A stretch of 64,000 nucleotides of DNA from an uncultured Christensenellaceae bacterium (GTDB lineage Bacteria > Bacillota > Clostridia > Christensenellales > CAG-314). Positions 1 through 64,000 of the stretch are shown here, piece after piece. The DNA lies in NCBI GenBank assembly GCA_910586905.1, contig CAJUIV010000001.1:205773-269772 (forward strand), written 5' to 3'. Position 1 is the first letter of the stretch. Each line of letters begins with the position of its first letter. A program made the position numbers and the translations under genes. The notes beneath the pieces are model-generated. The model was not told where the DNA came from, did no database searches, and saw nothing but the letters and a program-made list of their open reading frames with translations.

Positions 1-95
1 GTCGAATGCGCCGAGTCTACGACTGAAAACATCAAAAATAGAGCAAAAAAGTCAACTCTACTGAGAGTAGAGTCGTTGAAAACGGCGTTTTTTAG

Positions 96-124
96 TTGCA
101 AAATACGTTGCATAATGTTAAAAT
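96..124 (+). promoter_or_regulatory. sigma-A-type promoter for the XRE regulator gene, with leaderless geometry
   Basis: TTGCAA (96-101), 17-nt spacer, TGtTAAAAT (116-124). Only 6 nt (AACGCT) separate the -10 box from ATG 131, and there is no Shine-Dalgarno. Confidence 0.4.
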
Positions 125-130
125 AACGCT

Positions 131-757
131 ATGGAAGAACTGAAAGACGTTATAGCCGCAAATTTAGCGGCGTATCGTAAGCAATCGGGCTTTACTCAGC
201 AGGAAATAGCCGATAAGATAAATTATTCGGATAAAGCGGTTAGCAAATGGGAACGCGGAGACGGTATCCCTGACGTTACCGTGCTGAAAACGCTTGCGGA
301 CGTGTACGGGATAACCGTTAACGATTTTTTGGTTGTGCATATAGAAAAACAGCCGAAATTACCGGCAAAAAACCGCAAGGCAAAGCATTGGCTTGTTTCG
401 CTGTTATCTTTTGGCTTGGTTTGGTTTGTGGCGACGATAGTTATGGTTATAGGGTTGCTTATTCGTCCCGACCTGCCAATAGCGGAATACGCTTATATCG
501 TCGCTTTACCTGCGTCAATGATAGTTGCCGTGGTATTTTGCTGTATTTGGGGCCGGCTATGGATGAAAGCGCTTTCGGTGTCCGCGCTGGTGTGGTCGTT
601 TTGCGTTATGATTGACGTCGTACTGTCGGGATTATCTGGAATTTCGCTTACCAATTCCTGGCTGATATATGTTGTGGGCGCCGCGCTTCAGCTGCTTGTA
701 ATACTTTGGTATTTACTTAGATTTTTTATGAAGCGAAGTAAAAATTCCGCAAAGTAG
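131..757 (+). CDS. XRE-family helix-turn-helix transcriptional regulator with C-terminal multi-pass membrane domain
   Basis: 208-aa ORF. The N-terminus FTQQEIADKINYSDKAVSKWERGDGIPDVTVLKTLADVYGITVNDF is a Cro/C1-type HTH. Residues ~85-200 form about four hydrophobic helices. Confidence 0.8.
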   Translation: MEELKDVIAANLAAYRKQSGFTQQEIADKINYSDKAVSKWERGDGIPDVTVLKTLADVYGITVNDFLVVHIEKQPKLPAKNRKAKHWLVSLLSFGLVWFVATIVMVIGLLIRPDLPIAEYAYIVALPASMIVAVVFCCIWGRLWMKALSVSALVWSFCVMIDVVLSGLSGISLTNSWLIYVVGAALQLLVILWYLLRFFMKRSKNSAK

Positions 758-838
758 ATTTTATCGTATCGTAAAATATTGACGTGTGTTTCAATAAAAT
801 GCCGTTAAAACCGGTTGGTCGCTTAGTAAAAAAATTTA

Positions 839-862
839 ACGTCGGATATCCGGCGTTTTTTT
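839..862 (+). terminator. rho-independent terminator after the XRE gene
   Basis: ACGTCGG-atat-CCGGCGT stem (7 bp, one G-U pair) followed by T7. Confidence 0.6.
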
Positions 863-972
863 GTTTAATTTCATACCGTTTTTAGAATGTCTGATTTTTT
901 CCGATTATTATTCGTATAAAACATATTTGGGAATTTATAAATATAAACTAATATTTAAAACGGGCTAAAAAC

Positions 973-1002
973 TTGACATTTGCTTGCGGGGGGGGGTATC
1001 AT
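973..1002 (+). promoter_or_regulatory. sigma-A-type promoter with a G9 tract in the spacer
   Basis: TTGACA (973-978), 18-nt spacer containing GGGGGGGGG (988-996), TATCAT (997-1002). It lies about 30 nt upstream of the DUF975 gene. Confidence 0.4.
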
Positions 1003-1033
1003 ATTCTTATGAAATCTTATGGAGGAAACTTTA

Positions 1034-1642
1034 ATGTACGTATCTTGTAAAGAACTGAGAAAGCGCGCTTGGAACAGATTATCGCAGGGTTGTTACGCTA
1101 CGTCTTTGGGAGTATCGTTCTTGGGCGGTTTGATAAACGGCGCGGCAGGCATTTTTACTTACGGTTCTATCCAGTACGGCGCAAGTAAATTCTATATAGA
1201 ACAACAGCGCGGCAAAAAATCCGAACTGGAAACTTTGTTTTCCGGTTTCAATTTGTACGGTCGTACTTTAGTAACGGGATTGCTGCAATCTTTGTTCACG
1301 TTTTTGTGGTCGCTGCTGTTCGTTATTCCGGGAATTATCAAATCGTTTGCTTACAGCGTAACGCCTTACGTAATGGTGGATTTTGACCTCAGCGGCGAAG
1401 AAGCGATAACCAAAAGCCGCGAACTGATGAACGGATACAAATGGAAGTTGTTTTGCTTGAAACTGTCGTTTATCGGATGGATAATTTTGAGCGGATTCAC
1501 TTTCGGAATAGGAAGCATTTTCCTCGCTCCTTATATGGACGCGACGTTTGCGGAGTTTTACGCCGAACTGCTAAACTGCCACGGTATCGTTATAAGCGAC
1601 GGCGCGCAGGACGCAGAGATTACTTCTGAGCAAGCGTTTTAA
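1034..1642 (+). CDS. DUF975-family integral membrane protein
   Basis: The ORF track starts at 1019, but GGAGG (1021-1025) sits 8 nt before ATG 1034 (MYVSCKELRK...), so 1034 is preferred. The protein is multi-pass with a DUF975-like layout; the family call is from memory of the pattern. Confidence 0.65.
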   Translation: MYVSCKELRKRAWNRLSQGCYATSLGVSFLGGLINGAAGIFTYGSIQYGASKFYIEQQRGKKSELETLFSGFNLYGRTLVTGLLQSLFTFLWSLLFVIPGIIKSFAYSVTPYVMVDFDLSGEEAITKSRELMNGYKWKLFCLKLSFIGWIILSGFTFGIGSIFLAPYMDATFAEFYAELLNCHGIVISDGAQDAEITSEQAF

Positions 1643-1663
1643 TTTAAGTTAAATATAGTTAAT

Positions 1664-1701
1664 AAAGAAAACGACTTTGAATATTCAAAGTCGTTTTCTT
1701 T
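1664..1701. terminator. bidirectional rho-independent terminator between convergent genes
   Basis: Perfect inverted repeat AAAGAAAACGACTTTGAATATTCAAAGTCGTTTTCTTT, flanked by A/T runs, between stop 1642 (+) and stop 1718 (-). Confidence 0.85.
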
Positions 1702-1717
1702 ATTAAATCACGTTTTT

Positions 1718-3142
1718 TTATTCTTCAGCGAGCTTGCCAACCTTTATAAGGTTGGTGCCGGCTTTTTTTCCGAGAGGTACGCCTGCGGTAATAACTATGT
1801 TGTCGCCCTCTTTTGCAAGTCCCAATTTTTTTACCGTTTCTTCGGCGTTTATAAACATATCGTCCGTGTTGTCAAACGTTTGGCATATTGTGGGAATAAC
1901 TCCCCAACTGGGCGAAAGCTGATGGTAAACTCTGTCGCTGTTAGTCATAGCAACGATAGGCGCTTCCGGGCGGAAGCGCGAAACCATCCTCGCGGAAATT
2001 CCGCTTGCGGTATAAACTACTATCGCTTTGGCGTTTATATCGAAAGCCGTGTTTACCGTCGCGTGCGATATCGCGTCAGTGTTGTTCATAAGGTTAAAAG
2101 GAGAATGCGAGTACATATTTTTGTAGTCGATGTTGCGTTCGGCTTCTTCTGCGATACGCGCCATGGTTGCGATAGTGTTGGGCGGGTTTATTCCGACCGC
2201 GCTTTCTGCGGATAGCATCACGCAGCTGGAACCGTCGTAAACTGCGTTTGCGACGTCGACTATTTCGGCTCTTGTCGGGCGCAGTTTCGTTATCATACTT
2301 TCCAGCATTTCGGTTGCCGTAATAACGAATTTTCCCTGCATGCGGCTTTTCGTTATAAGCATTTTTTGTATGGCCGGCAGTTTTTCGTAAGGCAGTTCTA
2401 CGCCTAAATCTCCGCGCGCTACCATTATTCCGTCGGATTCTTTTATTATTTCCTCTATGTTGTCAACGCCGCTTTGGCTTTCTATTTTACTTACGATGCA
2501 CGCGTCTTTCGCTCCGTGCGAAAGCAGATAGTCGCGTATATCTTTTACGCTCTGTCCGTCTTGAACGAAACTCGCGGCGTACATTTCCGCCCCGTTTTTG
2601 ATACCGAAATCCAAGTCGCGTTTGTCCTGCTCGGACAGAAACGGCATATTAAGTTTTACGTTAGGCACAAAAAGACCTTTGCGGTCGGAGAGCGTTCCCG
2701 CATTTTGAGCTTCGGCGCTTATAACGCCGTTTTTGCTTATGGAAAGCACTTTGAATACCAGCAAACCGTCGTTAAGCAAAATTCTGTCGTCGGGTTTGAT
2801 GTCTTTGTATAATTCTTTGTAAGTAATGCTGACGCGCGTTTCGTCTCCGATGACGTCCTCGTTTACGAAATCGAACTTCATCCCTTCGGTAACGTCGATT
2901 TTTCCGTTTTTAAAAGTTCCTATACGTATTTCGGGACCTTTGGTATCAATCATAATTGGAATAGGCGCGCCCAAACTTCTGCGTACCTTTTTTACGTTAT
3001 CGATTTTTATCTGATGTTCCTCGTACAAACCGTGGCTCATATTTATACGCGCTACGTTCATTCCCGCTAAAGCCATTTTCTTTATTTGGTCGTAGGTTCC
3101 GCTGGCGGGACCGAGAGTACAAATGATTTTGGTCTTTCTCAT
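1718..3142 (-). CDS. pyk: pyruvate kinase
   Basis: 474 aa. MRKTKIICTLGPAS...MNVARINMSHG...IMIDTKGPEIR...MVARGDLGVE are canonical pyruvate kinase motifs. GGAGG lies upstream of the start. Confidence 0.95.
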   Translation of the reverse strand: MRKTKIICTLGPASGTYDQIKKMALAGMNVARINMSHGLYEEHQIKIDNVKKVRRSLGAPIPIMIDTKGPEIRIGTFKNGKIDVTEGMKFDFVNEDVIGDETRVSITYKELYKDIKPDDRILLNDGLLVFKVLSISKNGVISAEAQNAGTLSDRKGLFVPNVKLNMPFLSEQDKRDLDFGIKNGAEMYAASFVQDGQSVKDIRDYLLSHGAKDACIVSKIESQSGVDNIEEIIKESDGIMVARGDLGVELPYEKLPAIQKMLITKSRMQGKFVITATEMLESMITKLRPTRAEIVDVANAVYDGSSCVMLSAESAVGINPPNTIATMARIAEEAERNIDYKNMYSHSPFNLMNNTDAISHATVNTAFDINAKAIVVYTASGISARMVSRFRPEAPIVAMTNSDRVYHQLSPSWGVIPTICQTFDNTDDMFINAEETVKKLGLAKEGDNIVITAGVPLGKKAGTNLIKVGKLAEE

Positions 3143-3560
3143 TTTTTGCCTCCGTATTGCAATTTGCGGTTTCGCTCCGATTTTATACTATGCGTAAATC
3201 AACTTTTTCACCACGCAAAGCCTTTATGTCGAAAAAACAACCATATTTCGCAGTATATAAATTATAAACCATTTTGCAATAAAAGTAAATAACCTTTCTT
3301 AAAAGTTTTTACTCAAAGTATAGCGCGGAAACGGATTTGACCGCGTAGTATTCTGCATATTGCAAAATCGTACCGCGCTTATGTCGGTTAAACGTAAATG
3401 CGGAGTTTAGTTTGGAAGTTCTGCATCTGAAAATTTAACCGACCGTACGGTTAGGGAATTTGCGGCGGAGGTTATTTTATACCAGTATACGATTGTTGAC
3501 AAATTCGTTAAAAGATACAATAATATAAAAGTAGACTTTAACAAGGAGTTAAAAGAGCAA

Positions 3561-4496
3561 ATGTCGCAAGTATTTAAAATATCCGAACAGGTGGCGGAGG
3601 CTTTAAAAGACGGGAAACCCGTTGTGGCGTTGGAATCGACGATAATATCCCACGGTATGCCGTATCCGCAAAACGTCGAAACGGCAAACGCCGTCGAACG
3701 TATAGTAAAAGAAAACGGCTGTGTGCCGGCAACGGTCGCGGTTATAAACGGCGTGCTTACGGTGGGGTGCGATAGCGGCGAAATAGAACTGCTAGGTAAG
3801 CTCGGAACGTCCGTCGCCAAAGTTTCGCGCAGAGATTTGCCCGTGATTGTTGCGAAAAAACAGAACGGAGCAACTACCGTTGCCGGAACTATGTACGCGT
3901 GTACTCTTGCCGGTATCGACGTATTTGCAACAGGCGGAATAGGCGGCGCGCATCGCAACGCCGATAAAACGATGGATATTTCCGCCGACTTGGACGAACT
4001 TCGGCAATCGAACGTAGCGGTAGTGTGCGCCGGAGTAAAATCGATATTGGATATAGGACTTACTTTGGAGTGTTTGGAAACTCGCGGCGTTCCCGTAATC
4101 GGGTATCAAACGGAGGATATGCCGGCGTTTTATACTCAAAAAAGCGGTTTTAAAACGGATTACCGTTTGGATTCTCCCTTGGAAATCGCTTCCGTTTACG
4201 AAGCAAAACGCGGTTTGGGTTTAAACGGCGGTATGCTTGTTGTTAATCCTATTCCTTCGCAGTACTCTATGGACGAAGAGTATATCGAAGAAAAAATCGG
4301 CAAAGCTCTTTCCGAAGCGGATAACTTAGGTATAACGGGGAAAAATATAACGCCGTTTCTGCTTGATAAAATTCAAAAGTTAACCGGCGGAAACAGTTTG
4401 AAAGCCAATATTCAGCTTGTGTATAACAATGTAAGATTGGCTTGCGAGATTTCAAAATCGTTGGCGGAAATCCGCCGAAAAGGCGGCGTAAAATGA
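3561..4496 (+). CDS. psuG: pseudouridine-5'-phosphate glycosidase
   Basis: 311 aa. ...KPVVALESTIISHGMPYPQN...CAGVKSILDI... is typical of the IndA/PsuG family. AAGGAG lies upstream. Confidence 0.9.
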   Translation: MSQVFKISEQVAEALKDGKPVVALESTIISHGMPYPQNVETANAVERIVKENGCVPATVAVINGVLTVGCDSGEIELLGKLGTSVAKVSRRDLPVIVAKKQNGATTVAGTMYACTLAGIDVFATGGIGGAHRNADKTMDISADLDELRQSNVAVVCAGVKSILDIGLTLECLETRGVPVIGYQTEDMPAFYTQKSGFKTDYRLDSPLEIASVYEAKRGLGLNGGMLVVNPIPSQYSMDEEYIEEKIGKALSEADNLGITGKNITPFLLDKIQKLTGGNSLKANIQLVYNNVRLACEISKSLAEIRRKGGVK

Positions 4497-5179
4497 AAAT
4501 CGGCGGATTGATGAATTTGACTCTGCTTGATTATCCCGATAAAGTTGCGTGTACGGTATTTACCGTAGGATGTAACTTTCGCTGTCCGTTTTGTCATAAT
4601 AATTCGTTGGTTTTGGGAAACGGCGGGCGCCGGCTTGCCGTTAACGAAGTACTTGGATTTTTGGAAAAACGCAAAAACGTTTTGGACGGCGTGTGTTTGA
4701 CGGGCGGCGAACCGCTTATTCAGCAGGGAGTAGAGGAGTTTTTATTAGACGTGAAACGTTTGGGATATTCCGTCAAATTGGATACTAACGGAGCGTTTCC
4801 CGACAGACTTCGGGAACTTGCGGAAAAAGGGCTTGTCGATTACGTCGCCATGGACGTTAAAAACAGTAAAGAACGTTACGAGGAAACCGTCGGCTGTAAA
4901 ACGGATATTCAAGCGATATGCCGTTCCGTAGAGTTTTTAAAAAGCGGAAAAGTCGAATACGAATTCCGCACTACGGTTACTGGCAATCACCACGATGAAA
5001 TCAGTATCGGCAATATGTCGCGCTGGCTTGCGGGCGCAAGCAAATTGTATTTGCAAAAATTTGTAAACAGCGGCGATTTGATAGACCCAAATACGGTAGG
5101 CTGCTCGGACGAAACGATGCGGCGTTATCTTGAAATTGCAAAAAAGTATTTGCCTAACGCCGAGCTGCGCGGAATTTAA
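4493..5179 (+). CDS. NrdG-type radical-SAM activating enzyme (anaerobic ribonucleoside-triphosphate reductase activase family)
   Basis: The start is moved to ATG 4493, which overlaps the psuG stop as ATGA. MKIGGLMNLTLLDYPDKVACTVFTVGCNFRCPFCHN carries the CX3CX2C cluster motif of the small glycyl-radical activases. Confidence 0.8.
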   Translation: MKIGGLMNLTLLDYPDKVACTVFTVGCNFRCPFCHNNSLVLGNGGRRLAVNEVLGFLEKRKNVLDGVCLTGGEPLIQQGVEEFLLDVKRLGYSVKLDTNGAFPDRLRELAEKGLVDYVAMDVKNSKERYEETVGCKTDIQAICRSVEFLKSGKVEYEFRTTVTGNHHDEISIGNMSRWLAGASKLYLQKFVNSGDLIDPNTVGCSDETMRRYLEIAKKYLPNAELRGI

Positions 5180-5373
5180 AACTTTATCAAATTCTGATTC
5201 GAACCTTATATTTCCGTCTTTTATACAAAAGTATATTCAAGTGTATTTTATAACGGACAATTTAAATTCGGTCGAATACGATTTGAAATACAATTTTTTC
5301 TTTGACGTAAAAAAAATGCGCCTCCAAAATCGTCCGGCTTTGGGGTGCATTTTATTGTAGTTTTATTTCACGT

Positions 5374-6099
5374 TTATTTTTTTAACAGGAGTTTGGTTAT
5401 TTCTTTGAAATTTCCGTTGTCGATAGTGTATTTGGGCGAATATTTGGGTTTCGTATTTAAATCGGTTAAATTCGTCTTTATCCACAAACAGTCGATTTTT
5501 GCGTTTCGAGCTCCGTCCACGTCCGTTTGAGGGTCGTTGCCGACATATACGGTTTCTTTTTTGTCTAATTTGTATTTGTCGCAAAGCGCGTTAAAAAGCG
5601 TTGCGTCGGGTTTTGCGCATTTGTATTCGGATGAGTAAACCGCTCCCGTAAAATATTTAAGCAATCCAAGTTTTATCAACTCGGTTTTCGTAAAACATTT
5701 TTGCGCGTTGGAAAGAATAAACAATTTTTTTCTTGAGCGTTTTAGTTTCGCGAGGGTATCCAAAACTCCGTCGTAAAGTTTTAAATATTCCGTACTGAAC
5801 GCTCTGAATTCCTGAGCCAAATGCGTTGAGAGAGTTTTTGTCGTTTTGACGCCTTTGTTTTCGAAAATATGGCTAAAGACCTCTACAACGTCAACTTCGG
5901 GGTGATTGAAATTCGCTCTGCCTTGGCGCATTTGCAATTCGCAGCTGGAAAAGTACGCCTCTTTCAGTTCTTGCGGAGAATAATAAACGCCGTAAAAATT
6001 CAGCGTTTCGGCAAGCTTTGCCCAAGTAGAATCAAGATATTCGTTCGTATGTATATCTACCAAAGTTCCGTAAACGTCAAAAACGTAATTTTTGTACAT
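5374..6099 (-). CDS. HAD-superfamily hydrolase (subfamily IA-like)
   Basis: The start is moved to ATG 6099, preceded by GAGGAGG. It has HAD motif I (VFDVYGTLVD) and motif IV (VYVGNDPQTDVDGA). Confidence 0.8.
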   Translation of the reverse strand: MYKNYVFDVYGTLVDIHTNEYLDSTWAKLAETLNFYGVYYSPQELKEAYFSSCELQMRQGRANFNHPEVDVVEVFSHIFENKGVKTTKTLSTHLAQEFRAFSTEYLKLYDGVLDTLAKLKRSRKKLFILSNAQKCFTKTELIKLGLLKYFTGAVYSSEYKCAKPDATLFNALCDKYKLDKKETVYVGNDPQTDVDGARNAKIDCLWIKTNLTDLNTKPKYSPKYTIDNGNFKEITKLLLKK

Positions 6100-6167
6100 T
6101 ATTCGACCTCCTCTGTTTTCGTACAAATTATAAATCTTTTAAATCATTTTGTTAAGTGTTTTTGTTG

Positions 6168-6497
6168 TCAATATCCTAAATATTCTACGCCTACCAAAAG
6201 TATTTCGTTAATTTTCGGATTTGATATTTTGTATTTTAAAATTTTCCCCTGTCTGTCGCACTTTACCACCTCGGTGTCCCGTAAAAGCCTTAGTTGGTGC
6301 GATACCGTCGTTTGATTCATATTCAGTATTTTTGATAAATCCGTAACGCAAAGCGGTGCGATGGCGAGCGCGGACAAAAGTTTTACGCGCGACGGGTCGG
6401 ATAGTAAAGCGAAAAAACGGGCTATTTTGTCCGTCGCCTCGTTATCTGGCAAATAGCAGTCTAAATCGTCCAAAATCTGCGGAGTAGCCGTTAGCAT
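6168..6497 (-). CDS. ArsR/SmtB-family metalloregulator-type transcriptional repressor
   Basis: 109 aa. The winged HTH is LSDPSRVKLLSALAIAPLCVTDLSKILNMNQTTVSHQLRLLRD. GGGAGG lies upstream of the start. Confidence 0.85.
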   Translation of the reverse strand: MLTATPQILDDLDCYLPDNEATDKIARFFALLSDPSRVKLLSALAIAPLCVTDLSKILNMNQTTVSHQLRLLRDTEVVKCDRQGKILKYKISNPKINEILLVGVEYLGY

Positions 6498-6627
6498 AAT
6501 TTACCTCCCTGTAAATAAAATATAACGATGCCGTACGCGTTGAAAAAGTCGCGTTGAGTTAGAAAAACAAACGCCGTCGGATATTATAAGGCTTGTACTT
6601 TATTTCAAAGATAATGGTATATTATAC

Positions 6628-6655
6628 ACAATATTGTAAAATGTCGCATATTGTA
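6628..6655. promoter_or_regulatory. candidate ArsR operator in the divergent promoter region
   Basis: Perfect 10-bp palindrome ACAATATTGT (6628-6637). The octamer ATATTGTA is repeated 17 bp downstream (6648-6655), overlapping AT-rich -10-like boxes. Confidence 0.3.
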
Positions 6656-6693
6656 GTAAAAAAACAAGATTTGTAAAAACTAGGGGGATTTTT

Positions 6694-6933
6694 ATGAATA
6701 TCACGTCGAGTTTACTTTATTTGCTTCTTTTGTACGCGGTGCTGGATAAAGACAATAAACTGTCGCTTACCACGGGACTTATAATTGCCTTTATTATTTT
6801 GCTTATAAATTGTTATTTAAATAACCGCTGCTGTTGCGGAAACAACAATTTAAACGGTAACACGACCACGACGACTACTACGACGAACACCGGAAGCAGT
6901 TTTTTTAACACGGCTAACGGTTTCGCGTTTTAA
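6694..6933 (+). CDS. small membrane protein with CCCG motif and poly-Thr tail, unknown function
   Basis: 79 aa with AGGGGG 5 nt upstream of the ATG. Two hydrophobic helices are followed by NNRCCCGNNNLNGNTTTTTTTTNTG. It is divergent from the ArsR gene. Confidence 0.5.
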   Translation: MNITSSLLYLLLLYAVLDKDNKLSLTTGLIIAFIILLINCYLNNRCCCGNNNLNGNTTTTTTTTNTGSSFFNTANGFAF

Positions 6934-6949
6934 CGGCAGTTTGTACTTT

Positions 6950-6984
6950 AAAAAAATTCCGCTTGGTGAAAGCGGAATTTTTTG
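6950..6984. terminator. bidirectional rho-independent terminator
   Basis: AAAAATTCCGCTT-ggtga-AAGCGGAATTTTT between stop 6933 (+) and the end of the decayed minus-strand gene. Confidence 0.75.
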
Positions 6985-6989
6985 TTGCG

Positions 6990-7530
6990 CTAACCGTTCG
7001 GTAAAACTTTCGTCGGCAAATTATAGAAAATAAAACTTAAAAAGCCGTCGTATATTTTGTCGCTTGCATTTACGGTTACGCGCATTATTTTGTTTTCGGT
7101 AATAATTTCTCCTTCGATTTTATTGTATAATTTGAACTCAAAACTGACGGTACGGCTGTAAGTAAATTCTTTTTGACCGTCTTTTTGTTTCCTTAACGGA
7201 TAATTGTTCCCCGTAAGTTTATATTCGTAGCAGTAATAATCCTAAGAGTTTTCGAATTCGTACGCGTAAAGTGTTAAACGTTTTTTTTGCCGTAAGTAAT
7301 TTCGTAAACGACGTCGTTTGCCGGAGCGATACCGTTTAACTGTCGCCGCGAAGTTTTTTTGTTCCGTTACGTACTTTTACAAAAATGAAAAATCGTCGAA
7401 ATCGTTGAAAATTTTACAACTTGAAATCGGTCGCTGCTTCCGAAAGGTAAATTTACCGCAAATTCCGCAGCGACTACTATAAAAACGAACAGACACGCTG
7501 CCAGTATGATTTTTTTTTGCGTTTTGTCAT
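6990..7530 (-). pseudogene. decayed small secreted or membrane-anchored protein gene, translationally coupled to recF
   Basis: The minus-strand ATG 7530-7528 overlaps the recF stop (ATGA). A signal-like helix (IILAACLFVFIVVAAEFAV) is in frame only after a shift in an A9 run (7510-7518). There follow an in-frame TAA (7367-7369), a second shift at an A8 run (7281-7288) and an in-frame TAG (7242-7244). A clean 80-codon tail (...EFTYSRTVSFEFKLYNKIEGEIITENKIMRVTVNASDKIYDGF...) ends at 6990-6992. Confidence 0.4.
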
Positions 7531-8645
7531 ATGTTAAATTCCGGAGGTTTTTCCTCGCAAACTCCGCCGTCTATCGTAAAATATTTACAGTCTGTTTTGA
7601 CGAGATTCGAATCTATTTCGGTGGCGGAAGTAAGCAGTATCTGCAAGTCCTTATCGAAATTCAACAAACGCCTCTGTCTGTCGCAGTCTAATTCGGACAA
7701 TACGTCGTCCAGTATTAGCACGGGATATTCGCCAATCAGGTCTTTAAAAATACTAAGCTCGGCCAGTTTTAAGGATAAAGCGGCAGTGCGGAGCTGTCCT
7801 TGACTGCCGAAACTTCTTACGTCGATTCCGTTTGTTTTCAAAGCAATATCGTCGCGTTGGCAGCCGACGGTGGTGTGTCTTAACTGAAAGTCTTTTTCGA
7901 CGTTATCCGCAAGCAGCGTTAAATAGTTTCCCGAAAGTTCTTTTACGCTTTCTCCCTTTATCTGAGTAACGTATTCCAAAGTCAGTTCTTCTTTGCCGTC
8001 CGTTAAATTTAAATGGCATTTTTTTGCGTGAGTTTTCAGCTTTTCACAAAACGAACTGCGTTTAAAAACGACTTTCGCGCCTTCTTCGGCAATTTGTTTG
8101 TCCCAAACGAACAGCAATTCTCTCGCTTCGTCTAAAGTCGCCGCCTGCTTAAGCAGATTGTTTCGCTGAATCATCGACTTGTTGAAGCGGGATAAACTGT
8201 AAAAGTAGTTTTTGTCCGTTTGACACAAATCGATATCCAAAAAACGTCTGCGTTCCGCCGGCGATTGACTTATAATTCTGATTTCGTTCGGCGAAAAGTA
8301 AACACAGTTTAAATATCCCATCAATTCGCCTATTTTAGTTAAAGGTACGGCGTTTACCGAAATTTGTTTCTTTACGCCGTTTTTGATCGCCACGTATATT
8401 TCTCCGTCGCCGAAACGGCCGGCGTATTTAACTTTAACGTAAGCGTAGTCTTTATTCCAGGCAATCAAATCCTTATCTTTATCCGTTCGGGGACTTTTGC
8501 CTATGCAACACAAATAAACGCTTTCTACAAGATTTGTTTTTCCTTGCGCGTTATCGCCGGTAAAAATATTAAGTTTTGCCCCCGGCGTTACCGTTTGTTT
8601 CGTTAAATTTCGAAAATTGCAAACGGTTATTTCGTTTACTTTCAT
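7527..8645 (-). CDS. recF: DNA replication/repair protein RecF
   Basis: 372 aa. MKVNEITVCNFRNL...IFTGDNAQGKTNLVES (Walker A) and LILDDVLSELD (Walker B) are RecF hallmarks. Confidence 0.92.
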   Translation of the reverse strand: MKVNEITVCNFRNLTKQTVTPGAKLNIFTGDNAQGKTNLVESVYLCCIGKSPRTDKDKDLIAWNKDYAYVKVKYAGRFGDGEIYVAIKNGVKKQISVNAVPLTKIGELMGYLNCVYFSPNEIRIISQSPAERRRFLDIDLCQTDKNYFYSLSRFNKSMIQRNNLLKQAATLDEARELLFVWDKQIAEEGAKVVFKRSSFCEKLKTHAKKCHLNLTDGKEELTLEYVTQIKGESVKELSGNYLTLLADNVEKDFQLRHTTVGCQRDDIALKTNGIDVRSFGSQGQLRTAALSLKLAELSIFKDLIGEYPVLILDDVLSELDCDRQRRLLNFDKDLQILLTSATEIDSNLVKTDCKYFTIDGGVCEEKPPEFNI

Positions 8646-8678
8646 TTATCGTTCTTTCCGTTAGGTTAATTACTTTGT

Positions 8679-8708
8679 CAGTATACCACAATTCGTATTC
8701 TATTACAA
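8679..8708 (-). promoter_or_regulatory. sigma-A-type promoter for recF
   Basis: On the minus strand: TTGTAA (8708-8703), 18-nt spacer, TGgTATACT (-10 box at 8684-8679). It lies about 30 nt upstream of ATG 8645. Confidence 0.4.
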
Positions 8709-9226
8709 CATATTTTAATCTGTACCGAACCAAGCAATTTGCAAGGGGACGCCGAGTGGAACGTCAGGATAAGCGTACGAAAAGGATTTGGGAACTTCAA
8801 GTTATTAAAGCATAAAAATATCGGCTAGTTTCTTGTTCGTTTACAAAAACGAACGTATCGGAATTAACGTACGTCTCGCTTTCGCCGACGCATAGCGTTT
8901 CCGTGTTGACTGTGCAATCCCGATAGAAAACGAACGTTTAGCGCGCCGCCTCTTACAGATTCTCGGTTTGTGAGAACAAACGAGCCGATTTCTGTTTTAG
9001 GCACTGTGGCTTTGTTACGGCGGTTTTAAATGCGTTCCGCATTCCTCTTACAAGTTTTGTTCAATCAGCCGAACAAATGCCGCTAGACGCCCTTAAACGA
9101 CAAATTCTTGTAAAAAACCGTTGCAAATATATGTACAAAACAGATATTTTATGATATAATATATTTAATTGTAATAAAGCGTGTTTCAGCGTTTTTATTT
9201 CGAAATTATTTTTTTAAAAGGAGTAA

Positions 9227-11134
<1,908 letters not shown>

Positions 11135-11145
11135 GGAGGCATACG

Positions 11146-13632
11146 ATGGCTAAAGTTGAAGAACATCACGTTGATTACGTAGAGGCGTTATCCAAAACGA
11201 ACGTCAAAGTAATCAAAATGGAAGAAGAAATGAAAAAATCGTTTATCGCCTACGCAATGGCGGTAAACGTTTCGCGCGCTATCCCCGACGTACGCGACGG
11301 ATTAAAGCCCGTACACAGACGTATTTTATACGCAATGGGCGAACTTAATTTGTTTAACGACAAACCGTACCGTAAATGCGCTCGTATCGTAGGCGACGTT
11401 TTGGGTAAATACCATCCTCACGGAGATTCCGCCGTGTACGAAGCCTTGGTGCGTTTGGCGCAGGACTTTTCAATTCGCTGTCCTCTCGTAGACGGTCAGG
11501 GAAACTTCGGCAGCGTAGACGGCGACCCTCCGGCGGCTCAGCGTTATACGGAAGCGAGACTGTCTAAAATAGCGTATGAAATGTTGCGCGAAATCGATAA
11601 AAACACTGTGGATTTTTATCCGAACTTTGACAACACTCTAATGCAGCCGACGGTTTTACCCAGCCGTTTTCCCAATTTGCTCGTAAACGGCGCGGACGGT
11701 ATAGCCGTAGGTATGGCGACCAATATACCTCCTCACAATCTCGGCGAAGTTATCAACGGCGCAATCGCCGTTTTGCAGAATCCCGATATCACCGTCGAGG
11801 AATTGATGAAAATAATTCCCGCTCCCGATTTCCCCACAGGCGGTATTATGATGGGACGCGTAGGCGTACGCAATGCGTACAAAACGGGTAAAGGCAGCAT
11901 TTTGGTCAGAGCCAAAACCGATATCGAGGAACATAACGGACGTCAAAGAATTATCGTTACGGAACTGCCGTACCAAGTTAACAAAGCCAAGCTGGTTGAA
12001 AATATTGCCGCTATGGTTAAAGACAAGCGTATCGAGGGTATTTCTGATATCCGCGAGGAAAGCGACCGCCACGGTATGCGTATCGTATTCGAACTTAAAC
12101 GCGACGCCAACGCGCAAGTGGTGCTTAACACTTTGTTTAAACATACTCAGCTTCAGGTCTCCGACGGTATAACCCTGCTTGCTCTTGCCGACGGCGAACC
12201 GCGCATTATGTCGCTTAAAGAAATTCTGTCGCATTATATCGAACATCAAAGAGAAGTTATCGTCCGCCGTACGAAGTTCGATTTGGAAAAGGCGGAGGAC
12301 AGATATCATATCATAGAGGGTTTGGTTATAGCTCTCGATAACATCGACAGAGTTATCGCTATAATCAAAGGCAGCGACGACAAGCAATCCGCCGCAGCGG
12401 CATTGATGAAAGAATTTAAACTCTCCGAACGCCAGACCAACGCGATACTCGAAATGAAACTGTCTCGTCTGACGCATTTGGAAGTTGAAAGTTTAAAACG
12501 CGAACTTGCCGAACTCGACGCGCTAATCAAAGACCTTAAAGATATTTTGGCCAAGCCGGCAAGAGTATCCAACATCATCGTCGACGAAATGAGCGAAATC
12601 CGTGATAAGTACGGCGAACCTCGCAAAACGGAAATTTGTACCGACTATTCTGAAATCGATATAGGCGACCTTATCGAAAAGGAAGACGTAGTTATTTCTA
12701 TGACGCACTTAGGTTACGTTAAACGTCTGCCTATAACGGAATATCATACTCAAAAACGCGGAGGAAAAGGAGTTACGGCTCATAAGCCGCGCGAAGAAGA
12801 TTTTGTTGAAAATATGTTTATCACCAATACGCACGACGATTTACTGTTCTTTACGAACCGCGGCAAGGTGTATTGCATCAAAGGATACGAAGTCCCCGAA
12901 GCCGAGCGTACCGCGCGAGGCAGAGCTATAGTTAATATTTTGCAGCTCGATAACGGCGAAAAAGTTACGGCGGTAATTCCCCGTAAGGAGGATAGCCGAG
13001 GCAATCTTATCATGGCTACCCGTAACGGTCTTATCAAAAAGACTAATTTAACCGAATTCGAGTCGATTCGTAAAACGGGAAAAATCGCGATTTCGTTGGT
13101 TGACGACGACGAGCTTATCGGCGTTGATATGACAACCGGTTACGACGAAATTCTGATGGCAAGCCACGAAGGTAAATGTATACGTTTTGCCGAAGAAGAA
13201 GTCCGTCCTATGGGCAGAGAAGCGCAGGGCGTGCGTTCTATAAAGCTGGATAAAGGCGACTACGTAGTCGATATGGCGATAGCCCGCAACGGTTTGGAAG
13301 TTTTGACTATATCCGAAAACGGTTACGGTAAACGCAGCGATTTGATAGATTACCGTTTGCAGTCGCGTGCAGGTAAGGGTATTAAAGCGGGCGTATTTAA
13401 CAAAAAGACGGGCAAACTCGTCAATTTGAAGCTTATCAACCCCGAAAACGACGTAATGCTTATTGCAAATAACGGCATCGTTATACGTATTCGCGCCAAA
13501 GACGTTTCGAAAATCGGTCGCGATACAATGGGAGTACGCGTTATGAAATTTAAGGGCGAAGCTCAGGTTGTCTGCGTTTCGGAAAGTCCCGTTGCCGACG
13601 AATTGGATTCAGACGAGGGCGAAAGCGAATAA
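11146..13632 (+). CDS. gyrA: DNA gyrase subunit A
   Basis: 828 aa. It has [12 protein letters not shown], the HPHGDSAVY (QRDR-type) region and the [10 protein letters not shown] active-site Tyr motif. GGAGG lies upstream. Confidence 0.97.
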
Positions 13633-14076
13633 TTTTAACAAATAGCGCGTAATGCTTTACGATGGCGGCATAATTTGAATTTTCAATTCGAGTTATGTTG
13701 CCATTGTAATAAATAAACGTTTTTATCAGCTTGTCGGAAGAAATATATAAAATAAAAAATTGCAATATTATTAAATATTTTAACAATCGGATTTTTGTTG
13801 AATTTATGCGTAGTATCGATAGACGATGCGGAAGCATAAAGCCGGCGTTTTTATAATCTTTAAAAAGTCGGAACGAAAAAAACGATGCGTGTTATAATAA
13901 AAATTTCGCGACTTAAAAAATTTAAAGTCCGCAGAGGCTATGAAGACGTCAAAAACGATTGCTAACTTACCGTAATAAATGTTATAGTAAGTATTAGAGT
14001 TAAATATTGGTGCTCTTAATATCGCAAACGCGTTTTATTTCGTTTAAAACCGCGGTTCGTTTAAAAGGAGAAAGTT

Positions 14077-15774
14077 TTGAAAGATTACAAACGGATAATT
14101 GCAAATAAAATAAACGCTCCGCTCGATAAAGCGGAGTTGCTTTCGTATATAACCGAAACTGCCGACGACGCTTTCGGCGATTACGCTTTTCCTTGTTTTA
14201 AGCTTGCAAAGGTTATGCGTATGCCTCCCGTTCAAATAGCTCTAAAGCTGGCGGAAGAAGTAGAACTCGACGACGACGTAGTTAAAGTCGAAGCCGTGAA
14301 CGGTTATCTCAACTTTTTTATTAACCGTATTGAATTTGTAAACGACGCTTTGTCCGAAGTTTTGTTAAAAGGCGAAAACTTCGGCGACGATACCGTGGGC
14401 AGCGGCAAAACTATCTGTATAGACTACAGTTCCGTAAATATATGCAAATCGTTTCACATTGGGCATTTGTCCACGACGGCTATAGGCAGCAGTTTATACA
14501 AGATTTATACGGCGTTGGGGTACAACGTAGTTGGTATCAATCACTTGGGCGACTACGGTACGCAATTCGGGAAAATGATTGTCGCATATAAGCTATGGGG
14601 AAACGCGGAAAAAGTAAAAAAAGACGGTGTGCAAGAACTCCAGCGTTTATACGTAAAGTTTCACCAAGAAGAAGCCGAACGTCCCGAACTTACGGACGAG
14701 GCGCGTAAATGGTTCGTCAAAATCGAACAGGGCGACAAAGAAGCGTCAGAGTTGTTCGAAATGTTTAAGCAAATCACTCTTGCCGACGTAAAAGAGATTT
14801 ACGAACGTCTGAACGTCAAATTCGACAGCTGGAACGGCGAAAGTTTTTACAACGACAAAATGCGCGAACCGCTGGATATGCTGCGCGGCAAAGGTTTGAT
14901 AGTAGAAAGTCAGGGCGCGCAGATTGTAGATTTGAAAGATTACGATATGCCGCCGTGCCTCCTTGTAAAAGCCGACGGTAGCAGTTTGTACGCTACGCGC
15001 GATATTGCTGCGGCGATTTGGCGTAAAAAAGAATACGATTTCGATAAATGCCTGTACGTTGTCGCTTATCAGCAAAATTTACATTTTAAACAATTTTTCA
15101 AAGTATTGGAATTGGCGGGACTGTCTTGGGCTAAAGATTTGGTTCACGTCGCTTACGGAATGGTAAGCCTCGAAGACGGTGCGATGTCTACGCGTAAAGG
15201 CAATGTGGTGTTGCTTCGCGACGTTTTAAACAAAGCCGTGGAAAAATCGCTGGAAACTATAGTCGCAAAAAATCCCAATCTCGAAAACCGCGAAAAAGTC
15301 GCGGAACAAGTAGGCGTAGGCGCAGTTTTGTTTTCCGCGCTCGAAAACGGTAAAATCAAAGACATAACTTTTACTTTTGATAGGGTACTCAATTTCGACG
15401 GAGAAACCGCGCCGTACTTGCAGTATACCTGCGCGCGTTGCAATTCTATAATAGAAAAAGCGGGTATGTCCCGTTTTGCAAAAATAGCTCACGATATGCG
15501 CGCTCTCGATAACGGCGAAACGTTACGTCTTTGTAAATTGCTTGCGGCGTTTCCTCAAGCGGTCAAGGATGCTGCTTATAAGTACGAACCGAGTATACTT
15601 TCCGGTTTACTTATCGATATAGCTCAGGCCTTTAACCGGTTTTATATTGCTTGCCGCGTTTTAAGCGACAATCTGTCCGAGCAGAATGCGCGTTTATCCG
15701 TTGTTGAAGCGACGGGAATAGCTCTTAAAAAAGGATTGGCTCTTTTGGGTATCGAAGCGCCTGAAAAAATGTAA
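14077..15774 (+). CDS. argS: arginine--tRNA ligase
   Basis: 565 aa. The start is TTG, preceded by AAAGGAG. It has the class I HIGH motif (SFHIGHL), an MSTRKG KMSKS-like loop and the DALR-type C-terminal anticodon-binding domain. Confidence 0.93.
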   Translation: MKDYKRIIANKINAPLDKAELLSYITETADDAFGDYAFPCFKLAKVMRMPPVQIALKLAEEVELDDDVVKVEAVNGYLNFFINRIEFVNDALSEVLLKGENFGDDTVGSGKTICIDYSSVNICKSFHIGHLSTTAIGSSLYKIYTALGYNVVGINHLGDYGTQFGKMIVAYKLWGNAEKVKKDGVQELQRLYVKFHQEEAERPELTDEARKWFVKIEQGDKEASELFEMFKQITLADVKEIYERLNVKFDSWNGESFYNDKMREPLDMLRGKGLIVESQGAQIVDLKDYDMPPCLLVKADGSSLYATRDIAAAIWRKKEYDFDKCLYVVAYQQNLHFKQFFKVLELAGLSWAKDLVHVAYGMVSLEDGAMSTRKGNVVLLRDVLNKAVEKSLETIVAKNPNLENREKVAEQVGVGAVLFSALENGKIKDITFTFDRVLNFDGETAPYLQYTCARCNSIIEKAGMSRFAKIAHDMRALDNGETLRLCKLLAAFPQAVKDAAYKYEPSILSGLLIDIAQAFNRFYIACRVLSDNLSEQNARLSVVEATGIALKKGLALLGIEAPEKM

Positions 15775-16000
15775 AGTCGCTCGTGGGTTCGTACGAAAAC
15801 TGTTTGGCTTTGAAAAGCGGAGTTTTATCCCCGAGAAATGGTTTCGACAAACGCTGTGTGTTATATGTTATTGGGTTGGGGTAAAACGCTTGGTTTAGTT
15901 CGTTAACGTAAAATAATTTTACTTTAGAGGTGAAATAATAAACAATGCCGACTCATGCAAATTGTGGGGTTGAAAAAACGCGGTAATTCGGAGTGCAATG

Positions 16001-16028
16001 TTGACAATTTTTAAATATTGGATATAAT
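16001..16028 (+). promoter_or_regulatory. sigma-A-type promoter for cvpA, with leaderless geometry
   Basis: TTGACA (16001-16006), 16-nt spacer, TATAAT (16023-16028). Six nt (AAAGTT) follow before ATG 16035, with no Shine-Dalgarno. Confidence 0.5.
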
Positions 16029-16034
16029 AAAGTT

Positions 16035-16577
16035 ATGAACGTTTTAGATTATATCATATTAGCCACCGTAGCAGCGGGACTTATATTCGGAATTATAAAG
16101 GGCTTTTTAAAGCTTTTATTTTCCGTTATAGGCGTGCTTGTCGTTACCGTCGGCTCGGGAGCGCTGTCTCCTGTCGTACAAGGATGGTTTGAAAAAGCGA
16201 TAGAAAACGTCAATACCCGCGCTCTTGTATCGATGATAATATCGGCGGTGGTAATTTTGCTGGTATACGTTATCGTTGCGCATATAATAATTAAGCTTAT
16301 AACCAAAAACAAAGCCATAAACGTGGTAAACCGCTTATTCGGAGGTTTGATTGGCGTGGTTATTGTGTACCTTATTTGGTCGGTAGTCGTAGCGTTGTTT
16401 ATGAGTACGTCGCAAGAATTTATGCCTAAAATAAAAGTTACTATAGGCGCCGAATTTTACGATAGCTGGATTGTGGCGCATATTTATAAAAACAACTTTT
16501 TCGGCAATTGGGTTATACGCGATTTGGCTTTAAAACTTCTGCCTGCCGTTCCGCCCGAAGCTTTGATAAAAAAATAA
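16035..16577 (+). CDS. cvpA: CvpA-family membrane protein
   Basis: 180 aa. The N-terminus is LDYIILATVAAGLIFGIIKGFLKLLFSVIGVLV, with four hydrophobic helices as in colicin V production protein family members. Confidence 0.7.
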   Translation: MNVLDYIILATVAAGLIFGIIKGFLKLLFSVIGVLVVTVGSGALSPVVQGWFEKAIENVNTRALVSMIISAVVILLVYVIVAHIIIKLITKNKAINVVNRLFGGLIGVVIVYLIWSVVVALFMSTSQEFMPKIKVTIGAEFYDSWIVAHIYKNNFFGNWVIRDLALKLLPAVPPEALIKK

Positions 16578-16582
16578 TTTTT

Positions 16583-16615
16583 AACGGCAATTCGCTTGAC
16601 GGGTTGCCGTTTTGC
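16583..16615 (+). terminator. rho-independent terminator after cvpA
   Basis: AACGGCAA-13 nt-TTGCCGTT followed by TTGCG. The U-tract is weak. Confidence 0.45.
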
Positions 16616-16699
16616 GTGATAGTATAATGGCATAAACTCGACAGCCGATTTCGTCGTCGGCTGAAAAACAAAAAAATACGATGGGGGGGGGTGAGCATA

Positions 16700-16792
16700 A
16701 TGACGAAACTTTATTTGTTACTTAACAGTTACGATATAACTTTGAGGAAGTCGCTTTGCTTGCCTGTCTTTTTGCGTATTTTACAAAAATAG
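16700..16792 (+). CDS. candidate 30-aa leader peptide upstream of the ABC exporter genes
   Basis: ATG 16700 is preceded by GGGGGTGAG. It encodes MTKLYLLLNSYDITLRKSLCLPVFLRILQK and ends 17 nt before a strong terminator. There is no homology evidence. Confidence 0.3.
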   Translation: MTKLYLLLNSYDITLRKSLCLPVFLRILQK

Positions 16793-16808
16793 ACTGCAGT
16801 TTTTCAAC

Positions 16809-16847
16809 GCGCTTCCCAGGTTTCCGACGGGAAGCGCTATTTTTTTA
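16809..16847 (+). terminator. intrinsic terminator (candidate attenuator) upstream of the ABC exporter operon
   Basis: GCGCTTCCC-11 nt-GGGAAGCGC (9 bp) followed by TATTTTTTT. A near copy of the 3' arm (GGAAGTCGCT, 16746-16755) lies inside the leader ORF. Confidence 0.7.
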
Positions 16848-16998
16848 CATAAGTTAACATCAAGAGCTAATTTAGTAGTTATAGGTTGATTCAACGGCTC
16901 GTTGATTGATTTTTACACTGTATTGATTTAGACTTTCCGTATGGAGCGGCAAAATTTTAAAATAAGCTCTTTTCTATGCAGAGCCAAGGATAATTTCG

Positions 16999-18720
16999 AT
17001 GAAACATCTTCTTAAATTTATAAAACCGTTTTGGGGCGAACTTGTAATCCTTATGTGTTTGTACGCGGCGGCTACGTTGTGTGCGCTGTTTATGCCTTAC
17101 GTTATGAGTAATATAGTTGAAATCGGTATAAAAAACCGGGATATGCCGTTTATCTTACGCGAAGGCGCGATAATGATAGCTCTCGCGTTAGCGGCATTTA
17201 TTTGTGCGCTGATAACCAACAGAGTTGCAAGCAATTTTTCCTCTAAAATTGCGGTTACAATGCGTAAAACGGTATTTAACAAAGTAAACACGCTTTCTTT
17301 CGAACAGTTTTCTGAAATAGGCACCGGCAGCTTGATAACGCGTACGACAGAAGATATCGGTTGGATGGAAGAAACGATTTCTCAAGTTCCGTACGTTATG
17401 ATAACCTGCCCAATAATGTTTATAGGAGGTATTGCGCTGTCGTTTAAAGGCGATTGGGTTCTGCCTTTGATTTTGTTGGGAGCTTCGGTTGTAGTGTTGG
17501 CGATAACTACGCTTATAACGAGCAGTTTGGAAAAACACTGGCAGCGTGGAGACGAATTCACCGACGTCCAAAACCGTATCGTGAGAGAAAGGCTTTCCGG
17601 AGTAAGAGTAGTGCGCGCGTTTGATAAAGACTCTTACGAGCACAAGCGTTCGGCAAAAGCAATAAGCGAAATGAACAACAGTTTTGTAAAAGCCAATACC
17701 ATCAGCGGAATCGTAAGTCCCGTTGCTTCGCTGTTTCTTAACATGGCTACCGTCGCAATAATTTACGTGGGCGCTATGCGCGCTCAAAACGTCGATACGC
17801 TCAAAACGGGCGATATTCTTGCGACTATTCAATACATAGCGCTTATAGCTAACGCCGTATTGGTGCTTTCGTGGACAATATCTTTTATCCCTCACATCAA
17901 AGTCAGTATGAGACGTATCGTCGCTATTTTAAACGTTGACAACGGTACTGCCGACGAGTCGAGCGGAGAAGTTTTAAACGGCGACATAAAATTCGATAAA
18001 GTTAACTTCGCTTACGATAACGCCGCAAACAACGTTTTGTCGGACGTTTCGTTGGATATCTCAAACGGCGAAATTGTCGGGATAATAGGCGGCACGGGCA
18101 GCGGTAAAAGTACTTTGGTCAAGATATTGCTTGATTTTTATTCCGTTAAAGGCGGCGATAGATATTTCGGCAACGTTAACTATAAAGATTTGACTCCCGC
18201 GACGGTACGCGATAACGTCGCCGTAGCGCTTCAAAAAAGTATGATTTTCGAGGGAACGATAGCCGATAACGTAAAAATGGGTAACAAAGACGCTACGGAC
18301 GAGCAAATAGCAGAAGTACTCGAAATAGCCCAAATGAGCCGATTTATAGAAAGCAAGGAAGAAAAACTAGACTACAAACTTACGCAGGCGGGAGCAAATA
18401 TTTCCGGAGGACAAAAACAGCGCATCAACATAGCGCGGACTATTTTAAAGCCAGCATCCGTTTATGTGTTTGACGACAGTTTTTCTGCTTTGGACTATCT
18501 TACAGAAGCGAATTTGCGTAAATCTTTAAACAAATATTTAGAAGGCAAAACGCAGATAATCGTAACTCAGCGCGCCGCTACGGCTATGCGCTGCGACAAA
18601 GTGTACGTTCTTGACGAAGGCAAAGTGGTAGGATGCGGCACGCACAAGGAATTGCTTGATAATTGTACTACCTATAAAGAAATATACGACAGTCAAATGG
18701 GAGGCGGCGTCAATGAGTAG
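16999..18720 (+). CDS. ABC exporter permease/ATPase half-transporter with a degenerate nucleotide-binding site
   Basis: 573 aa with a six-helix TMD plus an NBD. Walker A is GGTGSGKST and the signature is ISGGQKQR. Walker B is VYVFDDSFSALD, with Asp in place of the catalytic Glu. Confidence 0.9.
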   Translation: MKHLLKFIKPFWGELVILMCLYAAATLCALFMPYVMSNIVEIGIKNRDMPFILREGAIMIALALAAFICALITNRVASNFSSKIAVTMRKTVFNKVNTLSFEQFSEIGTGSLITRTTEDIGWMEETISQVPYVMITCPIMFIGGIALSFKGDWVLPLILLGASVVVLAITTLITSSLEKHWQRGDEFTDVQNRIVRERLSGVRVVRAFDKDSYEHKRSAKAISEMNNSFVKANTISGIVSPVASLFLNMATVAIIYVGAMRAQNVDTLKTGDILATIQYIALIANAVLVLSWTISFIPHIKVSMRRIVAILNVDNGTADESSGEVLNGDIKFDKVNFAYDNAANNVLSDVSLDISNGEIVGIIGGTGSGKSTLVKILLDFYSVKGGDRYFGNVNYKDLTPATVRDNVAVALQKSMIFEGTIADNVKMGNKDATDEQIAEVLEIAQMSRFIESKEEKLDYKLTQAGANISGGQKQRINIARTILKPASVYVFDDSFSALDYLTEANLRKSLNKYLEGKTQIIVTQRAATAMRCDKVYVLDEGKVVGCGTHKELLDNCTTYKEIYDSQMGGGVNE

Positions 18721-20500
18721 AAAGAAACCTTCCGTAAAAAAGGATTATTCGGCTTGGAAGACGGTAAAACGTCTGGTTCGCGATTTAAAACCGATAGCTT
18801 GGGCTATTTGCATAGCGGCGGTAATATGCTGCCTTTCCGTGTGGCTTGCCGTATTGGTTGCGCCGGAAATTGTCAATTCCCTTACTCAAATGATTTACGA
18901 CTACGGCGCGGAAGGCAAACCTATCGATATGAAGTTTGCGGCGGATTTGTCTGTCAATCTCGCTTTGGCGTACGCGGGCTCGGCATTGTTGCAAATTGCC
19001 ATGACCGTGCTTATGACAAATATTTCTTCCCGCTTTTATACCAAAGGTTTGCGTATACGTATAAGCGACAAACTTCAGCGATTGCCCGTAAGTTTTATAG
19101 ACGCTACTCCTAACGGAGAATTGCTGTCGCGTATGATGAACGACGTATCCAATATGTCTAATACCGTGTACGTAATTATCGAAACGCTTTTGAACGGTTT
19201 TGTACGGATAGTCGTTATAACGTACACTATGTACGCAATCAACTGGATACTGGCAACAGCCGTCGTAGTGCTTGTGCCTTTGTCTATCGCGCTGTCGGCG
19301 TTTATCTCGTCTAAAAGCGAAAAAAGCTGGCACGATTTCCGAAAAGTCAACGGCAATATGTACGCGTTTATCGAGGAAGATTATACCGGATTCGACACTG
19401 TTAAAGCTTTCAACTTGGAAGAAAGACAGCGTAAAATCTGCGACGATATTTCCGCGCGGTATCGCGAGAAGGTTCGCCGCGGATACTACCTTTCGGGACT
19501 GATTCAGCCTATTATCGCGCTGACTAACAATATAGCCTACGTAGCCGTGTGCATTGCCGGCGGTTTACTTGCCAATAACAACGTTATAGGCGTAGGGGAT
19601 ATTATGCAGGTCATACTGCTGGCAAAGATGTTTGCGGGTCCGCTCGAGAGTATTGCAAACGGTATGGGTTCGATTCAGCATACGCTCGCATGCGCCAATC
19701 GCGTTTACGCGCTTTTAGACCGCGAAGAAATGTCTGAGGCTGATTCCGACGACGAACCGAAGGGAGCGGGCAACGTAGAGTTCAATCACGTTTATTTCGC
19801 TTACGACAAAGATAAACCCCTTATAAAAGATTTGAATCTAAAAGTTAAAGCGGGTCAAAAGGTCGCGCTTGTCGGACCTACCGGCGGAGGAAAAACTACT
19901 ATAGTCAATTTGCTTATGCGTTTTTACGATATTGACGGAGGTTCCATAGTTATTGACGGCGTGGACACGTCCGTAATGGACAGAGCCAAACTGCGCAAAC
20001 AATTCGGCATGGTGCTTCAGGATACGTGGCTGTTTAACGGTACTATTTACGATAATATCGCTTACGGCAAAGATGACGCTACTCGCGACGAGGTGATGCA
20101 AGCAGCGAAAAAGGCGCACGCCGATACGTTTATTCAAACTCTTCCGCAGGGTTACGATACCGTAATAAACGAAGAAAGCACAAATATCAGCAGCGGACAA
20201 AAACAGCTTTTAACAATCGCCAGAAGTTATCTGTCAAACCGCAAAATGCTTATACTGGACGAGGCGACAAGCAACGTCGATACCCGTACGGAAATACTTA
20301 TTCAAAAAGCTATGGACGAACTTTTGAAAGGACGTACGAGCTTCGTTATAGCTCACCGTCTTTCCACAATCGTAAATTCCGACGTAATTCTTGTTATCAA
20401 TAACGGCGAAGTTGTCGAACAAGGCACGCACAAGGAACTGATAGCAAAGAACGGCTTTTATACTAAAATTTATAACAGTCAATACGAATTACTTAAATGA
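18713..20500 (+). CDS. ABC exporter permease/ATPase half-transporter with a consensus nucleotide-binding site
   Basis: The start is moved to ATG 18713, which has GGGAGG upstream and overlaps the preceding stop. Walker A is GPTGGGKTT, the signature is ISSGQKQL, and Walker B is MLILDEATSNVD. Confidence 0.9.
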   Translation: MSRKKPSVKKDYSAWKTVKRLVRDLKPIAWAICIAAVICCLSVWLAVLVAPEIVNSLTQMIYDYGAEGKPIDMKFAADLSVNLALAYAGSALLQIAMTVLMTNISSRFYTKGLRIRISDKLQRLPVSFIDATPNGELLSRMMNDVSNMSNTVYVIIETLLNGFVRIVVITYTMYAINWILATAVVVLVPLSIALSAFISSKSEKSWHDFRKVNGNMYAFIEEDYTGFDTVKAFNLEERQRKICDDISARYREKVRRGYYLSGLIQPIIALTNNIAYVAVCIAGGLLANNNVIGVGDIMQVILLAKMFAGPLESIANGMGSIQHTLACANRVYALLDREEMSEADSDDEPKGAGNVEFNHVYFAYDKDKPLIKDLNLKVKAGQKVALVGPTGGGKTTIVNLLMRFYDIDGGSIVIDGVDTSVMDRAKLRKQFGMVLQDTWLFNGTIYDNIAYGKDDATRDEVMQAAKKAHADTFIQTLPQGYDTVINEESTNISSGQKQLLTIARSYLSNRKMLILDEATSNVDTRTEILIQKAMDELLKGRTSFVIAHRLSTIVNSDVILVINNGEVVEQGTHKELIAKNGFYTKIYNSQYELLK

Positions 20501-20742
20501 TTTTCGTGTGAGAGCGTATTAAAAACGTTGCCGCCGAATTCGATTTGTTTAAAGCGAAATAAGATATACGGTTTTGCGTTTTGTTGAAATTGGGTTACGA
20601 TATAGGAACGAATTTTATGAACGCCGAAGACAACGTATACGCAAAATCGGACTGGACGTTCTATTTGAGCGACGAGGAGTATAAAGAATTTTAGGAAGAA
20701 CTTAAATAATATTTGAAATAAATTGATAAAGTCAAAAAAGTG

Positions 20743-20783
20743 CAGTCCGCTATTTCCTTTAAATCGAAGATAGCGGACTGTTT
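20743..20783. terminator. hairpin terminator between convergent genes
   Basis: CAGTCCGCTA-18 nt-TAGCGGACTG followed by TTTG, between stop 20500 (+) and stop 20788 (-). Confidence 0.6.
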
Positions 20784-20787
20784 GTCG

Positions 20788-20976
20788 TTAGTTAAAATAT
20801 TTTTTTAATTCGTCAGACGGAATAGCGTATTTCATAACGTCGGCGGGAATCTCCGCGTGAGGTATTCTTTCAAGTACGTTTACTCCTATAACGTTGCCGT
20901 TTTCGTCAAGCAAAAAGTCCGAGAATTTCCGGGATTTATAGCGCAATCGGTCATTATGTAAGTTTTTTTCGCACAA
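20788..20976 (-). CDS. hypothetical small protein, possibly a gene remnant
   Basis: 62-aa ORF starting at TTG with no clear Shine-Dalgarno. The frame stays open upstream into the 3' end of queH without a better start. Confidence 0.25.
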   Translation of the reverse strand: MCEKNLHNDRLRYKSRKFSDFLLDENGNVIGVNVLERIPHAEIPADVMKYAIPSDELKKYFN

Positions 20977-21068
20977 TACTCTCGACTTGTCGCGTACTAT
21001 GCCGCTTGTTATACACGTGCCGTTGCCTTGCGCGTTGCTTATGATCGTGTAAACGCTCTCGCCGTTTT

Positions 21069-21713
21069 TTACTTGTTGCGTATGTTTGAACTTTGGACAA
21101 GCGAATATTCGCAGCCGCAGTAGTGCTGGCGGTACAATCCGTATTTGTTTGACAGACGTATGCTGTCAAGATATCCGCCGCGTTTTTTGAAGTCGGCGGA
21201 AAGCCATTTTACGTCGTCGGCTTGCAGGGAAAGCCCTATTTCGTTTAGTAGTTTGCTGTTTTTATACGGCGATACGCTAAGCGTTGTGCCGAACAGCTCG
21301 AAGCCGTTTGCTTGCGCGTAAGCGCAAGTATCCGCAAGCCTCAAATTGAAACACGTTGTACATCTTGCTCCGCCTTCGCGCTCGTTTTCCTGTCCGCGTA
21401 CTGCATTGTAGAATTTGTCGGCGTTAAACGTACAAGTTACGAGCTTTAACGGGCGTAACGGCTGCGTTTCAAATTGACCGCCGTTTACAATATCTACAAG
21501 TTTACGGAGTTCGTCCAAACGCTTTTGCCACTCGGCGTTGTCTGTTATGTTATCGTTAGCGTAGTATAGCGTTACGTCGAAATACGGCAATACGCGCGTT
21601 AAGCAGTACGTCGAGCAGGGCGCGCAGCATGCATGCAACAATAGCCTGGGCGGATTGCCCGAATCGACGGTTTTTATATATTGTTCAAACATCAAATCGT
21701 AATTAACGTTCAT
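21069..21713 (-). CDS. queH: epoxyqueuosine reductase QueH (DUF208 family)
   Basis: 214 aa. It has PRLLLHACCAPCSTYCL and the C-terminal RQHYCGCEYS Cys motifs typical of QueH. Confidence 0.85.
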   Translation of the reverse strand: MNVNYDLMFEQYIKTVDSGNPPRLLLHACCAPCSTYCLTRVLPYFDVTLYYANDNITDNAEWQKRLDELRKLVDIVNGGQFETQPLRPLKLVTCTFNADKFYNAVRGQENEREGGARCTTCFNLRLADTCAYAQANGFELFGTTLSVSPYKNSKLLNEIGLSLQADDVKWLSADFKKRGGYLDSIRLSNKYGLYRQHYCGCEYSLVQSSNIRNK

Positions 21714-21719
21714 AATAAT

Positions 21720-21748
21720 ATTTTACAGTAATTTATCCGTCAATGCAA
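21720..21748 (-). promoter_or_regulatory. sigma-A-type promoter for queH, with leaderless geometry
   Basis: On the minus strand: TTGCAT (21748-21743), 17-nt spacer, TAAAAT (21725-21720). Six nt (ATTATT) follow before ATG 21713, with no Shine-Dalgarno. Confidence 0.45.
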
Positions 21749-21865
21749 TAGGTTTTAATAAATATGATTTCGCTATACCGTAAGACGTACGATAAGATTG
21801 ATGAAATAATGTTGCACGGCTTAGACTTGTATGCTAAAATACAATCGGTTGCAAAGGAGTAAGAA

Positions 21866-22270
21866 ATGTTGTGGGAAATCTTATTGATTTTGGTAGCGCT
21901 TCCGATTTTAGAAGGGATAGGCTGGCTTATCGCCGATGCGATAGAAGCGCGCGTTACTTGGAAACCGTTTAAAAAGCTATACGAACAAGCGGCAGAAAAT
22001 TCCACGCCGGATAATTTTATCGTATTAGTAAATAGAGATGAAAAAAGCGTCATACTATTTGGAATTGTCTGTTGCGCGATAGTTGCCGTATTGGGCGTTG
22101 TCGGTTCGCTTGTTTGTTATTTTGCGCAAAACAATCATCGGGACGCTTCGATAATAGGACTTGTATTCGAAAGCATAACTTTACCTGCGCTTACGGTTCT
22201 TATACATTACTATTCCCGTAAAATATTTGTTTCGCAAGACGTTTTTTTTGATAAAGTCGGCAATCGTTAA
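21866..22270 (+). CDS. hypothetical membrane protein; the frame ends just after a T8 run
   Basis: 134 aa with AAAGGAG upstream and three hydrophobic helices. The stop comes 7 codons after T8 (22242-22249). Confidence 0.55.
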   Translation: MLWEILLILVALPILEGIGWLIADAIEARVTWKPFKKLYEQAAENSTPDNFIVLVNRDEKSVILFGIVCCAIVAVLGVVGSLVCYFAQNNHRDASIIGLVFESITLPALTVLIHYYSRKIFVSQDVFFDKVGNR

Positions 22271-22457
22271 AAAGAAAATAAATACCGACAGTATACGCTC
22301 TGTAGACGAAATAAAAGTGGAATTTCGTAAACAGTTGAGGATATACTGTAAAAACACAAAAATAATATTGAAAGACACCGCGCTGAATTATGATTATTTA
22401 AGAAACTATTTCGAGAAAAAAGGATTATTGAAAGAAGACGACGAAGAAATAAAATAA
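22227..22457 (+). CDS. hypothetical ORF, probably the out-of-frame C-terminal continuation of the preceding gene
   Basis: 76-aa ORF starting at TTG with no Shine-Dalgarno. It overlaps 21866-22270 across the T8 run and encodes a charged soluble tail. Confidence 0.3.
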   Translation: MFRKTFFLIKSAIVKKKINTDSIRSVDEIKVEFRKQLRIYCKNTKIILKDTALNYDYLRNYFEKKGLLKEDDEEIK

Positions 22458-22482
22458 GGCTCGATACGAGCCTTATTTTTTT
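22456..22482. terminator. bidirectional terminator overlapping two stop codons
   Basis: AAGGCTCG-ata-CGAGCCTT followed by ATTTTTTT. The stem contains stop 22455-22457 (+) and stop 22473-22475 (-). Confidence 0.75.
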
Positions 22483-23066
22483 ATTCGTATTCTAAGCGGT
22501 ATGCCAAGTTTATCCGCAAGTTTTTGACATTCGGCAACGTCCGATTCGCCTATGCTGTCTACTACGGAAAATACGACGTTTCCGCCGCGCTGTTTGCACA
22601 ATTTGGCAAATTCTATCAGTGCGTCGTAAGCTTTTTCTCCGAATTTACTTCGGCAATGCCGTTGATATTTTTGCGCGTTACATTCGTTAAGCGAAACGTT
22701 TATAACGTCGCAGCTTGTTACAATAACGTCGGTAACGTCTTGTCCGTGTATAAGGTTTGCTTGACCGTTTGTGTTTATGCGCGTGGTTTTGTCTATGCAG
22801 TGCAGATAACTGGCTACTTCGTCCAGCGTTTCGAGGTTATAAGTCGGTTCGCCGTATCCGCAAAATACGATTTCGGAGTCAAAGTCGTCCAAGTTTTGCG
22901 GCAGCTGCTCGATAACGTCTTCCGCCGTAGGCTCTTCCTTTATCCACAGCACCTGTCCGTCCATATCTTTGTGGTCGCGGCGGATGCAAAAGTCGCAGTT
23001 ATTCGTGCAGCGGTTCGTCAGATTGATATATATTTTATTTTCGAGTATGTAAACGTAAGTGTCCAT
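22473..23066 (-). CDS. TatD-associated radical SAM protein
   Basis: 197 aa. It carries NLTNRCTNNCDFCIRR (CX3CX2C) and lies 4 nt downstream of the TatD gene on the same strand. Confidence 0.75.
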   Translation of the reverse strand: MDTYVYILENKIYINLTNRCTNNCDFCIRRDHKDMDGQVLWIKEEPTAEDVIEQLPQNLDDFDSEIVFCGYGEPTYNLETLDEVASYLHCIDKTTRINTNGQANLIHGQDVTDVIVTSCDVINVSLNECNAQKYQRHCRSKFGEKAYDALIEFAKLCKQRGGNVVFSVVDSIGESDVAECQKLADKLGIPLRIRIKK

Positions 23067-23070
23067 AATT

Positions 23071-23841
23071 TTATCTTTTAATTCTGTTAAATAATTTAAG
23101 CGTATTTTCTCTTATTTGTCTTTCCGTTTGTAATAAATCTTTGCCGTAAATTTCCGCAATCTTGCCGACAATCAACGCGATGTTATAAGGTGTGTTGATT
23201 GTTCCGCGCAAAGGGACTGGCGCCATATACGGACTGTCCGTTTCCGACAGAATACGGTCGAACGGAATTGCGTTCAGCACTTCCGCTTTATTGGCGTTTT
23301 TGAAAGTAATAGCTCCGCCGAAAGCGAAGTAATGCCCCTGTCTTGCGGCTTGCTTTGCAAATTCCGCGCTGCCCGAATAGCAGTGCCACAAAACGCCGCT
23401 GTTCAAATATTTTTTTTGCGCGGATAAAATATCCCACGCATCGCCGTACGCGTCGCGTATATGCAAAGTTATAGGTAATTCCAACTTGTCGGCGATTTCT
23501 ATTTGTTCGGCAAAAACGTCTTTTTGCGTTTGTCTGTCTGATAAATCGTAGTAGTAATCGAGTCCTATTTCGCCGACCGCTACAACCTTGGGATTTTGCG
23601 CAAGTTCGCTCACCGAACGGCGGAACTTGTCGTCGAAATCTTTGCTTTCGTGCGGGTGCATTCCAACAGTTGCGTATACGTTTTCGTACTTGTCCGCAAG
23701 CGCGACGGAATCGAGCATGGACTGATAATTGCAGCTGTTGTTTATTACGAATTCTATATTATGCGCCGATAGCCCGTTTATTATTTCGTCCGCTTTTTCA
23801 CGCAGTTTTTCATCGTCAAGGTGCAAATGGCTGTCAATCAT
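23071..23841 (-). CDS. tatD: TatD-family metal-dependent hydrolase (YabD-like)
   Basis: 256 aa. It has the MIDSHLHLD N-terminal His motif, GEIGLDYYY and ETDSPYMAP. Its start overlaps the metG stop. Confidence 0.9.
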   Translation of the reverse strand: MIDSHLHLDDEKLREKADEIINGLSAHNIEFVINNSCNYQSMLDSVALADKYENVYATVGMHPHESKDFDDKFRRSVSELAQNPKVVAVGEIGLDYYYDLSDRQTQKDVFAEQIEIADKLELPITLHIRDAYGDAWDILSAQKKYLNSGVLWHCYSGSAEFAKQAARQGHYFAFGGAITFKNANKAEVLNAIPFDRILSETDSPYMAPVPLRGTINTPYNIALIVGKIAEIYGKDLLQTERQIRENTLKLFNRIKR

Positions 23842-25766
23842 CAGCGTACTACCTTTCCGCTTTCAACGTCTTTTTCGGGCGTAACGAATACGACTTTTCC
23901 GTCGTCGTCGCAGCACAAAATCATACCGTTGCTTTCTACACCGCGTATTTTTGCGGGTTTAAGGTTTTTAACCAGTACTACTGATTTTCCTATCATATAT
24001 TCGGGTGCATAGTGCTGCGCTATTCCGCTGACGACCTGACGTACTTCGTTTCCCACTTGCAGCTTAAACATGAGTAACTTGTCGCTTTTAGCAACTTTTT
24101 CGCAGGAAATGACTTTTGCCGTAACCAGTTTAACTTTGGCAAAGTCGTTTATGTCTATTAAATCGTCGGAGGGTTTTTCGTCCGCTTTGTTTTCGCTTTG
24201 TTCTGCGGCTATTTCGTCCAGCGCTTTAAGTTCTTTGTCGACATCCAAGCGGTTAAACAGATTTTCGCCTTTTATTACGGTAGTTCCATCTTTGATTCCG
24301 CCGAATTTAACTACGCCGTCGAAGTTATCCGGACTTGAAATGCCGATTTTTTCAAAAATCGTATTTGATGTTTTAGTAATAAAAGGTTTAAGCAGCGTGG
24401 CAGCAAAACGTATACACTCGCAAAGAACGTACATCACGGTTGCAAGGCGGTCTTTCTCTCCTTGTTTGTTCAGAGTCCAAGGGGCGGTTTCATCGATATA
24501 CTTGTTTGCGCGCTGTACTATTTTGAATATATCGCACAACGCGTCAGGCGCGGATAGAGCGTCCATATCTTTACGAACTTTAACAAGAGCGCCTTCGCAT
24601 AATGCAATCAGTTCCTTGTCTAATTCGTCGTATTCGTTAGGTTTAGGTATCGTACCGCCGAAATATTGCGTAACCATTGCGGTGGTTCGGCTTACGAGAT
24701 TCCCCAGGTCGTTTACCAAATCGGCGTTTGTACGCGTTAAAAGCGCTTCGTTAGTGTACGTGCCGTCGCTGCCGAAGGGTATTTCGCGTAGTAAGAAATA
24801 ACGTATCGGATCCACTCCGTAACGTTTAACAAGGAAGAACGGATCGACAACGTTTCCCTTAGACTTGCTCATTTTGTCGTCTCCGAACAACAGCCAACCG
24901 TGTCCGTAGACTTTTTTAGGCAGAGGTAAATTCAACGCCATAAGCAATGCGGGCCATATGATGGTGTGAAAGCGTACTATTTCTTTCCCTACCATATGCA
25001 AGTCTGCCGGCCAATATTTCTCGAAGTTTTCGTGGTTTGGTTGAAGGTATCCCAGCGCGGTAACGTAGTTTGTCAGCGCGTCAACCCAAACGTATGCGAC
25101 GTGTTTAGGGTCGAACGGCAATTTGACTCCCCAGTCGAAAGTGGTGCGCGATATGCAGAGGTCTTTTAGCCCCGGTTTGATAAAATTGTTTATCATCTCG
25201 TTCATACGCGATTTCGGACTTATAAAGTCAGGGTTTTCTTCGTAAAATTTGATGAGTCTGTCTTGATATTTGGAAAGACGGAAAAAGTAACTTTCTTCTT
25301 TCTGTTTTACTACTTTGCGTCCGCAATCGGGACATTTTCCGTCAACGAGTTGACTCTCCGTCCAAAAAGCTTCGCAAGGCGTACAGTACAGTCCTTCGTA
25401 TTCCGACTTATATATATCGCCGCTTTCAAGCAGTTTTTCGTATATTTTTTGTACGGTTTTTTCGTGATAGCCGTCGGTGGTGCGAATAAATTTGTCGTAA
25501 CTTATATCTAAAGTTTTCCACAAATCTACGATTTGAGCGTAAAGTCCGTCTACAAATTGTTTGGGAGTAACGCCCGCTTTTTCGGCGCGCTGCTGAACTT
25601 TTTGCCCGTGTTCGTCCGTTCCCGTCAAATAAAAAACGTCGAATCCGTCCATGCGTTTGAAACGCGCTATCGCGTCGCAAATAACGGTCGTGTAACAATG
25701 TCCCAAATGGAAGTTTCCGCTGGAGTAGTATATCGGCGTTGTGATATAGTATTTTTTTTCGTTCAT
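23841..25766 (-). CDS. metG: methionine--tRNA ligase
   Basis: The start is moved to ATG 25766, preceded by AAAGGAG. It has the HLGH motif (GNFHLGHCYT), KMSKSKGN, a CPDC zinc knuckle and a C-terminal EMAP-type tRNA-binding domain. Confidence 0.95.
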   Translation of the reverse strand: MNEKKYYITTPIYYSSGNFHLGHCYTTVICDAIARFKRMDGFDVFYLTGTDEHGQKVQQRAEKAGVTPKQFVDGLYAQIVDLWKTLDISYDKFIRTTDGYHEKTVQKIYEKLLESGDIYKSEYEGLYCTPCEAFWTESQLVDGKCPDCGRKVVKQKEESYFFRLSKYQDRLIKFYEENPDFISPKSRMNEMINNFIKPGLKDLCISRTTFDWGVKLPFDPKHVAYVWVDALTNYVTALGYLQPNHENFEKYWPADLHMVGKEIVRFHTIIWPALLMALNLPLPKKVYGHGWLLFGDDKMSKSKGNVVDPFFLVKRYGVDPIRYFLLREIPFGSDGTYTNEALLTRTNADLVNDLGNLVSRTTAMVTQYFGGTIPKPNEYDELDKELIALCEGALVKVRKDMDALSAPDALCDIFKIVQRANKYIDETAPWTLNKQGEKDRLATVMYVLCECIRFAATLLKPFITKTSNTIFEKIGISSPDNFDGVVKFGGIKDGTTVIKGENLFNRLDVDKELKALDEIAAEQSENKADEKPSDDLIDINDFAKVKLVTAKVISCEKVAKSDKLLMFKLQVGNEVRQVVSGIAQHYAPEYMIGKSVVLVKNLKPAKIRGVESNGMILCCDDDGKVVFVTPEKDVESGKVVR

Positions 25767-26242
25767 ATTTTCTCCTTTCACAGAGCTAATGAAACTCTGT
25801 AATTGTTTTAAACTTGTTTTTTATTTTAACATTCTTACACGGTTTTGTAAACAACTTACGGTATGACAGAGTTTAAAACGATTGAAAAAATCGTTTTCGT
25901 TGGACTAGAAAAGGAGCTAGAATAATGTCGGCGTTTACAAGTTTGACTAGGACGGCAATATTACCGGCAGAGAAGAAATACAAGGTATGGAAAGCGTATT
26001 GCAAAACAAACGGGTAACGTTGATTTTCACCGAATTCAAGGACGACTTAGAATTGTTGCCTAAAATATCAACGTCTGCCGAGACTGTTCGGCAGTCGTTT
26101 TACTTTAGAGTAAGATTATTTTAATTACTAAACGTCTTTGCAGCTAAGCGGCGTAACGAACGTCGTTATTATTTTAGTTGCGTACGGAAAAAGTCGGCGT
26201 TAATTATCGAATAGTTAAAGCTCGCGTTCAATACAATAAAAT

Positions 26243-26800
26243 ATGAATATCGTTTGGACAACCGTTACCGTCGCGGCAATAATCGCGTTAATATTCAAAG
26301 ACCCGTCGAGCGTTTTGACCGTTTGCGTGGACAGCTCGGCGCAGGCGCTTACCACCGCGTTGGGTTTATGCGGAGTATATTGTTTGTGGCTTGGGATATT
26401 CCGCGTTGCGGAAGAGTGCAAACTCGTTGAAAAACTTTCCAAGTGTTTCAATAAACTCAACAAACTTTTGTACGGTAATATAAGCGAGGCAGCCTGCGCT
26501 TACGTGTCGCTCAATCTTGCCTCGAATCTTCTCGGCATAGGTAACGCCGCTACTCCGTCGGCGATTTCGGCTATAAAGGAAATGGAACACGACGAAAAAC
26601 TTTCCCGCGCGGGAGCGATGCTGTTCGTAGTAAACGCGACGAGCGTACAGCTGCTGCCGACAACGGTTATCGGCTTGCGCGCTTCGTTAGGCTCGGTTAA
26701 TCCCAGCGACATAATATTGCCTAACTTTATTGCGACAGTTATAACGTCCGTCATAGGCGTCGCTTTGGTTTTTGTAGCGTACGGAAGACCGAAAAAATGA
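26243..26800 (+). CDS. spmA: spore maturation protein A (nucleoside-recognition/Gate domain)
   Basis: 185-aa membrane protein. Its stop overlaps the spmB start. The sequence pattern ...LNLASNLLGIGNAATPSAISAIKEM... is typical of SpmA. Confidence 0.8.
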   Translation: MNIVWTTVTVAAIIALIFKDPSSVLTVCVDSSAQALTTALGLCGVYCLWLGIFRVAEECKLVEKLSKCFNKLNKLLYGNISEAACAYVSLNLASNLLGIGNAATPSAISAIKEMEHDEKLSRAGAMLFVVNATSVQLLPTTVIGLRASLGSVNPSDIILPNFIATVITSVIGVALVFVAYGRPKK

Positions 26801-27300
26801 ATTACGTCGTTCCTGTCGCTTTAATATTGGTTTTTATATACGGACTTATCAAAAAAGTCAACGTTTACGACAGCTTCGTATTGGGAGCTAAAAAATCTTT
26901 CGATTTGTCTCTGTCTGTTTTTCCGTACCTTGCCGCAATGTTTATTATGGTAAATTGCCTGAGAGCGAGCGGTTTGGATTTTTATATTATCCGTTTTCTT
27001 TCTCCGCCGTTTAAGCTGCTGGGCGTTCCAAGCGAAGTTGTGGAACTTATGTTGCTGCGCCCTTTTTCCGGCAGCGGCAGTTTGGCGATATTAACCGACG
27101 TATACAAGCAATACGGAGTAGACAGTTACGTTGGGCGATGCGCTTCTGTAATCATGGGCAGCAGCGAAACGGTTTTTTACGTGGCGAGCGTTTATTTTGC
27201 GGGAACGCGCGTTAAGCGTACGGGATTCGCCGTACCGATAGCGCTTTTTTGTAATTTGGTAGGAGGAGTGGCCGCTTGTTTGTTATGTAAAGTTATTTGA
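26797..27300 (+). CDS. spmB: spore maturation protein B
   Basis: 167-aa membrane protein overlapping spmA by 4 nt. It contains ...RPFSGSGSLAILTD... Confidence 0.8.
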   Translation: MNYVVPVALILVFIYGLIKKVNVYDSFVLGAKKSFDLSLSVFPYLAAMFIMVNCLRASGLDFYIIRFLSPPFKLLGVPSEVVELMLLRPFSGSGSLAILTDVYKQYGVDSYVGRCASVIMGSSETVFYVASVYFAGTRVKRTGFAVPIALFCNLVGGVAACLLCKVI

Positions 27301-27421
27301 TTCGATTTTCGGGATATTTCAGTGCTTGACGCGTCAGTTAACCTCGGTTAAAGCATTGCGTATTATATCGGTCGGATTATTAAAAAAGCTTCCGCGCTTC
27401 CGAATGAGAATTCAGCAGTCG

Positions 27422-27449
27422 AACAACGTTTGATTGGCAGTTGTTTTTT
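27422..27449 (+). terminator. rho-independent terminator after spmB
   Basis: AACAAC-12 nt-GTTGTT running into a T-rich tract. Confidence 0.4.
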
Positions 27450-27558
27450 GCGGGTATTACAACTTTACAAAAACATACAAAATATTGCTTTTCATTACAA
27501 AAGAATCAGTAGTATTGGTTGTACTATTGCATATACACCAATAATCGGAGATTGAACT

Positions 27559-29817
27559 ATGAAACGCAAACTTTCCGCTAAAACAATTTTGCTTTACGTA
27601 ACCTACGTCGCTCTGTCCGTCGCGTCCGGCGGTGTTTTCGACGGCGCTTTGTCATTCGGTTTGTTCGTAGGCGCGTTGTATTCCGCAAATCCGTTGATTG
27701 CGTCTTTTATTTACGTCGTAAGTTCTATAGCGTACGGATGGGGCAGTTTGCTGCAAGCCGGCGTGAGAGCAGCCGTTATGCTTATGTTTTGGGGTATACA
27801 CAAACTAGCCAAGCGTAAAATAGGCAAACTCAATTTATTGCTTTATCTGGTATCGGCAAACGTTTTTTACTGCGCGTTTAGGTTTAAAGATTATTTCGAT
27901 TTGTTCGACAGATTGCTTTACGTTGCTTGCGGAATAGCTTTTTCATACGTAGCTATTTACGTTTTCCGAGCCGTATTCGTACGAGGTCTTGCGTACCGTC
28001 CCGCGCTTGACGAAACGATATGCATAGCGCTTTTTACAATCGCGACGTCTTACTGTTTTTCGCAGCTTTCGTTTTGGGGTTTGCAGCTTATTTATTTTTT
28101 CGCTCCTTTTGCGATTTTGTTTTGCGTAGTATGTTTCGGCGCGGAAACCGCGCTCATAACGTCGATACTATTGGGAGCGGGCAATATATTATCGACGGGA
28201 AGTTACGAGTGCTGCGTATTTTGCGTTATAGCGGCGCTTGCAGCGGTAACTACGTCGAAACTCAATAGGTTTCTTGCCGCGTTGTCCGTTGTAGTGGTGG
28301 ACGTTTTGATGTCGTTCTTTCTTAATTTACACGGAGAAATAGATACCGTCGCTTTTGTTCCCACTTTGGTTTCGACTTTGGTTTTCGTTGTTATTCCCAC
28401 TTCCGTATATAACTACGTTAGAGATTATAGCTGCGGCAGCGCCGACAGATATCTGGGTAAAAGCGTGGCGAAAAAGATAGGCGATAACGTGTCTCGGCGT
28501 TTGTACAGATTATCCGATATATTTTTATCTATGAAAAACGCGTTTTTTACAATGTCCGCAGGGCACGTAACCAACGAGGAAGCGGAAATTTCCATAGTTA
28601 AGCAGTGCAGCGAATCTGTGTGCAGAGACTGTGAACAGCGCGCAAAGTGTTGGAGGCAGAACATAAATCAAACGGAGCAAAGTTTACTTAAATTATCGGG
28701 CTGTGCTGTTAAAAGAGGTAAATGCACGATTTTGGACGTTCCGCAAACGCTGTCAGTAAAATGCGATAGAGTATCGGCAATGCTGGCGGAGGTTAACGCT
28801 CAGGCAAAGGTTTTCCGAGAATACGTCGACCGCGCCGAACAGGCGGATAACGGCAAAACGCTTCTCGGAGAACAAATGGGCGGCGTGTCCGATTTGCTTA
28901 TGCAGCTTGCTACGGATTGCAAAAACCGCACTTACTACGACCACGACAAAGAAAAAGAACTTGTAGAGCGATTGGTTTTTCACAATATAATGTGCGTCGG
29001 AGCGACTATTTTGCAGCAGTCTAACAAACTTATAGTAGTTGCGACGATATCTAAAAAGGACGTGGACAACGCTTTAATCGAAAAGGTTGTGTCGTCGCTC
29101 GTTAAACAAACAATGGTTATCGACAAAATAGAAAATACCGACAGCGTATCGTGGGTAAACGTTTATTTATCAGTGAAACCGCGTTTCGAAGTTACGTTCG
29201 GCGTTAGTTCCGTAGCGAAAGACGGAAACGAAATTTCCGGCGATACCCATTCCGTAATACGTACCGACAACGGCAAATGTATCGTGGCTTTATGCGACGG
29301 TATGGGCAGCGGCGACAAAGCCGAGCAGATGTCTGCGACTTCCATAAATCTCGTGGAAAGTTTTTACCGCGCCGGATTTGACAGCGACGTTATTTTGTCC
29401 TGCGTTAACAAACTACTCAGCAGCAGCGGCAACGAAATATTTTGCGCGGTAGATATAGCAGTATTGGATATGTTCGACGGAACCGCGGATTTTATAAAAT
29501 TGGGCGCCTCGGTTGGGTTTGTCAAATGCGGCGACAAGGTGGAAATAATCACAAGCAGCAGTTTACCACTCGGCGTATTGGAGGAAATGAAACCGTCGGT
29601 AACGAAAAAAGCGCTGTCAAGCGGCGACGTTATAGTTTTGCTCAGCGACGGCGTTGCGGACTGTTTTAAAGATCCTAACGCGTTGGCGTCCGTATTTTCC
29701 AACGTATCGCTTAACGTTCCGCAAAGCATAGCCGAAGTTATTTTAAATAAAGCGGTTAAACTCAGCAATAACAAACATAACGACGACATGACGGTTTTAG
29801 TAGCAAAACTGTCGTAG
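27559..29817 (+). CDS. spoIIE: stage II sporulation protein E (PP2C phosphatase with N-terminal polytopic membrane domain)
   Basis: 752 aa. About ten N-terminal TM helices are followed by a C-terminal PP2C domain (GDTHSVIRTDNGKCIVALCDGMGSGDKA ... DDMTVLVAKL). Confidence 0.9.
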   Translation: MKRKLSAKTILLYVTYVALSVASGGVFDGALSFGLFVGALYSANPLIASFIYVVSSIAYGWGSLLQAGVRAAVMLMFWGIHKLAKRKIGKLNLLLYLVSANVFYCAFRFKDYFDLFDRLLYVACGIAFSYVAIYVFRAVFVRGLAYRPALDETICIALFTIATSYCFSQLSFWGLQLIYFFAPFAILFCVVCFGAETALITSILLGAGNILSTGSYECCVFCVIAALAAVTTSKLNRFLAALSVVVVDVLMSFFLNLHGEIDTVAFVPTLVSTLVFVVIPTSVYNYVRDYSCGSADRYLGKSVAKKIGDNVSRRLYRLSDIFLSMKNAFFTMSAGHVTNEEAEISIVKQCSESVCRDCEQRAKCWRQNINQTEQSLLKLSGCAVKRGKCTILDVPQTLSVKCDRVSAMLAEVNAQAKVFREYVDRAEQADNGKTLLGEQMGGVSDLLMQLATDCKNRTYYDHDKEKELVERLVFHNIMCVGATILQQSNKLIVVATISKKDVDNALIEKVVSSLVKQTMVIDKIENTDSVSWVNVYLSVKPRFEVTFGVSSVAKDGNEISGDTHSVIRTDNGKCIVALCDGMGSGDKAEQMSATSINLVESFYRAGFDSDVILSCVNKLLSSSGNEIFCAVDIAVLDMFDGTADFIKLGASVGFVKCGDKVEIITSSSLPLGVLEEMKPSVTKKALSSGDVIVLLSDGVADCFKDPNALASVFSNVSLNVPQSIAEVILNKAVKLSNNKHNDDMTVLVAKLS

Positions 29818-29854
29818 GCGCGCATACAATGTATCGTCTGTAAAGGAGATACGC

Positions 29855-30454
29855 GTGCAACAGTATTTTATCGACGATACGGTTATTGTGGGCGACAACG
29901 TTAAAATCGAACCGTTTGCCGTCATCAAAGGCAAAACGGTTTTGGGCGACGGCTGCGTTGTGGGAAGCTTCAGTTATTTGAAAAACGCCGTGATAGGCGC
30001 GAACACGGTCGTTAAATCCTCTCGGATATGCGACAGCATCGTAGGAAGCGATTGTTCTGTCGGTCCGAACGCTCATTTGCGAGATAACGCGCGCGTGGGT
30101 GATTGCTGCCGAGTCGGCAATTTTGTGGAAATTAAAAAAAGTACGTTGCAAAACGGCGTGAAGGCAAGTCATTTGGCGTATATCGGGGATGCGTTCGTGG
30201 GTAGAAATACGAATATAGGCTGCGGGGTTATTTTCGTCAACTACGACGGTAAGGAAAAACACAAAACGACGGTAGGCGAAAATTGTTTTATAGGATGTAA
30301 CGCTAATTTGGTCGCGCCGCTTTATATAGGCGACGGTTGCTTCGTCGCTTGCGGTACCACGGTGGATAAGGACGTTCCCGACGGAGCGTTTAGTATAGGG
30401 CGCAGCTATTTGACAGTAAAAGAGGGCAAGGCTAAAAAATATCTTAAAAAATAA
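29855..30454 (+). CDS. stand-alone left-handed beta-helix acetyltransferase resembling the GlmU C-terminal domain
   Basis: 199 aa with a GTG start. It has hexapeptide repeats and the GlmU-like stretch VGNFVEIKKSTLQNGVKASHLAYIGDAFVG...NYDGKEKHKTTVG. No N-terminal nucleotidyltransferase domain is present. Confidence 0.7.
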   Translation: MQQYFIDDTVIVGDNVKIEPFAVIKGKTVLGDGCVVGSFSYLKNAVIGANTVVKSSRICDSIVGSDCSVGPNAHLRDNARVGDCCRVGNFVEIKKSTLQNGVKASHLAYIGDAFVGRNTNIGCGVIFVNYDGKEKHKTTVGENCFIGCNANLVAPLYIGDGCFVACGTTVDKDVPDGAFSIGRSYLTVKEGKAKKYLKK

Positions 30455-30647
30455 TTTTTAAAAATATATATACCTTTAATGATACGTCGGCGTTAACTCA
30501 ATGCGCGGCGTATTTTAAATTTTAACGAAATAACCCATAAATTATCATTTTTGATAATAACTAAAACAATGGTATAACATTTAAAAGAAAAACGCGATTA
30601 TAGCGGCTTTTTTATATAAGGCTGAAAAATATAGTACTTTCATTTTC

Positions 30648-30676
30648 TTGTCAAACAACCTATAAAGTGTTAAAAT
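30648..30676 (+). promoter_or_regulatory. sigma-A-type promoter for the surface-locus operon
   Basis: TTGTCA (30648-30653), 17-nt spacer, TGtTAAAAT (-10 box at 30671-30676). It lies about 120 nt upstream of ATG 30797. Confidence 0.45.
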
Positions 30677-30796
30677 TATTTAGCATATTGTAGAATGGGC
30701 GTTTAGTTAATTTTTATCGGAAAAACGCAAACTGTCTGAGTTTTTGTCGAAAACGTTTCGTTTTAAATATAGGTTAGCCATAGGAAATAAATAATA

Positions 30797-33700
30797 ATGA
30801 AAAAAAGATTTTTAAGCGTATTTATTTTAATTGTTGCTTTGTTTGCCATGACTGGCGGTTATTGTCTGTCAGCGTTCGCTGCGGCTTTCATAAATGCCGA
30901 CGTTAATATAAACAATCAACAGCAAATTTCGTCTTCTTTTGATTTTGATAAAAATGAAATCATAAAAAATTTAAAGTCCGATTTAATTTCCAATATCAAT
31001 AAAGATTTAATCAAAAATATAAAAGATTATAAATTAAGCGGTCCCGTAAACGCCGTTATAACGTTTTCCGACGGGTCGTTGGTTTCTTATTATAATTCTC
31101 TGAAATCGAAGCAATCTCTTTCAGACTTTTTGGCGGGCGGAGAAAGCGGCAATATAGCCGACAAATTGACGAAACGGCAAAACGATTTCGCCGCAAAGCT
31201 AAAAGAAAAAGGTTTGATTTCTTCCGTTAAATTTAACTATACTACGATTTTAGACGGTATTTACGTAAGCACTACTTTTGAAAACTTACGGGAAATCTGC
31301 AACATAGAGGGCGTTGCGAGGGTTACGGTATCGAATACTTACAAACCTGCCGTAGCGGTTAACAACCCCGTTAACGTTTATGATACGGGAATATTCAACA
31401 GCAGCGACGTAGACTACACGGGTAAGGGTACTGTGGTTGCTATTCTCGATACGGGTTGCGATTATACTCACTCGGCGTTTACTACTCATCAAGTGGTAAA
31501 TCCTCTGTATACGCGCGAAGATATCGCGCGTCTGCTTCCCAATACTTTGGCTTACGGTTACGACAATACTTTGGAAGACAGAGAAGTCTACTACGGAAAT
31601 ATAACCAAAGATAAAATAGTGTACGGCTACGATTACGCCGACCGCGACCCTGACGTTATGCCGTTTTCCAGCGAACACGGTACTCACGTCGCCGGTATTA
31701 TTGGCGGCAGCGACAGTACTATAACCGGCGTTGCGGTAGATACGCAGCTTGCTATAATGAAAGTTTTTTCGGACTATAAAGACGGCGCGGACGACGGCGA
31801 TATACTCGCGGCGTTGGACGACAGCGTACGTTTGGGCGTAGATGCGATAAATTTGAGTTTGGGAACTTCCTGCGGTTTTACACGCGAAGTGGACGAGAAA
31901 TATAAAAATGAAATTTACAATAGCATACAAGATGCGGGCATATCTTTAATCGTCGCCGCTTCAAACGATTACAGCAGCGCTTACGGTTCGGAGTTCGGTA
32001 ATACCAACAAAGTGGAAAATCCCGATTCCGCAACTGTAGGAGCTCCCTCTACGTACGAAGCCGCTCTTTCTGTAGCGTCGATAAACGGCAACAAAGACAA
32101 GTATCTGCTCGCCAACGGCGAAAAAGAAATATTCTTCCTCGAAGCATTTAACCAAAACGCAAAGGAACTGGATTTCTTCGAAATGATGGGCATAAACGAT
32201 AATGTCGAAAGTTACGAGTACGTAACCGTACCCGGATACGGCTTAAACGCAAGTTACGTAGGACTAGACGTTAAAGGAAAAATCGCTCTTGTTAAACGCG
32301 GCGACATCTCATTCGAGGATAAAGTTATGTACGCGCAAAATGCAGGCGCCAAAGCGATAATAATTTACAATAACGTATTCGGCGATATCGTTATGACGGT
32401 AGGTAATCACGTGGAAATCCCCGTTATTTCTATCGGTAAGGACGACGGCGATTATCTCGCGTCTCACGAAACGGGTACGTTAGTCCTCGACAAAAACAAT
32501 CAAGCGGGACCGTTTATGAGCGACTTCTCCAGTTGGGGTCCCACTCCCGACTTGAAATTGAAACCGGAAATAACCGCTCACGGCGGAAATATTTTATCCG
32601 CGATTCCCGGCGGCGGATACGATAAACTCAGCGGAACCAGTATGGCGGCGCCTAATATGTGCGGGATAGCTATACTTGTCCGTCAGTACGTAAAATACAA
32701 CTTCCCCGAATTGACTAATGCGACCGAAGTAAGAGATTTGGTAAATCGGCTTTGTATGTCTACGGCGACAATCGCAATGGATAAAAACGGCAATCCGTAT
32801 TCTCCGCGAAAACAAGGCGCGGGCATTGCAGATATCGCAAAGGCTACGAGTACGAATGCGTTTTTATTCGTAGACGGAACGGATAAAACCAAAATGGAGC
32901 TCGGCGACGACCCGAAGCGCAGCGGCGTTTACGAAATGACGTTAAAACTCAAAAACCTGTCCGATTCTCCCGTGAGTTACAAAATAGGCAATTACGTTAT
33001 GACGGAATCGCTTTCCGCAGATAAAAAATACGTTGCAGAAAAGGCGTATATGTTAGACGCCGGCGCGGAGTACTCCGTTAAAAACGGTTCGCTTTCGGGC
33101 GGAGTAGTAACGGTTAACGGCAAGGAAACGGCGGAAATAACGGTTAAGATAACCTTGTCCGGTGCCGATAAAGCGTATTTAAACGCAAGTTTTGCAAACG
33201 GTATGTACGTTGAAGGTTTTGTAACTTTCGATAATACCGACGCAAACGGAGTAGATTTGAACGCGCCTTTCTTGGCGTTTTACGGAGATTGGAGCGACGC
33301 TCCCATTTTCGATAAGGATTTTTACCTCGTCGAAACCGAAGCTCATAACAACGCGATAGACGACGAAGACAAAATAAAAGCCGACTACTACGCGACTACC
33401 CCCCTCGGCAAGTATTTCTACGACTATATTATTCCGATGGGCAGTTACCTTTACGAAATGGACGGCGATTACGACCCCATTCCCGCAACTGCGGAACACG
33501 CGGCGTTATCGTACTACCCCGATACTATAAACGGTATTTATTCCGTATTTACCGGATTGCTGCGCGGAGCCAAAGAGCTTAAAATAGAAATAACGGATAC
33601 CGCAACGGGTAAAGTAGTGTGGGATAAAACGGAATATAACTGTTATAAAGCGCACTACAGCGGAATTATGTATCCGTATATTTGTTCTATGGAACTCGAT

Positions 33701-36700
33701 ATGGCTAACTACGAAACGGGCGAGGTGTTCGGCGATAACAACGCTAACTACAAAGTTACGATGTCCGCCAAGCTCGACTGGGACGAAGGCGACCGCAACG
33801 TAAACGATACTTATAACTTTTCTTTCTATATAGACTACGAAGCACCTACGGTTACCGACGCGTCTTTCCGTACTAAGTATAACAATACGACCAAAAAGAA
33901 CGAATATTACGTGGACGTTACGGTATACGATAATCACTACGCTATGTCGCTCCGTCCGATAATTCTTTACAGACAAACCAAAGACGACGGTACCACGTCG
34001 CTGACGTATTCGCCTTTAAAAGAAAACGCTATCCCCGTTTATCAGGAAGAACGCGGCAAAGCAAGCGTTGTTACGGTAGAAATCACCGACTTTTTCGATA
34101 ACATTAAAAAATCCGATTCTCCCGAAGGAATCATATTCTACGTGGACGATTACGCGATGAACAGTAATATTTGCTACGTGCCTTTCCCCGAAACGAATTC
34201 TTCCGATTTGGATTTCGATTCCGAACACAAAACGTTAAATTTGGATATCGGCGACACAGTTGATTTGACTCGGTTTATAGTAGGCGCGAACGGACGCGAA
34301 GTGGTAAAAGATTATCTTTCCATGCTGACTTGGCGTTCGGACGACGACAGCGTTTCCGTTAACGGAGGAAAAATCGAAGCGTTAAAACAAGGAAGCGCGC
34401 GGGTTTACTTTACTTGCAGCGGGATGTCTTACAAAGTAAAAAATCCGCAAACCGGCGAAACTGAAACTAAGTACAACGAAAAATACGTAGACGTTAACGT
34501 AAGCGCCAACGTTTCGACTGACGACGACTCGTCGAAGGACAACGCGCTTTTGGAAAGCATAGCGTTTTCTCAGTACGATACGCTGTTTGCGTTTAACGGA
34601 GATATCGACCCTTCCGAAATCGGCAGCACGGGATCTACTCACTATTTCGACGGCGCGGGTAGTTTATCCTTTTATCCTTCCGAAAAAGTTAAACTGCATT
34701 ATTTGCTCAAACCTTGGAATATCGACCCCTCTCGTTATACTTTGAGTTGGATTTCGAGCAATCCCACTGTAGCTACCGTAGATTCTGACGGAGTGGTTAC
34801 CGGAATAGCGGAAGGCAGCAGTGTAATTTCCCTGCGTATAACCGTAGACGGCAGACCGTCCTCGATGTACGCTCGATGCGCGATAAAAATCAAAAGCGAA
34901 TTTATAATCGAAAACCGCGAATTGGTTGCTTACAAAGGTAACGGCGGACACGTAGTTATTCCCGACGATAAGGGTATTTTGTATATAGGTGGTTTTGCTT
35001 TCTGCCACTACAATTTGGATAACTCAAAAGACGTAGGCGACGGAAAATACGATATAGACCTTAAAAAAGAACCTATCGGCAACAATAACGTAGTAACGGT
35101 AGAAATTCCCGAAGGCGTGGAAGAAATACGTAAATTCGCATTTTATAACAGCAAACTGTTGGAAAGAGTAATACTTCCCTCGACGTTAAAGACTATCGAA
35201 GAACGCGCGTTTTACGACTGTAAAATTTTAACCAATATAAATTTAGATAACGTTAAAATAATTTCGGACTACACGTTCTACAACAATAAACTGTTGAATT
35301 GTAACGATTTGGGCGGAATCAATCTCGAAGGTGTAAACGTCATAGGCAGACACGCGTTCGACGGCTGCGAAAGTTTAACCAATATCAATCTTGCTGATTT
35401 ACGCCGCAGCGGTATGGCTGCTTTTGCGAACTGCACGCGTTTGACCGACGTGGTTCTGGGTAGATACGCGCGTATTTCAGACAGTATGTTTGAAAATTCC
35501 GCTATATCCAGCAGCACGAGCAAACCTCTTGAAATTTACAGCGACGTTATTCCCGACAAAGCGTTTTATCATTGCGAAAGGCTGCAAGCCGTAACGTTAC
35601 GCAGCGACGTAACGTATCTCGGCAACGAAGCTTTCCGCGGCTGTATCAATTTAACGCGCGTGTTATTCGAAGGCGATTGCGAACAGTTCGGTTCTTACGC
35701 ATTTGCCGATTGTACGGGACTGAAAAATATGACTCTGCCTTCGTGCCGTATAGTTTTCGGCGACGGAGTATACGCCAATTCGGGGCTTAACAGACTGATT
35801 TTCCGCTCGAATACCGTAATAACCGAAACCGGAGTGGGAGTATTTTTCGGACTTACGAATTTAACTTTCGCACAAGGACAGTCCAACCTCGATTACAGTA
35901 ACGGCATACTTTACGGCGACGCCGAACATACGAGTATCGTATTCGTATCTCCGTCGGCGGTTTTGGGCGATTTCGTTCTTCCCGACAGCGTAAAGACCAT
36001 AGCCGACAGCGCGTTCTCGGGCAATTCGACTTTAACGTCTTTTACCGTAACCGCAAATTCACAGCTTAAAAAAATCGGATACGGTGCGTTTTCGTATTGT
36101 GCTAATCTCGTAAAAGTTACTTTACCCGTAGGAAACGATATCGTTATCGACAGTTGCGCGTTTATAAACAGCGCGAAACTGGCGGAAATCAACTTGGAAG
36201 GCGTTAAAGCCGTTGGCGAGTACGCGTTTTATAAAACGGCGCTGCGCAATACTTTGACTAATCCTATTTCTCTGACTTGCGACGGCGTAATCATCGGAGC
36301 TTACGCGTTTGCGGAACTCTCGACTTTACAAGGCGTGCGTATAGGCGATAACGCGATAATCTGCGAATTCGCGTTTGCCGGTTCGGCGTTACGCAGTGTG
36401 GTCATGGGCAGTAACGGCGGTATTACGATAGGTGAATCCGCATTCGAAAAGTGTACCAAACTTGTAGATATCGATTTGAGTAAAGCTACGGGAAAACTGG
36501 GCGACTATGCGTTTTATCAATGTTCATCTCTTGTATCCGTAAGTCTTGATAATATAACGGAACTCGGCGAAGGCTGTTTCCAAGCTTGCTCCAAACTGAC
36601 TGCGGCTCGCAATACGAATAACGTAGTAACAGTAGGTCAAGGCGCTTTTATGGCGGACGGTATCATAGTGGAAGGCGTTTTGCAAATTTTGGCGCCGGTT

Positions 36701-38398
36701 CCGCTTGCCGGATTCGATTTCGACAGCGTAACGGAAATCGGCGATTTCGCATTCTTCTCTACAAACCTTACTTCCGTAAACCTTTCCAACGTAACGGCTT
36801 TGGGCGGTTCGGCGTTTGCGGATTGCGAACAGCTTGAAACCGTAACGTTCGGCGAAAAGCTTACGGTACTAAACGATTCGGCGTTCTTCGGATGTAAAAA
36901 TCTGCAAATCGGCGAAAACGATTTGAAAAACTTTGTTAAAATAGGTTCGGCCGTATTCTATCAGGCTAAGCTTCCTAAAACGTTGAATTTAGACAACGTT
37001 GAGGAACTGGGCGAACAAGCCTTTATCGAAGATACCAAAACTTGCAATAATCTCGAAAACGTAATCGCCCCCAAATTGACGTTTATCGGCAACCAAGCTT
37101 TCGGCGATTGTACAAAACTCAAAAGCATACAGGCTCCCAACTTAAAAACGGTAGAGTTCGGCGCGTTTTACAATACTGCTTTAACCGAATTGGAATTGAG
37201 CGACAAGTTCGAATCGGCAGGTTACGGTATGCTGGAAGGAGCCAAAAATTTCCGACGTTTTTACGTAACCGTAAACGATTCCAAACAAACCGAGTATAAG
37301 AGCGATAAATTTGTTTTGGACGGCGGCGTTTTGTATCTGATGATGGACAACGGATACTACGTGCTTTCCGCATATCCCGCGGCCAAAGAGAACACGGAGT
37401 ATACGGTATTAGAGAATACTGCAAGGATAGAATACCGCGCCGTATACGGAAACAAATATATTTCTACCGTAACTCTTCCCATTACGCTTAGATATATCGG
37501 AAACTACGCGTTTGCGGCTTGCGATAATTTATCTACGGTTATCTTCAAGTCTTACTACGCGCCCGTTCTCGAAGGAACGTTAAACAGCGATTTGGAAATT
37601 ACGCCGGATAATAAGGACGATTTCGCTAAATTCGACGTGCTGTACAAGTACGATTATTACTTTACCGCCGCGGGAGAAATTTCCATTTATTATCGAAACG
37701 CGTTTGTGTACTCTAACTTTATCGACGTTATAGGAAGCACCAAAGCTTCGAATATAACGTACGTAATCCCTTCGAACAACGAAGGATACGACAGCTTGCC
37801 GTATAAAGCGTTCTTCAACAAGTCCGAGACGAATTCCGGCGAAACGATGGGTAAATACGCTGTAGCGTTTGTCGACGCCGTTAATGCGTTATCGGATAAT
37901 ATAACGAGATTCGACAAAGAACTTATCGGCGAAGCGATAACGGCTTACAATTTCTTGATGGCTAATAGCGGCGAATTAAAATACGTAGAGCAGAGTTTGC
38001 TTAACAAATTTGCCGTTGCAAGACAAAATTATAACGTCGATTGCGTCAGATATTCAATAGACAAACTGTATGCAATGGACGCTACGGAATATTCTTATAA
38101 CGCTTTGCGTAACGCAACCCGCGCTTACGAAGAACTGACGGCGGAAGAAAAAGCTTTGGTAAGCAATTCTCAAATTCTATCCCAAAAGCTCGCGGAACTT
38201 AAAGCCGCAATGAACGTAAGCGACATAGACTTCGGCAAAGATTTCGGCGAATATCAAATAACTCCCGACCACGAAAGTAATCCCAATTTGGCTTTGATTA
38301 TTTCGCTGTCGTGCGTTGGCGGGGCTTTGGTTATTGCCGGCGCCGTCGTAACGACTATTTTGGTTCTTAGAAAAAAGAGGAACAACAATGAAAAATAA
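30797..38398 (+). CDS. giant cell-envelope S8 serine peptidase with I9 propeptide, PA insert, Ig-like domains, BspA-type LRR array and C-terminal TM anchor
   Basis: 2533 aa with a signal peptide. The subtilase triad is Asp218 (AILDTG, 31448-31450), His294 (EHGTHVAG, 31676-31678) and Ser615 (GTSMAAP, 32639-32641). A PA-like insert lies between Asn390 and Ser615. Big_2-like segments include NPTVATVDSDGVVTGIAEGSS. The C-terminal helix is LALIISLSCVGGALVIAGAVVTTILVL followed by RKKRNNNEK. Confidence 0.9.
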   Translation: MKKRFLSVFILIVALFAMTGGYCLSAFAAAFINADVNINNQQQISSSFDFDKNEIIKNLKSDLISNINKDLIKNIKDYKLSGPVNAVITFSDGSLVSYYNSLKSKQSLSDFLAGGESGNIADKLTKRQNDFAAKLKEKGLISSVKFNYTTILDGIYVSTTFENLREICNIEGVARVTVSNTYKPAVAVNNPVNVYDTGIFNSSDVDYTGKGTVVAILDTGCDYTHSAFTTHQVVNPLYTREDIARLLPNTLAYGYDNTLEDREVYYGNITKDKIVYGYDYADRDPDVMPFSSEHGTHVAGIIGGSDSTITGVAVDTQLAIMKVFSDYKDGADDGDILAALDDSVRLGVDAINLSLGTSCGFTREVDEKYKNEIYNSIQDAGISLIVAASNDYSSAYGSEFGNTNKVENPDSATVGAPSTYEAALSVASINGNKDKYLLANGEKEIFFLEAFNQNAKELDFFEMMGINDNVESYEYVTVPGYGLNASYVGLDVKGKIALVKRGDISFEDKVMYAQNAGAKAIIIYNNVFGDIVMTVGNHVEIPVISIGKDDGDYLASHETGTLVLDKNNQAGPFMSDFSSWGPTPDLKLKPEITAHGGNILSAIPGGGYDKLSGTSMAAPNMCGIAILVRQYVKYNFPELTNATEVRDLVNRLCMSTATIAMDKNGNPYSPRKQGAGIADIAKATSTNAFLFVDGTDKTKMELGDDPKRSGVYEMTLKLKNLSDSPVSYKIGNYVMTESLSADKKYVAEKAYMLDAGAEYSVKNGSLSGGVVTVNGKETAEITVKITLSGADKAYLNASFANGMYVEGFVTFDNTDANGVDLNAPFLAFYGDWSDAPIFDKDFYLVETEAHNNAIDDEDKIKADYYATTPLGKYFYDYIIPMGSYLYEMDGDYDPIPATAEHAALSYYPDTINGIYSVFTGLLRGAKELKIEITDTATGKVVWDKTEYNCYKAHYSGIMYPYICSMELDMANYETGEVFGDNNANYKVTMSAKLDWDEGDRNVNDTYNFSFYIDYEAPTVTDASFRTKYNNTTKKNEYYVDVTVYDNHYAMSLRPIILYRQTKDDGTTSLTYSPLKENAIPVYQEERGKASVVTVEITDFFDNIKKSDSPEGIIFYVDDYAMNSNICYVPFPETNSSDLDFDSEHKTLNLDIGDTVDLTRFIVGANGREVVKDYLSMLTWRSDDDSVSVNGGKIEALKQGSARVYFTCSGMSYKVKNPQTGETETKYNEKYVDVNVSANVSTDDDSSKDNALLESIAFSQYDTLFAFNGDIDPSEIGSTGSTHYFDGAGSLSFYPSEKVKLHYLLKPWNIDPSRYTLSWISSNPTVATVDSDGVVTGIAEGSSVISLRITVDGRPSSMYARCAIKIKSEFIIENRELVAYKGNGGHVVIPDDKGILYIGGFAFCHYNLDNSKDVGDGKYDIDLKKEPIGNNNVVTVEIPEGVEEIRKFAFYNSKLLERVILPSTLKTIEERAFYDCKILTNINLDNVKIISDYTFYNNKLLNCNDLGGINLEGVNVIGRHAFDGCESLTNINLADLRRSGMAAFANCTRLTDVVLGRYARISDSMFENSAISSSTSKPLEIYSDVIPDKAFYHCERLQAVTLRSDVTYLGNEAFRGCINLTRVLFEGDCEQFGSYAFADCTGLKNMTLPSCRIVFGDGVYANSGLNRLIFRSNTVITETGVGVFFGLTNLTFAQGQSNLDYSNGILYGDAEHTSIVFVSPSAVLGDFVLPDSVKTIADSAFSGNSTLTSFTVTANSQLKKIGYGAFSYCANLVKVTLPVGNDIVIDSCAFINSAKLAEINLEGVKAVGEYAFYKTALRNTLTNPISLTCDGVIIGAYAFAELSTLQGVRIGDNAIICEFAFAGSALRSVVMGSNGGITIGESAFEKCTKLVDIDLSKATGKLGDYAFYQCSSLVSVSLDNITELGEGCFQACSKLTAARNTNNVVTVGQGAFMADGIIVEGVLQILAPVPLAGFDFDSVTEIGDFAFFSTNLTSVNLSNVTALGGSAFADCEQLETVTFGEKLTVLNDSAFFGCKNLQIGENDLKNFVKIGSAVFYQAKLPKTLNLDNVEELGEQAFIEDTKTCNNLENVIAPKLTFIGNQAFGDCTKLKSIQAPNLKTVEFGAFYNTALTELELSDKFESAGYGMLEGAKNFRRFYVTVNDSKQTEYKSDKFVLDGGVLYLMMDNGYYVLSAYPAAKENTEYTVLENTARIEYRAVYGNKYISTVTLPITLRYIGNYAFAACDNLSTVIFKSYYAPVLEGTLNSDLEITPDNKDDFAKFDVLYKYDYYFTAAGEISIYYRNAFVYSNFIDVIGSTKASNITYVIPSNNEGYDSLPYKAFFNKSETNSGETMGKYAVAFVDAVNALSDNITRFDKELIGEAITAYNFLMANSGELKYVEQSLLNKFAVARQNYNVDCVRYSIDKLYAMDATEYSYNALRNATRAYEELTAEEKALVSNSQILSQKLAELKAAMNVSDIDFGKDFGEYQITPDHESNPNLALIISLSCVGGALVIAGAVVTTILVLRKKRNNNEK
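34910..37580 (+). repeat. BspA-type leucine-rich repeat array (LRR_5-like) inside the S8 protein
   Basis: There are dozens of ~23-25-aa units of the form xIPxxVxxIGxxAFxxCxxLxxVxL, for example IPEGVEEIRKFAFYNSKLLERVILPSTLKTIEERAFYDCKILTNINL. Confidence 0.8.
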
Positions 38399-39476
38399 AT
38401 TATTGCTCATTCTGGCGATAACGTTTGTCGCTGCGGCTGCGCTTTTGGCGTTTACCGCCTGCAACACAAACGAACAATCGCTCGACGGTTTGTATATCGT
38501 AACGTTCGAGTTTAACGGCGGTATACTCGATACTGGAGCTACTAACGTTGAAGGGAGCATTTTTCACGCTTACGAACCCAATCAGTACGCCATCGATATA
38601 AACGCCAAATTTCAGTTTAGGCGTACCGGTTACAAATTCGACGGTTGGTTTAAGGATGAAAATCTGACGGAAGAGTGGAACTTCGAGACCGACAGAGTTA
38701 CGCAGAATTTAACGTTATATGCAAAGTGGAGTTCGGAAATCGTTTATAGTTATACGCTGTATTTGGTTGACGGAACCGAAACCACTAAACTGGGCAGTTA
38801 CAACGTGGAAGCGAACGCCAAGTTAGACGATAACCGCGGATACGGTACGTCTTTGAGTATTTACGACAAAACGTTTTTGGGATATTATTCCGACAAAGAA
38901 TTGACGAAGGAGTGGAACGGCGATTTTACTCATCCCGGAGGAAAAACGAGTTTGGATATTCCCGTGTACGTAAAAGCTATGGACGGTGTGTGGAGTTTCG
39001 TATCTAACTACGACGAACTCAAAAAAGCGTTAGGCTCGAATATCTGGCTTACGGATAACGTCGATTGCGGAGGATCGGAATTGTTTTTCGGCGATTCGCA
39101 AAGAATTTTCGGCGGCAAGATTAACGGAAACGGATTCGTAATAAGCAATTTCGTAATTCAAAAAAACGGCTCGCTAAGAAATCCGGAATACACTTTATTC
39201 GGAAACTTGAGTTCGACGGCTAAAATCGAAAACGTCGGATTTACCGAAGTTCAAATAAAAATCGACGCTTCTAACGTTCCGGGACTTGTTATAAAAACGG
39301 CTGCGCTTGCCGTTTCGGCGGAGGAAGGCTGCGTTATAAACAAAGTATCAGTCAGCGGCACGTACGAAAATAATAGCGCTATAGACGTTTCGTCGGTTAT
39401 AAATAATGCGTTTTATCAAAATTCGACCGTTCAGCCCAATGAATTTACGGCGAATTTCGTTGCAAAAGTAAGTTAG
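38388..39476 (+). CDS. InlB B-repeat (Listeria-Bacteroides repeat) lipoprotein
   Basis: 362 aa with the lipobox LAFTAC. The B-repeat is FEFNGG...GYKFDGWFKDENLTEEWNFETDRVTQNLTLYAKW. The C-terminal FGGKINGNGFVISNF-type segment is common in beta-helical adhesin passengers. The start overlaps the S8 stop by 11 nt. Confidence 0.8.
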   Translation: MKNKLLLILAITFVAAAALLAFTACNTNEQSLDGLYIVTFEFNGGILDTGATNVEGSIFHAYEPNQYAIDINAKFQFRRTGYKFDGWFKDENLTEEWNFETDRVTQNLTLYAKWSSEIVYSYTLYLVDGTETTKLGSYNVEANAKLDDNRGYGTSLSIYDKTFLGYYSDKELTKEWNGDFTHPGGKTSLDIPVYVKAMDGVWSFVSNYDELKKALGSNIWLTDNVDCGGSELFFGDSQRIFGGKINGNGFVISNFVIQKNGSLRNPEYTLFGNLSSTAKIENVGFTEVQIKIDASNVPGLVIKTAALAVSAEEGCVINKVSVSGTYENNSAIDVSSVINNAFYQNSTVQPNEFTANFVAKVS

Positions 39477-39494
39477 CTATAAGGAGAAAATAAA

Positions 39495-42023
39495 ATGAAA
39501 AAATTTAGCAGAATTGCGATTTTTGTTTTAGCGGTTATGATGGTCGTTTTGGCGAGCGGACTGATGAGCTGCAAAAAACAGATTATCGACAACGAAAATA
39601 CTCGTTTGGTTCTTGCCATAGGCGAATTGGACGGAGTATTCAATCCGTTTTACAGCTCGTCCGCAACCGACGGTGAAATCGTAGGAATGACGCAGCTTTC
39701 TATGTTTACCACCGATATAAACGGCAAAGTGGCGTTCGGCGAAGACGAAGCGTGCGCGGTGTTGGATTACGAGTCCGTTCCCCAAGGTTCGGGCGACGAC
39801 CAAACTACGACTTACAGATTCGTTCTTAAAAACAATCTTAAGTTCAGCGACGGCAAACCTCTTACGATGAGAGACGTTTTGTTTAACATTTACGTCTATC
39901 TCGACCCCGTTTATACAGGCAGTTCCACAATGTATTCTACGGAAATTGTAGGACTTGCGGAATACCGTACTCAATCTAGAAATCCCAACGAACAGGATTC
40001 GTTTGAAAACGACTACGAAACGTTGGCTTGGGAAAGACTGGAAAGACTTGCCGAAGAATTACAAAACGTGTACGATAACAACAGCGGCAAAGTTTTGACG
40101 GACGCAGAAGTTAAAGCCGGCTTGCAGGAAACGATAGATTTGTTTAAAGGATTGGCGGAAGCGGAGACCAATCCCGAACAAAAGAAGGAACTGTTAAAAT
40201 ACGGTACTTTGATTGAAGACTACGAATCTACCAAAAAGACGTTTTTGAACGAATTGAAAAGAGATTATCAGCTTGCCAAAGGCACCGCCGAAGATATCAA
40301 CTTCCTTGACGGTAAAGCAAAACTTACAACCGATACCGAAGCGTTTTTATATAACGAGGGATTTATCACTTGGAATAAGAAAGACGAAGTATTCGAATAC
40401 GCTTTCGGAGAAAAAAGTAAAGACTGGACCGAAGAACAAGCTATAAACGCCGTTTACGAAAGCTACGTTCCTAACGACGTTCCGAGCGTGGTTTTTGGTT
40501 CTCAAACTACAAACGAATTGCTAGACGCGTTCACTGCGGCGGAAAAGAAAGCGTATTTCGATAGTCTCGGAGAACAGGATAAAATCACCAACGTAAGCGG
40601 TATAACGTTTGCAAACCGTACCGAATCGGTAACTGTAAACAACAAAAATTATGCTGCGCCTACTTATAACGCCGACGGAAGCGTTGCAACGGGAAACGAA
40701 GTTTTACAAATCGTCATCAAAAAAGTAGACCCGAAAGCTATTTGGAATTTCGCGTTTGCTATCGCTCCTATGCATTACTATTCTAACGCAACGGAAATGG
40801 AAAAATTCGATTATGTCGACCATTTCGGAGTATCTTTCGGCGACCCCGATTTTATGAATAACTCTATAAAAAACACCGATAAAATCGGTGTTCCGGTAGG
40901 AGCGGGTCCTTACAAAGCTACCACGAGAACGGGTGGCGGAACTGTAAACGCGGGTTCGTTTAAAGAAAATAACGTCGTGTATTTTGAGCGAAACGAAAAC
41001 TTTTTGTTCCCTGCAAAAATAAAATACGTCAACTATCAGGTAGTAGATACTAAAATGATGCTCGACAGCTTATTCGCAGGAGATATACATTTTGTCGAAC
41101 CCGCTTGCAGACAGGAAAACATAGATATAATAAACGCGAATAAGGGTAAAGGTTTCGACCGTTCGTACGTTATGACCAACGGTTACGGTTATATCGGCAT
41201 CAACGCCGAAAAAGTACCCAGTCTTGCAGTACGTCAAGCAATAATGCACGCTATCAACACCAAACTTTGCACCGACTATTACGCCGGATACTCTTACAAT
41301 ATCTATAGACCTATGACGCGCGCCTCTTGGGCGTATCCTAAGGAAACCGACGAACTCGGACAATACTACAAGTATGACGACACGGGCACAACAAGCGAAA
41401 ATTTGGTAAAAGCTGCCGGTTACGTTAAAAACAGCGACGGTATTTACCAAAAAGGCGACGACGTTTTGTCGTATATCTTTACCGTTGCGGGCGATTCTAA
41501 CGACCACCCCGCGTACAGCGCTCTTCAAAACGCTATGATTATTTTGAACGCTCACGGATTCGATATCCGCGTACAAAAAGATATCAACGCTTTAAAGAAA
41601 CTCAACAGCGGCGATTTGACCGTATGGGCTGCCGCTTGGGGCAGCGGCGTAGACCCCGATATGTATCAAGTTTATCACATTGATTCTCTTGCCGGTTCTA
41701 CTTCCAACTGGGGTTACCGCGCAATCCGCAGAAACGCCAACCACAAGTATGATACCGAACTCGGAATCGTAGAAAATCTGTCGAAGTCTATCGACCTTGC
41801 AAGACAAACTCTCGACGAAGACGCAAGAAAAGCCGAGTACGCAACGGCGTTGAATTTGGTAATGAGTCTTGCGGTTGAACTTCCTACGTATCAAAGAAGC
41901 GACTTGTACGCTTATAACACTAAAATAATCGACGTAACGACCCTTACTCCCGAAAACGAACTTACTCCGTTTAACGGACCTATCGGAAAACTTTGGGAAT
42001 TGAGCCTTAAGGAAAACGTATAG
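39495..42023 (+). CDS. ABC transporter substrate-binding lipoprotein, family 5 (OppA/DppA-like), enlarged
   Basis: 842 aa with the lipobox GLMSC. Family-5 SBP segments include YRFVLKNNLKFSDGKPLTMRDVLFNIY, NVVYFERNENF and GDLTVWAAAWGSGVDPD. AAGGAG lies upstream. Confidence 0.85.
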   Translation: MKKFSRIAIFVLAVMMVVLASGLMSCKKQIIDNENTRLVLAIGELDGVFNPFYSSSATDGEIVGMTQLSMFTTDINGKVAFGEDEACAVLDYESVPQGSGDDQTTTYRFVLKNNLKFSDGKPLTMRDVLFNIYVYLDPVYTGSSTMYSTEIVGLAEYRTQSRNPNEQDSFENDYETLAWERLERLAEELQNVYDNNSGKVLTDAEVKAGLQETIDLFKGLAEAETNPEQKKELLKYGTLIEDYESTKKTFLNELKRDYQLAKGTAEDINFLDGKAKLTTDTEAFLYNEGFITWNKKDEVFEYAFGEKSKDWTEEQAINAVYESYVPNDVPSVVFGSQTTNELLDAFTAAEKKAYFDSLGEQDKITNVSGITFANRTESVTVNNKNYAAPTYNADGSVATGNEVLQIVIKKVDPKAIWNFAFAIAPMHYYSNATEMEKFDYVDHFGVSFGDPDFMNNSIKNTDKIGVPVGAGPYKATTRTGGGTVNAGSFKENNVVYFERNENFLFPAKIKYVNYQVVDTKMMLDSLFAGDIHFVEPACRQENIDIINANKGKGFDRSYVMTNGYGYIGINAEKVPSLAVRQAIMHAINTKLCTDYYAGYSYNIYRPMTRASWAYPKETDELGQYYKYDDTGTTSENLVKAAGYVKNSDGIYQKGDDVLSYIFTVAGDSNDHPAYSALQNAMIILNAHGFDIRVQKDINALKKLNSGDLTVWAAAWGSGVDPDMYQVYHIDSLAGSTSNWGYRAIRRNANHKYDTELGIVENLSKSIDLARQTLDEDARKAEYATALNLVMSLAVELPTYQRSDLYAYNTKIIDVTTLTPENELTPFNGPIGKLWELSLKENV

Positions 42024-42042
42024 ATTTTTTAAAGGAAAAACA

Positions 42043-43377
42043 ATGGTAAAATATATTGTAAAAAGAATATTGCTGTCGATATTGATTTTGTTGGGCGTAT
42101 CTCTTATAATCTACGTTTTGGTGCGTTTGATGCCGGCGGACTTTTTGGAAACCAAGTACGCCGAGCAGCTTAAAATGAAAACCATTACGCAGGAACAAAT
42201 CGACCAAATGAAAAAAGACGCGGGCGTTTGGATGCCCGACGCGTTTTTGACGATTGAGTTGGGCGACGGCGGCGAACATGCGGGCGAAAAACTTACCAAA
42301 GACACAAAGTCCGCAAACTACGATCGCGTTCAAAACGGTTTGATGAATTTCAGCGAATTGTGTTTCGGTAACTACTATAACGAAAAACGCACCGTACGTT
42401 TGGAAATCAAAGAAAATAAAGAAGCGATATTATACGAAATCAACGAAGAAGGAGTCGCCGAATCTATAGCGAGCGGCAACGCCGTATTCGACGAAGATGT
42501 GTACGACGCAGTCGTTTTGAAGCTTGACGGCGCGGACGTAAACTCTATTGTGGATTACAGAGTTGCGACCGGCGGTGAAAAGGCCGGAGCGGTATTCGTG
42601 TACTACTTTAAATGGCTTGGCAATATGTTTCAAGGTAATTTGGGCGAATCGTTTATTCATCATAAGCCCGTTGCCCAAGTTATTTCGGAACATATGTGGG
42701 TATCGTTTATCATTTCTCTTATAGCTACGGTACTGCAGCTTATAATCGCGATACCTATGGGTATAACGAGCGCAACTCATCAGTATTCGGTGCGCGATTA
42801 TACTGTTACCGTTATAACGATGATAGGTATTTCGTTGCCATCTTTCTTCTTTGCGGCGATATTGGTTAAAATCTTTTCCAGTTGGTTAGGATGGTTCCCC
42901 GCCTCGGGACTTGTAAGCGGAGGCTCCAACGCCGGCGGATTTATGGGATTTTTGGATATGGCTTGGCACTTGGTATTACCTATGACCGTGCTTGTGGTTT
43001 TGTCCATTGGCGGACTTATGCGTTACACGCGCACGAATATGCTGGAAGTTTTGAACAGCGACTATATCCGTACCGCGCGCGCAAAGGGTTTGTCCGAAAA
43101 GAAAGTAATTTACGTTCACGCTTTCCGCAACACTATGATTCCTCTTATGACTCTTGTTGCGGGTATTCTGCCTTCGCTGTTCGGCGGAGCGATGATAACG
43201 GAAGAAGTATTTAGTATAGACGGTATAGGAAGACTTGCTTATAAAGCTTTAAGTCAAGGCGATTTACCTTTTATAATGGGTTATAATATGTTTTTGGCGG
43301 TGCTTACCGTCATAGGTACATTGCTGTCTGATATTATGTACGCGGTTGTAGACCCGCGGGTAAAAATTACTAAATAA
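42043..43377 (+). CDS. ABC peptide-type transporter permease (OppB/DppB-like) with a long extracytoplasmic insert
   Basis: 444 aa. The N-terminal TM is MVKYIVKRILLSILILLGVSLIIYVLVRLMP. The conserved permease loop is YIRTARAKGLSEKKVIYVHAFRNTMIPLMT. About 180 aa lie between TM1 and TM2. Confidence 0.9.
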   Translation: MVKYIVKRILLSILILLGVSLIIYVLVRLMPADFLETKYAEQLKMKTITQEQIDQMKKDAGVWMPDAFLTIELGDGGEHAGEKLTKDTKSANYDRVQNGLMNFSELCFGNYYNEKRTVRLEIKENKEAILYEINEEGVAESIASGNAVFDEDVYDAVVLKLDGADVNSIVDYRVATGGEKAGAVFVYYFKWLGNMFQGNLGESFIHHKPVAQVISEHMWVSFIISLIATVLQLIIAIPMGITSATHQYSVRDYTVTVITMIGISLPSFFFAAILVKIFSSWLGWFPASGLVSGGSNAGGFMGFLDMAWHLVLPMTVLVVLSIGGLMRYTRTNMLEVLNSDYIRTARAKGLSEKKVIYVHAFRNTMIPLMTLVAGILPSLFGGAMITEEVFSIDGIGRLAYKALSQGDLPFIMGYNMFLAVLTVIGTLLSDIMYAVVDPRVKITK

Positions 43378-43387
43378 CGGTGATATT

Positions 43388-44764
43388 ATGGCAAAAAAAG
43401 ATATAGAAAAACTTAATAATATTACCGACGAATACAGCGAACTTATAACTCCGTCCGACAAACCGAAAAGCGTGGAAGAAATGATTTCCGCTTTGGAAAA
43501 ATCCGCTGACGCTTTGGAAAAACAATCTAAGAAGCTGGAAACGGCAAGCGAAACCGTCAAAAAACAAACCTCGGTAAAAAGAGAAAGAAAAAATCCTCTT
43601 GCCGATTTGGATATGTCTCTCTTCGATAAAGACGCGGTCGTTTCCGATAATTCTTTGCCGGAAAGCGGAATGTCTTTCAGTGAAGAAGTTTTGGCGGCTG
43701 CCGAGAATAACGCTTCGTCGTCTGCCGAAAGCACCGCTACGGCAGTGGCGGATACGACCGAACCCGACCAGCAAGTTCACTACAAGGAAATGACACCGGG
43801 GCAGATGGTAGCGCGCAGATTTTTCCGCTCGCGCCTGTCTCTTGTAGGATTGATAATGATAGTTGCTTTGTTTTTCTTCGCTTTTGCAGGTCCTCCGATT
43901 TTAAAAATTTTCGGATATAACTGGGGTGAAATAGAACCGGATAATTCCGGGGCGGTAAAACGTTCGGGCGACTGGATTGAAGCGGAAGTAAACGGAGAAA
44001 AAGTTTCGGCGTATCAGTTCGTTTATCATAACGTAGAAATCAATTCGTTCGCCGGCGTATCGTCCAAGCACTTTCTCGGTACGGACGACAAAGGTATGGA
44101 CGTTTTCGTACGTTTGATGTACGGCGGACGCGTATCTCTTACGCTCGGATTCGTAGTCGTTATTTTGGAAACGCTCATAGGCATTATTTTGGGCGGTATA
44201 TCCGGATATTTCGGCGGATGGGTAGACCAAATTATAATGCGTATTGTAGATATCCTTAACTGCGTGCCTACATTGCCGTTGCTGCTTATTGCTTCGATGG
44301 TTATCGAATCTTGGCAAATAGACCCTCAGATGCAGATTTATTATCTTATGATGATAATGACTCTGTTCGGTTGGGCGGGAACTGCGCGCATGGTTCGCGG
44401 ACAGATATTGTATTTAAGAGAACAAGAGTACATAGTCGCCTGCGAAGTGATGGGAATTCCCGTTTGGCGCAGAATATTAAAACATCTTATTCCCAACATT
44501 ATGCCGCAGCTGATAGTTTCTATGACTCTCGGTCTCGGCAGCATCATTTTGTACGAATCTACTTTAAGCTATCTCGGATTAGGCATACCGATGCCGTATG
44601 CGGCGTGGGGAACGATGATTTCGGCATCTACCGACCCCGTAACTATGGCGTTTTATCCCAATTTGTGGATACCCGCAGGTTTGCTTATCGTAATTGCCGT
44701 TTTGGGTTTCAACTTTGTCGGCGACGGGTTGCGCGACGCAATGGACCCCAAAGCAAAGAGGTAA
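43388..44764 (+). CDS. ABC peptide-type transporter permease (OppC/DppC-like) with an N-terminal extension
   Basis: 458 aa. The conserved loop is YIVACEVMGIPVWRRILKHLIPNIMPQLIV. The first ~145 aa are charged and low-complexity, with no TM helix. Confidence 0.9.
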   Translation: MAKKDIEKLNNITDEYSELITPSDKPKSVEEMISALEKSADALEKQSKKLETASETVKKQTSVKRERKNPLADLDMSLFDKDAVVSDNSLPESGMSFSEEVLAAAENNASSSAESTATAVADTTEPDQQVHYKEMTPGQMVARRFFRSRLSLVGLIMIVALFFFAFAGPPILKIFGYNWGEIEPDNSGAVKRSGDWIEAEVNGEKVSAYQFVYHNVEINSFAGVSSKHFLGTDDKGMDVFVRLMYGGRVSLTLGFVVVILETLIGIILGGISGYFGGWVDQIIMRIVDILNCVPTLPLLLIASMVIESWQIDPQMQIYYLMMIMTLFGWAGTARMVRGQILYLREQEYIVACEVMGIPVWRRILKHLIPNIMPQLIVSMTLGLGSIILYESTLSYLGLGIPMPYAAWGTMISASTDPVTMAFYPNLWIPAGLLIVIAVLGFNFVGDGLRDAMDPKAKR

Positions 44765-44768
44765 TACC

Positions 44769-46100
44769 GTGAAAAAAGTAAAAGAAAAAAATCCCAATAC
44801 GCTCACTTTAAAGGAAAGCCGCGCGATAATAAAAAGCAATTTAAAGGAGATGAAACGTTTGGAAAAAGCCAAGCGCGTCAAAGTTTCCTCCGATAGCTTT
44901 ACTACGCAAATGCACAATCCCGATAACGTGTTGGAAGTCGAAAATTTGCAGACGTATTTTTATACCGACAACGGCGTTGTAAAATCGGTAAACGGAATAT
45001 CTTTCGACGTACCAAAAAATTCCATAGTAGGTTTAGTCGGCGAAAGCGGCTGCGGCAAATCCGTTACGAGTTTATCGATAATGCAGCTGGTTCAAGCTCC
45101 TCAAGGACAGGTTGTGGGCGGCTCGATTCGTTTCGATACGCAGGACTTCGTTTTGGACGAACGCGGCAAAAAAATTCCCGTGTACGAAAAAAACGTTAAC
45201 GGCGAAATCGTATATCGTGAAAAAACCGATAAAAAGGGCGAAAAGATTTTGGATAAAAACGGCTCGCCAGTTACCGAACCAGTGCAAGCGACTACCGAAG
45301 ACGGAGTTCCTTTATTCGAAACGGAAGACAGAGTTTACGATATAGTTAAAATGCCCACGCACGATATGTGCCGTATTCGCGGAAAAGATATATCTATGAT
45401 TTTCCAAGAACCGATGACGAGTCTCAATCCGGTATTTACGGTCGGATATCAAATAGAGGAAGTCGTTTATTTGATAAATCCGTTGGCGACGAAAGAGCAA
45501 GCTCGAAAAAAAGCAGTAGAAATGCTGACGTTGGTAGGTATACCGATGCCGGAAACCATTATAAACTACTATCCTCACCAACTTTCCGGCGGTATGCGCC
45601 AACGCGTTATGATTGCCATCGCGCTTGTAGGAAACCCCAAACTGATAATTGCGGACGAACCTACTACGGCGTTGGACGTTACAATTCAAAGTCAAATTTT
45701 ACAGCTTATAAAAAAGGTTCAAAAACAGTGCGAAGCCTCGGTGGTTTTGATTACTCACGATTTGGGCGTCGTTGCGGAAACGGCGGATTACGTAGTGGTT
45801 ATGTATGCCGGTAAAATTGTGGAAAAGGGAACCGTATTTGAAATTTTCGACAATCCTCTGCATCCGTATACGAAAGGTATACAAAAAGCTAAACCCACTT
45901 TTGAAACAGGCGCGGATGCCGAATTGTACAGTATCCCCGGGGTTGTACCCAATCCTATAAATATGCCGAACGAGTGTTTGTTTAAAGACCGTTGCGGCGA
46001 GCGCTGCGGTCAATGCGAGGGAGAGTATCCCGAAGAAATAAAAATTACGGATACGCACAGCGTTTTCTGTCATTTATATAAAAATAAGAGTAAAAAATGA
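44769..46100 (+). CDS. ABC peptide-type transporter ATP-binding protein (OppD-like) with an internal insertion
   Basis: The start is moved to GTG 44769, with AAAGAGG 7 nt upstream. Walker A is GESGCGKS, the signature is LSGGMRQR, and Walker B is [12 protein letters not shown]. It has a Cys-rich Opp-type C-terminal tail. A ~60-aa insert lies between the Walker A region and MIFQEP. Confidence 0.9.
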
Positions 46101-47221
46101 GTAAAAAAACATCGAAACAAAATATCCCGACTGAATCCGTTGCCGAAGAAACGTCTGTGGCTCCCGAGCAGGAAGCCGTTACGACGGAAGCGCCCTTGAC
46201 GAATTTGTCCGAATTGGATTTCGACCCGAATAAGGATTACATTTTGCGCGTACGCGATTTAAAACAGTATTTTCCCGTGGCTAAAAATCTTGCGGGTAAG
46301 GTTACGTCTTGGCTGCGCGCGGTCGACGGGGTTTCTTTTAACCTCGAACGGGGAAAAACAATCGGTATAGTTGGCGAAAGCGGCTGCGGAAAAACCACTC
46401 TCGGACGAACGATTTTGAGATTGTACGATATTACCGAAGGTTCGGCGGTTTACGTTGACGAACAAGGAAAAGAGTTTGAACTTGCGGCTTTAAAAAAGAA
46501 AGATATACAGTCTCTGCGCACCGAATTGCAGCTTGTTTTTCAGGACCCGTATTCCTCTCTGCCGCCAAGAATGACTGTAGGAGAAATAATCGGCGAAGCG
46601 GTAAAAGTTCACAAAATCGTACCAAAAGAAGAAGTACACGAATACGTTTTAAACGTTATGCAGCGCTGCGGTTTACAGCGTCATTACTACGACAGATATC
46701 CTCACGAATTTTCCGGCGGGCAGCGTCAGCGTATTTGTATAGCGCGCGCATTGGCAGTTAAACCGAAATTGGTTGTTTGCGACGAACCGGTATCCGCGTT
46801 GGATGTATCTATACAGGCTCAGGTTATAAATTTGCTTAAAAAACTGCAACGCGAAGAAGGCATTTCGTATATGTTTATTTCTCACGATTTGTCAGTTGTA
46901 AAGTACATAAGCGATACTATTGCCGTTATGTATTTGGGAAATATCGTGGAAACGGGTACCACTCAAGATATTTGTTCGAACGCATTACATCCGTATACTC
47001 AGGCTTTGTTTTCGGCAGTGCCTGTTGCAAACCCTCACAAAAAGGCGGTTCCCGAATCGCTAGACGGCGAATTGCCCAGTCCGGCAAATCCCCCGAAAGG
47101 GTGCAAATTCCATACTCGATGCAAATACTGTATGGATAAGTGCGGCGAAGAACTTCCGGCTATGAAAGAAGTATCTAAAGGCCACTTTGTGGCTTGCCAC
47201 TTGTTTGACGATGAAAAATAA
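46097..47221 (+). CDS. ABC peptide-type transporter ATP-binding protein (OppF-like)
   Basis: 374 aa with an ATGA overlap with the preceding gene. Walker A is GESGCGKTT, the signature is FSGGQRQR, and Walker B is LVVCDEPVSALD. The C-terminal Cys motif is GCKFHTRCKYCMDKC. Confidence 0.9.
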   Translation: MSKKTSKQNIPTESVAEETSVAPEQEAVTTEAPLTNLSELDFDPNKDYILRVRDLKQYFPVAKNLAGKVTSWLRAVDGVSFNLERGKTIGIVGESGCGKTTLGRTILRLYDITEGSAVYVDEQGKEFELAALKKKDIQSLRTELQLVFQDPYSSLPPRMTVGEIIGEAVKVHKIVPKEEVHEYVLNVMQRCGLQRHYYDRYPHEFSGGQRQRICIARALAVKPKLVVCDEPVSALDVSIQAQVINLLKKLQREEGISYMFISHDLSVVKYISDTIAVMYLGNIVETGTTQDICSNALHPYTQALFSAVPVANPHKKAVPESLDGELPSPANPPKGCKFHTRCKYCMDKCGEELPAMKEVSKGHFVACHLFDDEK

Positions 47222-47474
47222 GAAACAAAACAAACCGAAAACCGTCTATAAGGAAGATACGGGCGAAACGATATATTCGATGGCGGGTCTGGAAGGAAAA
47301 ACTCCCGAAGAGCTAGACCGTCTTGCGGAAGAAAAGAAAAAACGCGTTGCCGTAACCCGTAAAGAACGCCGCGCTATGATACGGGCGGCTTTCGAAGTGT
47401 ACGGTCCCAAATTTCTTATTATCATAATGTCGTTTTCGCTTGTGGCGGTTTTGCTGTATTTGTGGTTGAGTTGA
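47211..47474 (+). CDS. small tail-anchored membrane protein, unknown function
   Basis: 87 aa from ATG 47211, overlapping the OppF stop by 11 nt. The N-terminal 60 aa are Lys/Glu-rich. A single C-terminal helix FLIIIMSFSLVAVLLYLWL follows. Confidence 0.5.
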   Translation: MKNKKQNKPKTVYKEDTGETIYSMAGLEGKTPEELDRLAEEKKKRVAVTRKERRAMIRAAFEVYGPKFLIIIMSFSLVAVLLYLWLS

Positions 47475-47548
47475 GTTCATTACAAAGCGCGTTCCAGCTT
47501 TAGCTTATAACGCGTTAATAGTTGAGATTTATGTAAGAAGGAGAAAAA

Positions 47549-50500
47549 ATGAAGAAGAGGTTTATACTCGTTTTGGCGCTTGTCGCGTTGGTGTCGCTGC
47601 TTTTTGCAGCTTGTGAAAAAATCGACGAAGTCGCTATAAGCGTGCCAGAAACGGTCGAACTGCAAGTCGGAAAAAAAGTCGATTGGAAAGACTACGTAAC
47701 CGTTAAAATCAACGGCGAAAAAGTCGAAAATCCCGAAATAACTTGGAAATTGACGAGCGGCAACGAAAACGCCGGAGGGATATGCAGATACACGATTGAG
47801 TTCGTACATCATGGACAAACGTATTCTCGCGACGGCGTGGTAAGATATACCGACGTGTCGATTGTAGTGGCGGAGCAGACTTTAAAAGTCGGAAGTCCGG
47901 TGGATTTCGCGGGTAAAGTAACCGTTAAAATCAACGGCGAAACTCGTAATCCCGTTATATCGAGCGTTTTAAAGAGCGGAAATCCCAACGAAGTCGGAGA
48001 TTGCGTTTATACGATTTCCTTTACGGAAAACGGACAGACTTATACCGCCGAAGGCGTGGTTCACTTCAGAAAAGCCGTTGTCAACGTTGTAGTGTTAAGT
48101 CAAAACGTTGAGTACGGCGACGACGAAACGGACGTGGAATATATTTCTTCGAAAGTTCAGCTCGCTATAACGGTCGAGGGGGAAACCGTCGATTCCGAAA
48201 TTACGTGGAAATTAGGCGATAATCAGGTTTCTGAACCCGACGTAAATTGCAAATACATAATTTCTTTCGAACATAATGGAGAAAAATACGAAGCCGAAGT
48301 TTCGGTTTTGTTTCAATCTCCCGACGTTAGATTCGACGTTGAAATTCAACACTTAAACGTAGGCGACGACTTGGACTGGAACGGACACGTTAAAGTCAGC
48401 GTTAACGGACAGGAAATCGAAAATCCCGAAATAACTTGGGTTAAAATTCGCGGAGACGAAAATCAAAACGGTTCTTGCGTTTACCTTATTTCTTACGAGT
48501 ATAAAGGGGAAACTTATACGTGCGAAGGTACGGTGCGTTTCGCCGAACCGCAGGTTACAATCAACGCAATCGACCAATATCTGCTGGTAGGCGGAACTAT
48601 TGAATGGAACGAATACGTTACGGTACGTATAGACGGGGTAGTTCAAAAGAATCCTCAACTGCAAGTTACTCTTAAAAGCGGAACCGAAAACGCCGTCGGC
48701 ACTTGCGTTTACACGTTAACGTTTACCTACAGAGATAAGCCTTATTCAACCGAAGCGAAAGTTGTTTTCGTCGACAGCGGTATGGACCCCGGCGACGTAG
48801 ACGCTCTCGACGCGATTCTTGCCAAAGGCGTGGACGATTATACCGGCTATACAATGAGATATCATTTTTACGAAGTCGGTAAAGAACAATATTATATAAG
48901 CGAAACGGATAAAGTTACGTTGGGTGCGATTTCTAATTACTATATCGATTATACCGACGTTAACTTTAACGATAACGTACAGCAGGTCGTAACGAACGAA
49001 ATGAAATATTATCTTTCCGTAAACGGCGCGGCCAACGAGCTTTGTTATTATCGCGATATGGGTAAGGAAACTCCCGAGTGGAAATACACCAAGTTTACGA
49101 TTCCTAACGACGAAGCAAGTTACACCAGATTGCTGCCTATGGCGTTTTTGTTCGGCGACCTTGAAAGCGGCATCACAAAAGCCTATTTTATCAAACTGGA
49201 TACCAACGTTTACGAAGTAAAAGAAGCGTTGCTCGGCGAAGTAGCTGAAAAGCTGTTCGGATACGATGAGGAATCGGATACCTACACCAGAATTTTGCTG
49301 GAAACGGACGGCTATAACATTACAAAAATTACCGGTTACTATACGACCGATTACGATACGGCTGATTCTCAAGGCAACGCGGTTACCGTTAGCGTCGATT
49401 CCGTAGTGGAATTGTCGTGGAGCGATTTTAACGATACCGCCGTCGAAATTCCCGAAGCTACCGAATACGTACCTCCGAGAGAAGATTTGCCCGAATACGT
49501 CAATCCCGAAAACGGCGCGGATTTGACTTCTGAACAGCAAAACTCTCTTACGGAAGCGCTGAACAAAGTATATCAAAGCATAACGTCCGGTTATACCAAC
49601 GATAAAGGCGAAATGTACTACTTTTACAGCGGATTGCTTAAGCTTACCGGAAATTTAAGCTATACCGAAGAACGCGAACTCGCCCGTTATAAAGATTGGA
49701 TAATTAGCGATATAACGACTTCTTACTATTGTTTGAAACAAACCGATACTACGTGCGACGTATGGATGATGATAAGCGATAAAGGCGATTTTATCAAATA
49801 TCCGGGTTATGAAGCGACTCTAACGGATTTTGCAACGTATTTCGCTATAACGGAGTTCGGTTTTACCGCCGATATGTTCGGTTTTGCTGACGGAAAATAC
49901 GTCGTTAAACCCGATAAACTAGACGCTGTTAAAGAGAAAATATCTCAAGTTATACCGCTTTCGAACTTTACCAATTTCGAATTGTTAACGTTTACATTAA
50001 AGCTCGATTCGAGCAATAACGTTACAGAGTGGTATATGCTTGCCGATTGTACGACCGTCGACAAAGACGTGTTCTATTGGCAGCTTACGTTTAACTATTC
50101 CGATTTCGACGTAACGGAAATCAATTTGCCCGACGAAATCGTAGGCGATTTAACCGATTTGGACGAAGCTCGTAAAGAGCAAGTTACGGAAGCGTTTAAC
50201 GCGGACTATTCCAACGCAACGGTTACCGACTGCGTAAACGGTTCGGTGATGTACTACGTCGGAGATAAAATAACCGTTAAAGGAAGTGTTTTAAACGACG
50301 CGGGTTATATCGAAAAATTCACCGACGAATACGTTATAAAAGACGGTAATTATTTCGAAATTCTCGGCGGCAACGAAACCGCTATAACTAAAGCTAAATT
50401 CGAAGAATTTGTCGTTTGTTTTAATTTCGGCATTATTGACGTAACCAAAGTTAAGTACGATGCGGTTCGCGATACCTATTATATCGCGGCAGGCGATACC

Positions 50501-50701
50501 GACGCGGACGCTTTCGCATTGTATTATAAAGGATTTTTCGGCGACGACGCAAACGTAAACGGATTTGCGTTTAAAATTCAGGACGGACGCGTCGTATCCG
50601 TAACGGTTTGTTTCGATAACGCAACGGCCACGGCGACTCTTGGTGATTTCGGTACGACGGTTGTCCCCGTCGATAAAGATAACGGGACTACGGAGGAATA
50701 A
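47549..50701 (+). CDS. giant lipoprotein with five tandem ~76-aa repeats, unknown function
   Basis: 1050 aa with the lipobox LFAAC and GGAGAAAAA upstream of the ATG. I recognised no catalytic motif. Confidence 0.8.
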   Translation: MKKRFILVLALVALVSLLFAACEKIDEVAISVPETVELQVGKKVDWKDYVTVKINGEKVENPEITWKLTSGNENAGGICRYTIEFVHHGQTYSRDGVVRYTDVSIVVAEQTLKVGSPVDFAGKVTVKINGETRNPVISSVLKSGNPNEVGDCVYTISFTENGQTYTAEGVVHFRKAVVNVVVLSQNVEYGDDETDVEYISSKVQLAITVEGETVDSEITWKLGDNQVSEPDVNCKYIISFEHNGEKYEAEVSVLFQSPDVRFDVEIQHLNVGDDLDWNGHVKVSVNGQEIENPEITWVKIRGDENQNGSCVYLISYEYKGETYTCEGTVRFAEPQVTINAIDQYLLVGGTIEWNEYVTVRIDGVVQKNPQLQVTLKSGTENAVGTCVYTLTFTYRDKPYSTEAKVVFVDSGMDPGDVDALDAILAKGVDDYTGYTMRYHFYEVGKEQYYISETDKVTLGAISNYYIDYTDVNFNDNVQQVVTNEMKYYLSVNGAANELCYYRDMGKETPEWKYTKFTIPNDEASYTRLLPMAFLFGDLESGITKAYFIKLDTNVYEVKEALLGEVAEKLFGYDEESDTYTRILLETDGYNITKITGYYTTDYDTADSQGNAVTVSVDSVVELSWSDFNDTAVEIPEATEYVPPREDLPEYVNPENGADLTSEQQNSLTEALNKVYQSITSGYTNDKGEMYYFYSGLLKLTGNLSYTEERELARYKDWIISDITTSYYCLKQTDTTCDVWMMISDKGDFIKYPGYEATLTDFATYFAITEFGFTADMFGFADGKYVVKPDKLDAVKEKISQVIPLSNFTNFELLTFTLKLDSSNNVTEWYMLADCTTVDKDVFYWQLTFNYSDFDVTEINLPDEIVGDLTDLDEARKEQVTEAFNADYSNATVTDCVNGSVMYYVGDKITVKGSVLNDAGYIEKFTDEYVIKDGNYFEILGGNETAITKAKFEEFVVCFNFGIIDVTKVKYDAVRDTYYIAAGDTDADAFALYYKGFFGDDANVNGFAFKIQDGRVVSVTVCFDNATATATLGDFGTTVVPVDKDNGTTEE
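47633..48775 (+). repeat. five tandem ~76-aa domain repeats, each with a conserved Cys
   Basis: The units run VKINGEKVENPEITWKLTSGNENAGGICRYTIEFVHHGQTYSRDGVVRY, VKINGETRNPVISSVLKSGNPNEVGDCVYTISFTENGQTYTAEGVVHF, and so on (aa 29-409). Confidence 0.75.
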
Positions 50702-53700
50702 TGAAAAGAAAGATAATAATAGCCGTATTGCTTGCGGTACTGTGTGTATCTCTGGCGTTAACGGCTTGTAAAAGCGAATTTACCGTTACTTTCGAAACGA
50801 ACGGCGGAACCGCTGTGGCAAGTATCAAAGCGGGAGCGGTAACGTCTTCTCCCGTAACGACTAAGGACGGATTTTATTTCATAGGTTGGTTCGAATCTTC
50901 CGATTTTGCCGGAGAGGCGGTAACTTTCCCTTATAAGTTGAAAAACGACGTTACGCTGTATGCAAAATGGGGCGAGGACACGTCCGTAAAATATTTGGTC
51001 AACTTCGTAACCAACGGCGGCTCGCAGATTCTTGCCGATAACTATTCGATTTTGGAAAATTCTCCTCAAACCGAAAGACCGGGTTACGTATTCGTAGGTT
51101 GGTATGATAATATCGACTGCAGCGGAACTCCGATAGCTTTTCCCTATAAAGTAAGTAAGAACGTTATTTTATACGCCAAGTGGACGGAACAAAAGTTTAG
51201 AGTGGAATTCAATTCCAACGGCGGAAGTTATATTAAATCGGACGAATTTGCAGTAATAGAAACCGAACCCGTAACGACTCGCGACGAATATTCTTTTGCC
51301 GGTTGGTTCGATAACGAAGAGCTGAGCGGCAACCCTGTGCAATTTCCTTTCGTTGTAACCGAGGAAATAACGTTGCACGCAAAATGGCAGTCTAATTCTC
51401 AACAAAAATTTACGGCTACTTTCCAAACCAACGGCGGTACGCCGCTTGCCGCGCAGGAAGTCAACGTTGTTAATCAGCCCGTAACGACTCGCGACGGATA
51501 CGAATTGGAGGGTTGGTATTTAACTTCCGATTGTTCTGGAAATAAAGTTGCGTTCCCTTACACATTGACGGAGGATACGACGTTTTATGCAAAATGGGTT
51601 AAAAAAGTTTCCGAATATCTGGTACGTTTTGAAACTAACGGAGGCTCCTCTGTCAATTCTGTAACCGCGTCCGTAATACATAATGCGCCCGCAACAAGTA
51701 AGCCGGGTTATACGTTTGCCGGATGGTTCGATAACCAGTCGTTTAACGGCAATCCGATAACTTTCCCTTACAGAGTAACCAAAGCGACCACTCTTTACGC
51801 AAAATGGGTTGCGGTAGATTCGGGCTTTACGCTTACGTTCAATCCCAAAGACGGTTCTAGAGTTCCCGCGTTAACGAACGTTACGGTCGTTAATTTCAGT
51901 GATTTACCTACCACTACGCGTACCGATTACGAGTTCGAAGGTTGGTACTTGGACGACCAATGTACGGTTCCGGTCCGTTATCCATATACATTAACGGAAG
52001 ACACGTTGTTTTACGCAAAATGGAAACTGATAGTAGTGCGTACTTATAACGTTTATTTGTACGATGCAGACGCAAGTACTTTCAGCGTAACGGTCGGAGG
52101 CAAACCCGTAACGTTGCAAAAGGATTCCGAAGGCTTATTATACGCCGAAGTAGACGACAGAGCGCAAATAACTATAACCGACCCCACTAAAGTTAACGCC
52201 ACTTTCGAGGGATGGTACTCTTCTCCCGCTTATGCCGGCGACCGTAAAGCGTTTCCTATGGAAATTGTCGGCAGCATCCGATTGTATGCAAAATGGAAAA
52301 TAAATGTAGAGCCCAATCCCGATGACAGCGCGGAATTACAAGGATATTTAAACAAAACGGACTATACTAATTTCAGTTCCGGATACGGTTTGATTGTTCG
52401 CAATACCATCGGCGTACTCGACCAGTCGTTCAGCTACTACTTCTACAACGAAAACGTGTTTAACGAAGTTTACTGCGAATACGACGGTTACGAATCCGAA
52501 TGGAAACCCGCTATTTCGAATTACGTTTTCGAGCGTAACGATAACGGCGAAAAAGAGTATATGGTATATTCCAGCAATTTCAGTGCGGCAGGTGAATATC
52601 AGTATAACGGTCATTGGTACGACGCCGAGGCTGTAGACAATTTGGAAAAAGAATTCAGATTGGTTTATCTTGCTAAAACTCAAAGGTTGGATTCCACTAA
52701 ATTTTACAAATACGACGGATTCTGGTACGCAACGGAAGACTACGTAAACGAAGCAGGACATTTGCTTCTCGGTAATTCCTCCGGAGACCCTGCGTCGTTC
52801 GATTCGCGTTACAGCGAAATCGCGTTGAAATTCGACTCGAACGGAGTTATAACGTATATAAAAGCCAAAGCCAGCGTGGTGGATACTTACGACTACGGCA
52901 CGGGCATAGGCGCGACTCATTATTATTACGAGTACGATATTCCTATTTACGGAGTAAACAATCCGTCTAACGTTTTGCCCAGCGAGGACGATTTCCTTTT
53001 AGACCAAGTTCGTCCCAGCGGTTTGTATCCGGAACTTGACCCTAACGATGCGAATCGTAACAACGTAACGAGCGACGGCATCGAGTATTCTCTTCAAGAG
53101 CTTCAGTCGGCGCTTGGCAATCTTATCAACTTTACGTCTTACTATACATTGGCCGGCAATACGTTTAACGGTTATATCTACAGTCCTCTTACCATTCATA
53201 CGAGAGGTAACGTCGGCAGAATAATCGTTGACGATTATTCGTACGAAATCAACGGAACCGTTGTAGAACAATATGCGTCAAACGACAGATATTTCGTTTA
53301 CAAACCCGCTTTAAACGCGTTTTTCCTTGCGTTGAAATCAAACGGTACGTACAAAGTCTACAGCGACGCATTCAGTTACAAAAACACTTACGACTACAAT
53401 CACTATTTGCTGGGATTGCAGGATGCCGAAGGATTTAACTGCAAATATCCTACCGTAGGCATAAAAGACATAGACGTAAGCGGATTCGCTTACAACGCCA
53501 AAGGCGGATATTTCGAGTTCGTCGGTTCTCAAAGCAGACTCAATCAGGTCGGCAAAGCTTTGTTCGGAGATATGGACGTAGTTTATCCCGAAGCGAGTGA
53601 AACCGAATATTACACGTATTTACGCTTGTATATGAACGACGGCAAACTCGTTAAAGTGCTTGCGGCAAGCAGATTGGAACTTTACGGAGAAGCCAACGAG

Positions 53701-55773
53701 TATTTTATGAAAGAGCTCGTTATAACCGACCAAACCAACGCGGACGTAGGCTCTCTTCCCGCAGGATTCGAAAGTCAATGCATCGTTCCGGGAGAAGCTA
53801 TGGAAAACGGAAACGTCGACGCTTTATCTGAAGCGATAGGCGCAACGCAAAACGTCAACCATAAATATACCGACAGATTCGTTTTCGATAACGACGACGA
53901 ACTTGGCGGTGTTGGCGAATTCGGCAGCAGCGAACGCGATATTTATATCCACTACAACGGTATAACGCGCGTTAACAGTAATTTGTATTTATATTTCAAA
54001 AACGGAAAATTATTCTCTCAAAGAACCGGCTCAACCGAAAAAGAACAAATACTCTTGTCGAGTTTTAACGGCGATGTGGAAAAAGCCAATTCGTACGCGT
54101 TATGGGCTTACAACATGGCTGAATTGCTTGATTCCAACTGGTTCTATCAAGGTAAAGACGGTAAATACTACGGCAAAGCCGATTGTATGACGGAGCTTTC
54201 CAAAGCTATAGGCCGTTTCAGCGGTTCCGAACAATTTTTAGAAAACAACGCGGGCATTAGATTCAGCGCAAGTTACCGTTGGTCGGTCGTACTCGATTTC
54301 GTTTCCGTCGAAATTTACGGAGGCAAGCTCAGCAGTATTTACTATTCGGGCGTAATAAGCGTAGTGGGTTCTAATGGCAGTCATACTAAGCCTTTCTCCG
54401 GAACTTCCGCATTTTCTTACGATAATACGGCTTTGACTTTACCCGTCGCCGATACTGTAGACGAAACGCATCCTGCCGTTTACGAGTACATCAACGCTAA
54501 TTACGATTTTGCAGTAGATAACGAAGGCGTACTGCATATCGGAAAGGTAGATAACGCAACTTCTTACAAAATAACGGTTTACGAACTTGACGGCAAGACC
54601 TTTAAACACTCGTTTACGACGGGCGACTTGACGGTAGATCTCAAAACGGTAGCAGAATTGGGAGTAACCGCCAGAGTGGACAATTACTATTTGACGGTTC
54701 AGGCAATAGGTAACGGAACGACTTTCCTTGACGGCTCGGAATCCGACTTGCTGTTTATCGAAATAAGCACTTTGCCCAAAATAGATACTCCCGTTATAAA
54801 TTTGGACCGTGAAACGGGCGTTATAACGGTAGAGGGCGATTATTCGCACAATCAAGGATATCACTATTCGGTGAAATCCGGCGGCACCGTCGTAAAAGAA
54901 GGCAACGTCGTTACGGGCAAAACGGTGTCGCTTGCAGACATAGCCGAAATGCAATCCGCAAAAACCTATACAATCGAAGCGTATATGCGCGGTATCGACG
55001 GACAGATTCGCGACAGCGAAATAGTAACGATACTTTATACCGTTCCTAAAACCGACGGAACAACGTTTTTGAGCGATTTGTTCAAAGCGATAGATTATTC
55101 CAAATCTTTCAGCGTATCTTTCAGCGCGCAGGATAGGTATAGATATCATTACTTTACCGAAAGTATCGACGGACCCAGCCTGTTAGACCAAAGTTTTACT
55201 TGGTTAAACAACAACAGCGCTTATCGCCTTAATTTCTCGATGTATTTCGAGGCGACGCTTAACAAGGGCGTGATAACTTTCGGAATGTACAATCCCGCCG
55301 TTTCCAGCAGCGAACCCGAATACAATCTTATAAGCGGTACGTTTAAATTTACTAAAAACGGCGAAACGCTTTCGGGTGAAATGGTTAGAAAAGTTTTGGG
55401 TAAAAACGCAGAAACAAAACAAATTACAACTCCGTTATTATTTACGGGAGTATCTGCGCTTGAAAGCGATTTTACGGAATATTCCGGACAAATCGATAAA
55501 TGGCCGGGACTTGCGTACAGATATCAAGGCGACTTGACAAACGCCGATACGCAAAAAGCTATTTCGGATTTTTCGTTGCTCGACGAAATTTTCGGCGAAA
55601 CGCTTACGTACACCGGTATGCACCTCAATATGAGTTACAACTCCGACGGTACGTTAAGTACTAATTCCTGTTCGTTGGCGCTTGTGGCTCAAAACGGACA
55701 AGGTCATACGATGATTGTAAGTTTCTGTTTTGCAAACTTCGGTTCCAACCTTACTAATTGGGTAAAAGACTGA
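50701..55773 (+). CDS. giant InlB B-repeat lipoprotein, unknown function
   Basis: 1690 aa with the lipobox LALTAC. Its start shares one nt with the preceding stop (TAATG). Seven B-repeats are followed by ~1150 aa with no recognisable catalytic motif. Confidence 0.85.
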   Translation: MKRKIIIAVLLAVLCVSLALTACKSEFTVTFETNGGTAVASIKAGAVTSSPVTTKDGFYFIGWFESSDFAGEAVTFPYKLKNDVTLYAKWGEDTSVKYLVNFVTNGGSQILADNYSILENSPQTERPGYVFVGWYDNIDCSGTPIAFPYKVSKNVILYAKWTEQKFRVEFNSNGGSYIKSDEFAVIETEPVTTRDEYSFAGWFDNEELSGNPVQFPFVVTEEITLHAKWQSNSQQKFTATFQTNGGTPLAAQEVNVVNQPVTTRDGYELEGWYLTSDCSGNKVAFPYTLTEDTTFYAKWVKKVSEYLVRFETNGGSSVNSVTASVIHNAPATSKPGYTFAGWFDNQSFNGNPITFPYRVTKATTLYAKWVAVDSGFTLTFNPKDGSRVPALTNVTVVNFSDLPTTTRTDYEFEGWYLDDQCTVPVRYPYTLTEDTLFYAKWKLIVVRTYNVYLYDADASTFSVTVGGKPVTLQKDSEGLLYAEVDDRAQITITDPTKVNATFEGWYSSPAYAGDRKAFPMEIVGSIRLYAKWKINVEPNPDDSAELQGYLNKTDYTNFSSGYGLIVRNTIGVLDQSFSYYFYNENVFNEVYCEYDGYESEWKPAISNYVFERNDNGEKEYMVYSSNFSAAGEYQYNGHWYDAEAVDNLEKEFRLVYLAKTQRLDSTKFYKYDGFWYATEDYVNEAGHLLLGNSSGDPASFDSRYSEIALKFDSNGVITYIKAKASVVDTYDYGTGIGATHYYYEYDIPIYGVNNPSNVLPSEDDFLLDQVRPSGLYPELDPNDANRNNVTSDGIEYSLQELQSALGNLINFTSYYTLAGNTFNGYIYSPLTIHTRGNVGRIIVDDYSYEINGTVVEQYASNDRYFVYKPALNAFFLALKSNGTYKVYSDAFSYKNTYDYNHYLLGLQDAEGFNCKYPTVGIKDIDVSGFAYNAKGGYFEFVGSQSRLNQVGKALFGDMDVVYPEASETEYYTYLRLYMNDGKLVKVLAASRLELYGEANEYFMKELVITDQTNADVGSLPAGFESQCIVPGEAMENGNVDALSEAIGATQNVNHKYTDRFVFDNDDELGGVGEFGSSERDIYIHYNGITRVNSNLYLYFKNGKLFSQRTGSTEKEQILLSSFNGDVEKANSYALWAYNMAELLDSNWFYQGKDGKYYGKADCMTELSKAIGRFSGSEQFLENNAGIRFSASYRWSVVLDFVSVEIYGGKLSSIYYSGVISVVGSNGSHTKPFSGTSAFSYDNTALTLPVADTVDETHPAVYEYINANYDFAVDNEGVLHIGKVDNATSYKITVYELDGKTFKHSFTTGDLTVDLKTVAELGVTARVDNYYLTVQAIGNGTTFLDGSESDLLFIEISTLPKIDTPVINLDRETGVITVEGDYSHNQGYHYSVKSGGTVVKEGNVVTGKTVSLADIAEMQSAKTYTIEAYMRGIDGQIRDSEIVTILYTVPKTDGTTFLSDLFKAIDYSKSFSVSFSAQDRYRYHYFTESIDGPSLLDQSFTWLNNNSAYRLNFSMYFEATLNKGVITFGMYNPAVSSSEPEYNLISGTFKFTKNGETLSGEMVRKVLGKNAETKQITTPLLFTGVSALESDFTEYSGQIDKWPGLAYRYQGDLTNADTQKAISDFSLLDEIFGETLTYTGMHLNMSYNSDGTLSTNSCSLALVAQNGQGHTMIVSFCFANFGSNLTNWVKD
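50779..52296 (+). repeat. seven tandem Listeria-Bacteroides (InlB B-type) repeats
   Basis: The units follow the pattern F(E/Q)TNGG...P..(R/K).GY.F.GW(F/Y)......G..V.FPY.(L/V)T.D.TLYAKW. The last unit is degenerate. Confidence 0.8.
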
Positions 55774-55790
55774 CAGTAAAATTTAAATTT

Positions 55791-55826
55791 CGGAGTGCCG
55801 GCATAACGTCGCGCACTCCGTTTTTT
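55791..55826 (+). terminator. rho-independent terminator ending the ten-gene operon
   Basis: CGGAGTGC-14 nt-GCACTCCG followed by TTTTTT, 18 nt after stop 55773. Confidence 0.85.
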
Positions 55827-56285
55827 ACTTTTTAAACGTTTGTAGTATCTTAATGCCGGTAATCGCCTGTTCCAATGCAACGAATAAAATAACAATCGAT
55901 AACTTTCCGTCAGCATAGGACTGTTTTTTTGAAGTCCCGATTATAACAAAAATTACGTTTATTAAGGTTGAAACGTTAAAATGAATAAAAATATTGCGTA
56001 TTGGCAAATTTTTTTATTGTATTTAAGTGAAATATTTGACAACGTTTGTTCGATTATAGTAAAATTATCGTATATTTAGCCTGAAATTTAATATGTAATG
56101 TATAATAGACAAGTATTTTATACTAATGGTGCTATTTTATCGGGATATTATCGCAACGCTTTGTTGAAATGGCTAAAAATAAGCCGTTTGAACGAGCGTT
56201 CTTTTTATTTAAAAACGGTTTGTAATTTTATCGCGTTTTCGCGTTAAGATAGAGAGTAAGATTTATTAGGAAGGGAGGAAATATT

Positions 56286-59200
56286 ATGGCAAAAAGAAAG
56301 AACTTATTGCTGACGGCAGCGCTGGCAATAGTTTGCTTTACGGCGCTGCTAACCGCCTCTTTTGTTGCGTGGGGTGGTACGCCCGCGCAAGCAGCGTTCG
56401 ATGAGGAGTATGAAAATATATCGACGGTGAATGACGGCGATTCCGCGCCTTCGATAAATATTACTCGGTACGAAAAATTCGATATTACTAATACAACAGA
56501 TTTTCCGGTAAATACAACCGTTAAAGGGTTATTTGTAGCCGAATATAGCAGTAATAAATACGCTATGACTATGTACAGTGCGACTTCTACGTCGCCGAAT
56601 AAAGCGCGATATGTTCAACTTGACGGCGATATTGTTACTGCAATTAACACTAATTCCGATAATAGCGCCGCCAAACGTACGATGTCAAGCACAATGGAAG
56701 ATTGGATGACGTGGTCTGTTACGAGAACTGCTTCCGGATTGCAATTACAAACTAACAGTACTTACAGCAGTGCGCAAGGAAAATATCTTTCGCTCGGTAA
56801 TTACGGCAGTTTTTCACTTACAACTGCCACAACGTTGACAATGACCTCCGTAAGCGGCGGCGGTTTTACTTTAAAAAACTCTGCGGGTTACGGTATAAAA
56901 CTGGACAGTATAAGTAATTTCGGCGGAAATACGACTACATATGCTACGTGCGTTACGTTTAATTTTTATAAGGAAACCGAAGTGGAATTAACAAATCCCG
57001 CAACGATATCTTTTGATAAAGGTAACGATACTGCAACGGGAACTATGGACGACGTAATACTTTCGCAGGACGCTACTGATACTTATGTTTTGCCGGAATG
57101 CGGTTTTGTTTACAATAATTATAAATTTGTCGGTTGGAAAATCAACGACGAAACAACTCCGCTTGTAGCAGGCACGGAAATAACGCTTGGCGAAAAGGTA
57201 CAAAACGGCGGCATAACTCTTACCGCAGCGTGGGAATACGACGCGTGGGATTTAACTTTTAAAATGGAAGGACAGGAAGACAAAGTTATTCCCGTTGTAA
57301 AAGGAACGAATTATACGTTTGTTGAAAGTACGGACAGCAAACTGTGGGGCTCGTCTTCCACTCCGCAGGGAAAACTGTTCGGGCACTGGTTGAACGGCGA
57401 AACGCAATATAACAAGAACGACAAATTAACTCCTACGGAAAATATGATTTTTACTGCCGTATTTGTGGATGCTTGCACCGTTTCGTTTGATTTTGACGGA
57501 GGCGCGGCGCCGACGAGTAGTTATACTACTTTCAAAACCACAACCGTCCTGCCGAATTCCGAATTCACTTTGCGCACTCACGAATATACCGCTTCGTATG
57601 CGCCTACTAAAGCAAACTATATTTTTGCCGGCTGGGAAAACGTTAAGACCGGAGAAAAATATCAGGCGGATTTGTCAAATCAGTATCAACAAAGCGTCAA
57701 AGTCGTTATTGTCGAAGACACGACATTTAGGGCTATTTGGAAGTTTGACGGATTTACTATTACGTTTATGGTAAACGACGAAGTTTACGCAACCGCTACA
57801 TATGCAAAATCGACGTCGACAGCCTCGCAGCATTTTTATTTTGCTCGAGAGAGTATCGAAATGCCTGTCGCACCGGATGGTAAAGAATTTGCAAAATGGA
57901 CGACTACGTCAAAGTATAATTCTTCTTATACGTATTCTATTAGCGGATCTGCTGGTGAAAGTAATTATTCCGGTCAATATTTGATACTTCCGGGTGAACA
58001 AACTTCCGAAACTTGGAAAGTAACAAACTATGACGTTGTTTTGAACGCAACGTTCCAAGATAAGCCGATAAGCGTCGTATTTAAATTTAAGTACGAAGAC
58101 GGCTACAAAAACGGTGAAATTTTTAAGACTGAAAACAAAACTATATCCGCGACGTCATCTTCGCAAAGCGTTTATTTAGGTAATTCGTATGCTGGCGAAG
58201 CTCCCGAAGGTTACGCGCTGTTGAACTGGACGGATGAGGACGGAAAAGTTTACACGTCTAGTCAGAATGTATATATTTACCGCACGGATACCGTTTACGA
58301 AAAAACTTTAACGGTTCACTTTGCGAAGTCGGTACATATTTCGTTTGACGGAAACGGCGGAACGATGAGTTCTACGTACGCTAACGGAGAGAACAAGCCT
58401 GCCAATAGCGAGTATACATTGCCGAGAAACACCACATCGGGAACTCTTACCGATTACGAACTTGTCGGATTTGTTTGCAGCGCGGACGGAGAGTTTTATG
58501 CGTTAGGCGCGAAGTATCAACTTGGCGACGAAGACGTTACGTTTGTTGCGCAGTGGAAATATGCGGGATATATATTGACGTTTAAAGTCGAGGGAAAAGA
58601 TGACGAAGTTGTGCTTGTCAAAAAGACTGAAAATTCAAGTGGATACGAAAACACTACGTATTCGATAACAATTTCAAACCCATCTATAGCTAATGCGGAA
58701 TTTTTAGGCTGGGCGTTGAATGGCGACACAAGTAAATTGTATAAAAACAGAGACGTTATCAATCTTGCGGTTTTGCAGTCTTTGACTGACAGAGAAGGTG
58801 AATTGGTTGCGCAATTTAGAATGAAAGAAATGGTAACGCTTACTTTCCACTTCGGGAACGATACCGTCGAAAAACAAGTTGAAAAGAATTCGACTTACTA
58901 CGTAGCGCATATCAGCTCTTATTTCCCCGATTGGACATCTTACGGATACGACTGGTTCTCCGGCTGGGCTGCGAATCCCGAATTGACGGGTACTCTTACC
59001 AGCCAGGTAAACAAAACGCACAGCGCGGATACTCATTACTATGCGGTGGTTGAAAAAACGTTTAAAGTAACGTTTGTGTATGGACACGGCATTGACAACG
59101 CAGAACGTACGGGAAGACCTAGCAGCGCGGCTACTGTACCCTACGAATCTACAACTACTGTAAACGGCGTTGTAGTCGATATACGCGAAGGTTACACGTT

Positions 59201-61001
59201 ATTGGGCTGGTCTACGCAGGATGGCGGAACAGTTGAATACGCCGCCGAGCGCACGGTAACTGTCGACCATGAATGTACTTTGTACGCGGTGTGGCGTTAC
59301 GATTATAAAAAAGTTACGATACAAATCGTAAACGGCGATTTTAACGAAACGATTACAAGTGAAGTATTTATGCGTAACAAAACGCAATATACTCTTGACG
59401 ACGTATTGAAAAAACTAAGCGAAGAACAAAAAGCAATGTTTGCCGCAAGCGAACACCGCACAGTGATTTGGACCAACCTGGACGACGGACGTACGATTGG
59501 CTCGAACGACAAAATTACTTATCCCACAGGCAAGGATGAAACTACGGGAGAAGATAAATTTGCTCAGTTGCGCGTAAGCGTTACCGACAAACTGTACACG
59601 ATTTCGTTCACTCAGGCGGGAGACACGGCAATAGAGCCCATATGTATGAAGTTCGGCGCAGATATCAGCGAACTTGCTCCTGTGCCTACAAGAGCAGGAT
59701 ATGAATTTGTCCGTTGGAGTAATAACGGAGCAGAATTTGCTTGGACTACAATGCCCGGTCAAAACGTTACGCTTACGGGTGTTTGGACTGCGTTGCAAAG
59801 TACGCTTAAATTCGATTTGAACGGAGGCACGACTGTCGACGGAAAAGCAACGATGGACGACCTGACTTTGTTAAGCGCGACTGCATTCGATAAAGTTGCA
59901 GACCCTATAAAGGAGGGCTACGATTTTATGGGTTGGACGTTAAACGGCGCAGATTGGCGTTGGACGAAGCACGATACAAGCAATACGTATTACGGTACGA
60001 TGCCCGGCGGTACTAACACGTTGGTTGCCAAATGGGAACTTAACAGTGAAAACCGCGCGGCGCTTAAAGCGGAATTGAAAGCTAAGATATCCGCTTATGC
60101 GCAGGAAAAGGGAGTGGAAGTGCCTGAAAACCTGATGGATGACAAAAACACTGATACCGAAGCGAAAATACGTAAAGTGTACGCCGACGTAGTGGAAATC
60201 ATCGATTATCTTGCCGACGCGCTTTCTGAACTTAACGCTTATGCTCAACAATTCGGCGTTACTCTGACTCTCGGCGACACGTTGGCTTTGAGAGACGCGG
60301 ATACGAAAGCTGAAGCCGACAGCGAGCTGATATTGGCAAAGCAAGTAGTTGATATAATAGCTCTTGCAAATGCGAAAGAAGCGGCAAAAGCTGAAGTGGC
60401 GGCAAAAGCGGAAGAAGACGGCGTAGCCGTCCCAGATACGGATGCGATTGATGCAGCTACGACTATTGAAGAAGTAAATTCCGCAAAAGAGGAGGCTCTG
60501 GCTAAAATTGCCGAGGATAAGGCCGCAAATCTTGCTTTGGTCGCGGCGAAAGAAGCGGCTGCTGCCGAACTGGCGGAGTACGCTCAAAGTAAAGGAGTAG
60601 AAGTTCCCGAAAACGCTATTGACGATGCTGAATCTTTGGAAGCTGTTGCGTTGGCTCTTTCAAACGCTAAATCCGTAGTTGACAGTAAAGCGAAAGTTAA
60701 CGCCGCCAAACAAGCTGTGGCAGGTTTGGCAGGAAAGACGGGCGAAGAGTTGTTTAATCAGCTTAAATCCGTTGATGCGGCTGTCGCCGCGTTGAATGCG
60801 GAAGAAAAAGCGCAAGTGGATTTAACTGCGTACAATACGGCAAAAGAGAGCCTGGACGCGTTGGTTGATGGCGGAGAGGCAGACCTCGAAGTCGCCGTTC
60901 AAGCGGGAGCTGCTATCGCCGTGGCAAAACTCGGCGCCGCCGTTACCGCTTTGGCGCTAGGCGTGGCGTTGGCGTTTATTCTCAAAAGGAGGATGTTCTG
61001 A
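56286..61001 (+). CDS. giant InlB B-repeat surface protein with Ala/Glu/Lys-rich helical stalk and C-terminal TM anchor
   Basis: 1571 aa with GGGAGGAAA upstream. The signal peptide ends AQA-AF. B-repeats are dispersed from ~aa 236 to 1250 (YKFVGWKIND..., YIFAGWENV..., YTLLGWSTQ..., YEFVRWSNN..., YDFMGWTLN...). The C-terminal helix is AAVTALALGVALAFIL followed by KRRMF. Confidence 0.85.
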   Translation: MAKRKNLLLTAALAIVCFTALLTASFVAWGGTPAQAAFDEEYENISTVNDGDSAPSINITRYEKFDITNTTDFPVNTTVKGLFVAEYSSNKYAMTMYSATSTSPNKARYVQLDGDIVTAINTNSDNSAAKRTMSSTMEDWMTWSVTRTASGLQLQTNSTYSSAQGKYLSLGNYGSFSLTTATTLTMTSVSGGGFTLKNSAGYGIKLDSISNFGGNTTTYATCVTFNFYKETEVELTNPATISFDKGNDTATGTMDDVILSQDATDTYVLPECGFVYNNYKFVGWKINDETTPLVAGTEITLGEKVQNGGITLTAAWEYDAWDLTFKMEGQEDKVIPVVKGTNYTFVESTDSKLWGSSSTPQGKLFGHWLNGETQYNKNDKLTPTENMIFTAVFVDACTVSFDFDGGAAPTSSYTTFKTTTVLPNSEFTLRTHEYTASYAPTKANYIFAGWENVKTGEKYQADLSNQYQQSVKVVIVEDTTFRAIWKFDGFTITFMVNDEVYATATYAKSTSTASQHFYFARESIEMPVAPDGKEFAKWTTTSKYNSSYTYSISGSAGESNYSGQYLILPGEQTSETWKVTNYDVVLNATFQDKPISVVFKFKYEDGYKNGEIFKTENKTISATSSSQSVYLGNSYAGEAPEGYALLNWTDEDGKVYTSSQNVYIYRTDTVYEKTLTVHFAKSVHISFDGNGGTMSSTYANGENKPANSEYTLPRNTTSGTLTDYELVGFVCSADGEFYALGAKYQLGDEDVTFVAQWKYAGYILTFKVEGKDDEVVLVKKTENSSGYENTTYSITISNPSIANAEFLGWALNGDTSKLYKNRDVINLAVLQSLTDREGELVAQFRMKEMVTLTFHFGNDTVEKQVEKNSTYYVAHISSYFPDWTSYGYDWFSGWAANPELTGTLTSQVNKTHSADTHYYAVVEKTFKVTFVYGHGIDNAERTGRPSSAATVPYESTTTVNGVVVDIREGYTLLGWSTQDGGTVEYAAERTVTVDHECTLYAVWRYDYKKVTIQIVNGDFNETITSEVFMRNKTQYTLDDVLKKLSEEQKAMFAASEHRTVIWTNLDDGRTIGSNDKITYPTGKDETTGEDKFAQLRVSVTDKLYTISFTQAGDTAIEPICMKFGADISELAPVPTRAGYEFVRWSNNGAEFAWTTMPGQNVTLTGVWTALQSTLKFDLNGGTTVDGKATMDDLTLLSATAFDKVADPIKEGYDFMGWTLNGADWRWTKHDTSNTYYGTMPGGTNTLVAKWELNSENRAALKAELKAKISAYAQEKGVEVPENLMDDKNTDTEAKIRKVYADVVEIIDYLADALSELNAYAQQFGVTLTLGDTLALRDADTKAEADSELILAKQVVDIIALANAKEAAKAEVAAKAEEDGVAVPDTDAIDAATTIEEVNSAKEEALAKIAEDKAANLALVAAKEAAAAELAEYAQSKGVEVPENAIDDAESLEAVALALSNAKSVVDSKAKVNAAKQAVAGLAGKTGEELFNQLKSVDAAVAALNAEEKAQVDLTAYNTAKESLDALVDGGEADLEVAVQAGAAIAVAKLGAAVTALALGVALAFILKRRMF
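60040..60900 (+). repeat. four ~55-aa Ala/Glu/Lys-rich helical repeat units (stalk)
   Basis: A recurring motif is YAQ(E/S)KGVEVPEN..DD, flanked by AKEAAKAE-type heptad-like sequence. Confidence 0.6.
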
Positions 61002-61525
61002 TGAATAAAAAGATTTTAGCGGTTTTAGCCGTATTGTTGGTTTCGGTTTGCGCTTTGTGCGCTTGCAAAGGACTGACGGTATTGGATAAATACGAGGGCG
61101 TCAAAGACGCGAAAACAGTCGTTCAAGTAATCGAGGTTACTAACGGCGGCGCGGAAATTGCCAAAGAAACTTTGACTTACAACTTTGCTTCCGGTAAAGT
61201 TACTATCGAAAAGAAAGTTTTAAATGATTCTTCCGCAAGCGAAGCGTTTACTACTACGACGGAAACTAAAGATATAACCAGGGGCGAAGGAATAGTGAAT
61301 TTGAAAGGACTGACGATGTCCGGCGTGGTTACTACCGACGATACTTTCAGGGGTGAAGTTGCCAATGCCGACCTCAAAACCGCGTTTGGCGTAGACGGCG
61401 CAAAAGTGAAAGGCGGCGCGACGGTAGAGTTGCTTGCCGATGGAGACAAAGTAGTAAAGATGATCGTAAGTTATGTTTCTTCTAACGATAACAACGTCGT
61501 AATTACCTCTACGTTTACTTACTAA
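61001..61525 (+). CDS. small lipoprotein translationally coupled to the 1571-aa protein
   Basis: 174 aa with the lipobox ALCAC. Its start shares one nt with the preceding stop (TGATG). The composition is beta-rich. Confidence 0.75.
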   Translation: MNKKILAVLAVLLVSVCALCACKGLTVLDKYEGVKDAKTVVQVIEVTNGGAEIAKETLTYNFASGKVTIEKKVLNDSSASEAFTTTTETKDITRGEGIVNLKGLTMSGVVTTDDTFRGEVANADLKTAFGVDGAKVKGGATVELLADGDKVVKMIVSYVSSNDNNVVITSTFTY

Positions 61526-61541
61526 AACGGCCTTTTTCAAC

Positions 61542-61576
61542 AAAGAAACCGCTTGAAAATCAAGCGGTTTCTTTTT
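61542..61576. terminator. bidirectional rho-independent terminator
   Basis: AAAGAAACCGCTTGA-aaa-TCAAGCGGTTTCTTT between stop 61525 (+) and stop 61583 (-). Confidence 0.85.
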
Positions 61577-61582
61577 GTTTGT

Positions 61583-61762
61583 TCAGTCTATTTCTATAGC
61601 GTTTACGGGGCAAACCTCGGCCGATTCCCTAACTTTATCAACATAATTGTCCGCGTCGCCTATAACGTGGGACAGTCCGTCTGCGTCGTAGTCGAAAACT
61701 TGGGGACATATGTTTATGCACATACCGCAGCTTATACAGTCTTCGTTTACAGATACTTTCAT
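61583..61762 (-). CDS. fdx: small [4Fe-4S]-type ferredoxin
   Basis: This 59-aa ORF is absent from the track, whose shortest listed ORFs are 60 aa. AAGGAGG lies 6 nt upstream of ATG 61762. It encodes MKVSVNEDCISCGMCINICPQVFDYDADGLSHVIGDADNYVDKVRESAEVCPVNAIEID, with CxxCxxCxxxCP plus a distal CP. Confidence 0.8.
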   Translation of the reverse strand: MKVSVNEDCISCGMCINICPQVFDYDADGLSHVIGDADNYVDKVRESAEVCPVNAIEID

Positions 61763-62175
61763 ATTTAGCCTCCTTGCGTTAGTAGTAGTGTTGCTTTATT
61801 AGAGGCGTTTTATACGGCAATTTAAAATATACGCAAAAAATAAATCTAAACGGATATTCCGGCAATATTTTTTATATGCGATTTGGATATTATAATAATT
61901 GCAGTAAATTTGTTGAATCGTAAGGCTTAATTATAATAAACAAAAATTTCCAACGAAATCTTTCGTGGTAGGCAATGAGCTGTATGGCGGAAGGGAGGTT
62001 ACGTAAAGAATTTTAAGTTTTCGTAATGAATGGAAGTAAAAACATTACATTAAAAAATAAAACGGCAATACGGCAGGAGGCAAGACGCATCGCAAGAGCC
62101 GGCGCGTTACATTGACTTTTTATGAAAAATTTAGTACTATATTTATAGTTGAACGAATCATGACAGGAATATAAA

Positions 62176-62868
62176 ATGAACTCTAATAATAATTTCCGAT
62201 ATATCGAATATGGCGAAAAACGGCAGCACGCCGCTTTCGGTCTTATTTTATCTTTCGTGCTATTTGCCGCGTTTATCGGTTTTTTTGTATGGCATACCGT
62301 AAAAATGCGCAACTACGAATTGAATTTCGTCGTAACGGATGGTACGGTAATCGATATGGAGAAATCGACGTCATCATCGTCGCACGGACACACTTATTAC
62401 TATTATTATGTAATTTCTTATGAGTTCCAAGGCAATACGTATTCTTTTACGGACAGCGAGGGCCATCATACTTTTCAAACCGAAAACATCGGCAAGTCTA
62501 CGAAAATTTACGTAAATCCTCAAAATCCCCGCCAAGCGGAAAGAGTTAGATCGTCAGATTACGCGTCGGTTATCTGCGCTTGCTTTTTTGCGTTTTTTTG
62601 TCTTGCCTACGCGGCCGGTATGAACTTTTTGCTGAGTTTAAAAACAAGTACTTATAAGAAAAGATTTTTATTTACTTGGGGCATAGAATTTTTAATCGGA
62701 ATTGCGTTTATATTATTATTTTGGCTTGGACTGCCTCATAGCGGCTTCGGAGAGGTTTTTATCCGTGTCAGGGGCGCGGTAGGTATAACGGTGATTTTGG
62801 GGCTGATAATGATGGCGTGTATTATCGACGGAATAGTTACGTACAAATTGAGCAAAAAACTTAAATAA
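62176..62868 (+). CDS. DUF3592-like membrane protein
   Basis: 230 aa. An N-terminal TM helix is followed by a beta-rich domain (TDGTVIDMEK...YYYVISYEFQGNTYSF...KIYVNPQNPRQAE) and then three more TM helices. The family call is from the pattern only. Confidence 0.65.
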   Translation: MNSNNNFRYIEYGEKRQHAAFGLILSFVLFAAFIGFFVWHTVKMRNYELNFVVTDGTVIDMEKSTSSSSHGHTYYYYYVISYEFQGNTYSFTDSEGHHTFQTENIGKSTKIYVNPQNPRQAERVRSSDYASVICACFFAFFCLAYAAGMNFLLSLKTSTYKKRFLFTWGIEFLIGIAFILLFWLGLPHSGFGEVFIRVRGAVGITVILGLIMMACIIDGIVTYKLSKKLK

Positions 62869-63080
62869 AATACTACGAAAAAAAGCAAAAGCCATAAACG
62901 AATATTCGTCGTAGCTCTTCGACGAAAGCACTTGTAAAGGTATTTCCTTAAGCGCGCTCCCCGAAAATAACGAGACGGAAAAAATAGCACAAAAACTAAA
63001 ATTATGTTTAAAGCCGATTTTTTTATTACTGTTCCCATTTTCAAACTATAAACATAACCAATTTTTCCGTATACTGTAAT

Positions 63081-63812
63081 TTATTCGGTTTGACTTTCCG
63101 TTTGATTGCGCTGCCGCTCTTTCTTTAACGTGGAATAAGTCATTTTATATCCAGCTGTATCGGCAAGAACAAAAAACACTACAAGAACAATAATGGTTGT
63201 CCAAACTTTCGTCATGTCCGTGCTGGACGAGTGAATGAGTAACATAACTTCGATAATTCCGGACAGTACGCACAAAAATAATGAAATGACGCTTAGCGCT
63301 AAAGAGAGTTTGCGTTTTCCGTTAAATCTAAAAGCTACTATGTTTAAAGTTGGCAGAATATACGTTGTTAGCGGTACGACGGTAACGTATAATAAGAATT
63401 CGAAAATATAAATCCAATTTTCGATAAAAGACATAAATATATTAGCTATACTTTGCCATGCAAAAATCGATACGCAAGCAAAGAATAACGCGCAAGAAAT
63501 ATAAATGATAATTATAAAAGCTAAAATATGAGACCAAAGCAATTTTTGCAAAGATTGCTCGTTTGATATTCGATTTGAACTAAAGCGTTCGCAGACCAAT
63601 TTGAATGCGCTAATAAAAATACGCGTTACGTATGCCAGACCGGATATTGCAAATAACGTTATTGCAAAAAACCATGCCCACAATTCGTTGGGATTGTTAT
63701 CGAATCGTACAAAGAAAAATCCTAAAACGCTTGCTAAAACAAGAGTCAATGCATACGGCCATTGACAACGCATATACCGTATAAGATTCTGTCGCAATTC
63801 TTTAACGTACAT
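63081..63812 (-). CDS. multi-pass membrane protein, unknown function
   Basis: 243 aa with AGGAGGAG upstream of ATG 63812 and about six hydrophobic helices. Confidence 0.6.
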   Translation of the reverse strand: MYVKELRQNLIRYMRCQWPYALTLVLASVLGFFFVRFDNNPNELWAWFFAITLFAISGLAYVTRIFISAFKLVCERFSSNRISNEQSLQKLLWSHILAFIIIIYISCALFFACVSIFAWQSIANIFMSFIENWIYIFEFLLYVTVVPLTTYILPTLNIVAFRFNGKRKLSLALSVISLFLCVLSGIIEVMLLIHSSSTDMTKVWTTIIVLVVFFVLADTAGYKMTYSTLKKERQRNQTESQTE

Positions 63813-64000
63813 AATGCACTCCTCCTAAAATTTTAACACAAGCGCCAAATAAATGCAAGGTTAAAATATTTGATTGGGAAAGCGCGCGCAAAGAAATGGT
63901 AGGGCATTCATCAGGTAAGCTCAGTAAAGCGTATACGGATTTGCCCGACGAAATTTTGCTTGAAGAAGCTAAGAAGCTTGTGTGGTGAAAGTTGGTACAA

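Follow-up and report, generated by a model that had tools for sequence, protein, structure and literature searches.

Positions 30797-38398 of the window (the whole stretch of 64,000 nucleotides that was analysed) form a single uninterrupted open reading frame (ORF) on the + strand, whose translation is a protein of 2533 amino acids. From its N-terminus, this S8-LRR protein comprises a signal peptide, a pro-region, a subtilase (S8) domain with a PA insert, an fn3_5 domain, Ig-like domains, leucine-rich repeats (LRRs), a helical region and a C-terminal transmembrane (TM) helix. Genes for a lipoprotein and an ABC importer follow. The features are listed below.

30648..30676, + strand: tentative sigma-70-like promoter (TTGTCA-17-TAAAAT with TG), best upstream match of a promoter scan, weak
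30797..38398, + strand: S8-LRR gene, encoding a surface protease-LRR protein (ORF, Pfam, homologues)
30797..30883, + strand: signal peptide, residues 1-29, with KKR n-region, hydrophobic core and AFA/A site (sequence)
30884..31420, + strand: pro-region, residues 30-208, probably an I9-like propeptide (SGO_0316-family alignment from residue 82; profile match)
31421..32824, + strand: subtilase (S8) catalytic domain, residues 209-676 (Pfam, homologues)
31448-31450, 31676-31678, 31964-31966 and 32639-32641, + strand: catalytic codons of D218, H294, N390 and S615, respectively (motifs)
32222..32455, + strand: PA domain within S8, residues 476-553 (Pfam; matched in alignment by the C5a peptidase PA insert)
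32930..33271, + strand: fn3_5 domain, residues 712-825 (Pfam)
33272..34921, + strand: beta-sandwich/Ig-like stalk, residues 826-1375, with a Big_2-type domain (core 1317-1344) (AlphaFold, Foldseek, Big_2 score)
34958..37540, + strand: BspA-type (LRR_5) array of 30 repeats, residues 1388-2248 (Pfam, AlphaFold, Foldseek, PSSM)
37577..37906, + strand: conserved post-LRR alpha/beta region, residues 2261-2370, of no known family (AlphaFold, domain search)
37907..38212, + strand: helical region, residues 2371-2472, positional analogue of the PrtP H domain (AlphaFold)
38288..38368, + strand: C-terminal TM anchor, residues 2498-2524 (sequence, AlphaFold; kept in homologues)
38369-38395, + strand: basic tail RKKRNNNEK (sequence)
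38388..39476, + strand: Flg_new (Listeria-Bacteroides repeat) lipoprotein, 362 aa
39495..42023, + strand: giant Opp/Dpp-type substrate-binding lipoprotein, 842 aa (SBP_bac_5 domain)
42043..43377, + strand: OppB-like permease, 444 aa, with a loop of ~180 aa after TM1 (BPD_transp_1)
43388..44764, + strand: OppC-like permease, 458 aa, with an N-terminal extension of 145 aa (BPD_transp_1)
44694..46100, + strand: OppD-like ATPase, true start probably downstream of the listed TTG (ABC_tran and oligo_HPY)
46097..47221, + strand: OppF-like ATPase (ABC_tran and oligo_HPY)
47187..47474, + strand: small conserved protein with a C-terminal hydrophobic helix, likely start ATG 47211, ~87 aa (kept in loci)

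Rather than a chimera, the S8-LRR protein is an old, fixed and widespread architecture. It recurs in more than 120 full-length cluster representatives (49-73% identity, 2497-2642 aa), which makes the label 'chimera' in the original prediction misleading. An assembly chimera or frameshift at 34.2-34.9 kb is ruled out by the even GC content over the protease/LRR junction, by the identical protein on four contigs and by the full-length homologues, in which the junction is continuous. Shorter homologues of 1285-1794 aa all stop within the Ig or LRR region and lack the anchor; they are therefore taken as contig-end fragments. Relatives of the gene were found in at least 576 matched stretches from species-representative genomes, and the family extends over hundreds of uncultured gut Clostridia. 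Its carriers are all gut-associated, with mouse, human, chicken, rabbit and ruminant hosts. The only cultured ones belong to the Pumilibacteraceae, described as making no use of many carbohydrates and having few CAZymes; among them, Pumilibacter intestinalis (CLA-AA-M10) carries the operon, at 48% identity. Public annotation describes the family with nothing more than 'leucine-rich repeat protein' or 'hypothetical protein', and a search for literature on an S8 and LRR_5 fusion, or on protease/Opp work in Christensenellales, returned nothing relevant.

Promoter-like sites in the region number 34 compared with 30.5 in shuffles, which is no excess, and terminator counts are no higher than in shuffles. 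CodY boxes match three times in the window against 7.9 expected and never in the promoter region; neither CodY-box enrichment nor another nutritional regulatory signal was found. An Rfam scan of the whole window yielded no matches. A link to sporulation was considered and dropped, as the upstream SpoIIE and hexapeptide transferase genes show no synteny in other loci.

The protease head carries the motifs AILDTG (D218), EHGTHVAG (H294), AASND (N390) and GTSMAAP (S615). The order Asp-His-Ser, the DTG, HGTHV and GTSMA signatures and the oxyanion Asn are those of subtilases (MEROPS clan SB). The four residues, located as originally predicted, are invariant across 31 homologues, and the catalytic motifs are matched by regular expressions in 71 of 76 complete genome-encoded homologues. 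Pfam assigns Peptidase_S8 (PF00082, E 1.2e-42), a PA domain lying between N390 and S615 (E 3.6e-17) and fn3_5 directly after S8 (E 7.9e-14), the arrangement of cell-envelope proteinases. The predicted PA-like insert is thereby borne out, also by sequence alignment to solved structures: those nearest to residues 201-875 come from C5a peptidase, SpyCEP and cell-envelope proteinases (E 1e-64 to 5e-58), and the alignment to 7edd, 3eif and 5xya spans both PA and fn3_5. By sequence, the protein is a cell-envelope proteinase of the PrtP/C5a-peptidase structural class and is probably an active protease. The NCBIfam SGO_0316/SGO_0317 family model reaches 272.9 bits against a cut-off of 1400 and covers residues 82-844 only. 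The proposed I9 propeptide fares less clearly. No Inhibitor_I9 match to the pro-region appears in Pfam even at E<=10, and the best PDB match of the family profile is weak (cucumisin propeptide 4yn3_B, E 0.024 over 38 residues). The description of the protease as 'processive' finds no support. In many homologues, a lipobox Cys replaces the form of signal peptide seen here.

Beyond the head, AlphaFold and Foldseek agree with the predicted Ig-like segments. The stalk model matches strings of Ig-like domains of a generic kind, SpyCEP 5xxz_B among them, and Big_2 reaches 22.4 bits with the full-length protein (cut-off 22.8) and 28 bits with the isolated segment. The long LRR_5-type array is also borne out: Pfam LRR_5 (PF13306) covers eight stretches (E 5.5e-119) and a PSSM scan places 30 units within the array and none beyond it, mostly spaced by 21-27 residues. 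In the AlphaFold model of residues 1371-2533 (mean pLDDT 89.3), the LRRs form a solenoid, helices occupy 2371-2472 and a TM helix closes the chain. The top Foldseek matches of this model are the BspA-type LRR_5 structures 4fs7, 4gt6, 4cp6 and 4h09. Tandem repeats of ~23 residues, the PF13306 assignment and the solenoid fold all identify a BspA-type array. Beta-hairpin modules break it at ~1666-1728 and 2154-2211. The HupY/LrrG adhesin model (NCBIfam NF047961) scores 106.8 bits against an equivalog cut-off of 1250.

Across homologues, the LRR block lengths are near-constant (281-309 and 407-451 aa), and the variable surface positions reach a conservation of only 0.31-0.58. No conserved ligand patch was found on the LRR surface; only the first two repeats, beside the Ig domain, are well conserved. 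The original prediction had the array direct proteolysis to one specific protein, a proposal that sits poorly with this surface drift and near-invariant length. Since the length is near-fixed while surface positions drift, a scaffold or docking role is favoured over that of a receptor for one conserved target. The array would most likely form a rigid wall-spanning scaffold or a docking platform, to which either substrates or lipoproteins encoded in the operon would bind.

The C-terminus conforms to the helical region, single TM helix and basic tail that had been predicted. The post-LRR region and the helical tail match no known domain. LPXTG is absent near the C-terminus, as had been noted, and an LPXTG-like string occurs in only one of 76 homologues.

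Downstream lies a set of genes with short or overlapping gaps, encoding the Flg_new lipoprotein, one SBP_bac_5 protein, two BPD_transp_1 permeases and two ATPases with ABC_tran and oligo_HPY, the components of an Opp/Dpp (PepT-family) system. The Flg_new lipoprotein gene, syntenic in 67 of 80 loci, shares its first 11 nt with the end of the protease gene, stop codon included; the remainder of its product matches no known domain. The binding protein carries an insertion of ~320 aa (nt 39855-40874, residues ~120-460), which matches no known domain, and neither does the loop of the OppB-like permease (residues 36-212). None of the transporter proteins reaches an NCBIfam equivalog cut-off (Opp4A/B/C and others), and SBP_bac_5 systems include nickel and opine carriers of the same fold. 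The small membrane protein directly follows the second ATPase in 58 of 83 loci.

The association is conserved. Where at least 9 kb is available on both flanks, the Opp cluster adjoins the S8-LRR gene in 47 of 49 loci. Two gene orders exist, with the cluster downstream in 35 loci and upstream in 30, always on the same strand. Reciprocally, all three contigs reached from homologues of the binding protein hold the S8-LRR gene. Being conserved and operonic, the linkage to this atypical importer points to nutrient acquisition, and the adjacency suggests a protein-harvesting machine. The original prediction missed this linkage, the most informative fact about the locus.

From sequence evidence, we regard it as fairly probable that the protein is a PrtP-like nutritional cell-envelope proteinase which feeds a dedicated peptide importer. 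After export, the pro-region would be removed and the C-terminal TM helix would keep the protease in the membrane, with the S8-PA-Fn3 head placed distally on the Ig-like stalk, the fixed array of 30 LRRs and the helical bundle. The gene would be co-transcribed with those of the Flg_new lipoprotein, the atypical Opp/Dpp-type importer and the small membrane protein. Extracellular proteins of dietary, host or microbial origin would be cut into oligopeptides, and these, rather than metal, would be taken up by the co-encoded lipoprotein binding protein and permease. The peptides would nourish Christensenellales-like gut Clostridia (Pumilibacteraceae among them), which are small-genome and carbohydrate-poor. 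The invariant catalytic motifs, the solved cell-envelope proteinases among the closest relatives, the make-up of the downstream genes, the conserved Opp linkage with its reciprocal confirmation, the cultured carriers with their limited carbohydrate use, the near-fixed LRR block lengths beside drifting positions and the PrtP-like domain order speak for this nutritional role. Against it stand the closest solved homologues, which are specific virulence proteases and no general caseinases, as well as the low equivalog scores of the transporter, the nickel and opine carriers within SBP_bac_5 and the lack of CodY-box enrichment.

The virulence proteases among the relatives lead to a different reading, in which the protein would act in the manner of C5a peptidase or SpyCEP and cut a single, specific protein of host or microbial origin. 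Candidate targets would be a chemokine, an immunoglobulin or a mucin-associated factor; the LRR array would serve adhesion or target capture, as first proposed, and Opp would be only loosely related. The resemblance of the LRR_5 region to the HupY/LrrG adhesin model, PcpA and BspA-type structures fits this idea, as does the gut association of all carriers. However, the tight Opp linkage persists through gene-order rearrangement, the LRR surface is poorly conserved even though the carriers span such different hosts, and the repeat number is constant, unlike that of many adhesins. We consider a host- or competitor-directed protease and adhesin unlikely. In Firmicutes, Opp also imports signalling peptides, and a protease that matures an exported peptide (a pheromone, a bacteriocin or a lipoprotein-derived signal) for re-import by Opp would suit the way in which extracellular protease and peptide-type importer are paired across loci. 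In the conserved module, however, neither an RRNPP-type regulator nor a gene for a precursor peptide or a bacteriocin occurs, and at 2533 aa, with its PA domain and extended stalk, the enzyme far exceeds known leader peptidases, so that such processing appears highly improbable. The substrates might also be surface proteins: the protease would mature or shed giant lipoproteins and TM-anchored Flg_new/LRR proteins, with the LRRs binding them and Opp recycling the fragments. Giant Flg_new or LRR_5 surface proteins are indeed abundant in the window and in related loci, but the giant neighbours show no synteny to the protease and only the 362-aa Flg_new lipoprotein does. This leaves maturation or shedding a highly improbable function.

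A further reading, which we put forward as doubtful, is that the conserved module forms a physically coupled protein-utilisation machine of Gram-positive gut bacteria. Here the LRR scaffold of invariant length would dock the importer lipoproteins and peptides would pass directly from protease to transporter. Its parts would be the S8-LRR protease, the Flg_new lipoprotein, the insertion-bearing binding protein, the extended-loop permeases and the small tail-anchored protein. If true, it would be a functional counterpart of the Bacteroidetes Sus-like utilisomes, though assembled from wholly different components.

The Christensenellales-like gut Clostridia are abundant but barely cultured; isolates are few, show slow growth and utilise a small range of carbohydrates. 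A conserved operon of surface protease and importer offers a concrete, testable route by which this clade may acquire protein and peptides. The operon also supplies a first functional context for a BspA-type LRR array within an enzyme and flags an Opp system with large unexplained insertions. Current annotation names hide what is probably a major family of gut proteases. Experiments are feasible because the operon is present in Pumilibacter intestinalis CLA-AA-M10.

Among the closest known parallels is PrtP (lactocepin). Both proteins have an S8 domain with PA insert followed by Fn3-like domains, in both a lengthy stalk and a helical domain precede the anchor, and the S8-LRR protein parallels the PrtP scheme of head, stalk, helical domain and anchor in that order (PMC7783315). 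The proposed logic also resembles PrtP and Opp, with an extracellular protease feeding an oligopeptide ABC importer. The S8-LRR protein differs in its anchor, a TM helix instead of LPXTG/sortase, and in its stalk, which contains an inserted LRR_5 array of 30 repeats. No PrtM-type maturase adjoins the gene; among the neighbours scanned within the window, no rotamase-type domain of a PrtM-type (PpiC/PrsA-like) lipoprotein was found. Protease and importer share one conserved operon here, whereas prtP and opp are not known to be linked in L. lactis, and the 842-aa binding protein and the extended permeases set the importer apart from Opp. C5a peptidase (ScpA/ScpB) and SpyCEP are the best solved matches over S8-PA-Fn3 (E ~1e-64), but these virulence proteases have 1100-1650 aa, an LPXTG anchor and a narrow substrate range, and they lack LRRs. 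Repeat type and fold are shared with BspA-type LRR_5 proteins (Tannerella BspA, pneumococcal PcpA, GBS HupY/LrrG) and with the Bacteroides and Faecalibacterium LRR proteins 4fs7 and 4gt6. In contrast to these, in which no matched LRR_5 structure has a protease domain, the S8-LRR array is an internal, fixed-length module of an enzyme.

The S8-LRR protein is encoded by a single open frame at 30797–38398 on the forward strand, which specifies 2533 residues (window ORF analysis). Its subtilase assignment is upheld by a Pfam Peptidase_S8 match at residues 209–676 (E 1.2e-42), and the catalytic triad lies where the original prediction had placed it, in canonical motifs: D218 (AILDTG), H294 (EHGTHVAG) and S615 (GTSMAAP). 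N390 likewise occurs in a canonical subtilase motif, AASND. The predicted PA insert is recovered by Pfam at residues 476–553, within the S8 domain, after N390 and before S615, and a Pfam fn3_5 domain covers residues 712–825. The Big_2-type segment is borderline in the whole protein (22.4 bits against a cut-off of 22.8) and passes when isolated (28 bits). Eight Pfam LRR_5 stretches (E 5.5e-119) bear out the repeat array, and a position-specific scan counts 30 units over residues 1388–2248 and none elsewhere in the protein. As for the I9 propeptide, which had been described as intact, a cucumisin propeptide (4yn3_B) is the best PDB match of a family profile of the pro-region (E 0.024) and tentatively suggests such a segment, whereas Pfam gives no I9 match at E ≤ 10.

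The N-terminus resembles a signal peptide. At the other end, a single hydrophobic helix (2498–2524) is followed by RKKRNNNEK, with no LPXTG nearby, both as predicted. With the N-terminus exported, the C-terminal helix held in the membrane and the basic tail on the inner side, the protease head would be most distal; the LRR array and the helical region would form the membrane-proximal part. In the window protein, a signal peptidase I-type site (AFA|A) takes the place of the lipobox cysteine found in the signal peptide of most family members (e.g. LPAC, LAAC, TACA; N-terminal alignment A4, homologue loci L019, L027, L030 and L037–L078), whose precursors would thus be lipid-anchored N-terminally and membrane-anchored C-terminally.

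An assembly artefact was rejected, the GC content being even across the gene and the identical protein occurring on four contigs; a chimeric join was likewise rejected, as at least 120 cluster representatives of 49–73% identity cover 95–100% of the query. These representatives measure 2497–2642 aa and share the same Pfam set. In an alignment of 31 sequences, neither the triad nor the oxyanion Asn varies, and the membrane anchor and basic tail are conserved. Such full-length, conserved homologues indicate that the fusion is old and fixed. Scanning a single genome for each GTDB species yielded at least 576 confirmed stretches. Among the 76 complete ORFs in 80 fetched loci, all three catalytic motifs are present in 71, a transmembrane segment lies within the last 60 residues in 69, and an LPXTG-like string occurs in only one; of the seven that have no transmembrane segment so close to the end, several have an acidic tail and a hydrophobic segment farther upstream. 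An exhaustive HMMER search with the family-specific stalk (residues 830–1400) matched at about residues 830–900 in proteins of about 2400–2700 aa. Shorter matches stop abruptly in the Ig or LRR region and are thus contig-end fragments. One homologue (locus L081, 987–8657) is publicly annotated as a protein of just 1880 aa without the S8 part. Since tblastn traces one continuous frame over residues 2–2506, faulty gene calling is a more probable cause than a pseudogene.

Nearly all carriers are gut metagenome-assembled genomes (MAGs) from human, mouse, chicken, rabbit and ruminants, and their labels read Clostridia, Christensenellaceae or Oscillospiraceae. In some cases the label is evidently inconsistent: loci L009, L012, L062 and L006/L007/L011 are titled Prevotella sp., Corallococcus sp., Staphylococcus sp. 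CAG:324 or Anaeroplasma, and on a clearly clostridial operon these are probably taxonomic mislabels. The one cultured carrier is Pumilibacter intestinalis CLA-AA-M10 (L020); Pumilibacteraceae corresponds to GTDB f__CAG-552, order Christensenellales. The window is chromosomal, with recF-gyrB-gyrA (clustered at 7527–13632), tRNA synthetases, tatD and spoIIE. Cumulative GC skew rises steadily along it; for the locus, a leading-strand position fairly near the replication origin is probable.

The gene for a 362-aa Flg_new lipoprotein overlaps the protease stop codon by 11 nt with its start. It is followed by an SBP_bac_5 lipoprotein of 842 aa, a pair of Opp-type permeases, two oligo_HPY-tailed ATPases and a small ORF; farther downstream (47549–61525) stands a series of large surface proteins that is not syntenic with the protease in other loci.

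47187–47474, forward strand: small ORF, about 87 aa from the ATG at 47211, C-terminal hydrophobic helix
Within 47549–61525, forward strand: 1050-aa lipoprotein, internal repeats of about 90 aa, no Pfam family
Within 47549–61525, forward strand: 1690-aa lipoprotein, seven Flg_new repeats
Within 47549–61525, forward strand: 1571-aa Flg_new protein, signal peptide and C-terminal membrane anchor as in the protease
Within 47549–61525, forward strand: 174-aa lipoprotein

By tblastn, the whole Flg_new and Opp set adjoins the protease gene in 65 of the 80 loci, and in 47 of the 49 whose flanks both reach 9 kb or more. Closer relatives (35 loci) have the order protease, Flg_new, Opp; relatives of 36–41% identity (30 loci) have Flg_new, Opp, small ORF, protease, and in both orders all module genes share one strand. 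That the linkage persists through rearrangement argues for a functional coupling of protease and importer. Reciprocally, all three contigs reached through binding-protein homologues carry an S8-PA-fn3_5-Big_2-LRR_5 gene. The small ORF, which matches no Pfam family, is conserved directly after the second ATPase in 58 of 83 loci and lies between ATPase and protease gene in the alternative order. Some genomes hold a second protease-LRR gene copy without an adjoining Opp cluster (L035 and L057, both of MAG SIG664; L049; L070, with a large antisense LRR-rich gene upstream).

The importer is atypical. Relative to solved OppA-type proteins, the binding protein (39495–42023) is enlarged by an insertion of about 320 aa (nt 39855–40874), and its closest 120 homologue clusters (identity at least 60%) all measure 830–923 aa. 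In the first, OppB-like permease, TM1 is followed by a loop of about 180 aa (42148–42681), and the second, OppC-like permease carries a charged, probably helical N-terminal extension of 145 aa (43388–43822). None of the three additions has a Pfam match. Scans for CodY sites, Rfam families, promoters and terminators were negative.

Residues 201–875 align in sequence with C5a peptidase, SpyCEP and cell-envelope proteinases (E 1e-64 to 5e-58). The AlphaFold model of residues 821–1410 (mean pLDDT 71, confident over 1010–1375) consists of strings of beta-sandwich domains matching generic Ig-like arrays, including SpyCEP 5xxz_B. That of residues 1371–2533, built with 31 homologues (mean pLDDT 89.3), comprises LRR solenoid segments broken by two beta-hairpin modules, then an alpha/beta region, a helical region (2371–2472) and the membrane helix; its best PDB matches by Foldseek are BspA-type LRR_5 structures (4fs7, 4gt6, PcpA 4cp6, 4h09, TpLRR). 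Mean pairwise identity is highest in the protease (0.73–0.78, against 0.43–0.55 in the LRR blocks). LRR block lengths are almost invariant (281–309 and 407–451 aa), and non-structural LRR positions, the first two repeats excepted, average a conservation of 0.31–0.58. This combination speaks for a geometric scaffold, or for a docking surface co-evolving with partner proteins, rather than for a receptor with one conserved target outside the cell. The original proposal, that the array could direct proteolysis to a specific protein, is compatible with the pattern, though less likely.

Given the conserved importer and the PrtP-like plan, the best-supported reading, and a fairly probable one, is a nutritional cell-envelope proteinase that would supply peptides to its own dedicated importer. 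A specific protease and adhesin aimed at a host or competitor would agree with the closest solved relatives and with known LRR_5 adhesins, but is unlikely in view of the linkage to Opp and of the broad range of hosts. Maturation or shedding of surface proteins is highly improbable, as the giant Flg_new/LRR neighbours are not syntenic with the protease. About as improbable is the processing of peptide signals for re-import, since regulator and precursor genes are absent from the module.

The protein is a subtilase and, by structure, one of the CEP class with PA insert and fn3_5. It falls outside the curated family of streptococcal LPXTG peptidases (272.9 against 1400 bits) and lacks the sortase signal, and its BspA-type array is not equivalog to HupY/LrrG (106.8 against 1250 bits). 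Public databases name it 'leucine-rich repeat protein' or 'hypothetical protein', and our literature search found no paper describing an S8 and LRR_5 fusion or the S8-LRR/Opp operon; the family is real, conserved and widespread, its characterisation not found in the literature. PrtP has a head, a stalk, a helical domain and an anchor (PMC7783315). The S8-LRR protein matches this plan, and by analogy its system may work like PrtP/Opp, with a membrane helix replacing the sortase anchor, an LRR array added to the stalk and no PrtM-type neighbour. The parts are familiar and the surprise is moderate; new are the fixed LRR insertion, the anchoring by a membrane helix and the close operon linkage to an atypical importer, all three testable in the cultured strain.
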